Positions 1 to 64,000 of a DNA stretch of 64,000 nt are shown here, piece after piece. The notes under the pieces were generated by a model. The model saw nothing but the letters and a program-made list of their open reading frames with translations, had not been told where the DNA came from and did not search any database. Both the position numbers and the translations under genes were made by a program. Source of the DNA: Rhizophagus irregularis (taxonomy: Eukaryota); the NCBI RefSeq assembly GCF_026210795.1, contig NC_089429.1, positions 3,906,001 through 3,970,000 on the forward strand. The letters run 5' to 3'. How positions within the stretch are numbered: position 1 is the first letter of the stretch; every line of letters begins with the position of its first letter.

Positions 1-640
1 TTGGATGTGACATTTTGGTAAGTAACTTTTTCTTTTATTTATTTTAACAAAATGTTTATTAACGCTTTATTTATTATTCTTTTTTTAGTCAACTTCAAAA
101 TTTCCTAGGCACGAATTCGTAAGTTTTTTTATATTTAATTTATTTCTTTTAACAAAAATTACTAATCATATTCATTTCTTTCTTTTTTTTAGTCAGTTTG
201 CTCTTCAGGTCTGAACATGTTAGATTTGGTGGGCTATTATTTTACTTTATTATTTGTTTAAACGAAATGAATGAAGCGTTTTTAACGTTTCAATTTTTTT
301 ATTTAGATGGTCAGGCCTTTGGTATGGAATATCAGTAGGAAAAATCAAAAATATTTTTTTGAATTTATTTCTTTTAGCAAAATATTCTTACTGACATTTC
401 AATCCTTCTTTTTTTAGGCGATCAGATTATTGGATGCGTAGATTTTAATTGGTATTAGAATTTTTCTTTGATTTATTTCTTTTTAACGAAATGCTTTATT
501 AACGCTTTGATTTATCTTTTTTCTAGACGCTCAGATCTTTGGACGCGTAGAATTTTGGTAAGGAGAATTTTTTTTGAATATATATCTTTTAGCGGAACGT
601 TTTTATTAACGTTTCAATTTTTCTTTTTTTAGACGACCTG
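1..640 (+). repeat. Degenerate tandem array of ~70-90 nt introns separated by ~30 nt micro-exons
   Basis: Repeated GT(AAG)...T-rich...CTAAT/TTAAC/CTGAC...TTTTAG units. The short exons resemble each other (e.g. gatcagattattggatgcgtagatttt / gctcagatctttggacgcgtagaatttt). Confidence 0.6.
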
Positions 641-862
641 GTCTCTATATGTAGTGATGATCTGTGGCTTATGGTGGTCTGTTCTGCCTTCAGTTTTTTT
701 ATACCGCACTTTCTGCTACAACCAGAGAATGCATTATTTAATTTTGTTTCTTTTTGGCTGTTACTGAATATAATATCCTATTATATATGGAATTTCGCAA
801 ATTTCTAATTTAAATAGTAGTAAGGTCTGAAAAAGTAAATTAGTCATAATATAAAGATACTA

Positions 863-1277
863 CTTTACAGAAACTTTAAGTTTTCAAGTGATATCATTTC
901 AATATCATTTCAATATCATTTCAATATCGATTTAATATCGATACGATATCGAAATAAAGTATTATCACTTCGATATCATTTCGATATTAAATCGATATTA
1001 AAATGATATCAAAATGATAATAGAAATGATATCGAAACAACATCTTTAAGTTTAATTTAAAGATATCATTTCGATATCATTTTAATTATCATTTCGATAT
1101 CATTTCAATATCAATTTAATATTGAAATGATATCGAAGTGATAATACTTTATTTCGATATCGTATCAATATTAAATCGATATTGAAATGATATCGAAATG
1201 ATATTGAAATGATATCGTTAAGATAAACTTAACGATATCGATTCTATATTGATTAAAAATGGTAAGTTTCTGTAAAG
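863..1277. mobile_element. Foldback MITE with TA TSD
   Basis: TA|CTTTACAGAAACTT ... AAGTTTCTGTAAAG|TA; interior is a palindromic array of GATATC repeats. Confidence 0.8.
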
Positions 1278-2699
1278 TATATATTATATGTAATATGATA
1301 TAATAGAAAAATATATAAAATATAATAATAAAATATAAATTATGCCGTAATAAAATATCAATACTAAAATGGTGTTTATTATATAATTAATTTAAGTAAT
1401 TTAATTATATTAATTTCTATTAATCAATTAGCAATAAAAAAATAATGCTTATCGAATACAAGCTGCGTTGAAACTTGTTTAATAAGCACTTAAATTAAAT
1501 ATTCTTAAAGCATTTAATAAATGGTTGGTAAATGCTTAGGTTAACTTCGTGATGATGGTACTGAAAACTTTGTTAGATCTTCAGAATATACGCGATATAA
1601 GTATAAAGAGGCAGGCAAACAGTATCCATGTGATTCGCTGGAAATTAACTATTTCAAATCTGCAGGTATTAATTTCTCAAATTTTAACAATAATTGTGAG
1701 TACGTGCAACGAGTTTTCTGAAACATAAGATAGTATATCATATATCCGTATATTCATATATTCATGTATTCAATAGTTAGCTATATAATACAATAAATCG
1801 ATATACTTTTTACCCACTATACTGCCACGATGCATGTAGTAGAACAGTGTACGACATAAATTAGCACGTTTTCAATCCTCGTTAAAGTATATATGATGTA
1901 ATAGGTGATACACCGCAAATCATCTATCTGCTTGTGCGACAAATTAATTTTCACACATAAGCCCAGAATATTTTGAATTTTTTCCCTATCTATCTGAATA
2001 GCATTTATTTATGAGTTTATTTCCTCTGATGCTAGAGGCTATTCCTACTAGATTTCGACCAGAGTATATTTATATAATGTTACTAGGCCTTTATTACTGA
2101 GCGGTCGGGCAAGTGAAATAAAGAAAAAAGTCTGTATATGCATTGTCCCCAACACCATTCTAAATGTCGAGATCTTCAATGCACATTCCGCATGCCCTTA
2201 TTCTTGAACATAAAATTTTGGCGTAAAAGTGCCTTGCATATTCTTCTACTTGATCCCAACATAAATTCAGGCTCAGAGAAGATGGTAAATGGAGATTTAA
2301 AAGGGCAAGTATATAGAATTCAAGTTATTTGTCGCTTATTATTCTTTCAGCGAAATTCTAACACTATATTTTCGTCATTATGTCTTCTTTCGCATTATAT
2401 GAAAATATTTATAATTTTTTACTTGATTCACCCTCAGACCATATTACTGCATTTTCTGTTATTTTTCAACTAATAGAAAATGATACGTGGTATCCAAAAA
2501 ATAAGTTAAGAGAAATAATTCATCAGGCAATTATAGTAGTGAAAAAGAATTACAATCAGACTTCGAAAAAATATCTAAAACTCGTTGATATTCCCTTAAA
2601 GATTAGTAATTATTACTATTATTTATCAGATTATAATCCCAAATGATGATTGCGCAGAATAATATTTTTATAACCAAATTAAGTGAGTACCCATAGCCA

Positions 2700-4280
2700 T
2701 GTGGGCACAGGTTTTATCAGATGCATTAATTCCTTAGACACACAAGGGTGGATCTTAGTTATGGTTTATGAAGAAAAAATATAGCATTCATGTACATTGT
2801 TAATTGTATGCAGGCCACATATAGTTGATAATTTACTTGAAATATGTTGATAAGTGTGCGCACATGATTCTAATATCAAAAGATTAATTACATTAGTACT
2901 AATATAAGGCTTCTGCGCTAGTTTGATGATGCATATGAAGGTGTAAGTAGTCTTCAGAATATCAAAGAATCAAAACAGGAAGAACCGCTCACTAAGAATG
3001 AAATCAAGACGAACTTGCGTGTCTTGAAAACCAATCTTAAAAATAGCAAGGCTCCATACACCTACCACTTCCGTAAATATTTAAAGAAGAAAAGTGCTTC
3101 AAATTTATCATGGCGCGTTCTACTTGCTAGTCAAGTGATTTGTGCGGATTCAGAAATGGTGAGAACTTTGGAAGTAGAGGCATATAACTTTTTTATGGTA
3201 AGTAATTTAGCAAATAGTGTTTTGTATTACCATAGTCTACTTTCTGCAAAGAGTATTTATTATATTAATATTGTGATCTCTATAGGATCCGGCAGAGCGT
3301 ATGAAAGTAACTGCTCCAAATCTTGTCAAAGATAATTGTGATTCCTTTGTTTTGAATTTCATAGACAGTATTACAGATATCCCAAATAATAGACTTTACA
3401 TGATAAAAGTTGGAAAGAATCTAACGAAAAACTAGGAAAAGTTACGTTAGATATACTCAATATCTTGTAAGTATTTCAGTAACGAGCCTTAATATAATAT
3501 AATAATCATATTTGCCATTTCTTTTAACGAAAAATAGTGTTTAACATTATTTTTATAGGAGAGATATTTGGAAAAATTCTGCCTTTGGCCCAAAGTTGGT
3601 TAAGTCACAAAGTGAAGGGACATATATGACTAATGTGATAGTTCCAATGATTCGAGCATCATTAAAAGATCTTCCAATTGGGAAATCTGGTTATATTTCT
3701 ACAGCTGAGCGTCAAAGTATAGCTAGTAAAGATCGAAGAGGAATTGGAAAATGACCAGATGTTATATTTATCGCTAGTTGTAATGAAAGAATATATGAAT
3801 TAATTTATTGTGAGAGTTCTCGTATCATTTGTGATGAACAAAAAAAGGAAAATGATAAGGTAAAAACTTGGAGAGAGATGAATGTATTGGGCCCACAAAG
3901 GATGCAAACTGGACAAAGATGAATTTGGTATTATTGGAATCCAAGTTGCTGGAACTAAGATGTATCTAAATATCCTCATTCGAGGTATGGATGAGATACA
4001 TCGTTTCTATAATTTACGTACAGTTAAAATTCCGATACAACCAACAGATGTTTAAATTCATCGAAATTTTATTAACAATAATATGGGTATGTGGAATGCA
4101 GTTCTTATTCAAATTTTTATTTTACTTTCTTAAAATTAACACATACTTATAATTATAGAATATCTTGCATATCAATATTTCTCTTCTATATTACGCGCTT
4201 CCAACTAGTTCAAGTAGTAATACAGAAAATAGCTCCACTGTATCTTCTTCACCAAGATCATCATCACCACCAAAAATGAA
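2700..4280 (+). pseudogene. Multi-exon pseudogene of a PD-(D/E)XK nuclease-like hypothetical family
   Basis: GT-AG introns at ~3198-3285, ~3467-3558 and ~4087-4158. The exon after 3558 reads ...SEGTYMTNVIVPMIRASL...AERQSIASKDRR..GK*PDVIF...YELIYCESSR, with stops and frameshifts. The 5' boundary is approximate. Confidence 0.5.
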
Positions 4281-4515
4281 AAAAAGAAAGTCTATGAAAT
4301 TCGAAAAAAAAATAATCTAATTGTTGTGTATATTACCGTTCAATAAAGTGCCCTGGTGGCCAATTATTTTTTATATATTCATCTGTTTTTTTTGTATGGG
4401 ATACACACCAGATAATAAAAATTTTTCTTGGCAAATTTGCGGGACTGCGTGGTCTCGGAAAACATGTGATTTTTTACTTTTGAATATTAACATACTAATA
4501 CTATATTACGCTAGC

Positions 4516-4716
4516 ATGCAATCCAAAATAGATGAGACTGATTCATTGAAAATATACATTGCCAGGCTTGAGCTCGAGAATGATAAAATTAAGGTTGAGA
4601 ACAATAAAATTAAGGCCAAGAATCTTGAGCTTAAGGCCAGAGTTGTGAAATTGGAAGACATGCAATTGCAAAACGTATTAATAAAAAATATATTATCTGT
4701 ATCACAAAAGACATGA
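4516..4716 (+). CDS. Small coiled-coil hypothetical protein
   Basis: MQSKIDETDSLKIYIARLELENDKIKVENNKIKAKNLELKARVVKLED shows a heptad pattern. Confidence 0.45.
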   Translation: MQSKIDETDSLKIYIARLELENDKIKVENNKIKAKNLELKARVVKLEDMQLQNVLIKNILSVSQKT

Positions 4717-4980
4717 TCATGTATTAATTTTGGTGAAATTTCTTCAGCGCTGGGGTACCCCTGCCAAAATGATTTTTTCTTGCTGACCAATGGTCGGGTG
4801 TCATGTGCATTTTTGATCAGAGTTTTCTAGCAGATCTTTCGTGATATTGACGCGTATAACTATATCCTGGTAGACTTCGTCTATATGGGTGACAGAATGC
4901 TCAGAATTCTTAGATTCTCAGAATTTTTCTTATAAAATTTCTGAATCTATAAAATTTTCAAAATTTTTTATTAGTTACCT

Positions 4981-5686
4981 ATGGTAACAATGACCGGTAT
5001 ACTAACACCAACTTTTCACGTATATTACTCAAAGCAACTTAACCAGCTCCCCCATTCCATTAAAATAGATACATGGCGATGTCTTACTTCACGAAAACAT
5101 CTATTATCGATAGAACAGGCAAGTAGTATCCACCCCGAAGTGGAAGATTTGTTAAATAAGGCGGTTGGAAATTATATTAACTGAAGCAAAAAGAGCGTCA
5201 GAAGATGAAGCCTATTACCCGCGACTGTGAAAATTTGTTAAGAAAAGAAAATGAGGAGTTGTATATATCAAAGCGGGTATTGGAAAAAAAGATTGAAGAG
5301 CTTCTCGACTTGCAAGAGCAATATAAGTCTTATGAAGTAGCCATGACCAGGTCTTTAAAAGAGAGTGATGGAAAAGTCACCCAATTATCAGATTCGGTAG
5401 CTTTCTTCAAAAGTATAATTCCTGATACGAGAAAAGCCATTGCATCAGCTGAAAAGTCCATTGACATATTAGAGAATAAATGCTAGCATCTGGAGGATAT
5501 TATTTCTGCTAAGGATAGGAAAATTATCACTCTTGTTGATCAGATCCTTTCCAAAACGAAGCATAGTGATGTGACTATAGAGCTGGAAATATATTCTAGC
5601 ACTCATGAAAGGAAATTATGGGCGAAGAGGCGTAGTGAATCTGAACATGATCTAGAAACTAGGAAAAATATACATTTCGTCCTTAG
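4981..5686 (+). pseudogene. Coiled-coil hypothetical protein (frameshift ~5180, stop ~5485)
   Basis: ORFs 4981-5184 and 5205-5486 join and read past TAG (HLEDIISAKDRKIITLVDQIL...). Confidence 0.5.
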
Positions 5687-5700
5687 TACCTAAGAAAATT

Positions 5701-6437
5701 CTACTCATTAGCGAGAGGTACATCCCAGCCAACGCGTATCCTGTATGGATGTTCGCGAGGTACAGTTAGATCGAAAACAACGAATTTTTGTTCACATAAA
5801 TGCTTATCAATAATTTTAATCACATTATGCCAGTCATTAGCATATTGATGCACATAAATAGGCAGATATGTGTGAGATTTTTTTGTATTATCTTTGGGCA
5901 GTCAAAGTAACTCTGGGATACATATATCAAACTGATGTTATAGTGGCGCCCTTCGACGAAATAAGGAATAATTTTCTCTTGCACTTTTTTCAGATCAGCA
6001 TATACATCTTCGAATATAGGCACTGTACCTCTATCTGGAGAGAATGAATCCACCTTAGGGATTTTATCAGGCTTTATAGCCCGGAATGTAATATTTTCAC
6101 GGTATGGCTTTAGACTATTTGCAATTATCTGATACGCCGATTTGAGGTACATATATTTCGGCTCCTTAAGATTGTGACCAATGAGTAGCAAATCATCATA
6201 CTTGATGTAACGTGTTCCTCCTTTCTTCCCATTAAACATTTGATAAAGCTTATTTTCGAGCATGAAATTGAGAACTTCATTAGTTTTTCCTGAATTAGTA
6301 CGGCCACAAATTAGAAGGGTGAAAGGCCATTGGGGGACACTTGGATGTCCATTATATTTTTGGGCATCTTTAATATCGTTGATGTGATATACGAGCCTAT
6401 CAACTGGCTCGAGCTTTTTACTTTCATATTAGACTAT
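5701..6437 (-). pseudogene. A32-like (FtsK/HerA superfamily) DNA packaging ATPase
   Basis: In frame upstream of the tracked ORF 5820-6263 is [15 protein letters not shown] (Walker A, ~6282-6305). Then PIFED (Walker B) and [16 protein letters not shown] (Arg-finger/sensor motif). After a frameshift at ~5855 the C-terminus reads FVVFDL...RIRVGWD. The start codon appears mutated (ATA GTC TAA). Confidence 0.85.
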
Positions 6438-6497
6438 CTATTACTAATGATATTCTAAAATAATCTTGCAATTTTCAGCGACGGCCGTCGTCCAAAT

Positions 6498-7106
6498 TTA
6501 TTTTTGAAGGAGAAGGAATCCTTTCTCGATTAGAGTATGTCTGATATAGGACAAGAGGTCAGCTGTGTACGGGACTTCAATGAAATATATTTCTTGATTT
6601 TTGCATATATCCCGCTTCTTCTGATCACGCTGACTTTGTGTTTTTAAACTTTCGCCTCCTTCAGTCTCCCGATGATAAAAACTATTGTGATGGTAGTGTT
6701 GAGGGTCCTGGAATTCGAATGCAAGACCCAACTCTTTGTTATATCCATTGAGATGCATTCTATTCAAGAATGATGGTCTGCAGGATGGAAATTTCTTGCC
6801 TAATAGATCCTCAAAAATATATTGGCATTAACGTTCACCGGTAGTGTGGTGGTATAGAGGACACCATTCAAATTTTTTCATATATTTTAGTGGATACTTC
6901 CACTAATACGCACCATTTTCACAAAACCAAAGATATATGTTATGACCATTTATTCGCCCAGTCCTTTCTAGATGTTGACCACCATGTCTTCTGGCATAAT
7001 CAATAGCTTGATCTAACTCGTTATTGATAGGAAAAGCATATGCAATATGTACAGATAATATGTTTTGAGATGGACGACCAACCCTTTCTGGATCAGCTAT
7101 TAACAT
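6498..7106 (-). pseudogene. Zn-ribbon + restriction-endonuclease-like (Vsr/DUF559-type PD-(D/E)XK) domain, of the kind seen in large DNA viruses
   Basis: [11 protein letters not shown]...WCP...[48 protein letters not shown]...[21 protein letters not shown], one frame with two stops. Confidence 0.7.
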
Positions 7107-8160
7107 GAGCTCCTCTGTTACAAATCCTCGCTTTGGAGCAAATTCATCATCATCACTTCCGAGATAATATAAGACCAGCTCATTCTTTATAACAACAACT
7201 TTTCAGATTCTATGGAAACTTGGGTTGAATGTAGGGTCAGTTGCACGCTTCTCATTTTCCATACCCCTTCCCATTCTGCATTGGCAAGTAGGTAGTGGAC
7301 GGTATTTCCTTTCTTTAACCTTATTTCATCTTGTCCAACTGGGCGCTTATATTTTGTGGATGGTCTAGATTCGACTCGTTCTAAAGCAATAGCTTTCACA
7401 GGTTTAAGTCCCCATTTTTCTGATCCTGGTTCTCAAATAAGGCGCGTGGGATAGTTATTTAGATAATTAATAACCACTGGTAGAAATCTAACCCATGCTC
7501 TTATTAGTTTAGGATCAGAAGATATTAATTCAATAGCATACTGGATCTTGTATAGAATCTTCGAAAGTGTTTGATTGAAACGCTTCACAAATGCAAGACC
7601 TCGATGGAAATATGGACCGACCACTCGAATTGTGACATTATGCTCTTGCATTAGTTGAGAAGTCTCGCCCATCCATTCTCGCCTATTATCTGTTTAAAGT
7701 AATTTAGGATAGGTAAGAGAATTATTAGGGTCATCATAAATTTTTCTGAACGCTCTAGCAACTTCTGAACTATTCTTAGATGTGAGCGGAACTGAAGCCT
7801 TGTATTTGGAGGCGCAGTCTATAATGTTAAGTACTGCTTTATATTTTTTACCTCTATAGTGATCATGAGTAAAAAATAGTATATCGCACTGGTATACATA
7901 ATTAGGGCATATTATTCGCCATAGCTGGCTCTAGGAATGTATTTTGGAGAGGTTTTATTGATTTGGTATGACTCTTGATTTTCTAAAAAATTTTTGCATT
8001 CACTTAGGTGGAATCGATGCCCTTCTTTTTTACATGCGTCTCTTAAGGATTTGGGATTAGAATAATATCTAGTCAGGCAATAATATACATCACGCAATAT
8101 AAGATTTTTTTCGATTCTTTTAGCCTCATCAGGATCTATCACAATTTGCGGTTGGCTCAT
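7107..8160 (-). pseudogene. Polinton/Maverick-type DDE (rve) integrase
   Basis: YQ.NK.SPKYIPR, PNYVYQCDILF (D1), VLNIIDCASKYKASVPLTSKNSSEVARAF, TDN (D2), FVKRFNQTL (catalytic E now K), WVRFLPVVINYLN, YKRPVG, RATDP, LYYL...[10 protein letters not shown]. Several stops and frameshifts. Confidence 0.85.
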
Positions 8161-8209
8161 TCTCAAGGTAGGATTATTATGATGGTACTATAAATTAGGA
8201 TGAAATACC

Positions 8210-10423
8210 ATGTTTGATCCAGCATATTCACAGCTTTTAGATACTAACCAGGAGCTTCGTAGTGAACTTCGAGATGAAATTTCTATTAATAAGAGTAATG
8301 AGAAAAAACTTCACTCTCTCGTGAAAGAGCTTGAGCAATGTTATCGAACTATCTCATTACAGGATAATACTATTATAACCTATGAGAAAGAGATAGAGAA
8401 ACTTAAATCAGAAATATCTAATTTGCGAAAACAGCTTAGGGTTTTACAACAGGATAAAAAATTCAAAGATGATGTTAGGTCTATTCAAGATGGCCGAATC
8501 ATAGAGTTTGAAAATAAGGTAGAACGTTTCAAGGCAAGAATCCGGATTTTCATAGACAAAAAAATTCCAATAGATAATTTAGATATGGCAACGACTAATC
8601 TTATTGGAAATGTTAATAGAAAGTTAGAACGAATTGAAAATCACATTAGGAGAGTCAGTACGCCTATGCAGAATCCTGCCAATGTTATAGATGGTATCAA
8701 AGGCTCGTTAAATACTATTCAGGTTACTTTGCAAAATATCACAACTGAAAGGGATCAATATCAGAACCTATTAAATGATTCAATTTGGCGGGTAGATGAT
8801 CTTAGAAATCAGTTAAATGATAGCGGAAATCAGAATTTACGATTACAACGTTTATTAGATGAATTCTGTGTTCAGGTTGAAAGAACTATGAGAGAAAGGG
8901 ATGTAACTATAAGGGGAAGAGATAATGCTTAAGAAGAGCGGGATATGGCTATTCTGGCTTATAATAATGAGAAAAAAGAATCCTGCCGTTGGTATTTCTC
9001 ATATCGGGATAAAGATAGGCGTGTTCAAGAATTATTGCGAGAAAAGTTTGCTAAACAGATATTATGTCAGCAGAATGTTAACTATCTTTAGCAAAATACC
9101 CGACAGTTGCAAACTAATGCTCAAAACTAAGTAAATAGGATGTTAGTCATTATAGCAAGAAAACAAACCCGCATTGGCAAATTGATACGTGAAAAGTTTG
9201 TTTTCCAGCTAGTGATTAGGCAAAGAGACCAGAATATTTTAAATTTGTAGGGACAAATTTTGGCGCTTCAGAATAACTGAACCTAATTGTAAACATGGCC
9301 GATGCTAGACGTTTACCAGTATTAAATTTGATTGCACCTATTCTTGCTAAAAATAAGCCGTATACAGGCCAAGAACCTTCTGATAATTATTTGGATAGGC
9401 TTATTCAATCAATATCATTTGCGCAAAGACATATGACTGTTCTTGAAAATGCAAATGCCGGAGATTTTGATGATGCTGTCAAGTATGATATTTATAAAGC
9501 TCCGTCAGATGGGAGGAAAATATTTACCAGTTCCTGCCTAAGACTCATATAATGGAAATGCTAATATTAATACTCCAGCTACTTTACGTGTTTGAATGAG
9601 ATCAAAATATCAACATGAAACAGTAGGTAGTCGGCAGTCAGCACTGCAAAGGTTAATTCAAGAAAGATTTCTACCCACAGATTCACCAGATACTTATGAA
9701 AAAAGAATCTGACCTTTATTATTAGGTGTAGCGGATGGTGATGTCCAAACTGTAAGATTTCTTAAGAATCACTTGTTAGGTAATCTTTATACATGGATGC
9801 GAGCTGTTGCTCCTGCCGGTATTGATGCATTCTTTACACAACTTAAAGATATGTGGTTGGAGCGTGCTCCCAATCTAAATGGAGGTCAAAATTATCAGAG
9901 TAATTCTTCAACTGAGATTGATAAGTTAAATTCCAAAATAGCCTCCCTTGAAGCACAGTTAGTTCAACTGATTCAGGCACAACCCCAAAATAATGATGCC
10001 TTAGAAAAGATGTATATACGCGCAGTGCGGTTAGGAATGCCAGTTGATGCACCAAAAGATCTTACATCCTTAGATAATTATATTAATGATGAATTAATAA
10101 GGAGATTGGGCGTTGCTAATACCAATTACACCAAGCTTTCCAAAAAATACTCTCAAATGGTTAATGTGGTCAAAAAGTTAGCCAAGCATAAATGCTCTAA
10201 TTGTGGTAAAGCTGGCCACAATTCTCGTAAATGTCTCAGAAAAAAGAAGAGTAAGTCTAAAAAAGGTAAAGTAAATCTTGCCACTTTAGATTTAGGTTCA
10301 GATTCGAACACTAACTCTGATAAGTCGTCTGATGACTCTTCTAATTCTAGTTTGAGTTCTTCATCTGAATTCGAGTCTGAAGCTGATATTAATGTTAACA
10401 TTACTAAGGCAAAAAAAAAGTGA
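8210..10423 (+). pseudogene. Long coiled-coil + Gag-like (capsid-like) + CCHC zinc knuckle protein
   Basis: The 8210 frame reads through TAA/TAG stops to ~9280. Then PYTGQEPSDNYLDRL (Gag-like N-terminal motif), LQRLIQERF..DSPDTYEKRI (MHR-like) and CSNCGKAGHNSRKC (CX2CX4HX4C). Confidence 0.7.
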
Positions 10424-11314
10424 AGAAAGAATCAAGTAATCCTTCCCCTCCACTAAAAAAGAAATCAAAGAGCCACCTTACGGCCAAGTCTCAAGAGGTA
10501 ACAGATATAGAGACAGCTCCTTTGGTCTCAGCTCCTTTCTCTAAAAAGAAAAAGCGAAGTTCAAAATCCCTATCACAGGATAATTAATTCCGCTTGGAAA
10601 ATATTATTGAGAAAATTATTGAGAAGGTGCTTAATGAAAAGTTTGGCGCCATTATAGCCTTTTTTCAATCACAGAATTCTGCTTTTAGAATACTGGTTAA
10701 TAGTAGAGATGATCTCACTTCGAATACTCCTGAAACTCCAGACTCAGATAAAAAGACGAAATTCTAAATGAACCTATAGAAATCGATTTTGTTCAGAAAA
10801 AGGATCCTGCCACTGATGTTGTTACTACTAAGTGTAAAATCAAGCATCTGATCATTCCGGTTGCTGTGGTTGATTCTGGTGCTAATTTTGCAATTATGAC
10901 AGATGATATCTCTAAACGATCAAAGCTAGAAATTGATACAAAAGAAAAACATGATCTCAGAGGTATTGCTACTACTCCCACAAAATCTCTTGGAATTGTC
11001 AGAAATGTCCAGTAAATTTCACTTCCAGATGTACTATATATGCTGATTTTGCTGTAGTTAAATACCCTAAGCCGATACTAATCTTACCCAACACACTTCT
11101 TGATAAATATAATTATGATTTACTTGCATCAAAGCAGGAATTGAGACTAAAGTGTAATGGTAAGGAATTTTTTATCCCAAGTAATATGCATAAGGTCAAA
11201 AATAAGCTTGAGGTGAATTGTGCGATCACTACTTCCAAATGTGATGAATCCTCGACCCCGAACTGTATTTCGCAGGATTTAAGTGAGGATTATGATGTAT
11301 TAAAAAAAAAGTGA
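10420..11314 (+). pseudogene. Retropepsin-type aspartic protease with basic linker
   Basis: AVVDSGANFAIMT (DSG at 10872), LRGIAT...SLG, ADFAVV...PILILPNTLLDKYNYDL. Frameshifted, so absent from the ORF track. Confidence 0.75.
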
Positions 11315-11447
11315 GTTATAAGGAACTTGAAAAAATGCTATATAGCACTCTTAAGTATAATGCAGAAATCAATAAGTATTGTGAAAGATTACAGGCACGC
11401 TATAATGAACTTCTTGCCGAAGACGCTTAAGGCAGAGAATAGGCGAG

Positions 11448-11966
11448 TTATTTTTCTAATATATTCTTCATATTTGCTATATTTTTTATGTTTCTTTCAA
11501 CTATCTTCTCATACAACGTGAGAATTGGTTGAGACTGGATAGGAGATGGTATTAGCGGTGGTATCCCATCCTTGGACTTCGATTTCTTCCCTTCGGCCTT
11601 TTTTGCCTTTTCACCTTCTTCCAAAAGTGAATCAATAGATTTGCTAGACTCTATCTTAGCATCATGTATTTGTTTTTCTAGCTCTGTAAATGGAGAAACA
11701 TCTTGGTCTTGGATCTCTGACTTAGTCCGCCCGCCTACAACATTTATATTAGAAAGCGAAACAGTCTCTCCAGGAGCAGCTGTTGACATATGAATTGGTT
11801 GATTCCACACAACCCCATTTTTTTCTTCACCTTTCCAGATCTGATAAATACGTTTTTGTGATGTACAATATTTATCTGTTAAATCCTTTAAAACTTTATC
11901 TCTAGGCTTTTTTTCAGCACATTGCATAATATGATCATAATCGGCTGGTGAAAAAGGGGGCATCAC
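11448..11966 (-). CDS. Hypothetical protein, possible N-terminal HTH
   Basis: 172-aa ORF; LKDLTDKYCTSQKRIYQIWKG resembles a helix-turn-helix recognition helix. Confidence 0.5.
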   Translation of the reverse strand: MMPPFSPADYDHIMQCAEKKPRDKVLKDLTDKYCTSQKRIYQIWKGEEKNGVVWNQPIHMSTAAPGETVSLSNINVVGGRTKSEIQDQDVSPFTELEKQIHDAKIESSKSIDSLLEEGEKAKKAEGKKSKSKDGIPPLIPSPIQSQPILTLYEKIVERNIKNIANMKNILEK

Positions 11967-13019
11967 ATCTCATGCGTCGCCTAAGCATAGTAGCAATATT
12001 TTTTTTTATATCTAATATAATACTCCGAAATAATTTATTAAATAGGATATATATTATTCTGAATATATAGGATATACAGGATATACAGGATATATAGGAA
12101 GATATTATTCTAGACGTATAGGATATATGGGATAAATAGGATATTTAGAAAGATTGTATTATTCTGATTGTATAGGATAAGTTTATTATCTCGGAAATAA
12201 ATTCATACATTTTTTTTCTAATATATAACCATGCTGATATTATGTCCAATGTGCATACATTAAATGATATAAAAGATAGAGAGGGTGGTTCTTATAAAAA
12301 ACCTGGTCATCGGCTAGGTAGTGCATATGAGCAAGAGCTCAAAAAAAAATTAAGATCTGTTACCGAATTTAACTCTGAGATTAATGATCTCAGTGAAAAG
12401 CTGGTAGATAAGTACAATGAGCGAGAAAAGGAGTCTCAGCGAACCTATGCTGATATTAGAAATAAGATTAGCCAGTTAAATGCGTCCAGTGCTAAAGTTA
12501 AATCCCAGCTTATTTCTGAACGGAAGTCTCATTCTGAGAGTTATCGTGAGCTTGAAGCCAAATATACTGCCGAAATCAAATCGCTCAAATCTTCTATTAA
12601 ATCATTGAAGAGAGAGGCAACTTTGGCCCAGAAAGTTTCGTCCGCCGACAAGATCAAGATTCTTTCTCTTGAAACTAAAGTACGTGAATTGGAAGGTAAG
12701 TTGGATGACTTGGAACTAGAACAGGTGCTCCACGATTTGAATGCAGTGGGAGGGGTGATAGAGGAGCCAGCCCAATCTGATCCTAAAAAGATCGATTCTC
12801 TCAGGCTTGAATTGGATCGAGTGAAGGAGGACCTTAATTCAAAAAATTATGAAATAGAATGTATGGAAAAAGGGAAAGAGGTGTCGGATAACATATACAA
12901 ACGGGAGCTAGATATTCGGTCTTCAGAACGATTAAAATTGATGGAGGAAAATAGTTCCCTCAGGGACCAGTTAGCGTTAAAGAAAGAGCCAAGAGGCGCT
13001 TCGCATAATGAAGTAGATA

Positions 13020-14610
13020 CAGTCACCCCTCTCTACAGCGAACCTCGATATAGCGAATAACATGATATAACGGATCATACAATGTGGTACCGATTTTAAA
13101 TATGAAAAAAACCTTGATATAACGAAGTTTACTATTTATTTACCATATAACATAGTACGAAGTAAAGTGTGTGAATTTCTTATATAAAAATGCCTCTCGA
13201 TATAACGGATTTTTTTTATAACGAATTTTTTTCAGTTATAACGAAAAATTTCTTTATAATTAAATGTAATTATTAATAAATATTGATGCATTATGACATT
13301 AAATATCACCCCTGTGTTTTATATTTAAATTATGGATCAGGATTGTATCAGGATCGTATCAGGATTAATAATTCTGGCTATTTTATTTAATATTTAGGCA
13401 GAATTACATTAATTTACATTAATTCGGTTGTATTAGGATTCGATGTGAATTGTTATTAATTTATATTTATCACAGGGGTAAGGACACTCCTAGTTAAATT
13501 AATATATCATTAATAATTTATTTATTATATAGTCAGTTATTGTTAAACAGCATTCCTACAAAAAAAAGGAATTATAATAAACCTTTTTATATAGAACACT
13601 TCAGGAAGCATTCCCTATAATAAAAAAATAAAAAAAGAACATTAGTAAATATTCTTAAACGAAATTAAAAGAAAAAATTGAGTTGTCCCACTTACTTCTT
13701 GTCTCAAGCGTTCATTTCGAAGTCCCTACAATAAAAAAAAATAAAAAAGAATATTAGTAAATGTTCTTAAACGAAATTAAAAGAAAAAATTGAGTTGTCC
13801 CACTTACTTCTTGTCTTAAGCGTCCATTTCAAAGTCCCTACAATAAAAAAAATAAAAAAGAACATTAGTAAATGTTCTTAAACGAAATTAAAAGAAAAAA
13901 TTGAGTTGTCCCACTTACTTCTTGTCCCAAGCGTCCATTTCAAAGTCCCTACAATAAAAAAAATAAAAAAGAACATTAGTAAATGTTCTTAAACGAAATT
14001 AATAAAAAAAATCGAGTTCCCCACTTACTTCTTGTCTCAAGCGTCCATTTCGAAGTCCCTACAATAAAAAAAATAAAAAAGAACATTAGTAAATGTTCTT
14101 AAACGAAATTAATAAAAAAAATCGAGTTCTCCACTTACTTCTTGTCTCAAGCGTCCATTTCGAAGTCCAGGAAGTTCCCTATAATAAAAAAATAAAAAAA
14201 GAACATTAGTAAATGTTCTTAAATAAAAAAAATTGAGTTCCCCACTTACTTCTCGTCTCAGGCGTCCATTTCGAAGTCCAGGAAGTTTCCTACAATAAAA
14301 AAAATAAAAAAAGAACATTAGTAAATATTTTTAAACGAAATTAATATAAAAAACCCCCCAGTTCCCACTTACTTCTCATTCTAGGCATCTATTTTGAAGT
14401 TTAGAAAGCACCCCTATAAAAAAAAGATTAAAAAAAATGTTAAATTATCAGTAATCAGATCAACAAGTCACATGATCTGTATAACCGATATTCCTATACC
14501 GAAGAATTCATTATACAATACCGAATAATTCGTTATAGTGTTAACGAAGTTGCTTATAACGAAGCCCTGATCAGCTGGAACCTAGGGTTCATTATATCGA
14601 GAGGGGACTG
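13020..14610. mobile_element. Non-autonomous Tc1/pogo-like element, TA TSD
   Basis: TA|CAGTCACCCCTCTC ... GAGAGGGGACTG|TA with subterminal ATAACGA repeats. Confidence 0.8.
13600..14420 (-). repeat. Tandem repeat, 7 x ~110 bp, each unit = intron + 30/40-nt exon
   Basis: On the minus strand each unit is GTAAGT...ACTAAT...T-rich...TAG followed by GGACTTCGAAATGGACGCTTGAGACAAGAA. Confidence 0.85.
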
Positions 14611-14616
14611 TACTCT

Positions 14617-15609
14617 CAATGTCGGACAACTTCCCGACAACCTTTTTCCTGACATACCCTTTGCCTGACAATGATTACCTGACAAGACATATTCCCAAAT
14701 GTATATTTTACCGACATGACACATTCCCTAATAGACATTATACCTACATGTTAGTTTTCCCGACATGACATTATCCCGACAACACATATCCCAACAGAAA
14801 TTTCCTGACATGTTGAGATGATTTACAAAAAGTAAATGTATCATGTTTATAAATATAAATATAAATGACTGTTATTAACAGTTCTTTATTTTCCTTTTTT
14901 TTCAATGTGATTTTTCACGACCAGCATGGTTTATATATATATATATATATATATTTAATAATTATTTCATTTTTTTTAATAATTTTTTAAAACCGTTTTA
15001 ATTTACTTTTTTATCTAAATTTATTTTTAATTTATTATCATTTTTTTTAAAAAATAACTATTTTATAACAATTTTTTTTTAAAAAAAGGTTTCTTAAACC
15101 GTTGTACTTTATAAGACATGGATATATTTAATAAGACAATTGTCTTATGGCAAATTCTTTTTTAAAAAGTTGTTAAAAAAATAACTGGAAATAAATAAAT
15201 GCAACTAAAATAAATTTTTGTAGGGACACAACGGGTTGCTGCAAGTTATTTTATTAAAAATTTGCACTATTAAAATGAAATATATAGTGTACATGAAATT
15301 GCGAATTTTTACTAAAATAAATATATGAATAAACAAATAAAAAAATTTTCTCCATATGTTTTATTTTAAATAATTGGGAAATTCGGGAAATCGCTTTTTT
15401 TAATGTATATGTCATGTCGAGAAAATGTCTGTCGGGAAATGTGTTGTCAGGATAATGTCATGTCGGGAGAACTAACATGTCGGTATAATGTCCATTAGGG
15501 AATGTGTCATGTTGGTAAAATATACATTCGGGAATATGTCTTGTCGGGTGATCGTTATCAGGCAAAGGGTATGTCGGAAAAAAGGTTGTCGGGAAATCGT
15601 GGTGTAACC
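14617..15609. mobile_element. Non-autonomous DNA transposon with ~190-bp TIRs (MULE- or hAT-like), 8-bp TSD
   Basis: Left arm of CCGACA repeats (14630-14812) is inverted to the right arm (15410-15600). TSD is GATACTCT/AATACTCT, with the left copy split by the pogo-like insertion. Confidence 0.75.
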
Positions 15610-15934
15610 AATACTCTACCCCTGCCTATGAATGATTCATCACAACCTTCCACTCTTAATCCTTCGTCCCAAATAATTTCTGTGGGTGGCACAGAAGCGG
15701 TATCTTTACAGGCGACTGCTCTTATCGTCACGAGCTTCTTGATGTCGCCTATATTAATATATTCTATACTTACCTTACTACTTATTGCAATTATATGGAT
15801 CGTGGTTGGGAAAAAAATATGGAATATATGGAAAAAAAGTAACCAATTTTTCACCTACGAAAATTATATAAATAGGGATCATGCAAAGCGCCTTTCGCCC
15901 AGACCAGATCATTATTATTTTCAATCCTAATCGA

Positions 15935-16273
15935 CTACCGTATAAGTACTGGCGCAAATGGAACATCTTTGAATCTTTTCTTGGTGTGAGCTAATAGCTT
16001 TTCTGGTAAATCTTTGGGCGGATTTATTAAGACTTTTTTAGCTTGGACCACTGTACATGCTAATAACCAGCCAATATGGATCAGGTTACCTCCTTTACCA
16101 TTATGACCATGCTGTAGTAAATATCGATAGTCGTCCATTACGATATCTGCCATTCCTTCCTGATCTGCTATTATTTTACGAAACACCCACCTATCATCTT
16201 CTGTGATTGGGAGACGAATTTTGTTAGGTTCGAAGCCTATGTACTGGGAAACTTGGTCGCGTAGTTCAGCCAT
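15935..16273 (-). CDS. Hypothetical protein of the virus-like block
   Basis: Intact 112-aa ATG ORF whose stop lies 4 bp from the stop of the opposing gene. Confidence 0.55.
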   Translation of the reverse strand: MAELRDQVSQYIGFEPNKIRLPITEDDRWVFRKIIADQEGMADIVMDDYRYLLQHGHNGKGGNLIHIGWLLACTVVQAKKVLINPPKDLPEKLLAHTKKRFKDVPFAPVLIR

Positions 16274-16843
16274 TATACCAATAAAGCTTATCTAAAATAT
16301 GTGTTTTTGGCTGGGGCCCCGGCTGAAATTTGCCAAATTATTATATGCGAAAAATACTAATGATCATCTCTGGGCATATCCGAGGCTGAGCTATATGATC
16401 GGAGATCAGAGAGATGTTCGCTTTGCAAACTCAGGTCGAATATAGAAATTGAAGTTAACCGGTAAATAAATATCACGAAAAATAATTCTAAGACAATGTT
16501 GTACAAAATAAATCTGGCCAATAAAATTTGTTGCGGTCACGTTACAGTAAATTTTTTGGTGGTGTTCTTGGGGTAGTTAATCTTGGTGTAATAACACTTG
16601 TTGCAATAATAAAAACAAATTCTGTCACACAAACAACTAGTACAACTAGTGACAACTTGCGATAAAAAAAAATCATCCCACGATGTCGTATGATCTTTAT
16701 TAGTTTTCTTTTTTGTATTTAAGCCATTAAGATAGCCATTACTTCTTATAAATAAAATAAAATAAAATTTAAGCCATTAAGATTTTTAGGGGTTTCGAAA
16801 ATTACTTTTTTGCTTACAGTTAATATTAATAAAACGGAAAATA

Positions 16844-18446
16844 ATGTTTAAAAAAATCGTCAAATTTCTATTCTTCTCAACTTATTTTTTCCCTACTGCA
16901 TTAGCAAGAATACCGATTTCTGATATGTTTAACTTTGAAACAAAGGAATATGTTCCCTATATAATCGTCACTTTAATTCTTTTAATTACGCTTATTCCAA
17001 AACAAAAACTTCTACTTAAATTTATCAGGTCGATGATCTCTTTAATCTTGATATTCTTCTTAGCTCTTATTTTCCCCCTTCTATTCTGTTACAAAACACA
17101 AGGCTTCAGCAAGTTTATGATAGTTTTAATAGCTTTCTATTGTTCAATAATAACATGTATTATAATAATATGGTGTATTTTTAAATGTATAAAAAATGAA
17201 CTAATGAAAACAAAATTTATTGTCTCTGGAACCTTGATAATCCTCATAGCATTCATTTTCCCACCTTTATTCATATATGTGGCAGATGGTCTTAGCAAGT
17301 TAACAATAATTTCAACGGCCTTATATTGGAGAACTATTGCATCTATTTTAATAGCAATTATAACATTTCTAATTTCAAAAGACGAGTTAAATAAAAAAAT
17401 AGAAATAGCCATTATAATCCTCGCAATACCTTTAACATTAATTATGATAATTAGTCATCAACCTTTAGTATTTTATGCAACAAATAATCTTGATAGTGTA
17501 ACAATAACCTATTTGGTTTTACTTGATAGTCTTATTTTTATTGTCAATTTTCTTGAATTAGCAAAAAGACACTTCACTTCTTATTGCTCACCAAAATTAT
17601 TTACTTGGGGCGGGATAATGCTTGTTTTAATATCGTTGTCAATGGTTATTTATAGTGTAGTAATTGCGATCAAGTTTGGTTGGAAATACTCTTATATTAC
17701 AGCTATAGTTAGAGATGGGCATGTTATATAACAATATAAAATAACACAATGTTATATAACATATATAACATATATAACAGTTATATAACATAAATAACAA
17801 TGTGTAACAAATATAATACTGGCCAAAAAAATTGTATAGTGACTATAATTCTAGCCAAAATTATATTAAAAAATTTCTGATGTGATCGACGAAATAATTT
17901 CCTTTTTTGATTCTTGTGTAACAACTGTCAAAGATTTTCTCAATTTTTATTGGGAGACAAAATTTCCTTTTTTGGATTCTTGTGTAACGTCACGTGATAT
18001 GTGCCGAAATTAGAACTTAATTCCGGCTAACTTAAATTAATTTTGGCCAATTTTGTTATATAATGTTATATAATGTTATATATGTTATATATGTTATATA
18101 ACTAATATCAAAAAATGTTATATATGTTATATATGTTATAAATGTTATATAACGTGTTATATGCCCATCTCTAGCTATAGTTATTAATTTAGTGGTGTTC
18201 TATTGCCTTGAACTTTTATATAAAATGAAAATAGTTGGATATATAATAAGTACCATTTTATTTGGAGTAGATTACTACATTTTATTTTATACATTCCAAA
18301 ATGAAGTCAATTCAATTTCGCTCTTACTTTTCTGGGCAGATTTATGGAGTATATTATTTATAATTTATGTTAGCATTGAAAATGAAAGGGAAAATGTTGA
18401 GGGGGAAGAACCAGATTTTGATATTGAGAATTTCATATCACAATAA
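16844..18446 (+). pseudogene. Multi-pass membrane protein (~376 aa when restored), disrupted by a hAT MITE
   Basis: Signal-peptide-like N-terminus and about 10 hydrophobic segments. Removing 17710-18181 joins YITAIV|INLVVFYCL in frame. Confidence 0.75.
17710..18173. mobile_element. hAT MITE (464 bp)
   Basis: TIR TAGAGATGGGCAT; perfect 8-bp TSD GCTATAGT. Confidence 0.92.
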
Positions 18447-19180
18447 GTATTATTATTACTATTACAATTATATATATTATATCCCATCAGTATTATGTAT
18501 ACACCAGGTAACTATTTCATTTCATTACACTCCCATGCAATAACTTTAGGACCACCTTATATTTAATAATATTAAATAAAGTGTATTGTTAATTAAATAA
18601 GATTTCTTTAAAAAAAATTTTTGTCATAATTCACATAACAAATTACAAGTGTATGATGATCATATATGGAAATGTAAAGATCGGATGATTTTTAGTGCTT
18701 TTATGTATTGGACTTTGAAATTTGATCTAACCATTAATAAAGTTAAACTAACCATAATTCCCAATTTGTATGAAAAACTCTCAAATATGCAACATGCCCA
18801 TTTCTTATTGAATATTCCACTCTATTTTTTATGTGGTTAGATTCACATAAATAATGTATGTATTATCTCTTTAAAAAACTTTTTTTTCGCTAGCATTTTT
18901 TTGCGCAAGAAGCATGGTGTATATGCAAGAAACTAGTATAAACTAACAGAGAAACTAGCAAAGTTCAAAATAAAAATTTTATATAATTTTGAACGAATAT
19001 GCTTGCTAGTAAAATATTGGATCAGTGGTAGTACCCCAAAGTGATCGATGTGGTAGTACTCCAAAGTGGTCGATGTGGTAGTATCCTAAAGTATCCCAGA
19101 GTAGTAACTATACAGGAATAGGGTCTAGAAGCTAAAAACAAGCAAAAAAATGGTGACCCACTCAAGCAGAATTATATATA

Positions 19181-20093
19181 CAGAGGGCGATCAGAATTAT
19201 CCGGCCACTTTTCAAGTTGGAAAAACTTATATATATATAATATAGCAATAATAAAAATTTAAAGTTAAACAAATTCATTATGTCTTTGTTTACTAATTTA
19301 GATAAAATTTTAATAATAAATTCTATCTCCATTTGCAAAAATAACTTCCCAATTCAATTAGTTATGCCATTGATAAATTTTTTATAATATTCTGGAGTAA
19401 TACCTTTTAATGCATCTTTAACATAGTACTTTTCAAGTAGTTTTATCAGAAAATTTAATAAGGTATGCAAGCATAATGTTGAAAAAGTATTATACCATAA
19501 TATTGCATATTAATTACAGGTATTATTCAAGTGTAATACTATATATGTAAATTATGAAATTTTTCGAGTTTGCGAAATTCGCAAATTTTAAAATTTAAAA
19601 TTGTATGTTAAGGATATTTCAAGATCTAGTGATTGAAATATTGTAATTTTGGGTTTATCAGATTCGTCTCACTGAGAGGATTTGAATGGTAATAATTTAA
19701 TATTTGTAGGATCGATATTCATCACATGATTACGCTCTAAAAGCCTAAATGTCACCTACGATATTTTCTGATCCTGTGATTGAAATTTTACGATTTATAA
19801 CTCTTTTGATCCGTCTCATTGAGACGATTCGAATGGTGGTAAGCACAGGTCTATCAGACCAATATTGGCGGAATTATGATATTTTTAAGATTTTTAAGTT
19901 TGTTTACACAAAATTGTAAAATTTATAAAATTTATACAATAGGTGATATCATATTTTCGAAAAATATGAAGCATGGGAATTTGTTTATTGTGATTATAAA
20001 TACAAAATTATATTTATTTATATTACATTAACACATCATAATCTACAAAATTTTAGCAAAATAAACTGGCCGGATAATTTTGATCGCCCTCTG
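19181..20093. mobile_element. Non-autonomous Tc1/mariner-like element
   Basis: TA|CAGAGGGCGATCAGAATTATCCGGCCA ... TGGCCGGATAATTTTGATCGCCCTCTG|TA. Confidence 0.9.
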
Positions 20094-20356
20094 TAGGAAA
20101 GAAAAAAGAAGTTATGCTCGAGTGAATCACCAGCAGGTGATAGGCAGGAAAGAGATTGGGAAGGCAAAAAGGTTTAGGAGAATACACGAAAAAAGGGTAT
20201 AAAAGCCATATAGCCTGAACTAATTCGGCATTTCGTGCCTCATCCTCGGCAATCAAAAAGGTCATAGAAGGTGGGATTGCAAGAATGGCACAACATCGGC
20301 ACTTTGTGCCTCACCGGCAATCAAAAAGTGAGTGAATGGATTGCGGTACATGAATT

Positions 20357-20795
20357 TAAGGTTGCTTGCCAAAATCAAGTAGTTTAGGCCAAGGCCGAAA
20401 CTTTTTTAAAACCGAAAGTTTAGACAATTAAAAGTAAATTTGCCGAAATTATACAATGCCGAAACTTTTACCGAAAGGCCGAAATTTGGCCGAAATTATT
20501 GGCCAACATTAATACTATAATTCTGGCCGGAATAATGATCGACGTGTAAATTTCCTTTTATGGAAATTTGTGTAACACTTGTGTGACACATTTCTCCGAT
20601 TTTACTGGGAAACAAAATTTCCTTTTTTGGAAATTTGTGTAACGTCACGTGACACAATATCATAATTTCGGCCGAATTTTAATTTTGGCCAAAATTAAGA
20701 CCGAGTTTCGGCCTAATTTCGGCATTTTCGGCATTTGATTTGATTGGCCGAAACCTTTCGGAATTTCCTTTTTAGTTTCGGCAGGTACATCTTTA
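20357..20795. mobile_element. Probable hAT MITE (GCCGAA subterminal repeats)
   Basis: Starts TAAGGTTGCTTG like 40185-40428; inverted GCCGAA/TTCGGC arrays and the shared internal cassette. TSD not clear. Confidence 0.55.
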
Positions 20796-21334
20796 GCAAA
20801 TAGATGGATTGCAAATTCGGCACTTTGTGTCTCATCCGGCAATCAAACAGATATCTCCAAACCACTGCCTTGAATGTGACGGCAAGGTAATGGGAAAGAG
20901 CCCGCAACTAGCCTGCAATAAGCTCGCAACTAGTCCGTTACCCAAAATTTTTGGCGCAGTAAATTTCAATTAATTTTGGCCAGCACTATTCCATAACTTC
21001 GGCCAGATTTTTGGATATAATAATTCGGCACCTAAGCTGGCATAAAACTGGCGAACAAATAGAAACTCTCTGGCTCCCTATTAGTTCCCTACCAATTCCA
21101 CATCAGCTCCATAACAGTTCCATGACACTACCAGGTTGCTACCATGACGCCAACTTGGATCTATCAGATCATGTATTCTAAAGATCAGTCAGAAATTAAT
21201 CACAGATCTACTGCGCCACCCGACATGATATTTTTTTACCATATTTCTGCATCTAGAAAGATAACCAAATAGGCGCGCACCTCATCCATATTTACTAACC
21301 AACAGGTCACAAAAAGAGAAAATAGACCCCATTT

Positions 21335-21535
21335 TTAAGACATATTAATATGTGTATTATAATATCCTAGGACATATTAATTAATAGATTATAACGTCCT
21401 AGGACATTAATTAATAGATTATAATGTCTTAAGACATATTAATTATTAGATTATAATATCCTAGGACATATTAGTCTTGAACAAGTAGTGTCCTAAAACA
21501 TATTAATATATTAATATGTCTTAGGACACTACTAT
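21335..21535. repeat. Short tandem/inverted repeat (~30 bp, TCCTAGGACATATTAAT)
   Basis: Four to five direct copies plus an inverted copy. Confidence 0.6.
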
Positions 21536-22349
21536 TTTATTATAGTATAATTACCTGGCCTCTCTCAAAATCTCGTTCTAAATTCGCGATAATATCTTTG
21601 GCCAGTACGCGTTCACAGCCGCCGCCCAGGGTTACCATTACGATAAAGGACATAGTTCTAAATATCAAAATCAGTTTGAATATTCGATAAATACATTTAA
21701 TTTATATGAATGTAATTTTATTTATTTACTTACATGGTAATCCCTGACGAGGTTCCTCCACTTTTAGCTGCATTGTTGCCCAGAAACCCTCGTTCTAAAT
21801 ATTCTATTTATTCTGATTCAATTAAATGGATTGGTTAATTTGAATTTAAATTCTTTCTTAAAGAAATTATAGATATTAGTTATATGAACCTATTGGCAAC
21901 AGAGTCCCAAAAATCATGGCGGCTTCTACCATTAATATTGTGGTAGGCGCGGTTTCTGTTCTTGGCGTATGTCAACAAGTTCGTCCATCATAGCCCAATT
22001 CTAATGGACGTTATAATGGGAATGACGTGAACGTGTGTGGTGAAGCATTATTAGATTTGATTTGATTTTTATAATTTGATTTTGGGATGAGTAAAAATTT
22101 GAAAGAAAGTCGTAAAATGTCACTTTAAATAAAATTTGAACAATACCTCTTTGGTTTGATTTTATTTCTCGTTTCAATTAAAATTTAATTTATTAGACTT
22201 TTCATCATTAAACATTTTAATTAAATCTCATGCGGATATGGATTATCTAAATATAAATATGATTAAATCAAAAAATAAAAAAAATCTTAATTTGATTTCA
22301 ATTAAAAATAATTGAAAATCATGTATATGTTTAATTGTTTTAAATATAA

Positions 22350-22616
22350 GGCAATTTCTATTTGTACACGGGGTGTTTAAACACGGGTCATATTAGTAGA
22401 TTAAAAACGGCATTCAAAACCTCCTTTAATGCCTTAAGTAAATTTGCAGAGCAGGTGAAAATACATATATTTATCTGTAATATAATAAGAATAAAAAGTA
22501 AAAGAGTATAATGTCGGTAGCATTCAATTTCAAATTAAAAAACAAAAAATTAGTCTATTAAAAATTATATTTATATGACCCGTGTACAAACACCCCGTGT
22601 AAACTTAGAAATTTTC
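22350..22616. mobile_element. MULE-type MITE
   Basis: TIR containing TACACGGGGTGTTT..ACACGGGTCATAT; perfect 9-bp TSD TAAATATAA. Confidence 0.85.
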
Positions 22617-23379
22617 TAAATATAAATATCAATATATCATATTTAAAAAAAACAATTTATTATTAGCACATTCTATTGAATTTTAAATATTTCGCATACA
22701 TTTCTTAAAAAAATTAATTTTTTTTTAATCAATTTAATTTAATTAAAAATAATTGAAAATCATGAATTATTTTAAATATAAATATCAATATATCACATTT
22801 AAAAATAAAACAATTTATTATTAGCACATTCTATTGAATTTTAAAAAAATCAATTTTTTTTTTAAAAAAAAATCAACAATATATCATATTTAAAAATAAA
22901 ACAATTATATTCTGATTAAATATTTTGTGTACATTTCTTAAAAAAATCATAAAAAAAATCTTGTACATCGTACATGCAATTACTAAATATCATCCCCTTG
23001 TAATAAATAAAAAATTATGCAACACAAATTCAACACAAATTTAACACAAATTTAACAAATTTAACGAAATTTGGCCAAAATTAATAATTTTTTACCAGAA
23101 TTATCAATACAAATTGAACACAAATTGAACACAAATTTCAGTCACAATTTATTTATGTCACACCCGCTGTATGATGTACATGATTTTTTAAAATACAGAT
23201 TTCCGTAATTTTACGATATCGTATTTTCTGGCCAATCAAAATTAGGCTAATCCTTGCATATAATTTAATCATTTAATCATGCATGCGTTTTTTGTCTTAT
23301 TTATTTTTGTCTCTTATTTCTTTATTCTTTTGTTCAATATTTTTAATTTTTTGTCTCTTCTTTCTATTATTTCTTTAAT

Positions 23380-23950
23380 TATATACAATATATTTACATA
23401 TATTTCATAATTTATTGCTTTGCAGATATAGAAATATTTGTTTATTAATACTAATTATTTTCATTTTTTTTTACTTCTTTATTACTTTGTGTCGTAATAC
23501 TAACAATAATATCCATGTTTCCTTTATTCCTTTTTACTTGTACTTTAATACTAATGATACTAACAATACTAACAACATGTTTGTTTTTTCCTTTCTCTTT
23601 ATTTCTTTATTCTTTTGTTCAATTACTTTGCAGGTATATAAATATTTATTTATTATTACTAATTATTTTAATATTAACGCGTTTTTTTACCTCTTTGTTA
23701 CTTTATGTCATAATACTAACAATACTATCTACGTTTTCTTTATTCCTTTTTACTTGTACTTTAATACTAACGATAATATCCATATTTCTTTTACTTCTTT
23801 TACTGTTTCTTTAACTCTTTTTACCTTAATACTAACAATAATAACAATATTTCTTTTATCTTTATATCTAATACTAACGTTACTCTCTTCTTTTTACGTC
23901 TAATAATATTGTTACTTTTTACTCTTTCTTTTTTTTACTTTTATGTATTC
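23380..23950. repeat. Low-complexity degenerate tandem repeat (TAATACTAAC; ~200-bp duplication)
   Basis: tttattcctttttacttgtactttaatactaa occurs at ~23523 and ~23739. Confidence 0.6.
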
Positions 23951-24049
23951 TGTATATATTAATAAATACTTGTAATTTTTTATGGTTTAATAAAATTATA
24001 TCTAATAAAACATACATTATATAAACTTATAGTACAGAAAATGAAGTAT

Positions 24050-24500
24050 TATTTATCAAAATATTTTGAAATATTACGAAATATTAAGTTGTGTAAAATT
24101 ACAGAATATTACGAATCATTAAATTATGGAGCATTACGCATCATAGAATTTCGAAATATTTTAAAAAGTTGCGAAGTATTACATAGTAAAATTACGGAAT
24201 ATTACGAATCATAAAATTATGAAGCTTTGCATATAGTAATATTTCAAAATATTTTAAAAAGTTACAAAATATTACGCTTACGCAAACCTGCGGTAGGTCT
24301 GAAAATTTATGAAATATTATGTAAAATTACGAAATATTGCGAACCGCAAAATTACGGAATATTACAAATCGTAAAATTATGAAGCTTTGCATATCGTAAT
24401 ATTTCAAAATATTTTAAAAAGTTACAAAATATTACGCTTACGCAAACTTGCAGCGGGTCTGAAAGCTTACGAAATATTATGATGTGTAAACTTGCGCAAC
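24050..24500. repeat. ATTACGAA-rich tandem repeat (~160-bp higher-order unit)
   Basis: attacgcttacgcaaac at 24271 and 24431. Confidence 0.65.
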
Positions 24501-24705
24501 TTTTTGCACTATATAATTTCCTGATGTATATGAAAGATAACAACTACCTTGGATTCATAATCTATTTACATAAATATTAAATTTAGATATATTTAACAAA
24601 TATTTAAATTTATTTGCAACTTTACCTTCAAGATTATTCAAGTAAATAAATTCTCCACTAGTTTGTTTTGCATTACGGGAGTAAAACTAAGAACAATCAA
24701 ACCTA

Positions 24706-25113
24706 ATATGGTGCGGCGCATCTATACTCATCAACAGTCCAAAAATTTATTTTAGGCCGATCTTTACCAAATTAAGTAATAGTTTAGCCTTATTTGGTAA
24801 CATCCCCATTGATCATTGCGTGATTTATTAAATTAGATTTACCTGATTGGCTCAAATCGTAATCACGTGGAAAATTGATTCCAAAATTTCACTATTTTAC
24901 ATAGACTTATATAAAAAATACTCCAACTTAAAAAGCTAATAACTTTTAATCTATAAAAGTTAGAGGAAATTAAATCCGATAGAATGAAAGAGAATCCTTT
25001 AATCTATAATTGTATCAGTTTACTTTTTCAGTTTAACATAAAATTTTAATGAGTTATTGAAGTTTAAAAATACCCAATTTTCATTTGATGAGTATAGATG
25101 CGCCGCACCATAG
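24706..25113. mobile_element. MITE, TA TSD
   Basis: Perfect 28-bp TIR TATGGTGCGGCGCATCTATACTCATCAA. Confidence 0.88.
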
Positions 25114-25575
25114 TAAAAAATTTTTTCCCTTAGTATTAGCGTGGGCTATAGCAACATTTAATGCTTGTTTAGCAGATTCCTTTGCTTTTAATATGATGGT
25201 AGGAAACATCTGAGATTAATATCAATCATATGAACTTCTGCAACTTTGAATAGTAATATCCATAACTGCTAATGCATTTTGCATTGCATGATGATTATTA
25301 CCACTTGCCAAAGCTGCTTCTACAATAAGATGTGAAAAGCTGATCCCCTTAGATTGATTAAAATATGAATCCATATCAATTGTAATATTAAAACCAACAC
25401 AAGATATGTGATAAGATTTATTTTGGAGATTGGTATTATAACAATGGCTACAAGAATAGAAAAACACAAGAGAAAGGTATTATTCCATATCTATCAAGAT
25501 TATAGATCCTATTTTTTTTCATCTAAAATTTCATTTACTGACGTTTTTATTCTTTCAGATTTTTGGTTTCAAATA

Positions 25576-27124
25576 CAGTCAACTCTCTTTATAGTCACAC
25601 ATTTGGGACAGTCCATATTTGGTGATTATAAAGAGATGTGACTATATAAAAAATTTCTTATATTAGTATATCATAATTCCGGCCAAAAATTGACATAATT
25701 TTGGCCAAAATTATACTTAAAACTTTATTGTATCGTAACTCCTCCAATATTAATCGTAAAGAGATGATCTTACCGCCATTCGATTCGTCTTGATGAGACG
25801 GTTCTAATGGTATAAAATACATCGAAATCCAATCACTAGATTAATTTCCGAAATTAAAAAAATATTAATGGTTTTTGTGTAATAACTCTGCCAATATTGA
25901 TCCTAGAGAGACGATCTTACTACCATTCGATTCGTCTTGATGCGACGAATCTAATGGTATAAAATACATCGAAATCCAATCACTAGATTAATTTCCGAAA
26001 TTAAAAAAATATTAATGGTTTTTGTGTAATAACTCTGCCAATATTGATCCTAGAGAGACGATCTTACTACCATTCGATTCGTCTTGATGCGACGAATCTA
26101 ATGGTATAAAATACATCGAAATCCAATCACTAGATTAATTTCCGAAATTAAAAAAATATTAATGGTTTTTGTGTAATAACTCTGCCAATATTGATCCTAG
26201 AGAGACGATCTTACTACCATTCGATTCGTCTTGATGCGACGAATCTAATGGTATAAAATACATCGAAATCCAATCACTAGATTAATTTCCGAAATTAAAA
26301 AAATATTAATGGTTTTTGTGTAATAACTCTGCCAATATTGATCCTAGAGAGACGATCTTACTACCATTCGATTCGTCTTGATGCGACGAATCTAATGGTA
26401 TAAAATACATCGAAATCCAATCACTAGATTAATTTCCGAAATTAAAAAAATATTAATGGTTTTTGTGTAATAACTCTGCCAATATTGATCCTAGAGAGAC
26501 GATCTTACTACCATTCGATTCGTCTTGATTCGACGAATCTAATGGTATAAAATACATCGAAATCCAATCACTAGATTAATTTCCGAAATTAAAAAATATT
26601 AAATAGTTTTTAAGTAGTAACTCCGTCAATATTGATCATAGAGAGATGAGCTTACCACCATTCGATTCGTCTTGATGAGGCGATTCCAACGAGCTATTAA
26701 TCGTCTTTTTACAATCACTAGGTACCGAGATATTTAGCAAAATGTTAAATGGCACAGTAAACGTAAATCAAGGAATATAATAATGCCGATGCTTAACATT
26801 TTGTTGAATAACTCATCAGCCAGTGATCGTAAAAGGATAAAACTACCACCATTCGATTCGTCTCAGTGAGACGATTCTAACAAGCTATGGTGCATCTTTG
26901 TACGATTATTAGATGCCAAGTTATTTAATATATTCTTTATATAACTGTGATTATAAACAATTCTTTTTAATATAAGATTTTTGAGGATAGGTGTGATAGT
27001 GACTATAGATAGATTGTGACTATATAGGATAGATTTTAATAATAAAGTGTTTTGAACATTCAACTGGTGTGACTATATAGTAGAATGTGACTATAATGGG
27101 AGTGACTATAGAGGGAGTTGACTG
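25576..27124. mobile_element. Non-autonomous Tc1/pogo-like element with internal 147-bp tandem array
   Basis: TA|CAGTCAACTCTC ... GGGAGTTGACTG|TA; second copy at 30666-39487. Confidence 0.92.
25746..26720. repeat. 147-bp tandem repeat, 6 full units + 1 diverged
   Basis: Unit starts at 25746, 25893, 26040, 26187, 26334, 26481 and 26628. Confidence 0.95.
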
Positions 27125-27904
27125 TAGTCTTATCATTCAAATTGGATTTTTTATTTCAAATTTTGCAATCTTAGCTTTTAATCATTTAATATTATGATTG
27201 GCATTATACTGTATAATGCTAATTTATCTTTTTCATGCATCACCATAAGAGTTTGTGTGGATTCTGAAAAAATATTTTTTCCATTTTCATTCAATTTTAT
27301 TCCATGAATAATAGGATTTTCTTTATTGCTATAAATTTTTTCAAGTTCATCACTTTTTTATTTAAGGCTATGAACCAAAGTTTTTTCCTTTTTAACCTGA
27401 CTTCGATGGAAAAAACAATTAGAAAAAACCTTATGAACTGTTTTTTGTAGCATTTCTATAATGATAGGTTCATTAAGTCCTAATACTGAAGTATGTGAAA
27501 TATTCTTTAAATTATAATATTTCATCATTAAATGAAAACCTAATTTTTCTTGACCTTGAGCAATACTACAATTAGTAAAAGTAAAATCCTTGCCAAATTC
27601 TTGCCAAAAAAATTGCAAAAAAATCTCTTTTCTTTTAATAGAAAGTTTGAAAAACCTCTTTCCTAAAGAAGTATACACAGTATAGCCCAGCAATAATGGA
27701 ACTCATGAATTTTCATCAAAAGCATTATTTTATAAATGTATATATCCAACATTTACGTTTTGTCTTTGAGTTTGTTCAAGATTATAATGAAAGTTTTTTT
27801 TATTGAAAATTCTGATAACTCTTTATAAACTTTTATTTATCTGTTGGTAATTTTTATAGTTGGAAGGATTTTATTGAATAAGAAGCTAATACCAGGAATG
27901 TGAC

Positions 27905-28067
27905 ATATGGGAGGTGGTCAGTAGAAAAGGAGAAAATCCAAATTTTGGTCAAAATTTTTTTTATCAGTTTACTTTGCCAATCATGATCATGGAAACAAAA
28001 TTAGCTTAATAACCAAAAATCTTAAAATTTTTGAATTTCCCCCTTTTCTACTGACCACCTCCCATAT
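27905..28067. mobile_element. Small MITE
   Basis: TIR ATATGGGAGGTGGTCAGTAGAAAAGG / CCTTTTCTACTGACCACCTCCCATAT. Confidence 0.8.
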
Positions 28068-31000
28068 ATAAATTTTATTATACTGTACATTTTAAATAAT
28101 AACAGTCACCGGAAATATCATATGCAGATCATTTCTATAATAAATCGATTTTGTGTAATATTGATCTAACAACTTTATTTTGTAATTAACCGTCAAATTC
28201 TTATGTACTATGCTTGTGTAAATTACAAAATTTATAGATAATCATGTGTTCTATTAATTTCTATCGTCACTTTCCATTTAAGTAATTTTTTTTTTTATTT
28301 CATGTAAAACCACCTTAAAAAAGTGGTTTTTTTGAGATTGAAGTTGAGAAAAAGAGAAAAATATACTTTTGACGATGATAATATATGCAAAATCACGAGA
28401 AGAAAATGTTTTTCTAAGTTAATAATGGTGGTTGTCTAAGCAGCTTTTGCGTAAAATATAAAAAATCAAATTTTTTCTATTATAGAAAGCATTTTTAATA
28501 CTAAAGACAAAAAAAAAAATAATAAAGCCTCATTTTTTTATGAATTATTAATATATTCTTGTATTTATGACTCTTTTAAATTATATTTGCTGATTATAAT
28601 AGTATTTGCTTATGCTAATTTCACTAATTTCTCTTTAAGTGAGCCAAAATTTATTAATGAATTTGGAATTTTTTATTCTTTTAACTCAGAATTTTTGTTT
28701 AAGGTAAGTTTTGTGCGATGATTTTTGATTTATAATGATAAATATTTCGATCACTAATTTATTTTTCGTTATATAGATTGAATAGATAGGCAATTTCTTC
28801 AATGATGTTAATTTTTGTAAGTTGATTAATACTAAAGTATTATTATTATTTTTTTCATGTTACTGTTACTTTTTTTGTATCTTATATATAGGTTCATTTG
28901 TCTTTTTTTTTATATAGGTTGAATAATAGTTAAAAATCATTTCTTAATGATTTTTGATTTTCGTGATGTCAGATGGATCAGGTGAAAAAAATGTAATTAT
29001 TTATGTGTGTTAATTTATTTTTTTGAAAATCAATTTATTTTTAATTTATATTTACTTATATAGATTATTTTTTTTTTCATGTATAATGGAAATTTCATTA
29101 TCTTTTTAACGCAAATCAAAATATTTCATACGTCATCAAAGAAATCAATTTTATTAGTCTTACAGTATTATGGTAATTGTAATGTTATTAAAATTGTATT
29201 ACATTAACTATTTAATTATTTTAATAAAAAATTTTTAATATTTTAATTAAAAAATGATTTTTTTTTTCATAATAGTGGGTAGTAGGTACGGGTAGGCATG
29301 GTAGTTTGGAGTTCAAGTGTTAGTTGTTTCTTCCTCACTTTCTCCTTCTCCTTTTCCTTGTTCCACTTCCTTTTCCACTTCCTCTTCCACTTTCACTTCC
29401 TCTCTCTCTCCCTCTCTCTCTCCCTTTCCTTTTCTCCTTTTCTTTTTCTTCTCTCATTTCTATTTTCTTTTCCTTCTTCATCTTAGTAATATCAGCAACT
29501 GTAACACGTATAATATTTCTTGCTCTTCTACCAACAGTTGTATAATGTTCTGTTAACAAAATTTCTTGATTTACTATTGTTTATAATCTTTTAATTCCAA
29601 TATCATATGCAGTAACTAATTGATTAACTCCATCATCATTTAAATTATTACAGAATTCAAATACTGGATTTTCAAGAGGATTTTCAGACTCAAAAGCGTT
29701 AATCAATAAATGTGCGAGTTCTCAAATCTTTTCCTTTCGAGATTGAACATTATGTGGACGAGAACTTTGAACAGAATCTCCAATGTAATCACAAATCAGC
29801 ATTTCTGTTCGCTCCTTTTCTAGTTGTGTAGCTTTTATTTTTAATTTTAATTCTTCCCCATCTGTTGGAATTCTTATTACGTTTTGTTTTACAAACGTTA
29901 CCTCAAATATTTCTAACGCTTCGTCATATGCAAAAAAATGTCCAGGGCTCGTTAAATTAACAGATGGTGCTATATGAAGCATTTTACGAAGTAAAGGATC
30001 ATTTTCTATACAATATATATGATATGTTATAGATCTTGCATAATTGGATTTACCAGCAACAGGAAACAAAGGTGAGAAAGCTTTTAAACTTTCATGTTGT
30101 AGATTGAATATTCCCTATCGAATTCCAAACCAATGTGCACGCCAATAGCTAGCCCATTGAAAATACAAATACCAAACTTTTACAAAATTATTTTCTTCAC
30201 TTAAAATACTATCTAACATTTGTTTTTTTTTTTTTAATATATATATAAATTGCAATTCCCACAGAAATCCAAATTAATTCCAACACTTTTGAAGTTGCTC
30301 TGAAGTCTACACCCTTTTCCAATTTATTTAAAAATCATACACCTAATATTCCTGCCATGTTGAATATCCCATAACCTGAAAAAATTGTAATTAATGTCAT
30401 CATCATGTCTTTATTTGTATGCCACTGCCCAAGAATCATTTTTGTTTTTTGATTTGTTTTACAATAACTAATACCTCGTCTAAATATTGCTTCATCAGCA
30501 ACTACATTAATATTTCCATTATTTTCCATACCAATTTCAGTTAAATACATCCTTAGGCATTTATCTACAGCAGAATCATTTGATAGTGGATCTCCAGCAT
30601 TAAGAATTATAACATTGGGAGGTGAAAGTTTAGAACCAACTTCAAAATGGGTCATAATTTGAGTACAGTCAACTCTCTTTATAGTCACACATTTGGGACA
30701 GTCCATATTTGGTGATTATAAAGAGATGTGACTATATAAAAATTTCTTATATTTGTATATCATAATTCCGGCCAAAAATTAACATAATTTTAGCCAGAAT
30801 TATACTTAAAACTTTATTGTATCGTAACTTCGCCAATATTAATCGTAGAGAGATGATCTTACCGCCATTCGATTCGTCTTGATGAGACGGTTCTAATGGT
30901 ATAAAATACGTCGAAATCCAATCACTAGATTAATTTCCGAAATTAAAAAAATATTAATGGTTTTTGTGTAATAACTCTGCCAATATTGATCCTAGAAAGA

Positions 31001-31482
31001 CGATCTTACTACCATTCGATTCGTCTTGATGATACGAATCTAATGGTATAAGATACATCGAAATCCAATCACTAGATCAATTTCCAAAATTAAAAAATAT
31101 TAAATGGTTTTTAAGTAATAACTCCGTCAATATTGATCACAAAGAGATGAGCTTACCACCATTCGATTCGTCTCGATGAGGCGATCCCAACGAGCTATTA
31201 ATCGTCTTTTTACAATCACTAGGTACCGAGAAATCTAGCAAAATGTTAAATGGCGCAGTAAACGTAAATCAAGAAATATTATAATGCCGATGTTTAACAT
31301 TTTGTTGAATAACTCGTCGGCCAGTGATTGGAAAAGAATAAAACTAAAAACAAAAACAAGAACTCTCTCCCGTTCTGCTCACTTGACAATATTTACGAAA
31401 AAATAAAAATTTTTTTTCGGAGTTTTTTATTACTTTTTCTTTATAATTTCTTTATTTTAGATAACTACTCGACACTTTACAA

Positions 31483-33503
31483 ATGGGTAAAGATAACAAA
31501 AAGAAAAATAACCAGTCTAACAAAGATACTACATCTAAACGTCCTGCCTCTAGCTCTCCAACTGGCAACGTTTCTGGTCAAGGTTCCTCTATGTCTGGCC
31601 CTTCGAACACTCCACCTTCGACCACCTCTACTAATAAACGTACCAGAGTCAGTGCTGACGACTCTGTCATGGATGTTGATAAACCTCTCACGCCTCCTGG
31701 CCCTGTTGAGACAACTTCCGCTGAGATACCTTCTCAACCCGATACCTCCTCTCTCGATGCTTCGCAACACGCCCCTGCTAACAACAACGATAAAGGCAAA
31801 AGCCCTGAAATTACTCCCGCAGTCTCCTTCCCTGAACGTGCTGCCTCTCCGGACGCGTCCCAAGCTGCAGTACAATCTCAACCTACACTTTTCTACGCCT
31901 CGGCCGCTCCTAATGATGTCAATGGCTTTTGGAATCACTTCGCTTCGAACCGTGATGCGTGCGACGCAGTTGATTGACAACTTTCCTTGTTCTCCTCTTA
32001 TGGTAGTCGTGCCACGTGTAGTGGATCCAACGATTTGAAGAGGATCATCGTACATTTCCGAAAAAAGGATGATCTAGACAAAGCCACAGCCTCCCCTATA
32101 GATTCTTTGTTTGGTTTGCATTTCCATGCATATGACCCCCAGGCTATTAAGGCAGATGAACACGCGCGTACCCTGGTGGTTACCGATATCCCCCTTTTTC
32201 TAACTGACGCTCTTTTGCGTAGTACCTTTTCTCGTTACGGCAATATTACTCGTTGCCATACCCGTTTATCTAAACTTTATCGTACTGCATACATTACCTT
32301 TGAATCTACTGGTGCTTTACAGAACCTCGACTCTACCTGGGGCGTCCTTTGTGGAGGACATTGTTTGCGTATCTGCCCCGCTACTTTCTCACCTGAATAA
32401 CGCGCTGAAAGACGCGCTTATGTTGCTTTACTTGCCGGTCTCCCGCGTGGCACTATAGTGGTCGATCTTGCTGAAATTGCCGATGAAATTTCTGCTAAAT
32501 CTATCAATGTTCCCTTCTCTATGAATTCTTACAATCCCAAACCTTACGCCTATTGCCATTTTGCCTCGAAACGGCTATGGAAAATGCTAAATCTATTTCA
32601 TGTGCCCTCAAGAAAGTTGGCCTTACCTGGCATTCTCCGGATGAAGTCACTTCTCTTTGTCATCGATGTGGTCGCCCTAATTGTAACCCTGATCGATGTG
32701 GTTCTTCATCTAGACCTAATCGCCCTTCTCGCCCTTGGCAATCTAATGATAAATTACGTGCTTTATATAATAAGCATCTACCTCCTTCTCATCCTGCTAA
32801 ACGACATAACCGTTTTGCCCGCCCTGATAACAATAATGATGGACAAAGCCGTACCAATGCTTCTCGCCATCGTTCTAAATCCAGACCTAACAACCGACAA
32901 CAATCTCGTTCTCGTTCTCAATATCGACCATGGAATCGCGACAATCTTAATAACAACAATAATAATCAACGTCGTGGTATTCCTGATGCAAATGAACTTG
33001 ATCACTATGCTGATGGCATGGATGTTACATACCCTGCTCCTCCTACTGTGCTTACTGATTGGAAATCTATTGGTGCTGCTCTTAAAAAAGTAGTTGAAGA
33101 ATTAGCCCTTCTTACCACACAATTTGCTACCATGAACAGCCGCATCACTAATTTGGAATCTGCTATGGCTGCTCGTGCTCCTATTCCTGGCCCTTTTGTC
33201 ACTAAACCTCCTTCCTACATCCCTTCCTCTATGCAAGGATGGGATGATACAGTGAATCGAAATGATAATAATATCCTCGTTGATGTTAATTCTCCTCCTT
33301 TGCAATCAACAAGTGGTTTTTCCCCAATTCCTCATTTTGCTCCCATTCCACCTTCTAACGTCACCCCTTCCTCTCCTATTGATATGGAACAGCGACTCTC
33401 CTCTCTTTCTGACACTGTTGCCTCTTTGGCTGGCTCGATTAAAGAAGGAATCCAACAAAACAACCTCATCCTAGCTCGGCAACAAGGCCAAGCTAATCAA
33501 TAA
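31483..33503 (+). pseudogene. LINE ORF1 (RRM domains, Cys knuckle, coiled coil); two stops and one frameshift
   Basis: RTLVVTDIPL...FSRYGNI...AYITF (RRM), CHRCGRPNC. Confidence 0.8.
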
Positions 33504-33552
33504 TTGTTCTCTTTTTCCCTCTTCTTTATTACCGATTTATCAGGGTGTAATA

Positions 33553-36500
33553 ATGATGGACAACAATAAATATAATTTTTCCCCTCACCCCTCTCCCCTT
33601 ATTAAATTTGGTCAATTAAATGTTAATGGTTTATGTTCCCCAGTTCGACAACAACATTTGCTTAATTTTTTTCTCCACTCCTCTTTTGGTGCTTTATCTA
33701 TTAATGATACGCGTCTATCCCCTTCAAATGCTAAATTTATTTTTAAAAATGAACACTCCCAACATCACTTTAAGTCCTATTGGGCTTGTTCATCTTCTTC
33801 TTCTCACCCTCATGATGGTGTTGGTATTTTGTTACGTAATCCCCTTCATAAACATGTTCAAACAATTGATCCTTGGAACGGTCGACTTCTTAAATTAGAC
33901 TTGTTCTTTCATCAAACTAAAATTTCTATTATTTCTATATATTATCCCCCTTCTGGTTCTGTTCATCAATCCATTTGCAATGATCTTATTGCCAAACTTT
34001 TTTCTTGGCTCGATTATGCCCGAGCTAATAATTATTTTGTAGTTATTCTTGGCGATTTCAATGCTGATGTAATCGCTCATTCTAATTATTCACCTAATCA
34101 TTTTAAGCTTCTTCGCTCGCTTTCTTCTCGGTTTTTTACCGATCATCAAGCTCACTCCTCTACAAATGGTCCTGATCCCACTTTCTTTCATGATAATGGA
34201 TCTTCTAGACTGGATTATATTTGGTCTTCACCTGGTTTTCCCCTGCCCCTGGTCTTTTTTCGCAAGTGGTTACTTGCCCGGATCTTCTTGATCGTCCTTT
34301 TACAGATCACAAAGTTCTTTCAACTGTTTTTGACTTCAGTTCTTGCCTGGCTATTTTGGCTAAGTCCCGTCTTAAACAAAAAAAAGAAATGCGTACTATT
34401 TTCTCTTACGCTTCCACTTCAGTTGAACAATGGAATAATTTTACCACTGAAGTAGATGATTCTCTTGGAGTTTATTTAGATAGACAATATCACCCCAATT
34501 TTGATTTCTCCTCTCTTTCTCTTGATCGTATGTGGCATGCATTGAAAGCTGCCATAATTAGTGCTGCAATTGAAACTTTACCCTTTCAAAAAGTCTCCAA
34601 CACACACCGACATTCGTACTCTCCTGAATTAACTAAACTTATTGCTATTAACAAGTTTTTAGATCGATTTTTATATCGCCTTACTACTCGTCGTTCTAAT
34701 CGGCTTACTCAGATTGCGCAAATGACTGCCGCTTTGCCCTTCCATCTTGATAATCTTGCATTCTTACTCCCTGATTACTCAATTCCTACCTATTCTACAA
34801 CCCCTGTATCTGTATTTAAATCGTTTTTACGATCACAGAAAAATTTAGTTTCTGCCTTTTTATCTACTAAATTCGCCCAACACCTTACGGACTCAGTGGA
34901 ATATTATACCGCACTACGTGACGAACACTTTTCGAACTCGCTCGGCACCTTTATAGATTCTGCCTTATCAGTAGAAAAACGTTCAATTGTTCTTGACCGT
35001 GTTCTGGTCGTTTTGGACTCAACTCCTACTTTATTAACGGATCCTTCGGATATTAAACAAGCTGCTGTTTCTCATTTTCAATCGATTGTTTCTCCTCCGT
35101 TGGTCCGCTATTCTTCCATCACTTCATTTCCCGCCCGATGGCAACAAGCTTACACTCCTCTTACAAATGTGTCTGCTTCATTATATGATCCTGTTTTGGC
35201 GCCTATTTCCCTACAAGAATGGTCTACTGTGATTTCCTCCATGCCAAATAACAAAGCTTCCGGCCCTTCAAAAATTTCTTATGAAATGATTAAACATCTG
35301 TCCGGGGAAGCCTTGGATTTCTCTCTTTTATTGGCCAATACCTGCCTTTCTCGCGGTGATATTCCTGCTGACTGGCGTGAAGCTGTGGTTTATCCTATTC
35401 CTAAACCTCACGAATTTGATGCTCAACTCAAAAACACTCGACCTATTACCCTTCTGGAAACAGTTCGAAAATGTGTTGTTAAGGTCGTCACGAATCGTCT
35501 CTCCAATATTCTTGCTGATAATAAAGTTCTCCAAGGAGGTAACTTTGCTGGCTTACCTGGTGGTTCTACTGATGTCCCTATCAAAATGCTTGATGCGATT
35601 ATCCATCAACATAAACATGACTCTACTGATGATCAGGAACTATGGATCGTTTCTCAAGATATCTCTAAAGCTTTTGATTCTATGGATTTAAATATGCTTA
35701 AACTAGCTTCAGATAGATTACATATCCCTGCACTTTTAGTGCGATTTATTTTGAATCTTTTTACACGCCGAAATAATAAGATTATTACTTGTCATGGCGA
35801 TACAGCTGCTTATAGAGTACGTGTTGGTATCGATCAAGGAGAAATCATTTCCCCTCTTCTTTGGGTTATTTATTTGGATCCCTTACTCACTGTTTTGAAT
35901 CAAGAAGCACGAGATCCTTTTATTTTAAAATCTTCAGCTCTTTTAAATTATTCTCCACTTGAATTTGAACAACATTCTTTAACAATTTCACATTTAACGT
36001 TTATGGATGATTCTACACTTATTGCTTCTTCAAAATCTGGAATAGAAGATCGTCTTTCTATTACTGCTGAATTTTATACTTTAAATAATGTTCAAGCTAA
36101 TTCAGCTAAATATGTTCTTCTTTCATCTTCTTCCCCTTCTTCAAAGGTTATTTTTGATCTTACACCTTCCTTTTTAGTCTCTGATTTATCTCTTTCCCTT
36201 TCTTCTCTATCTTCGCATGCTTCCTTTCGCTTTTTAGGCGTTTGGTTTTCTTTATCCGCCTCTTCTAATTTTGTTCTCAAACAAGCGCGCTCCATGGTTA
36301 AAGATATGGCAGCTCTCCTGGGACCGAAGAAATTATTAGCACAACATGTGGCCTATCTCTACAATGCTGTCCTTCTTCCGCGATTGGAATTTCGTCTTCA
36401 AACTACCCTTTTCTCTGAAAGTACTATTCAATCAATTGTCAAGCCTCTGTTTTCAGTACTTCGAAGAAAAGCTGGTCTTGCTATGACTACTCCGTTGCCC

Positions 36501-38942
36501 CTGTTATTTCTCAAACTTCCCTTTTCGATTCAAAATGCTTTCTATCGCTTTCTTTCTTCCCATATTGCATCTTGGCAAAAAATTTTCACTCATCCTGATT
36601 TCAAAGATTTTGCCCTTTATGCTATCTCCTATCTTCAAGGATATCTGGGTGCTGAAAGTTGCCCGACTACTATTAACTTAGAACCATGGTCACAGATCGT
36701 TTCTTTGCGAACGCACACTTTGTTTAATTCGTTATTGTTTTCTTCGCGTTTGAACATCACGTGGTCTCTTTCCTTCCGGCCTCCGAGGCATGATCTACAA
36801 CCTGCTCTGCCACTCCGATCTATTCTACCTCATTCCATTTTTCAATCGAGTTGGAAACTTTGGAAAAACTTGAATATATTTGTGCTTGCTCAGTTGGTTT
36901 CTCCTTGTGGACGTTATCTTATGAATTGGCCTGACCTTCGTTATCTTGGCATCGTTGGTCGTAAAGGACGAATCCCTAATTGGTTTACTTTTATCAATAA
37001 TAATTTTCTCTCTTCTTCTTCTTCTACTTTACTTTTATCTTCATATTTTATTAACTCTTCTTTTACTTTAGCTTCTCCTTGTTTATTAGATCATACTGTT
37101 AAAGATTATTCTTTTTATCCTCAATGGGCTATTAATCTTGACTCTGCTACTCAAACTTTATCTGTTGGTCGTGTGTGTATCACTTACAAGAAACAAAACT
37201 CGGCTATTATGTCTCATTGGCTTCCTGTATCTACCTCGGCTGATGAACGATCCTATGACCCTTGTCCCGGTTGTGCTCTTAATATTCCAGCACTATCCAA
37301 GAAATCTGCCATTAAACAACGCTGTAATAGCGAGAAGTGTTTTTTTAATGTAATCCTATCAGATACTATGGGCTATCCTACCAGAAATGCCAAAGTTTTC
37401 GCGGCTTACCTTCCCATTACTCTATCTACTTCATGGAGCTATGCGACTTCCTTGGCTCTCGTTCATTTTTCAAAAGCGTCTCCTGCTCTTTCTCCTCTCT
37501 TTACGGATAGAATCGATAGAATTGAAGACACTATCTTACCACTTTCTGTGCAATCTTTGTACACAGATGGTTCGTTCCATCCTGCCAATGATTCTTCGCC
37601 TTCTTCCATGACTTCTGCTTGGATTGCTCTTGATGATGTTGGACTTGTTCTGGAATCTTCTTCCATGCATCTCCCTTCTTACTTTCCTTCCGCTTTGCAT
37701 TTTGAAATTTCTGCTGTTCTATTAGGATTGAACGCCCTTTCCCGTGATTCGTCAATCTCTATTCATACTGATTGTAGTCAGTTAATTTCACTATGGACAC
37801 GGTTTGTTGATGCTCCTTTCTCACCGAAGTTGCTCCGAGAACCTAATCATCTTCTTTGGCTTTCTATTCGACAACTTATCATGGATCGTAATCTTAATGT
37901 CGATTTGATTAAAGTCCCTGCTCATGGCGATGATATCTACAATATACAAGCAGATTCTTTGGCAAAAGATGCTCATTCGTCTTTACAACCCACTACTTTA
38001 CTTTCAACATTTTGTTATGCTCCATGCTTGTTGACTTTTAACTCATTGCCTATTGACGTGAATATTCGACATTTTCTCCGCTCTATTGCAGATGCTCGTG
38101 CTCTTTTATCTTTCTGTTCACTAGCGCGTTTTACTGCTCTTGGTTCTCCTTCACTTTTTGATTGGGCTGGTATATATTTTTGCCTTTCACAAATTAAAGG
38201 TTTCGCTTCACATAGGAATGGTCGTCCTGAATTTTGGATCTTCCGCATTAAACTTCTTTTGGATATGTTGCCTACCTTAACTACTCTTCAACAACGCAAA
38301 CCTTACTTATATTCTCCTGACTGGCTCTGTCCGCAGTGTAATTCTGCTCCTGAAGATTTGAATCATCTTTGGACTTGTCCTTATATTTTACCGGATTTAA
38401 ATCCCTGTTTAACACACCGGTCTGAAGTCATTAAATTTAGAGATTCTTGTTTATCTTCTTTCCTATCCTTGAAATCTTTGGATATTTCCTTTCATACCGA
38501 ATTCTTTGCTTTGGATTGTTGGAACTATGAAGCTCCTTCTTCATCCTGTCTTTGGCTTACTCGTGGATTGTTGCCTGCGCATTTAACGGCATTTTTGAAT
38601 CAACACTTTCCTCTCTCTGTTATATACAAGATTATTTCTCCCCTTCTTAATGACTTCCAAGTCGAATTGTATGGTGAAATTTGGCTGTGTCGGAATGTTC
38701 TTTTCCATGCTTGGGAAGAGTCGCAGGGTATCTCGGCTGCTTCCAAATTACATGGCCCATCTATAAATTCTTCTCCTATTGTTTCTTCTTCACATACAAA
38801 TAACTCTTCTTTGGCGACAGTTTCTCAGGATTCCTGGATTTCTTGGATATCCTCTTCTATAATTCGGGGTGGATCATGGATCTCGCACTTGGATTTTCTG
38901 CGCCGCTTAACAGTTCAACCTCTTAGGATTTCTTTCTGGTAA
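33553..38942 (+). pseudogene. LINE ORF2: AP endonuclease, RT, RNase H, C-terminal CCHC; one frameshift ~34240
   Basis: LNVNG, GDFN, SRLDYIW, TDH; RPITLL, DISKAFD, QGEIISP, FMDD; LYTDGS, HTD, KVPAH...N..AD; CPQC...E...HLWTC. Confidence 0.92.
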
Positions 38943-40184
38943 CGGACTGGATTTTTGGATGTTGGATAGTTGACTCACACTGGCCTTCGGGTAAAGTTGG
39001 GGTATGCGATTCTGTAATAGTCTAGTTTTTCTTTGCTTTAATTTTATTTTAGTTTAGATTTCTTTACTTGTATGAATCGTGAAGCTACTCTTTTTATTTT
39101 ATTAGTTTATTTTCTTATTTTTGTAATATTGTTCGTTTGAATTTTCGATGTTAAAATATAAATAAAATAAAGTCATAAGACTGTTTGCACAGGAAAAGAA
39201 TAAAACTACCACCATTCGATTCATCTCAGTGAGACGATTCTAACAAGCTATGATACATCTTTGTACGATTATTAGATGCCAAGTTATTTAATATATTCTT
39301 TATATAACTGTGATTATAAACGGTTCTTTTTAATATAAGATTTTTGAGGATAGGTGTGATAGTGACTATAGATAGATTGTGACTATATAGGATAGTTTTT
39401 AATAATAAAGTGTTTTGAACATTCAACTGGTGTGACTATATAGTAGAATGTGACTATAACGGGAGTGACTATAGAGGGAGTTGACTGTATATATATCATT
39501 TTCATTAAAGTCTGAATGATAATTAGGAGTGGAATTTTCATTAAAAGTAAGTAGTTTTTCAAAAACTGAATTAAAAATACTAAATGTTTGTTGTGAAAAA
39601 CTATTTTGTCCAAAAAGTTTTTGCTGATTTTGGGTTTGTATTTCAAAAATTTTGGGTAGTTTATCAGGCAATTGAAATTGGAAGAGCATACGTACGTAAT
39701 GTTACTAATGTAGCATGTGAATTACCTCTAATAGCGTCAAAAATGTTTCTATATCCAAATGTGCCTTCCTTAAAATCCACGTTATCAATTATTCCAAGAT
39801 TCCATATATTTTTATCATGTTGAATTCTGTCAGTTGGATCTACTAGAAGTGCACGAATTTTTTCCAAATTTCGTTCATGTCTCTGAGAATGGCTTGTAAT
39901 ATTGACAACTTCTAAAATTCCTTGCAGTGATGACAAAAGTTTTGGTTTTCTACATAAACTTGCCATTGTTCGAGGTAACCAAATTTTCCATCCTTTAAAT
40001 GCAATGTTTAAAATTATTGAAACAAAAAATGTAACTTGTTTATTAATTTTTTCATAATTTAAAGGTTTTAGTGGTTTCTTACGATGTTTTCTTTATTGAT
40101 CTACAATTTTCTTTTTTGTTTCATATAAAGTTATTAAAAGACCATCATAAAATTGTACTAAGCATGCCGGAAATGTAGTACAAT

Positions 40185-40428
40185 TAAGGTTGCTTGTCTA
40201 AACCTCTTCAAAATCCTACGATTAGTTTCATCAAAATTTTACTATAGATTTATTATAGTTTCGGCAGAGTTTCGGCAGTTTCGGCATTTATAATAAGTTT
40301 CGGCAGTTTCGCCTTTCTCCAAAGTTTCGCCAGTTTTTTAATATAACTTTAATATAGTTTCGGCAGAATTTTGCTTTTCGGCGAAACGCCATCTTGCCTA
40401 AACCTTTAGATTTCGGTAAGCAACCTTA
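40185..40428. mobile_element. hAT MITE inside the transposase gene
   Basis: TIR TAAGGTTGCTT / AAGCAACCTTA; TSD AGTACAAT/AGTACGAT. Confidence 0.85.
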
Positions 40429-42230
40429 AGTACGATACTCTTCTATAGAAGTAGGTGATTCAAGTATTTTTTTATGATTTTTTAATTCATTTTTTGCAAG
40501 TATTACCGAGTGTGCTAATACTTCTCCAAATTCAAAAAAATGTTTTGATATAAGATTTTTAGGATTTAATTTTTTTTCAAAATTATAATCAAATTTTGCT
40601 AAAGCAAGAATAATAAGAATTATAAACAAGGAAGGTACCTTATTGTTTATATTTTGTATTGATGGTAGTGTTGATAATGTAATATCAGATTTTTCTTGAG
40701 TATTAATAATACATAAAATAGGAGTTAAATGTGCCAAAAGTTTTTCTTGAAATGCTGCTTTATCAGAATTAGAAATATTAAGAATCCAATATCCGATGGC
40801 TTTTAACGCTTTCTTAGTATCATTCTTATGATGTGACATGTTATCACAATTTGGATCCTTTTTTACACCTCGTCCAACACGTTGGTAAATGTGTCTGCCT
40901 TTTTCTTCATAACAATTCATACATATATATCTTGCACGTTTACTTGATTTTGTTAAAATTACAAAAGAATTATATGTTTGCAATGCACCACATTTTATTT
41001 GTCCTATACAAGGTACTTGAATATTTTTACCTATAACTGTATATGAGTGTTCTTCACAATTAAAACCACGACTAAAAAAAATTTTATTTTTATTACAAAA
41101 TAAACACCTACGCCTATGAATAATACTTTCGGTATAATTTTTGGTTTGTTTCAAATTTGACAAATGTAATTGATTTTGATCATATAAAAAATGCGAATAA
41201 CAAACTCCCAAATTTTCAATTGAAAAATTTTTCGCCTTAACTTATTCTTCATCAATTTGCCACGTTTCAATCATTTGCCAAAGTCGTCTCAATTTTATTT
41301 GAGAATTACACCGCTGAATTTTTCCATCTATTGTATCAATTATAATACATGGACTTAAATTTTCATCATTTTGTAATTTAAAAATTATTTCATCATGCTC
41401 TTCATCAGATTCTGCCTCTGAAAAATTAATTCCCATATCACTTATATCTTCCTAATTGTCTTCTTCTTCTGAAATATTTTGTTAAGCAAATTTTTTTGCA
41501 CTTGCAAGCATATTTAAATCTAATTCAAATAAAGATTTTAAAGATTCACCTGTCCCTATATTACTTAAACTCTCATATTCATTATAGTCCTCATATTCAC
41601 TATAAAAAGTTTCATTTTCTTCCTCTAAATTTTCCTCTAAGTTCTCATATTCCAAGTTTTTCCCTAAATCCATTAAATAAATCTAAAAAAAAAAAATTTT
41701 TTTTAAGTTATTAAACGAAAAAAATATGTTATATTTTATTGTTTTTGTTTAAAGTTTTAAATTTCCTATTGTATTTAGCAAAATTCAAATTTCTCTTACC
41801 TATTATTATTTTTAATGTCGAAAAATACAACAACTTCTAGCGAAGATTGAAGTTGAATAACAAAAAATATATGAGTTTTTTTTTAATAATTTTAAAGAAG
41901 CGATCAATACGTATGAAATTTATTATTGAAGTTAGATCGATTACATTGTGTAAAATGCAGTGTAACATATGACCAAAGTTTTTCAATTTAATAAAATTTA
42001 GGCCAGAATTACGATGTTGGCCGGAATTAACAAAATTTTGGCCGAAATTATGAATTTTTGATTGGCAAATTTTACCAGATTTAATTAATTCTGGCCAACT
42101 TTAATTATAAATATGTATTATACATTTAATGAAGATACTGCACCACAATTTTTTTTTTGCCGAACTTAGTGAAAAACATTTGCCTTTTTTTTGTAACATT
42201 TCCAGTGACTGATAAAAGTTTGTAAACGCT

Positions 42231-42678
42231 TATAGGTGCCGTCGAAATTCCCTAATTACGGCATTACGGCATTACGGCATATGTCATAAATAATGCCGTA
42301 ACCGTAATAAAATGCCGTAATTAATTATGATCACGTGACTTAAATAATACCAAATGATCGGCAAAAAGATCTCCTTTTTTAGAACCTTGTGTAACCTTGT
42401 GTAACCCATTTCTTTGATTTATTGAAAGACAAAATTTCCTTTTTTGGAAATTGGTGTAATGTCACGTGATATAACGCTAAAAAAAGTTGACCGGGCATTA
42501 CAAATGGCTGAAATTAAGTTTACTAGTCTTATTTATTTACGGCATATTACATTACGGCATTACGGCGTCAAGTTAAATTACGGCATTACGGCATTACGGC
42601 AATTACGGTTTACGGTTTTTAATTACGGTGATTACGGCACGTGCCGTAACTGTAATAATAATTTCGGCGGCAACTATA
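42231..42678. mobile_element. hAT MITE (ATTACGGC subterminal repeats)
   Basis: TIR TATAGGTGCCGTCGAAATT / AATTTCGGCGGCAACTATA; perfect TSD TAAACGCT. Confidence 0.9.
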
Positions 42679-42779
42679 TAAACGCTGTATATTGTGAAAA
42701 AAAAAGAATAAAAAAAAAGAATTATATACTCAATTTTATTAGCATATAAATATTGTTATGTCCAAATTAGAGTCACAAT

Positions 42780-43243
42780 TAGAGATGGGCATGTTATATA
42801 ACAATATAAAATAACACAATGTTATATAACATATATAACATATATAACAGTTATATAACATAAATAACAATGTGTAACAAATATAATACTGGCCAAAAAA
42901 ATTGTATAGTGACTATAATTCTAGCCAAAATTATATTAAAAAATTTCTGATGTGATCGACGAAATAATTTCCTTTTTTGATTCTTGTGTAACAACTGTCA
43001 AAGATTTTCTCAATTTTTATTGGGAGACAAAATTTCCTTTTTTGGATTCTTGTGTAACGTCACGTGATATGTGCCGAAATTAGAACTTAATTCCGGCTAA
43101 CTTAAATTAATTTTGGCCAATTTTGTTATATAATGTTATATAATGTTATATATGTTATATATGTTATATAACTAATATCAAAAAATGTTATATATGTTAT
43201 ATATGTTATAAATGTTATATAACGTGTTATATGCCCATCTCTA
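42780..43243. mobile_element. hAT MITE, apparently identical to 17710-18173, without TSD
   Basis: Same 464-bp sequence; the flanks GTCACAAT / ATAATACC differ. Confidence 0.92.
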
Positions 43244-44118
43244 ATAATACCCTTAAAGAATTTTAATGGTTAATTCTAAAAGATTTAATAAATAAATCAC
43301 CAATTTTTTATATTATTATAAGATGTATAAAGATCGATTTGCTTAATAAAATTTCAATTTCAAATTGGATTAATTAAAGAAAAAATGCTTAAAAATTCGA
43401 TTTTAATTTTGGTAAAAAGTACTAAGGGGTAATCAGGTATTTTTTGAGATTTTTTAAAATGTTTAATTTGTAAAAAAAATTATATATTTAAGTGTAAAAT
43501 GATCTATTATCTAATCAAAATTTTATTTTCAAGGCAAGTTAATTAATAGAAAATAGATTTAAATCCATTTTTTTCATAATTTCTTAATTTCTACTGTGCA
43601 ATTTTTGGCCAGAATTATGACCAAATTTTTTGTATTTTTAATTACAAATTTGCAAAAAATAATTACTTTTTATAATATTAAATATACTATTATCTAATCA
43701 AAATTTTATTTTCAGAACAGTTTTTCTATTATGAAATAAATTAAAAATGTATTTTAATTTTTCAAAAAAATTAATAAAAATAAAACTAAAAGTCTTAATT
43801 TAAAGTAATTTTATAATCAATTTTAGAAAATCCAATGAAAAAAAACATTTATTTTACTATTATAAGATATACAAAAGTCAATTTACTTAATAAAATTTCA
43901 ATTTCAGATTAGATTAATTAAAGAAAAAATGCTTAAAAATTTGATTTTAATTTTGGTAAAAAGTACTAAGGGGTTTTTTGAGATTTTTTAAAATGCTGAA
44001 TCTGTAAAAAATAATCATATACTTAAATGTAAAATGGTTTATTATCTAACCAAAATTTCATTTTTAAGATAGGTTAACTAATAGGAAATGTGTTAAAAAT
44101 CCATTTCTTTCATAATTC

Positions 44119-44352
44119 TTTTTTTTTTTTTTTTTTTTTAATGATTTATATATGCTTTATTGATATGTAGTTTATATACCATACAAACAAATTATCATAA
44201 GCTATATCCACCCAGTAGGATGCAATCATCAAAATATGGATAAGAATAAATATAGAATAAGAATAATTAGTGTTGTATCTATTGATTATAGAATAAAAAT
44301 AATTAAAATTATGTCTATTGATTATATTATAGAAGTTGTTGTTATTATTATA

Positions 44353-44392
<40 letters not shown>

Positions 44393-47300
44393 CCTCCCTT
44401 TTTCCTTTCAAATTTGGTATATATCCAATTTAAGATTAATTATACTGTTGCTAAATCAATTATAACATTGTTAACAACCTTTTTTGTCTTTATATAAGCC
44501 CAACTAAACCACCAGTTATTATTAATTAATAAACACATTTGATCTTGAGCTTTTTTTTTCATTCTATAGCATTTTGATAATATGAGATTTTCATTTTTTA
44601 AGTTTTCAGGCTGTACTGAATCCAATTCCAATGATGTATCACCAAACTCTACCATTTGATCTTCCTGCGAATTTGTTATATTATTCTTCTTTAATTGTTG
44701 TTTATTCTGTTTTAATTGCTTGATCTGTTGATGAGGGGATTTAAAATAACGATCCATATTTTCAGATTCATTTAATTTGTCTTTTTTTCCAATATTTTTA
44801 GCCTTTTCCCATGCATTAGTGGCATTACATCTAGGCAACCAAATTAATTCCTTAAAGTGAATGATGAAGGAATCCAAAAGTGAGGCCAAAAATAAAATGT
44901 TTTTTGACTCTGAGAATCCAAATATTTGTTTTGATATTTTGGAAAAATTAGTGTTAATCTTAGCTTCCAAGGCCAATGAGCAGAAATCAAGAAATTTGAT
45001 ATCATCATGTTGTGTTCCTAGTATCTGGTTTAATTTCTTATTTATATTCTTAGGTGTATCTTCTGTTGTATTACTCCCTTTTTGAATTATGGAAATCACA
45101 TCATTTTGCATTCTGCTTTTGATTATAGGCCATAAGTCCTTATTGGCCTCACATTCAATAAAATGATGTCTGTTTTCTTCTTTATTAGCATTGCACCTTG
45201 GACAGACAAATTCTTTGTATAGATTTGGTTTTCGCTGTAAAAGAGTAGTACCTATAGGAAGAAGTTTAGCAAATAGTTTAACAATAAATATTAAGTGCCA
45301 ATGTTTTTTAACTAAAATACAATTAAACCCTTTATATCTATGAATTAAGTTCCAAGTTATATTCCAATCAATTGGAATTTCATGGCCATTTGATTTTAGC
45401 ATTGACCATTCTGCTGCCACTTTAGTATTCATTAGAGTTTTGATAAATTTCCTCAAGTTGTATTCAATGGGGATCTGTTTAAAAGTTGGAAAAAATCTGA
45501 CTTTCCTATTGCTATAGTTAAATCTGTTGTTAAAGTAACCACTGTCATTACTTGTGTTTTTAGCTAATTTATCTACCATTTCATTCATAACATTTCCACT
45601 GTGTCCCTTAACTTTCACTAACACTAGATCCATCTTTTTTTCCTGTAAAAGAATATCTATCTTAAGTAAAATTAAAGAATTAGACTGTTTCAGTAATTTT
45701 CTTCCCGATTTATTATGTCTATTATTAATCATATAGATGGCACTTTGACTATCTGTATATATCTTAATTTTTGCATTCATAGGACTTGTGAGTAATGCCA
45801 GAAAAATAGCCACTAGTTCTGCACGTGTAGAAGAGGGCCATAATGATAAATTTGCTTGGGCAGATAGGGCGGGTTCATCATTGACACAGAACGCCGCACC
45901 CATTTTTGTATGCACTAAATTGGGATCTTGTTGATCCCTTGATGTAGGGATACTTGTCCTGAGCGAACCATCTGTGTAGTATTCTACCGATATTCTCTCT
46001 TCTAATATATTTCTAATATCCATAAGTTTTGATTTCAAGTCATCATCATCTATCCATCTGTGAATCCATATGTCATGAACCAATGGTAGGCTAATTACGG
46101 AGCTTGGCGCTGATGTTGGTGCTCTATCTCCGGGTATCAAAGTGTCAAGATGATGAGTTGAAGATAACCATTCACTAGGAAAACTCCAACCACGCGAATT
46201 AGAGACTCTATCTAGAATTGCTCTCTTACAGCAATGAGCCGGTATAACTCGTCCGTTGTCCTGCCATCCAATTGTTCCATTATCATTGTATCCTGGACGA
46301 TAGCTAACTGAAATCCCCTGTTCATGATGATGTATTTTGTTGACTTTGCCAATTAACCATGCATCTGAATTAGCCAAAGGCTCTCTAACAAAAATTACTT
46401 GTTTGCGTCGTGCATCCGGTATAATATCTAATAAGAAGGCCCAAAGGTTAACTTTCGTAATCTCCAGATCATTGCTTACTGTTAAATTATCTGTCCTTGA
46501 TGTGCACAAATGAGCCACATCACGGTACCATCTAGCTATCCTTCCTTGCACCGGGAGTAGTGCTAAACTACGATATTGTTTCCATGTCATAAGATGTGTT
46601 CCCCTAATAAACAATTGATCAATATAAAATATTGGGTAATGTGAGCTTTGGTTAATTCTATATATATACTTCGTAAGCTGATATTGTTTAAAGAACTTTA
46701 ATATCGGCTCTTTCCCTCCTGATATACTCCAAGTTGATCTATCAATCGGATCTATCGCCATTGAAATGTCAAGGGATTTAGCTATTACCAAAGCGTTGAA
46801 TGGGACGTTTTTCTGGGCTTGAAGTTTTATCCAAGACGTTGCGTGAAGATCACAGTCAAAAATTGGATCAACGATGAGTGATTTAAGCTGCGCGTCTCTA
46901 AGCCTAATCTGTGTAGCTATCGCTGCGTATGAGTCACTATTCAATCTAATCGTTAAATCCGTTATAATATTGATACAATGGATTTTCCATGGGTGATCCA
47001 TACCTAAACACCCCTCATGAAATAATAGAGACGATGGTGTATTCTTGGGTAATTTCATCCAGTTTTTAACCAATTTCATTACTGGAGCGAACACTTGATT
47101 CCAGTCATGTTCTGACAGTGTCATGATTTGGGCTATATATATTAGTCTGGGAATCAATACTCTATTGATTAGATAAATACATTGTCCAGCTGGGACAAAT
47201 TTCCTACGAACTGTATCACAAAAGCTTTTAACCGTCGTGGACATACGTTGCATCCATCACCGCCTACTCGGTTTGTTAGAAAACCAGACCCCAAGGTATC

Positions 47301-50238
47301 TTATTTCGTCATTAGTGGCTTGAACTATGGAACGATCACGGCCTAATTCAATAACTTGTTCATGCCTTTCCACTGACGGGTTGATAATTATCATTTCTGA
47401 TTTCTTAACATTGATATCGATATCATTAATCAAGTAGAAATCATTTGCTATATCTACTATCTTTTGCATCCTGGATTTCGATGATTCTAAAAATACCGTA
47501 TCATCCATATATGCACATACCGGAACCTGAAGCCTGTAATGTGTCCATGTAGTAGGGTCATTAATATCATTTGGCCAGGTAATTTTCATTTCATATCCGC
47601 TGTCTTTAGTTTGTTGTATTCCTACTAGAAGTGGATCATAAAAAATTCGCCATAGCAACGGAGATAGTGCATCGCCCTGATCTATTCTGTCATTTCCAAT
47701 AAATCCATCACTTAACCCATATGCTGTGGCTATTCTAAGGGATCTGTGTTTGAAAAGGGCTATAATCCATTCAACCAGTGATGCCGGAATGTCAATACGA
47801 AGCAATGTCCGATTTAGCACTTCTAACCCAACTGAATCAAACGCCTTTTTCATGTCCTGTGTGAGGACCCATAGTTCTTTTTTATTTTCTCTGGCATCCT
47901 CAATAAAATTATTAACCAGGTGTATTGGTTCGTTTGTACTTTCTCCGGGTAAACTGCAACAATTGTATCCCTGTAGTATATTATATCGTTTCATAACTGA
48001 ACTCAACCTGTTCGTGATCATCTTTGTGAAGGTCTTCCGAAAACAGTCCAGCAATGCAATAGGTCGAGTATTCAAAATATTATATTCAAAGTTGGTGGGC
48101 TTAGGAATAGGGAGAATGATCGATGTTTTCCATGCCTTTGGTATAAGTCCAGTTTGTAACGTCAGATTTCCGAACTTGACCAAGAGGATGACTATTTCCT
48201 CAGGTAATTGTAGAATTATTTTGTAGTTAATACCAGACAACCCTGCAGTCGAATTTTTATTTAAATCTTTAACGGTATTGTTCCATTCTTCCATAGTAAC
48301 CTTTTCTATTGTAGCTTTCATTACTTCTTTAAATTTGCCTGCAGGTTCGTAAATTTGTTGCCAAAGCGGCGTCAAAGAATTCTCAAGTGTGTTCCTTTTC
48401 CTAAACATGCTCGCGAAATCATTGTCTACTGCTTCCTTAACTTCTCCCGGTTCTGTAACCAGTCTCTTAGTCGAACCTTCTGATTCTTCGTTCACTAACA
48501 CCTTATCTATAACTATATTGGCGTGAGTGTTTCTATCTAATATGCTAGAAAGCCATGTTGTTTGGTCTTTTTGTGTAATTTCAACTCTTTTCTCTATTTT
48601 ATCTTTAATGGATTTCGTCTCTGTTGCTTTGAATTTTTTATAATCTGCTCTTAGGCGATAATTCACTTTTTTTTTTAGATTGTCAAACCAGTTTTCTGAA
48701 AACATATCCTGTATGACTATGTTACATTTGTTATAGTCATCGGTTGATGTAACATAGTCTTGATTATATTTGGCAATTTTTCTAGCCCATCTGGATTTGG
48801 CGCCCACAGATGTGGTCATTTGTTGGTTGCCATAATAATAATTATGTAATAATTTAAGCAGCTTATTTGTATGACATTCTGGTCTCGTCTTTTTCTTATT
48901 ATAACGTATGAAGGTATTATGAAGTCTGATGACTTTCCTAGGGAGTTCTGAGTCCGCTGCGCTGACTATAACACTATTGAGTTTATCCCAATATCTATCT
49001 ATATCTTCTTGAGAATACTCCTTTATATTGACTTTATCCTCAATTACTTCTTGATCTAGAGAGTTTAGTTGACTTTTTATATTAAGTCAGAATTTATCCC
49101 ACTTTTCCGTTTTAATGTCATCACAATCATACAAGACTCTGGTGTGGGTGTTACCAATGGGTAATTTATCATATACTGTATTTTTCCTATTGTTTCTTAT
49201 GAGGATAGAGGTGTCCATGGTTAATGTAATTATATCATGGTCACTATGTGTGATAAACGTTGAGGGGGTAATTGAGAAATTTATTAAATTATTACTGATA
49301 TTTTCTGATATCCAAATCTGGTCTATTCTCGTGCTTACACCCTCTCTGTGATAAGTGTTTCCTGGTACTTCTTTATTAAGCTTTCTATAAGAATCTATAA
49401 GACCCATTGCCTCAAGATCATTAAAAATTTTGGGTTTTGATATATGTTGCGGTGGTGTACGATCGATATGACCATTTGAGATCAAATTAAAATCTCCCAT
49501 TAATCTGTGTACAATATTGTTTGATTTTTTTTTTATAGTTTCATCGCTCATTTCCCTTTTAAGTAGTTCTAGGGTATCGTGAAGGATTGTTTTAATTTGT
49601 GGTGACGCGTAAACAATCCATATACAGAATAAAATATTTCTGAACAGAAAGTATGCTGAGAGTAGATATGGTGAATGGAATTTGTGTCCTTGATAATGTT
49701 TATTCCATTTCCTTGAGCAAATTAACGCTACTCCAGAACCCTTATGTTTGTCGTTCTGTTTGCTTGACCAATATATATGAAATTGCTCTTTAAGACTATT
49801 AGGCGTTTTGAAAAACCCGTTCTTTTGGTCTAAATTAGTTTCATTCAAGGCCATAATGTCTACCTGGTTTTCTTGCATCCAACTTAGAATTCCATAAAGT
49901 TTTGCATTGTCCCCTGCCAATCCGTTAATGTTATGGGTTCCAATGTGGAGTGTAAGGTACAACGCGTCTAAATCTATTTGTTGTTGTTTCTCATACCGTA
50001 TTCGTTGACTATATAAAAAACTGTCTATATTTTCTATGTTAGCTTTGTTTTTGTTTTTGTTTTTGTTATTCTGTACTCTAATGTTCGACATAAATGTAGC
50101 ATTGTATAAGTTATTATATTAATGTTGTCCTTTCTATTAGAGCTATTTGTTCCAGCCAAATAGTCCCCAAAATCTTTTGAATGTGAATTCTATATTTCTT
50201 TTTCTATTGTATTTTAAATTAGTTTTATAAAAATAAAT
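44119..50238 (-). mobile_element. 5'-truncated LINE with RNase H
   Basis: poly(A) tail (T run 44119-44138); 17-bp TSD CATTTCTTTCATAATTC (44102-44118 / 50239-50255). Confidence 0.92.
44440..50091 (-). pseudogene. LINE ORF2 (APE, RT, RNase H, CCHC) with in-frame stops
   Basis: THNING, LNET, GDFN, TRIDQIW, SDH; RPIALL, DMKKAFD, QGDALSP, YMDD; YYTDGS, RAEL, YTDS, KVKGH; CPRC...HFIEC. Confidence 0.92.
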
Positions 50239-50623
50239 CATTTCTTTCATAATTCCTTAATTTCTACTGTATAATTTTTGGCCAGAATTATGACCAAATT
50301 TTTGTATTTTAAATAATTATTTTTTATAATATTAAATGCACTATTATCTAATTAAAATTTCATTTTTAAGGTGGGTAGGTTTCTTATTATAAAATAGGTT
50401 AAATATGATATATTTAATTTTTAAGAAAATTAAACAAAAATAAAAGAATTTTAATGGTTAATTCTAAAAGATTCAATAAATAAATCACCAATTTTTTCAT
50501 TATCATAAGATGCACAAAAGTCAATTTACTTAATAAAATTTCAATTTCAGACAAAATTAATTAATAAAAAAATCACCTAAAAATTTAATTTTAATTTTGG
50601 TAAAAAGTATTAAGGGGGTAATG

Positions 50624-50800
50624 TATACATGCTGCCCAAATTATTTTGGGATGCCATAATTATAATTTGGGATGCTATAATTCATTCGGTTTATATATAA
50701 TTTACTATGTAAAGTGCCAAAATAATTTGGGATGCCATAATTGAATTTGGGATTTTACTTATAATTACGGCAGTCCAAAATAATTTGGGTGGCATGTATA
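50624..50800. mobile_element. Small hAT-like MITE
   Basis: TIR TATACATGCTGCCCAAATTATTTTGG; TSD GGGTAATG/GGGTAATC. Confidence 0.8.
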
Positions 50801-51313
50801 GGGTAATCAGATACTTTTTAAGATTTTTTAAAATGCTAAATATGTGAAAAATAATCATGTATTCAAATGTAAAATAATCTATTATATAATTAAAATTTTA
50901 TTTTTAAGGCAAATTAACTAATAGAAAATTGGTTAAAAATCCATTTCTTTTATAATTCCTTAATTTTTACTGTGCAATTTTTGGCCAGAATTATAAACAA
51001 ATTTTTGTATTTTTGATATGTGAAAAATAAACATTTTTTATAATTTTAAATATACTATTATCTAATTAAAATTTCATTATCAGATAGGATTAACTAATAG
51101 GAAATTGGTTAAAAATCCATTTCTTTTATAATTTCTTAATTTTTACTGTACAATTTTTAGCCAGAATTATAACCAAATTTTTATATTTTGATGAAATTTT
51201 AAAACACAAATTTGTGAAAAATAATTACTTTTTATAATGTTAAATATACTATTATCTAATTGAAATTTTATTTTCAGAATAGGTTTTTTATCATAAAATA
51301 TATTAAAAATGTA

Positions 51314-51479
51314 TTTTTTTTTTATTTTTTTTAATTAAGGTAGTGCAATTTGTGAGTTTATTAATTATATGTGAGAATATAAAAACATCTGTTATATAAC
51401 TAATTTATTAAAACTTCAAACCAGTTCCCCATCCATAAGATTTCTCCTGTGCCCTACCATTACCTTGTAAAATTCACCT
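51314..51479 (-). mobile_element. LINE 3'-end remnant
   Basis: T run followed by sequence that is a diverged reverse complement of the LINE 3' UTR at 62950-63100. Confidence 0.6.
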
Positions 51480-52155
51480 TGTGACACGCCGCCCATAGGA
51501 TATTAAAATAAAATATCGTATGTTGCCACCGACGTGTTGAGTTCGTATAGTATCTATGCTTGGTTTTAAAATAAAAATTAATTACAAAAATTACAAAAAC
51601 ATTATTTCTTACCGAAATTTTAAATTACAATAGTTTTTCTATATTTTCAATAAACCATTAATTAAAATGAAATAATTAATGTGGCACTTTTTACTCATAA
51701 GAAAAAGGCTAAAAGAATGTGTTTGTTTATTATTAAGGATGAAATAAAATTTTTATTTTTCAAAAATTGAACTGCAGAATTTCCTATCGAAATCCTCTTG
51801 TATTTATACATTTTTAAGAAAAATATTTCTAATATTTCTAATATTTCTAATAAAATTTGAAGATCTATTATCATATGACTTTCTCGTTATACTAAACTAA
51901 ACTATAAATATAATTTTATTGGCTAATTATTTATCCATCGGCTAAATATTTATCTGTCACTTACTGCGCCATGTAACTTATCACGTGACTTTTGTATTCC
52001 CAACTATTTCTTCTTGTGTAACCATATCATGTGACCTACTGCGCCACAGGATTTACTGCGTCATTTATTTATTATATTTTCAGTTATTACATTTATCCTC
52101 CTCTTGAAAAATTTATGTCCCATAAATTAAGAATCGAATTCGGGTCTCAAACATA

Positions 52156-53379
52156 TTATATTATTATATATGGTTCAAATATTTCCCTATCAAAATATTC
52201 CTTTAATAATTCTCCATTTACTGGTCTTCTTAAAATTCTTCCATTTAATTCTTTAATTTTGTACGATCCATTTATTATTACTTCATGTATATAATATGGT
52301 CCCTTCCATTTTTCTTCCAATTTTCCTGTATGTGTTTTGTATTTCGCCGTGTCAAAGTATAATACTTTATCTCCTATTTGAAAGTTTTGTTTTCGTTTTC
52401 CAATTTTGTCATGATATTTCTTTTGTTGTTCTTGTGCTTTTTCAATATTCTTCTTCGCTTCATTTCTTTTTATTGGTAATTCTTCTATTATATGTTCTAT
52501 TCTTTTAATCATTGTAATTCCTTTAACTTCTTCATCATTTGGTAATATTACTCTTCTTCCATAAGTTAAATAAAATGGTGTCATTTTACTTGATTTTTGT
52601 ATTTTACTCCTATATGCAAATAATATTGGTGCTATTCTTTGATCCCAATTTTTATCTTCATATTCTCTATTTCTATATATCGTTAATTTTTCTTTTACTA
52701 ATTTTGCCAATGATTCTATTAATGTTTTATTAAATCGTTCTACTAATCCATTTGTTTTAGGGTGATAAGGAGTTGAGAATTTATGTTGAACATTAAATTT
52801 TTCTGTAAGATCTTTAGTTAATTGATTATTAAATTCTGATCCATTATCTGTAAGTATTTTCTTTGGACATCCATGTCGACAAATTATTTCTTCATAAATG
52901 AATTTTGATATTTCTTTTGCATTTGCTTTTTTTATTGCTTTTGCTTCTAGCCATTTTGTAAAGAAATCTATTGCTACTATTATATATTTATTTCCTTCTT
53001 CTGTTCTTGGTAATGGTCCTATTACATCTATTCCAATCATATAAAAAGGTTCTTTTACTTCTATTGGATGTAATTCATGTAACCCTTGTGGATTATTTCT
53101 TCTTTGACAATTATCACAACTTTTTACATATTTTTCTACATCTCGTTTCATATTCTTCCACCAATATTTTTCTTTTACTTTTTCATATGTAGCTTGAATC
53201 CCAAAATGTGCTGATAATTCATGATCATGCATCATATACATTATTCCTTCTAATTCAAATCTTCTTATTACTCTAAACTTATTTTCATCTTTAATTTTAT
53301 ATAAAACTCCATTTTCTTGTACGTATTTTCCTTCTTTTTCTATATTCTTTAAAATTTTATCATATTCTTTTTCATCCAT
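52156..53379 (-). CDS. Integrase (HHCC, DDE, GPY) in a stand-alone ORF
   Basis: H..H...CDNC, GIDVIGP, TDNG, VERFN, WKGPY. Confidence 0.93.
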   Translation of the reverse strand: MDEKEYDKILKNIEKEGKYVQENGVLYKIKDENKFRVIRRFELEGIMYMMHDHELSAHFGIQATYEKVKEKYWWKNMKRDVEKYVKSCDNCQRRNNPQGLHELHPIEVKEPFYMIGIDVIGPLPRTEEGNKYIIVAIDFFTKWLEAKAIKKANAKEISKFIYEEIICRHGCPKKILTDNGSEFNNQLTKDLTEKFNVQHKFSTPYHPKTNGLVERFNKTLIESLAKLVKEKLTIYRNREYEDKNWDQRIAPILFAYRSKIQKSSKMTPFYLTYGRRVILPNDEEVKGITMIKRIEHIIEELPIKRNEAKKNIEKAQEQQKKYHDKIGKRKQNFQIGDKVLYFDTAKYKTHTGKLEEKWKGPYYIHEVIINGSYKIKELNGRILRRPVNGELLKEYFDREIFEPYIII

Positions 53380-53580
53380 TTGTTAATAAATTTTCTATTT
53401 CGTTTTCAAATGGTAAAATAAATTTTATTTCTTTTTCTTCAAATAATATGCAATGATAATTTATATTTGTATGAATTATAAATATATATATTTCTAATCC
53501 TATTCTTTCAACCATTTTTTTTTTATTTTATTCATCTCGTTATTCATTATTATTTATTATTTTTTAAACTTTTATCTTTC

Positions 53581-55008
53581 TCATATTAACCTTGACATCG
53601 CATCAGCATTCTTATTTTCTTTTCCTAGTCTATGTATTATTTCAAAATCATATTGTTGTAATTCCATCATCCATCTTCCTCTTCTTCCTTTAGGAACTTT
53701 TGATGTACTTATAAATCCTTTTAATGCTGCATGGTCTGTTATTACTTTAAATTTTCTTCCAAATAAATATTTATGAAAATATTTTATTTCCCAAAATACT
53801 GCTAAACATTCTAATTCTGTTATCGGATACCTCTTTTCTGCATTTACTAAACTTCTACTTGCATAGCTAATAACTATTTCTCTATTATTTTCATCTAATT
53901 GTTCTAATATAGCTCCTAATCCTTCTCCTGATGCATCTGTTATTAATATAAATTCCTTTTCAAAATTCAGATGTTGTAATATCGGATAATTTATTAATTT
54001 CTTTTTTAATTCTTCTAATGCTTTTTGTTGTTTATCTGTCCACACAAAAGGAACATTCTTTCTCGTTAATTCCATTATTGGTTTTACTATTTTTAAATAT
54101 CCTTTCACAAATTTTCTATAATATGAACATAATCCATTTATTTCTCTTATTTGTTTGATATTCTTTGGCAGTTTTAAATTTTTAATCTTTTCTATTTTCT
54201 TATTATCTGGTTTTAACCCATCTGTTCCTACTATATGTCCCAAATATTCTACATTCTTTTTCGCCCATTCACATTTCTTTAACTTTAACATCATATTCGT
54301 TTTTCTTAATTCTTCTAATACTATTTTTATATGTTGTAAATGTTCATTCCAATTTTTCGAATATATTATAATATCATCTATATATACATTCATAAATTTA
54401 TCTAAGTATTCTTTAAATATTTTATTCATTGTTCTTTGAAATATTGCCGGTGCATTTTTTAATCCAAACGGCATAACATTAAATTCGTATAATCCTTGAC
54501 TACAAATAAATGCTGTCTTTTCTTTATCTTCTTCTTCCATCTCTATTTGCCAATATCCACTTGCTAAATCAATTGTTGTAAACCATTTTGCTACTCTAAA
54601 TTTTTCTAATAAATCATCTATTCTTGGCAAAGGATATGCGTCTGTTATCGTCATTTGATTTATTTTTCTAAAATCTATACAAAATCTTTTATCTCCTGTT
54701 TTCTTATTTACTATTACTACTGGTGACGACCATGGACTACATGATTCTTGTATTATTTCTTCTTTTAACATTTTATCTATTTCTCTTTTTATTATTTCTC
54801 TATTTTCCGTACTTTCTCTATATGCTTTTTGATTTATTGGCGTTTCATCTTTTAACCTTATATTACATTTTACTATATTTGTTTTACTTATTTTCTTATC
54901 TCCATATATACAAATATCTTCATATTCTTTAACTAAATCTTTTAACTCTTTTTCTTGTAATTTCTCTAAATCTTTATATTTTATTTCGTCTGTCCAGTCT
55001 TTGTGCAT
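53581..55008 (-). CDS. pol: Reverse transcriptase + RNase H
   Basis: RFCIDFRKIN, DLASGYWQI, MPFGLKNAP, YIDD, TDAS, ELECLA, NADAMSR. Confidence 0.95.
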   Translation of the reverse strand: MHKDWTDEIKYKDLEKLQEKELKDLVKEYEDICIYGDKKISKTNIVKCNIRLKDETPINQKAYRESTENREIIKREIDKMLKEEIIQESCSPWSSPVVIVNKKTGDKRFCIDFRKINQMTITDAYPLPRIDDLLEKFRVAKWFTTIDLASGYWQIEMEEEDKEKTAFICSQGLYEFNVMPFGLKNAPAIFQRTMNKIFKEYLDKFMNVYIDDIIIYSKNWNEHLQHIKIVLEELRKTNMMLKLKKCEWAKKNVEYLGHIVGTDGLKPDNKKIEKIKNLKLPKNIKQIREINGLCSYYRKFVKGYLKIVKPIMELTRKNVPFVWTDKQQKALEELKKKLINYPILQHLNFEKEFILITDASGEGLGAILEQLDENNREIVISYASRSLVNAEKRYPITELECLAVFWEIKYFHKYLFGRKFKVITDHAALKGFISTSKVPKGRRGRWMMELQQYDFEIIHRLGKENKNADAMSRLI

Positions 55009-55040
55009 CTTTAATGTCTCTCCACTATTATGGCCAAAAC

Positions 55041-55553
55041 CTAATAGTTTTCCTCTATGATATGTCCTTTTTCTTCATTATTTATTAAATATATTTCTCG
55101 TTCACTTGTTTCTTCATATTCATTTTCACTATCTTCATTTTCACTATCATCACTATCATTATCATCATTAATATTTTCATCATTATTTTCATATTCTATT
55201 GGTATTTCAATATCTTTTCCATCTTCTCTTAATATTAATGTCTTTTCATTATAGTCTATTATTCCTTTCTTTTCTCTTAATACATCATTTCCTAATATTA
55301 ATTCTTTTTCTACTGATTCTATTACGTCCATAATTATTTTCATTTCTGTATTTTCATTCATTTCTATTGTTATTTCTATTTTTCCTTTTGATGCTACTCT
55401 TATTCCGTTAGCCATTATAAATCTAATATCACTCTTTTCTATTATTGGAATATTTAATTCTTTTCTTAATTTATCTGATATTAAACTGACTGATGCTCCT
55501 GAATCTATTATTATTGATACTAATTTTCCTTTTATTATAACTTCACTTCTCAT
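55041..55553 (-). CDS. Retropepsin protease
   Basis: IIDSGASVSLIS, LILGND. Confidence 0.85.
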   Translation of the reverse strand: MRSEVIIKGKLVSIIIDSGASVSLISDKLRKELNIPIIEKSDIRFIMANGIRVASKGKIEITIEMNENTEMKIIMDVIESVEKELILGNDVLREKKGIIDYNEKTLILREDGKDIEIPIEYENNDENINDDNDSDDSENEDSENEYEETSEREIYLINNEEKGHIIEENY

Positions 55554-55607
55554 TGCTCTAGTTTCACTTTTATTATCTGCACTTTTTATTGGTTAGTCCG
55601 AGTGTAG

Positions 55608-57212
55608 TCATGCACTATTATCTTCATCATAATCTCTAGCTATTCTTCTAAATTTTGGATTTTCCTTATAAATTTGTCCATATGTTATATTCGCTTTTTC
55701 ATTATACATATCCATTACATATTTTTCTGGTGGTACATCAACTCGTACTCTAATATTTTTATTTCCTCTTTTCATTCCCGGATTTGGATATTCTTTTATA
55801 AAATGACCTCTTAATCCACATCTTTCACATTGGTTATGTATTTTTCTTGATCGATATGCTTTATCTCTATCTTCTTTATTAGAAAATCCTCTTTTTCTTT
55901 CACCATCAATATCCATTTTCATATCATATTCTCTTTTTGGTGGTATTGGAACATCTTCAATTTCCATTTCGATATCTTCATTATCTAAATCTCTTCCATA
56001 TTTTTTACCACTTCTTAAAGTTGGAAATATTTCTTTTTCATACTTATATGTTTCGTAATTATTATAATAATTACCATTATCATAATTTCTATTATTGGCG
56101 TAATATCTTTCATGATCCATTAAATTTATATTTCTATTATTACCATTATTTCTTCTTTCATTATTATTCCTATTAAAATTATTTTGCGTTCTATAATTAT
56201 TCCTTCGTCCTAATTGTGGACATTCTGGTCTTATATGACCTTCTTCATTGCATTCATAACATCTCATAGTTCTTGTATTTCTTGTATTTGTATTTCTATT
56301 TATATTTCTTCTTTGTTGATTTTTTATTTCATTTATCATTTCTCCCATAGCTATTTTTTCTGCTCTAAATTGTTCTAATGCTTTACTTAATTCATCAATA
56401 TCTTTTTCATTAACTGGCTTTTGCATTTTTTTATATATTTCATTTTCTTCTCTTTTATTCGTTTCTTCTTTTAAAATTTCTTCTATATTCTTTTCTTGTC
56501 TTATTTGTTCTATATTTACACCCGTTGTTTTCATTATCAATTCATTTTTAGCTTCTTCTTCTCTTCTTGCTATATTAATTGCGTCATTTAAATTCGTTGG
56601 ACTACTTCTTCTAACTTGGTACCCCAATGTAGGTTCTAATCCTTGGATATAATAATTTACTTGATACATATCATGTAATGCTTGACCTCTAGTTGCAATT
56701 CTTAATATTGATCTAAACCTTCTAGTATATTCTTCAACACTTTCATTTTTTTCTTGTTTAATCCTTGTCAATTCTATCATTTTTCTTCTTTTAACATCTT
56801 CTCTAGTGAATCTATTAATTAATTTGTTTTTCAAATTTCTATCATCATTATGATCACACCAGTTTACTAAATTAGCTGCTACTCTTTCTTTTTTCTCATT
56901 ATACCATTGTAATGCGGTTCCTCTTAAACATGTTATTGCTACATTTGCTTTATTTTGACTACATACACCTCCTCCAACATTTCCTTCTGTTCTTCCACTT
57001 ACTGTAAATGCTACTTCAAATTGTCTAATCCAATCGTTAACATCTTCATCTTCTTTTCCACTAAAAGTTGGCATACCTACTATTCCTCCCATTCCTGCAG
57101 TTTGAATTCTATCTATTAAAGTTTGTCCTGCTCCTAATGCATTATCTAATGTATTAGGTGCAAGTCCTATAGCATTTTCCACTATTCTCTTTATTTGATC
57201 TTGATTTGCCAT
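55608..57212 (-). CDS. gag: Gag with zinc knuckles
   Basis: PTFSGKEDEDVNDWI, QEKNESVEEY (MHR), CYECNEEGHIRPEC. Confidence 0.9.
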   Translation of the reverse strand: MANQDQIKRIVENAIGLAPNTLDNALGAGQTLIDRIQTAGMGGIVGMPTFSGKEDEDVNDWIRQFEVAFTVSGRTEGNVGGGVCSQNKANVAITCLRGTALQWYNEKKERVAANLVNWCDHNDDRNLKNKLINRFTREDVKRRKMIELTRIKQEKNESVEEYTRRFRSILRIATRGQALHDMYQVNYYIQGLEPTLGYQVRRSSPTNLNDAINIARREEEAKNELIMKTTGVNIEQIRQEKNIEEILKEETNKREENEIYKKMQKPVNEKDIDELSKALEQFRAEKIAMGEMINEIKNQQRRNINRNTNTRNTRTMRCYECNEEGHIRPECPQLGRRNNYRTQNNFNRNNNERRNNGNNRNINLMDHERYYANNRNYDNGNYYNNYETYKYEKEIFPTLRSGKKYGRDLDNEDIEMEIEDVPIPPKREYDMKMDIDGERKRGFSNKEDRDKAYRSRKIHNQCERCGLRGHFIKEYPNPGMKRGNKNIRVRVDVPPEKYVMDMYNEKANITYGQIYKENPKFRRIARDYDEDNSA

Positions 57213-58119
57213 ATCTAATAATATATTCTCTTGAAATAATTCTTATAAATTATAATCAGATATTTCACTTTCACTATCAGAATTTTCAATATTTAATGAA
57301 TTATTCGAATCTGAATTTTGACTTAGACTAAAACCTTCTGTATTTATAACATTTTCATTTTCGCTCTCAAATTCATTCTCATTAAAACTTTCAATATTTT
57401 CTTCCCAAATCTCATGTTCCTCTGGATCTAATATTTCTCCAATCTTTTCTGAATCATCTGTATCATCATTTTCTTCTTCAACTTCTTCCTTACTTTCTTC
57501 AATTTCAAATTTCTTTAAATATTCATCTAATATTCTCCTTATTTCTTTTTATTTTTATATTACATCATTTATTTTATATAATTCATTATTATCTTCTACA
57601 ATCTTTCATATCATTCTTTTATTGTAATAAAATTATTTCTCATATATCAAATAATAACATTTCAATATTTCTCATATTTACAATATCATTTAATTTTCTT
57701 TTTCATTTAGTAACCTATACCGGGCTTGCCTTTACCTTCTTCATAGAAGTATAGTAGTTTACGGGTTTGCTACTAATAACTTTTTCTTTTTCTCATAATA
57801 CTTTTAAATTTTTCAATCATTTATTAATTTCTTATTATTCACAAAATTCATTCTCATTATAAATTTTTATTCTCATTCAATTTTTAAATCTTTTCATTAT
57901 TATCTTGAATATTTCATTCATCCTTTCGATATATACTTTTTCAATATATCGTATATTTTCATTTCTCATATATTCCGTAATATTCCTTTTTCATAATATT
58001 ACTTTCACTTATTTTTCGTATATCATTCAATAATATTTTAATTTTTCTTATATATTTTCTTTTACTATATCCCTTTTCATATATAGTAACACTTTTCTCA
58101 TATTTCAGATAAGTCTTCC

Positions 58120-58282
58120 TTATCTATTATTTCTTTGATGATTTCTCATATCATCTATTACTTCTTTGATGATTTCTCATATCATCTATTACTTCTTTGA
58201 TGATTTCTCATATCATCTATTACTTCTTTGATGATTTCTCATATCATCTTTTACTTCTTTGATGATTTCTCATATCATCTTT
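58120..58282. repeat. ~30-bp tandem repeat x5 in the gypsy 5' leader
   Basis: ctattacttctttgatgatttctcatatcat repeated. Confidence 0.85.
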
Positions 58283-59555
58283 TTCTTATCTTTTTCACAA
58301 ATTTTCTTTCATTTTCTCATATAATTTTCTTTTATTTCTCATTTAGATCTTGTATGAAGACAATAATCTTTTACTTTTTCGTGAGCATGCACCAAAAATG
58401 TGACACGCTGCCCATAGGATATTAAAATAAAATATCGTATGTTACCACCGACGTGTTGAGTTCGTATAGTATCTATGCTTGGTTTTAAAATAAAAATTAA
58501 TTACAAAAATTACAAAAACATTATTTCTTACCGAAATTTTAAATTACAATAGTTTCTCTATATTTTCAATAAACCATTAATTAAAATGAAATAATTAATG
58601 TGGCACTTTTTACTCATAAGAAAAAGGCTAAAAGAATGTGTTTGTTTATTATTAAGGATGAAATAAAATTTTTATTTTTCAAAAATTGAACTGCGGAATT
58701 TTCTATCGAAATCCTCTTGTATTTATACATTTTTAAGAAAAATATTTCTAATATTTCTAATATTTCTAATAAAATTTGAAGATCTATTATCATATGACTT
58801 TCTCGTTACACTAAACTAAACTATAAATATAATTTTATTGGCTAATTATTTATCCATCGGCTAAATATTTATCTGTCACTTACTGCGCCATGTGACTTAT
58901 CACGTGACTTTTGTATTCCCAACTATTTCTTCTTGTGTAACCATATCATGTGACCTACTGCGCCACAGGATTTCATTTTCAGAATAGGTTAACTAACAGA
59001 AAATGGATTAAAAATCCATTTCTTTCATAATTCCTTAATTTCTACTGTGCAATTTTTGGCCAGAATTATGACTTAAATTTGATAAAATTTTAAATCATGA
59101 ATTTGTAAAAAATAATCATTTTTTATAATATTAAATGCACTATTATTTAATTAAAATTTCATTTTTAGGATAAGTTAAATAAGTTAAATATATTTAATTT
59201 TTAAGAAAATTAAACAAAAAGAATTTTAATGGTTAGTAATACAATGTTGCAATGGCTGCACATTAAATGATAAAAGAATTAACAAAGAAAGTAATAGTTG
59301 CTATTTCAATAGGGATTGATTGGATCTAACTTGCATAAACAGAATTTCTAGTTGTCAAAACACTCTCAACACCAAAATTATTAAAGATATAATAGAAACT
59401 AGAAATTACCAAGAGAGACAATATATCGCAGAATAGATATCTAGCTATATACAAATACATGACTATGATACGGCTTTTATTCAGAATACGTTATCAAACA
59501 GAGAATCTGTGTCATAACATATAGCATTATTGCATCAATTAAGATTACTGTTCAG

Positions 59556-60400
59556 TAAAGCTGCCACCCGAAATTAGGGAATTTTACCATTTGCCGAAAC
59601 CGAAATGGTAAAATTAATTTAGGAAAAATACTTAATTCTGAAATGCTGAAACTATTCCGAAATTTTGATTAGCTGTTATAATATCACGTGACCAAAATTA
59701 AATTTTTACCAAAATTATAACTATATTCTAATACCATAATTCTAGCTCCGTAGTGATCTTCCTAGTACGTATAGCTTCGATTTAAGCCAGAGACAATGAT
59801 TTTTTGTGATCACAGAATTTCACAGAAAATCACAAAATTTGGCTATAAAAATGTTGATAATTTTCAAGTTTTTGGCCTGATTTAGGATTTGAAATTATTA
59901 TAATTCTGGCAGACACTAAATTTGGCCAGATTTTATGAATCGTAATGTTGGGCAACCTTGCATAATTCTGGCCAAATCACAAAATTTCACAAAATTTACT
60001 TTTATCACACACAAAATTTACTTTATACCGCCACAAAAAATCATCGTCCCTGATTTAAGCCTATGTTCACTTTGTGTAATATATATACCATATAAGGAAA
60101 TTATGCGTCTTTATGCACTGATATTACACAAAGTGAATATAGGCTTAAAACGAAGCTATACACGTCAGAAAGATCGCTACAGAGCCAGAATTATGGAATT
60201 AGAATACAGATAAAATTTTAGCAAATTTATAAAGTCATGTGATTTTAGAATAGGCCAATCAGAAGTTTCGGACAATTTCAGAAGTTTCAGAAAGATTTCA
60301 GGATTTTGGAAGAATTTCGGGATTTCAGAATTAGTTTCAGGAATAAAATTCTGGCCGAAATTATTTCAGAATTAGGAAATAATTTCAGGCGGCAGCTTTA
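59556..60400. mobile_element. hAT MITE with nested elements
   Basis: TIR TAAAGCTGCC / GGCAGCTTTA; perfect TSD CTGTTCAG. Confidence 0.88.
59788..60052. mobile_element. Nested hAT MITE
   Basis: TIR CAGAGACAATGATTTTTT / AAAAAATCATCGTCCCTG; perfect TSD ATTTAAGC. Confidence 0.85.
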
Positions 60401-61946
60401 CTGTTCAGTCCATCTGACGTGATTAACATATATACTAATAGCTCAATGACAACCCAGTTTAATGTGAACCTAAACACCTTTACAAAACATATGGATACAG
60501 GATAGGTGATATTAAATGACAAAGAAGTAATATTAGAATGTAGCAGCTCAATCACAGAATGGCCTTCATTTACACGCGCAGAATTAGAAGCCATCCTATT
60601 AGCTATACTTGTCTTACAAACAGGACAGAGAGTAAATATACTCACGGACTCTCAAGCTGCAATAGATAGTATCAATCATATAAGAATAAATTTAACAAAT
60701 GGAAAAAATAAAATACGGGTATGGTGTAATACTAACAACTACAGTATAATTAGTAGTATAATTAATTTTATTGATAGCAAACACTTAGAGTTAAAACTAA
60801 TAAAAGTTAAAGGCCACTCAGGAATCAAAGGCAATGAAGAAGCAGACAGAGTGGCCAAAAATGATATGGAAAGATTAACTTGTATTACAATTAAGGACTC
60901 ACAACAAAAAGACTTAAAATATGATTTATACTGGGATGGTAATAGAGTTGACAGACACATTAGAAAATTCACAGATAACATATGTGAAGCGGCATTAGAG
61001 GCAGCATGCATGGTCTTCAATTGTGTAAACAGAACAATTTTTCAAGACACAACTCATATAATAGAAGAGAAAGTCACTTGGGCATTACTTAAAAAAAATA
61101 CAGGACTTAACTGTACAATGTCATCAATAAACAACAATTTCATCAAACATCTGAAACTTACAAACAATTTACTACCAACTTTAGAGATTATGAAAGAAAG
61201 GAGATATGATTTATATGGAGATGTAAAGTGTATGATGTGTCTTGAAAAAAATGAAGATGATGATCACTTAATCTACTACCAGCAGCTTAAGGATAAATGG
61301 TTAATGGTGGCTAATAATATTAAACATAAATGTGACCAAATGCTTAAAGACTTGCTTTCACAAGAGAAACACTTACAACTAAATTAAGAAGACACACAGC
61401 GATTGATTTTATGGAATAGGAATTTTTTTATTCATATAACAGGTTCTAATCAAGAATTACCTATTCCTTTTATACATCTAATGTTAAGGAATTTCTTTCC
61501 AAAAGAGAGATATAGAAAACTCAAGTCTATTGTTAAGTCAGAAAAAGTTATACTAATAATTACTACTTTGTTTTTAGAAATATTTATTAACGAATTTTAT
61601 AGAATCATTTGGCAACCACGTTGTAACCTGGTAACAGAATGAGAACATACAAAAGAATCAAGAAAAAAGACCTAAAGAAGAAAATACCAGCAAACCAACA
61701 TATTACATATAAAAGAATTCCAACTCAGCAAGTAGAAAGTGATACATATGATTTAAAGGGAAGACGAATTCTCAAACACAATAAACAGTGGTCAATTGCT
61801 CTTGAAAAAACAAGGCAATATATAAATCAGTTTATTAGGAAAGGAAATAGGGTAATTTGGAAGGTATATAATAACATTAAGACATACAAATACAGATATA
61901 ATTCTTTTTCTTTTGTTTAGAAGCATATACTGAAGCTATATGATAA

Positions 61947-62904
61947 GGCTGCTCCAATTTAATAGTTTGTTTAACGTCCTAACTTTATATAAAAATTGAA
62001 GGGGGGGAGGGGGTCAAATTACACTGGTAAAAAAATGATTTATCCTACACATATCTTACACATATTGGGTACTCAAAATGTAGAAAATCATACACAAATA
62101 ATACACATATCATACATATATCGGGTACTAATATATATATCATACATATATCAGGTACCTGATAGGTATACTATATATATAAGTACCCAATATGTGTATG
62201 ATATGTGTATTATTTGTGTATGATTTTCTACATTTTGAGTACCCGATATATGTAAGATATGTGTAGGATATGTGTAGGATAGACCATTTTTTTACCAGTG
62301 TATTAAGTAAACATTTAAAAATAAACATATAAATTAATAACCTTTAGTTTAGCAAAATAAATATATAGTAGTAAATTTTTCTTCAAACTATCATCTGGCT
62401 CTAATAACTCATTTTTTTCCCCATGATAAAAACAAATAATTTCTGTTTTTAAATGATGTCATAAATAATATATAGCTTCAATTGGACTACTACAATAGAT
62501 TTTTTGTTTAACATAAACTGTTTCGTAAAGATTGTATTTCAGAAGCTATAGGAGATTCACAAATATAAATCACATTATTTAATAAAATTTCTAAATTAGT
62601 TTTTTCTTTATCACTCTGCAATTTTACTAAAAATATGGTTTATTACAGATAGTGCAATTGATAAGTTTATGTATATTACTATTATTAATTATACCACTAG
62701 GAATAAGAAATTTTTTTATTTATTTTTATTTATTTTTATTATGAAGACATAGATCTGGGAGATTCAAAGAAATTCTTTTAAATATTGACAGATCGGCGAT
62801 ATTGTTATAATCACGTGATATAACATATGTTTGTTTATTTTTAAAAAATTTTCAAAAACGAGGGGGGTGGGGTACATTATACAAACTATTAAATTGGAGT
62901 GGCC
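61947..62904. mobile_element. PIF/Harbinger-type MITE
   Basis: TAA|GGCTGCTCCAATTTAATAGTTTGT ... ACAAACTATTAAATTGGAGTGGCC|TAA. Confidence 0.82.
62022..62300. mobile_element. Nested foldback MITE, TA TSD
   Basis: TA|CACTGGTAAAAAAATG ... CATTTTTTTACCAGTG|TA; nearly fully palindromic. Confidence 0.88.
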
Positions 62905-64000
62905 TAATAATGATCCTATATAATCTAATAGCTACTATAAGAGGATATAGGTGAATTTCATATTGGTGATGGTAGAGCACGGAAGCAATCTTATAGGATG
63001 GGAAACCAGTTCAGAGTTTTAATAGATTAGTTATGTATATACCAAAAATTCTGTATTACTATTATATAACTAATAAACTCATGAATTGCATTACCTTGCA
63101 AAAAAAAAAAAGAATTTTAATGGTTAATTCTAGGAGATTCAATAAATAAATCACCAATTTTTTCACTATTATAAAATGCACAAAAGTTAATTTGCTTAAT
63201 AAAATTTCAATTTCAGATGGAATTAATTAGTAAAAAATCACCTAAAAATTTAATTGTAATTTTGGCAAAAAGTACTAAAGGGGTAATCAAGTACTTTTTA
63301 AGATGCTAAATATGTGAAAAATAATCATGTATTCAAATGTAAAATAATTTATTATATAATTAAAATTTTATTTTTAAGGCAGATTAACTAATAGGAAATT
63401 AGTTAAAAATCCATTTCTTTTATAATTTTTTAATTTTTACTGTGCAATTTTTGGCCAGAATTATGATTTAAATTTAATAAAGTTTTAAATCATGAATTTG
63501 TAAAAAATAATCATTTTTTATAATATTAAATGCACTATTATTTAATTAAAATTTCATTTTTAAAGTAGGTTTCTTATTATAAAATAAGTTAAATATATTT
63601 AATTTTTAAGAAAATTAAACAAAAAGAATTTCAATGGTTAATTTTAGGAAATTCAATAAATAAATTACCAATTTTTTCACTATTATAAGATGCACAAAAG
63701 TCAATTTGCTTAATAAAATTTGGAATTAATTAGTAAAAAATCACCTAAAAATTTTAATTTTAATTTTGGCAAAAAGTACTAAGGGGTAATCAGGTACTTT
63801 TTAAGATTTTTTAAAATGCTAAATATATGAAAAATAATCATATATTCAAATGTAAAATAATCTAAAATTTTATTTTTAAGGCAGATTAACTAATAGGAAA
63901 TAGGTTAAAAATCCATTTCTTTTTATAATTCCTTAATTTTTACTATGCAATTTTTGGCCAGAATTATAAACAAATTTTTGTATTTTTGATAAAATTTAAA

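Follow-up and report, generated by a model that had tools for sequence, protein, structure and literature searches.

The window, i.e., the whole 64,000 nt stretch of Rhizophagus irregularis DNA analyzed here, contains a dead copy of a multi-copy mobile element of Glomeromycota. The following features were distinguished in and around this copy:

4342-4361, plus strand: conserved DNA motif, close to where the multi-copy region begins on the left
4516-4716, plus strand: short coiled-coil ORF
4990-5693, plus strand: conserved gene convergent with the ATPase gene, small helical head and long coiled coil; broken here
5701-6430, minus strand: packaging ATPase of the A32 type (FtsK/HerA), with a frameshift and a short deletion near 5855
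6498-8160, minus strand: rve (DDE) integrase, zinc ribbon and PD-(D/E)XK-like nuclease (nuclease at about 6498-7020)
8161-8209, no strand: 49-nt spacer separating the head-to-head ATG codons of integrase and Gag
8210-10423, plus strand: Gag, broken by stops and frameshifts; N-terminal coiled coil (8210-9290), predicted capsid domain (9295-9865), CCHC knuckle (10193-10234), then an acidic linker
10408-11314, plus strand: linker and retropepsin-like protease (catalytic-motif region 10866-10883); broken here
10411-10423, plus strand: A-run and stop with which Gag ends, a candidate site of -1 frameshifting into the protease frame
11302-11430, plus strand: second identical A-run and stop at the end of the protease, then a short (about 40 aa) frame
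11448-11963, minus strand: orphan ORF of low copy number, located in a variable slot
12242-13020, plus strand: multi-copy coiled-coil ORF, its 3' end interrupted by a nested element
13021-14610, no strand: nested element, non-coding, bounded by short terminal inverted repeats that lie between two TA dinucleotides; 110-nt tandem repeats inside
14626-15600, no strand: second nested element with 181-nt inverted arms (I1), 90% complementary
15604-15930, plus strand: Ser/Pro-rich stretch with one hydrophobic segment (hydropathy peak 3.0), directly beyond both nested elements
15935-16273, minus strand: small orphan ORF of the family, changing position between copies
16294-16347, minus strand: motif of about 50 nt with an inverted likeness to a motif at about 4712-4770

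The genes listed in a preliminary description of this DNA are present, but in this copy stops or frameshifts break those for the ATPase, integrase, Gag and protease. In intact relatives the coiled-coil gene is followed by the A32 ATPase gene, the integrase-nuclease fusion and then, head-to-head, the Gag-protease gene. Convergent stops in the window are 7, 17 and 4 nt apart, close to the 4-16 bp given earlier. In a poly(A) RNA run carrying the same species label, of which 24% was read and whose strain may differ, mean depth was below 2 across 4237-12838.

The assignment of an A32 ATPase to the minus strand was confirmed: the window copy scores 27.7 bits against Pfam Pox_A32 (PF04665; cut-off 22.8), and its Walker A and B motifs lie at 6282-6305 and 6006-6017, respectively. 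Both motifs are conserved in a 47-row alignment, and 329 of the 352 candidates collected were ATPase homologues; a PDB sequence search with the ATPase profile gave only one match, a spurious one. The convergent gene at 4990-5693 is intact in two loci (L011 and L075; 13-row alignment). Its product has an all-helical predicted model, for which the fold search returned generic coiled-coil matches only.

The next gene had been described as a Polinton-type integrase, which holds for its rve domain; the zinc ribbon and PD-(D/E)XK-like nuclease fused to it had been overlooked. When intact the protein has about 550 aa and is encoded by one open frame (L001 and L031), whereas the window copy carries two frameshifts and five stops. 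The window fragment matches Pfam rve weakly (E 5e-5, below the cut-off), but the intact homologue P0199, 83-87% identical to it over the integrase part, exceeds the cut-off with 36.6 bits. The integrase profile matches retroviral integrase cores (best E 2e-8), and the nuclease part matches PHROG homing endonucleases (E 2e-8). The integrase has no N-terminal HHCC motif, and half of the alignment (32 of 64 rows) represents a subtype in which the customary third acidic residue is missing. It is far from the Ty3 integrase encoded in the same window (20% identity, long branch).

Median dN/dS ranged from 0.13 to 0.24 across the tested genes: 0.13 for the ATPase (110 pairs, 16 intact copies), about 0.15 for the integrase-nuclease and 0.21 for the convergent coiled-coil gene, with two pairs covering the coiled coil only in the case of Gag. 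Judging by these ratios, purifying selection acts on the ATPase, the integrase-nuclease, the N-terminus of Gag and the coiled-coil gene.

The start codons of Gag (at 8210) and the integrase are separated by 49 nt, in agreement with the earlier estimate of about 50 bp. The spacer is near-identical in the seven loci compared and is likely to be a shared integrase/Gag promoter. Behind it come a coiled coil of about 350 aa and then a core predicted to adopt the retroviral capsid (CA) fold, a point on which the preliminary description had called for a check. The model was made on the homologue P0322 (pLDDT 88). Retroviral and retrotransposon capsid proteins took all of ranks 1-35 among 48,161 chains in VIA (best Z 10.9, rmsd 2.7 over 82 aa), a Z near 11 falling in the range that the tool flags as doubtful for helical proteins; they also made up all 34 Foldseek matches listed, none of them at E <= 0.001. 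A PDB sequence search with the CA profile gave two matches at E 0.04, both unrelated. The Atlas match had 132 features in common, fewer than the 170 typical of same-family matches.

Members with a CA identity as low as about 30%, including those of Rhizophagus and Diversispora, still have the layout of coiled coil, CA, CCHC knuckle, linker and protease; the CCHC motif was detected in seven of 46 close Gag proteins. In the window both the CCHC knuckle and a DSG-containing protease motif (10866-10883) were located, as previously noted. The window protease is 41% identical (E 5e-19) to P0341, which scores above the Pfam Asp_protease_2 cut-off (29.1 vs 24.3 bits). Mostly DPG or DSC occupies the protease site in the family, and DTG occurs in distant members; by its sequence, the protease appears to be a retropepsin with atypical motifs in close members.

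The conserved A-runs that end Gag and the protease look like -1 frameshift sites, for which they are candidates. Eight of 12 homologues that have the acidic C-terminal stretch and no protease end in KKK or KKR, and 20 of 23 that reach the protease end terminate in L/F-K-K-K/S; P0036 continues into a tail similar to the post-protease frame. No frameshift-stimulating RNA structure or hairpin was found in four folds (z -0.2 to +1.4). The second junction also resembles the splice donor consensus, and splicing may therefore operate there as an alternative to frameshifting. It should be mentioned that the post-protease frame was also considered as a paralogue of the coiled coil at 12242, or as fused to it, and this was not upheld: BLASTP gave no alignment and the contig joint spans a gap of unread sequence.

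The capsid domain exists in three exchangeable types joined near 9280, one of them related (E 1e-7) to the Gag of a real Ty3 element in the same window. Such swapping would be expected if Gag-protease were a stably captured accessory that tracks host retrotransposons, either as a DNA-binding scaffold or as an anti-Ty3 interference factor, in a capsid-less DNA transposon whose ATPase is a translocase not used for packaging. Other slots of the element vary too, and the second-best fold match of the Gag CA is a domesticated Ty1 CA restriction factor. We nevertheless consider this rather unlikely. Divergent members keep both capsid lobes, the protease and the two A-run junctions, and retention of the ATPase is easier to understand with a particle: nine Polintons without a major capsid protein (MCP) had lost the ATPase and protease as well (PMC4028283).

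We compared 80 ATPase loci on soil contigs. The nuclease is present at 42 of the 43 loci with at least 350 nt upstream, and the integrase at 20 of the 21 with at least 900 nt. Divergent Gag lies about 50 nt off in all eight contigs that reach the integrase start, the other 72 being too short to show it; these eight loci are short, come from about two close subfamilies and have one integrase subtype throughout. In annotated Rhizophagus genomes Gag and integrase form five neighbour pairs, in R. clarus [RclHR1_13470009/11; GES84376/77] and R. irregularis [OCT59_020172/74; GBC22390/88; GLOIN_2v1777355/58]. The gene order is thus fixed, and the hybrid block reported earlier is real. Since the region is rich in nested elements, a remnant of an LTR retrotransposon might have landed by chance beside Maverick debris, as the preliminary description had proposed to check; the recurrent synteny (8/8 testable loci, five annotated pairs), the conserved spacer and the lack of any RT-fused relative among 208 family proteins refute this, and we give it practically no weight. 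No relatives were found in viral contigs (five scans) or prokaryote genomes (two scans).

The absence of RT and LTRs noted earlier was borne out. None of the 208 family proteins has a YxDD-like motif, and among 47 long members Pfam detected neither RT nor RNase H nor rve; in the window the protease is followed by a convergent ORF. Neither a repeat search nor self-comparison of 3500-18000 revealed a flanking direct repeat. Gag with a CCHC knuckle, a protease and frameshift-like junctions constitute an RNA-packaging toolkit, and a Ty3-type element at 52-57 kb in the window means that RT is available in the host. The element could accordingly be an RT-less retro-parasite, with its RNA packaged by Gag, RT borrowed from host LTR elements and the cDNA inserted by its integrase. 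This seems quite improbable to us: there is no flanking direct repeat, the integrase and the ATPase are both Maverick-type proteins, and no single transcript evidently spans the element, because its genes face both ways from the 49-nt spacer.

Genes and repeats typical of Mavericks were also sought. Pfam revealed no PolB in 26 segments of this copy or in 59 flanking segments (1.3-31 kb), the view at the family level being limited by a locus length of 5.2 kb at most; we do not assign this copy to the Mavericks/Polintons as a member. No long inverted repeat bounds the block (repeat search and self-comparison), and neither jelly-roll capsids nor an adenain protease were detected by Pfam or PHROGs in the ORFs of the element and its flanks. 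A non-autonomous deletion derivative of an ordinary Maverick, the complete form of which would have PolB and an undetected jelly-roll capsid, with Gag as an extra, would fit a decayed copy without PolB and the reported expansion of Mavericks in Glomerales (PMC11952901); its missing genes may sit outside the stretch examined, because the element termini were not located. We regard it as improbable, since two studies found no MCP in Glomus Polintons (PMC7805220, PMC4028283), the single core orphan folded, i.e., the product of the convergent gene, is all-helical, and no ORF matched a capsid family in Pfam or PHROGs.

Polintons from Glomus have been tabulated before: P_Gi1.1/Polinton-1_GI (11,954 bp) and P_Gi1.2 (11,019 bp) lack MCP, penton and protease, and P_Gi1.2 keeps the ATPase (PMC4028283 Table S1). 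They come from the same fungal lineage, are of similar size and likewise have no MCP, penton or cysteine protease. As far as the consulted descriptions go, they differ in that Gag, retropepsin, the fused nuclease and the frameshift sites are all missing; they carry PolB by class definition whereas the present copy has none, the two being set apart by description and not by sequence. A further report places the A32 ATPases of Glomus/Rhizophagus in one group with those of Maverick-Polinton elements (10.64898/2026.06.19.733378), and a recent expansion of Mavericks in AM fungal genomes has been described (PMC8647823, PMC11952901). Starrett et al. (2021), in the legend to their Fig. 5, label retroviral Gag and retropepsin in an unnamed PolB-bearing "related element" (PMC8502044), whose host is not stated; going by this legend, it may belong to the present family. 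The searched text of that paper has no discussion, host, structure, synteny or selection analysis of it. No other passage on a Gag-bearing fungal Maverick was present in the searched literature text, the figures and tables of which may already name the element. The earlier proposal of an undescribed class was therefore overstated, and we regard the element as a variant undescribed in text rather than a wholly new class.

Comparison with the two kinds of known systems revealed that: (i) canonical Polintoviruses/Mavericks share the rve integrase, the A32 ATPase and a compact two-directional gene block, but have jelly-roll capsids and adenain, neither of which was detected here, the present element having a CA-fold Gag (by prediction) and an aspartic protease instead; moreover, its integrase is fused to a nuclease, and PolB and terminal inverted repeats were not found in this copy; (ii) Ty3/Gypsy elements (Metaviridae) share the two-lobed CA, the CCHC knuckle, the retropepsin and the frameshift-like gag-pro junction, but have RT, RNase H, LTRs and an HHCC integrase, all four absent here, and differ in the coiled coil before CA and in the integrase, which in our element is a separate gene on the opposite strand.

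On balance we favor, by a modest degree of belief, a DNA element derived from Mavericks/Polintons in which a Ty3-type Gag-protease has replaced the jelly-roll capsid and adenain and forms a particle. The element would be copied as DNA, by PolB of complete copies or by PolB acting in trans; neither PolB nor terminal inverted repeats were found, and the replication step is therefore unanchored. The DDE integrase would insert the copied DNA. One transcript would yield Gag and, through slippage on the A-run, less Gag-protease; Gag would assemble within the cell into a particle like those of retrotransposons, to be matured by the protease. Against this, A32 motors are known as partners of jelly-roll capsids, and for Gag shells co-assembly with RNA is the norm. 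The least supported step is that of the retained ATPase, which would act on the element DNA and, in the simplest case, perhaps load it into or onto the particle; we propose this only tentatively. Equally speculative is an endogenous dsDNA virus lineage without reverse transcription, with a virion of CA-fold Gag, retropepsin maturation and an A32 motor from jelly-roll viruses; this would amount to an exchange of the whole capsid module across two virus realms, in which host Ty3 elements would have supplied the capsid domain repeatedly and the membrane-anchored coiled coil would possibly be envelope-like.

If the Gag shell carries DNA, a retroviral capsid fold would serve an RT-less element and be paired with the motor of an unrelated virus lineage. 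This could answer the puzzle of Glomus Polintons that have no detectable capsid gene, some of which keep a packaging ATPase (PMC7805220, PMC4028283), and would also account for many "hypothetical" gene models in AM fungal genomes.

The motif at 4342-4361, from about which contig depth rises, occurs once in the window, as against 0 of 100 shuffles, and recurs in seven loci. As an element terminus it is unproven: four loci share DNA beyond it, and it has no inverted partner. At the other end, one stretch of L040 matches both the motif at 16294-16347 and that at about 4712-4770; a 15-nt core was equalled in 24 of 100 shuffles and is not significant alone, and the motif at 16294-16347 is possibly a subterminal or promoter element. 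The short coiled-coil ORF at 4516-4716 could be aligned in L011, L050, L066, L073 and L075 and is absent from L040.

To the right of the protease, one contig spans 11332-12207 at low depth and another differs over 11360-12305. The orphan ORF in this slot (11448-11963) has no credible Pfam match, and the label "HTH-like" previously given to one ORF found no Pfam support. The genome region as a whole is rich in nested elements. Contig depth is high at 12448-12838, within the coiled-coil ORF that begins at 12242. This ORF has no membrane segment of its own, and the stretch at 15604-15930 is likely its displaced C-terminus. The membrane-anchored coiled coil of the preliminary description thus stands as to coil and membrane segment, but two nested elements (about 13021-14610 and 14626-15600), which are not part of the Maverick-like element, lie between them. 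The small ORF at 15935-16273, without a Pfam match or a usable Atlas match, has a homologue in L065 (51% identical over 110 aa), located there between the nuclease and the ATPase.

Six-frame translation and family scans confirmed the block of A32 ATPase, integrase, Gag-like and protease genes claimed in the preliminary description, and the element is a real feature. In the window the ATPase scores over the Pfam cut-off, the integrase is rve-like, and Gag, which starts 49 nt from the integrase on the opposite strand, encodes a coiled-coil/CCHC protein, after which comes an aspartic-protease motif. All four genes are broken in this copy: comparison with intact homologues revealed two frameshifts and five stops in the integrase, one frameshift with a short deletion in the ATPase, one frameshift in the protease and many stops in Gag. 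Two nested inverted-repeat elements, overlooked in that description, occupy ~13.0–15.6 kb of the block. The best reading, which we hold with moderate confidence, is that of a Maverick-derived DNA element in which a Ty3-type Gag-protease replaced the particle module. Such an element would be replicated as DNA and inserted by its DDE integrase; Gag would form a DNA-containing particle, the retropepsin would mature it, and the ATPase would act on the element DNA.

Using the ATPase alignment as query, we obtained 117 related stretches of soil metagenome contigs from 600 pattern matches and used the best 80 of the 117. Among these 80 loci, 43 extend 350 nt or more upstream of the ATPase, and a nuclease was found in all of them but L025, where an unrelated gene takes its place (42 of 43). 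The integrase was found in 20 of the 21 loci with at least 900 nt upstream; in the remaining one, L065, a homologue of the small ORF is inserted ahead of the nuclease. The ATPase-integrase-Gag synteny recurs as well: a divergent Gag starts ~50 nt away on the opposite strand in all eight loci reaching the integrase start, which represent about two close subfamilies, the other 72 being too short. The Gag–integrase spacer is near-identical in the seven loci listed. Annotated genomes show the same arrangement: five Gag–integrase pairs from R. clarus and R. irregularis carry adjacent tags or accessions, and several integrase gene models extend into the ATPase. The best named Gag matches, at 78–88% identity, come from Glomus and Rhizophagus, and the host lineage was deduced from such homologues. 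That these genes were brought together by chance nesting is extremely improbable. In contigs from three DNA runs over 1500–13200, depth is low at 2300–4200 and mostly several-fold higher in sum across ~4240–12800, with dips such as the slot at 11666–12056; the raised depth, although no copy number, thus indicates a multi-copy family.

The genes are under purifying selection. The median pairwise dN/dS values, computed from open copies only, are: ATPase, 0.13 (110 pairs); integrase and nuclease, 0.15–0.16 (3 and 14 pairs); the convergent coiled-coil gene facing the ATPase, 0.21 (14 pairs); and the Gag coil, 0.24 (two pairs).

The integrase frame continues through a zinc ribbon to a PD-(D/E)XK-like nuclease, a fusion that had been overlooked; in locus L001 it is a single 553-aa frame. 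PHROG scans gave endonuclease matches for the nuclease part. In the window the fused nuclease (6498–7020) shows likeness to homing and restriction-like endonucleases. A second Rhizophagus integrase family (proteins P0237, P0485) has no nuclease fusion. The element integrase lacks the HHCC domain, whereas the Ty3 integrase of the same window, 20% identical to it, has one; it clusters with stand-alone integrases of 330–360 aa. From its sequence patterns we take it to be of Maverick type. This label also rests on the ATPase phylogeny of a preprint, whose accessible part places Glomus and Rhizophagus A32 ATPases with Mavericks (10.64898/2026.06.19.733378). The third acidic residue is absent from one integrase subtype (32 of 64 rows, 21 rows being untyped). 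The widespread subtype B (L001, L031, P0167–P0230), whose DDE triad lacks the ERFN glutamate, nevertheless remains open and under purifying selection; a neighbouring glutamate may replace the missing one.

A search for longer Gag relatives found 46 among 3,646 candidate proteins, and a capsid-region profile search gave 230 clusters at E ≤ 0.001 (best 150 of the 230 listed). Down to ~30% capsid identity, long members retain the layout: a long coil and the capsid, then in many cases CCHC, and finally the acidic linker and protease. The claim that RT is absent was borne out: the family has lost it, with an RT-like motif in 0 of 208 Gag-family proteins, and among the 47 long members scanned Pfam detected neither RT nor RNase H nor rve. 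A rival reading, an RNA parasite borrowing RT from elsewhere, we regard as improbable.

The capsid fold was modelled on homologue P0322, 69% identical to P0007, which is itself 65% identical to the broken Gag of the window. The model is nearly all-helical (pLDDT 88). Foldseek gave no match at E ≤ 0.001, and all 34 matches listed are capsid proteins; in the full VIA search the first 35 are retroviral or retrotransposon capsid proteins, before any other fold. The best, PEG10 CA-CTD, has Z 10.9 and rmsd 2.7 over 82 residues, while matches to copia, MLV and dArc1 span both lobes at higher rmsd. An Atlas search matched Retrotrans_gag clusters at 0.94, the number of shared features being low. A CA fold, raised as a question by the preliminary description, is thus predicted for the Gag-like region. 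Three capsid-domain types are joined to the same flanks near 9280, one of them related to the Ty3 Gag at 55.6–57.2 kb of the window (E 1e-7). The protease is homologous to a family member that passes Pfam Asp_protease_2; close members carry a DPG or DSC protease motif and distant ones DTG. Gag might instead be a non-virion accessory, which we consider unlikely. Boldest of all would be a dsDNA virus that joins a retroviral-fold capsid to an A32 motor, which we rate as less probable than not.

Within the 64-kb window, the plus strand has two identical copies of a 13-nt A-run with a stop, one at the Gag end and the other at the protease end, each with an open -1 frame. A KKK or KKR ending was found in 8 of 12 protease-less homologues with an acidic C-terminal stretch, a like ending in 20 of 23 homologues that reach the protease end, and such a run near the end in 11 of 23 distant representatives, many of the rows being close kin. 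No stimulating RNA structure was found at the junctions; slippage is likely. Splicing is an alternative at the second.

PolB, jelly-roll capsid and adenain, also described as unseen, gave no Pfam match in 85 window segments (PHROGs were run on 19 of them), and window repeat searches found no terminal inverted repeat or LTR bounding the element, in agreement with the earlier claim of no LTR. Glomus Polintons of 11–12 kb were reported without MCP, penton and protease, one with an ATPase (PMC4028283 Table S1), and the accessible part of a later study still finds no MCP in them (PMC7805220). Maverick expansion in Glomerales and Rhizophagus is described in parts of PMC11952901 and PMC8647823. An ordinary Maverick that has suffered deletions is an improbable explanation. 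The Fig. 5 legend of PMC8502044 and its preprint names, for an element with PolB, both retroviral Gag and retropepsin; this element may or may not belong to the present family. Term searches in PMC11296320, PMC10120064, PMC6431247, PMC5751038, PMC10640383, 10.64898/2026.10.13.758929 and 10.1101/2025.06.16.659975 found no Gag-bearing Maverick.

The left-hand motif is present in eight sequences, and common DNA runs beyond it in four. Since nuclease-like genes also adjoin it in several loci, the element may reach leftwards past 4420; gene content could be read from loci of up to 5.2 kb. The left-edge genes are:

window, ~2100–4320, nuclease-like gene
locus L040, 3854–4891, nuclease-like gene
locus L075, 1699–2205, nuclease-like gene
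locus L021, 3576–3836, nuclease-like gene
locus L060, 2946–3677, Uma2 by Pfam

The first four are presumably nuclease-like, judging by general resemblance. These genes differ from copy to copy, and the left edge is possibly a variable cargo slot.

Elsewhere in the window we observed:

52156–57242, minus strand, Ty3/Gypsy-type element whose frames are Gag, protease, RT-like and integrase, flanked by direct repeats of 99% identity near 51480 and 58399
31300–38950, plus strand, LINE-like element flanked near 26831 and 39194 by repeats of 96% identity
44440–50120, minus strand, second LINE-like element, both having endonuclease, RT-like and RNase H-like frames
890–1216 and 62020–62302, short-repeat palindromic arrays with 163-nt and 109-nt arms
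25578–26759 and 30814–31260, tandem array with a 147-nt period
16844–17731, plus strand, intact 295-aa multi-membrane ORF without Pfam match, adjoining a repeat that recurs at 42766–43219

Follow-up and report, generated by a model that had tools for sequence, protein, structure and literature searches.

The locus considered here, on the minus strand of a 64,000-nucleotide stretch of the Rhizophagus irregularis genome (hereafter the window), raises the question of whether a Polinton-type integrase has been joined in a single reading frame to a second nuclease and, if so, what such a nuclease does for the element that carries it. The original prediction was that of one polypeptide of approximately 550 aa composed of a DDE integrase and a nuclease domain, encoded by a frame that runs on without a stop from the integrase motif ...LYYL into MLIADPER...HGG...WFCENG. 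Inspection of the minus strand confirmed this reading, since the frame is open across the junction (7202-6906) and all of the quoted motifs are present in the window gene. The parts of this gene are as follows.

6498..8160, minus strand: decayed integrase-Zn finger-nuclease gene, the intact relatives of which are of 548-556 aa.
7918..8160, minus strand: N-terminal part of the integrase, as far as the first 1-bp deletion (tblastn with residues 1-81 of P0003, 83% identity).
7265..7918, minus strand: rve catalytic core (Pfam rve, E 2.8e-08), with the first two Asp retained and Lys in place of the third acid.
7058..7265, minus strand: integrase C-terminal domain and tail (RATDP...LYYL...EEL...PSQNIL), with a recurrent TGA at 7205.
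7026..7057, minus strand: linker with a conserved [VI]-[HN]-[FYIV] motif, a candidate protease site.
6846..7025, minus strand: Zn finger (C-H-C-C, DUF4379/DUF723-like), lacking two ligands in the window copy.
6513..6845, minus strand: predicted Vsr/EDxHD-type nuclease domain, with its catalytic Asp changed to Asn in the window copy.

When aligned with the intact protein P0003, the window gene shows 83, 87 and 70% identity over residues 1-81, 82-299 and 300-547, respectively. It is spread over three frames because of two 1-bp deletions, near 7920 and 7266, and is interrupted by five in-frame stops (7696 TAA, 7435 TGA, 7205 TGA, 6905 TAG and 6830 TAA), all of which fit C-to-T changes because CAA, CGA or CAG is common at those codons in related copies. 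The few stops had thus been correctly ascribed to CGA/CAA-type transitions, the two frameshifts having been overlooked. Key residues are missing as well: Lys stands in place of the third integrase acid (codon at 7585), the nuclease Asp has become Asn (in LNGY), and the Zn finger is short of two ligands. The copy is a dead relic, and CpG deamination is the likely cause of its wear. DNA contigs of run X7 were identical to the window over 6144-7101 and 7535-7990, and neither the junction nor these lesions can therefore stem from faulty assembly, X7 possibly being the window's own source. A family of related copies is indicated by 277 of the 371 X7 contigs being less than 99% alike, contig depth giving no copy number. 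Two polyA runs were without depth over 6120-9811 and a third gave a short partial match, the organism of these runs sharing few words with the window, which makes them uninformative about expression. The Rhizophagus irregularis gene model P0066 carries residues private to the window copy; together with P0004 and P0009, also Rhizophagus gene models that bridge lesions, it was set aside as a prediction artefact.

Intact relatives from Glomeromycota and soil encode, in one frame and over approximately 550 aa, a Polinton-type rve integrase, a Zn finger and the nuclease. A search for long proteins seeded by the junction query returned 13 hits, seven of which are of 548-556 aa with 97-100% of the query covered, so that the fusion is not due to chance. 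Among soil-metagenome loci, which were seeded with integrase motifs only and ranked by the full-length query, one uninterrupted ORF containing every domain was found in six of the best 80 of 138; P0008 corresponds to L014 and P0013 lies near L054/L057, and the intact proteins and loci are consequently not all independent. The collection of intact homologues proposed at the outset has therefore placed both domains in one polypeptide. Splicing between the domains is unnecessary to explain these ORFs. Both sides of the junction could be scored by motif in 39 of 81 copies, that of the window being counted. The frame is kept in 37 of these 39, of which 32 are open and five contain scattered stops, and is shifted in the other two; the spacing lies between 183 and 207 nt, a length divisible by three in 36 of 38. 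Entries of approximately 200 aa that begin at MLIADPE (P0274-P0276, P0282, P0283) were interpreted as gene calls made after upstream stops or contig ends.

The segment MLIADPE...PSQNIL had been taken as the start of the second domain. It is instead an ordinary integrase tail, an equivalent of which ends the unfused relatives: these typically stop 5-15 residues past EEL, with an equivalent xxVPxDTxLPP, and the true join is consequently located near 7058-7026, after the tail PPQSIL. Both domains are under purifying selection, with dN/dS of about 0.1-0.3. In unsaturated pairs assessed by simple counting, the values for core, Zn finger and nuclease are 0.14, 0.16 and 0.25 for L044 versus L045, and 0.19, 0.18 and 0.27 for L001 versus L002, while deeper pairs, which are near saturation, give 0.09-0.28 for the nuclease. 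Among the best 150 cluster representatives, 86 contain parts of the integrase alone, 52 parts of the nuclease alone and 12 parts of the two, all 12 being pieces of this fungal fusion family; the nuclease is free-standing in 79 of 79 viral loci, with no integrase-profile match in frame or nearby. On these counts, and in the collections covered, the fusion looks restricted to this fungal family. The viral and prokaryote collections searched yielded no relatives of the fused gene. In gene models from Entrophospora and Gigaspora (P0014, P0063, P0067, P0079), pieces of the fusion gene are joined to leucine-rich-repeat sequence, which suggests that an LRR gene may lie beside the element in these hosts.

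A Pfam search of the second domain gave no match. A full-length model built from a 7-row alignment was poor (pLDDT 43) and was discarded; a model of the nuclease from a 44-row alignment reached a pLDDT of 91. Its top two matches among 48,161 chains were Vsr (Z 9.8, rmsd 3.3, 106 aligned) and the EDxHD homing endonuclease I-Bth0305I (Z 9.0, rmsd 3.1, 93 aligned), with RAP and DUF559-like domains next in rank; Foldseek alone, run with this model against the PDB, returned nothing at E 0.001, and a PDB sequence search returned nothing for the fusion profile and insignificant matches for the nuclease profile (best E 0.44). The nuclease positions E, D, E, H/Q/N, H and D are retained in 13 of 14 full-length rows, in all 14 of which the Zn ligands are invariant. 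The active-site order of Vsr and I-Bth0305I is E, D, E, H/N, H, D (PMC3239194, partial text), to which the domain was mapped by order and spacing. Its motif is E-x-(H/Q/N)-G-x-Q-H, and the catalytic Lys is absent. The absence of this Lys, and of a (D/E)-x-K motif, sets the domain apart from canonical PD-(D/E)XK restriction endonucleases, PD-(D/E)XK being the type originally assumed; on the basis of the model, the domain is predicted to be a nuclease of the Vsr/EDxHD branch, in which His is used. It shares with I-Bth0305I and Vsr the fold and the order of active-site residues, but differs from them in that a Zn finger replaces the NUMOD repeats, no intron or intein is involved and the fusion partner is the integrase of a fungal nuclear element; the His-to-Asp spacing is also longer than that of I-Bth0305I.

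The closest relatives of the domain are the Zn-ribbon 'restriction endonucleases' of giant viruses (Klosneuvirinae, pithoviruses and marseilleviruses), found among predicted structures at E 1e-15 and 35-39% identity, and DUF4379/DUF723/DUF559 phage proteins, among the feature-based neighbours at 0.94-0.95. Unlike the fungal domain, these nucleases are free-standing and often carry 2-12 Zn fingers. The phage relatives include the protein encoded by an intron in the Twort terminase gene as well as PHROGs homing families, and capture of the fungal domain from a viral homing-type nuclease is likely. At the nuclease itself neither NUMOD DNA-binding repeats nor an intron or intein setting was found, there being a C-H-C-C Zn finger and no intervening element. 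Separate ORFs with tandem DUF4379-type Zn fingers adjoin the fusion gene at L069:1504-1872 and L042:2-433, the former occupying the usual position of the ATPase described below.

The integrase part is of the Polinton kind, as indicated by its Pfam rve match and by a tail motif common to unfused relatives of ~330 aa. Two types were distinguished among its relatives. Type-A fusions possess a full DDE, whereas in type-B integrases (L044, L045, L054, L078, P0006, P0007, P0010, P0011 and P0013) Lys takes the third catalytic position, a conserved Glu precedes it by six residues (FES...K), and purifying selection still operates. Solved integrases have their catalytic Glu where type B has Lys, and the earlier Glu is possibly a migrated catalytic residue. 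Codon 320, in the integrase C-terminal domain (7205 in the window), is TGA in 18 of 36 type-A copies, as compared with 60 of 330 at 15 other CGA sites. This TGA recurs across the tree, is the sole stop in four copies and is strand-asymmetric, and the copies bearing it are scattered beside near-identical CGA sisters; codon 320 is likely a deamination hotspot, the alternative being that its TGA represents a selected truncation.

On either side of the fusion gene the window contains the following genes.

5704..6428, minus strand: A32-like packaging ATPase, decayed (Pfam Pox_A32, E 2.4e-06).
4980..5690, plus strand: small convergent coiled-coil gene, with an 87% DNA match to L065 over 5025-5679.
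8210..10423, plus strand: Gag-like gene comprising a coiled coil at the N terminus, a capsid-like part and a CCHC knuckle; it is placed head-to-head with the integrase and has an A-run at its end.
10424..11314, plus strand: retropepsin-like aspartic protease (DSG), in another frame past the A-run and with a second A-run at its end.
11448..11969, minus strand: conserved small gene without family match, 53% to the syntenic L056 protein.
12176..13060, plus strand: coiled-coil gene in the syntenic position of L063, cut by a nested insertion near 13019.

This layout recurs in related loci: in 40 of the 41 loci of sufficient length, the Gag-like gene and the integrase stand head-to-head, and the A32 ATPase follows the integrase-nuclease gene in 18 of 19, with the Pox_A32 match obtained in both the window and L078. 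A Retrotrans_gag match below the curated cut-off in three orthologues, the CCHC knuckle and neighbouring Atlas Gag clusters (0.91-0.92) weakly support the identity of the Gag-like gene. As to the retropepsin, one orthologue is similar to the protease encoded by the gypsy element of the window (pairwise E 2e-08). Runs of A8-A9 end the Gag-like and protease frames in the window (10410-10423 and 11300-11314) and in L056, L063 and L077, and would suit ribosomal frameshifting. Past the second run, where a retroelement would have pol, the shifted frame contains only a short peptide, and the protease ends about 130 nt before a convergent gene.

The remaining genes expected of a Polinton or a retrotransposon were sought. 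No Pfam match to a polymerase, reverse transcriptase (RT) or capsid was obtained in six frames of 1201-4901, 8201-13101 and 14601-17800, and none to a protein-primed DNA polymerase B in the scanned ORFs of long loci, the contigs being short and the longest locus 15 kb. A jelly-roll capsid and an adenovirus-type cysteine protease were likewise without Pfam match in the window flanks, such capsids often escaping Pfam. Between the flanks of the window copy, where one arm is broken by nested insertions and the element ends are undefined, no long terminal inverted repeats, 6-bp target duplication or long terminal direct repeats were found. RT/RNase H collinear with the protease gave no match, and the integrase is on the other strand. 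The ATPase had no relative in the prokaryote genomes searched, and eight viral contigs with distant ATPases (24-31%) gave no match to the integrase or nuclease profiles. The element thus resembles the Maverick/Polinton elements of Glomerales in its Polinton-type rve integrase, its RATDP...LYYL...REEL tail and its A32 ATPase, but is distinguished by the C-terminal Zn finger and Vsr-type nuclease, by the divergent Gag-like gene and aspartic protease, and, in the readable parts, by having no pPolB, cysteine protease, jelly-roll capsid or terminal inverted repeat. With Ty3/gypsy LTR retrotransposons and PEG10-like Gag-protease genes it shares the Gag-like gene with CCHC knuckle, the DSG retropepsin and the A-run at the frame change; it departs from Ty3/gypsy elements in that RT/RNase H was not found, in its Polinton-type integrase on the opposite strand and in the presence of an A32 ATPase. 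The original attribution to Polintons therefore holds for the integrase, while the element, with its Gag-like and aspartic-protease genes and no polymerase found, is not shown to be a Polinton. Mavericks are reported, in sources available as partial text, to have expanded in Glomerales (PMC11952901), and for Rhizophagus both PolB-like sequences (PMC8502044) and A32 ATPases that group with Polintons (bioRxiv 2026.06.19.733378) are described, so that complete copies may still carry a polymerase.

Other features of the region were recorded. The coiled-coil gene is interrupted by two adjacent non-coding insertions, at 13019-14612 (matching ends around a ~110-nt tandem array) and 14626-15600 (181-nt inverted arms), and seemingly resumes at 15601-15930 with a hydrophobic, membrane-like stretch. 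About 7 kb past the ATPase of L054 (L054:12697-14485), a second aspartic-protease-like ORF is accompanied by another ORF without Pfam match, the motifs of which we take to be tyrosine-recombinase-like. A decayed plus-strand ORF at about 3400-4050 of the window, also without Pfam match, contains a PDVIF...YCESSR motif that presumably reflects a resemblance to Crinkler-type restriction-like nucleases. The stretches at 33475-38942, 44440-50118, 52156-57242 and 60506-61387 are ordinary retroelements by Pfam, namely two LINE-like elements, a gypsy element strongly skewed towards C over G, and a fragment of RNase H. Repeats in the window include a long palindrome built from 11-nt units (890-1216), a 147-nt tandem array (25578-26759) and a second hairpin-like palindrome (62041-62270).

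The linker between the integrase and the Zn finger deserves separate consideration. Its [VI]-[HN]-[FYIV] motif is present in 35 of 37 linkers as opposed to 0 of 112 background windows, the motif having been chosen after the alignment was seen and the rows being related. The unfused integrase of L078 lacks it, and V-[NH] motifs of a similar kind are found after the Gag knuckle. In Ty1, the sites cleaved by the protease carry Val/Ile at both P2 and P2', together with a hydrophilic residue at P1 (PMC6952103, partial text). The linker motif matches these in part, its P1' being mostly aromatic, unlike Ty1, and it is conceivable from this partial match that the protease splits the polyprotein at the linker.

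The element can do without the fusion. In L077 and L078 a stop closes the integrase frame, and the nuclease is encoded by a gene of its own, read from the opposite strand, which in L078 occupies the same slot, inverted, before the ATPase; the start of the stand-alone nuclease is conserved in about a dozen more protein clusters (P0259-P0268, P0284, P0294). The arrangement against which the original prediction had been set, i.e. a stop followed by a separate start between the two domains, thus exists in the lineage of L077, L078 and P0259-P0268 and not in that of the window. The integrase of the L078 lineage is of type B and nests within fused integrases, monophyly of the latter being rejected (AU p 4e-115, in a quick tree of 17 rows); the nuclease tree, also a quick one, leaves 17 of 34 branches open. 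Every one of the 52 loci with 200 nt of sequence beyond the integrase contains the nuclease, on the same strand in 50 and inverted in two. No empty site was therefore seen in these 52 loci, which derive from the best 80 of 138; ranking by the full-length query favours nuclease-bearing copies, and empty sites may consequently have been missed. The modules are mosaic: P0003 and P0006 are 42% identical in the core and 80% in the nuclease, and L045 and L040 are identical up to the Zn finger with a nuclease pS of 0.34. This mosaicism extends to Gag and ATPase, which makes recombination element-wide. At 8126 of the window, and in L040, L044, L045, L048, L050, L052 and L064, DNA similarity to type B breaks sharply inside the integrase start, and across that break Gag, nuclease and ATPase remain 70-90% alike; integrase cassettes appear, from these comparisons, to have been swapped within a common backbone.

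The reading that we prefer, tentatively and at slightly less than an even chance, is that a captured viral homing-type nuclease now serves the element. The nuclease, which intact copies encode in frame with the Polinton-type integrase, would nick or cut element DNA for packaging or integration. This reading is favoured because the nuclease is present in every locus of the 52, is under selection and is placed before the packaging ATPase, as is an HNH nuclease in one Polinton-like virus. In that virus the HNH gene lies just upstream of the packaging ATPase and was proposed to act in genome processing, and homing nucleases (GIY-YIG or HNH) fused to helicases are also described in Polinton-like viruses (PMC12220804, partial text). 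These viruses (Tlr1) hence offer a parallel, in that a homing-type nuclease is joined to one of the core element proteins or precedes the packaging ATPase, although there the partner is a helicase and the nuclease is GIY-YIG or HNH, as opposed to the integrase and Vsr-type domain found here. Considering that a lineage with separate genes exists, it is argued that tethering is not needed; the fusion would then be a device for co-expression rather than a required tether, and cleavage at the linker motif by the element's aspartic protease may set the nuclease free.

Somewhat unlikely, though to be taken seriously, is that the nuclease is still a selfish homing endonuclease, which rides on integrase expression through the fusion, cuts related copies and is copied in at repair. 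I-Bth0305I is the closest solved fold after Vsr, the phage relatives include the Twort intron-encoded protein and homing families, the relatives in viral loci are all free-standing, both orientations of the nuclease occur in one slot, and nuclease-helicase fusions are known from Polinton-like viruses (PMC12220804, partial text); module mosaicism also counts against domestication because homing would give such mosaicism. However, Gag and ATPase are mosaic too, no empty site was seen in the 52 loci (a biased sample), and selection is steady across a saturated synonymous distance. By the reasoning of the homing cycle, a purely selfish nuclease without empty sites is expected to decay. Less likely again, but also to be taken seriously, is a tethered partner of the integrase, which would nick or open donor ends or target DNA and perhaps offset the altered type-B active site. 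Fusion in 50 of 52 loci would agree with such a partner, as would a type-B integrase that has Lys at the third position and an earlier Glu and yet is under selection; against it, the unfused L078 lineage is of type B with its genes apart, type-A fusions have a full DDE, and near relatives integrate without a nuclease domain. Of the candidate roles put forward at the outset, namely excision, concatemer cutting and target choice, the unfused form weakens the last, in so far as the nuclease would select targets through tethering.

Retention of the role of Vsr, whereby the nuclease would nick T:G mismatches arising from deamination of 5-methylcytosine and so shield the element from host-driven decay, is very unlikely. 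The top fold match is indeed Vsr, C-to-T change drives the decay of copies and host TEs are reported to be CpG-methylated (PMC8647823, partial text); yet the nearest relatives are multi-Zn-finger viral nucleases, at 30-40% identity versus 14% for Vsr, and the copies decay heavily regardless. That two normally separate genes merely seem to be joined, through an accident of decay or of gene prediction, has almost no probability left. A separate-gene lineage does exist, and in the window the frequent TGA of codon 320 is followed 32 codons later by a Met, but uninterrupted ORFs in divergent lineages refute such an accident for the fused lineages, the frame is held across variable linkers, and the codon-320 TGA lies inside the integrase domain, in copies scattered among near-identical CGA sisters.

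A further reading, to which we assign a low probability, is that of a new hybrid class of fungal mobile elements. A Gag-protease module from a retrotransposon would have replaced the Polinton capsid and cysteine protease, the Vsr-type nuclease would cut DNA that the A32 ATPase pumps into a Gag shell, and the Polinton integrase, released by the retropepsin, would insert it, with one integrase lineage having a shifted catalytic Glu. Fungal Mavericks/Polintons are described, in the partial text of PMC7805220, as being without a detectable capsid. The literature consulted yielded no description of the fusion or of the Gag-protease/integrase/ATPase layout, of which Repbase and supplements may make mention. 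We know of no account of how Mavericks/Polintons free and process their ends, and a selected and conserved nuclease located between integrase and packaging ATPase is a concrete enzyme candidate for this end processing. A homing-type nuclease has here been caught in two states, free and fused, within one family, and, judging by the layout, some of the 'Mavericks' that abound in mycorrhizal fungi may be hybrids of retrotransposon and virus.
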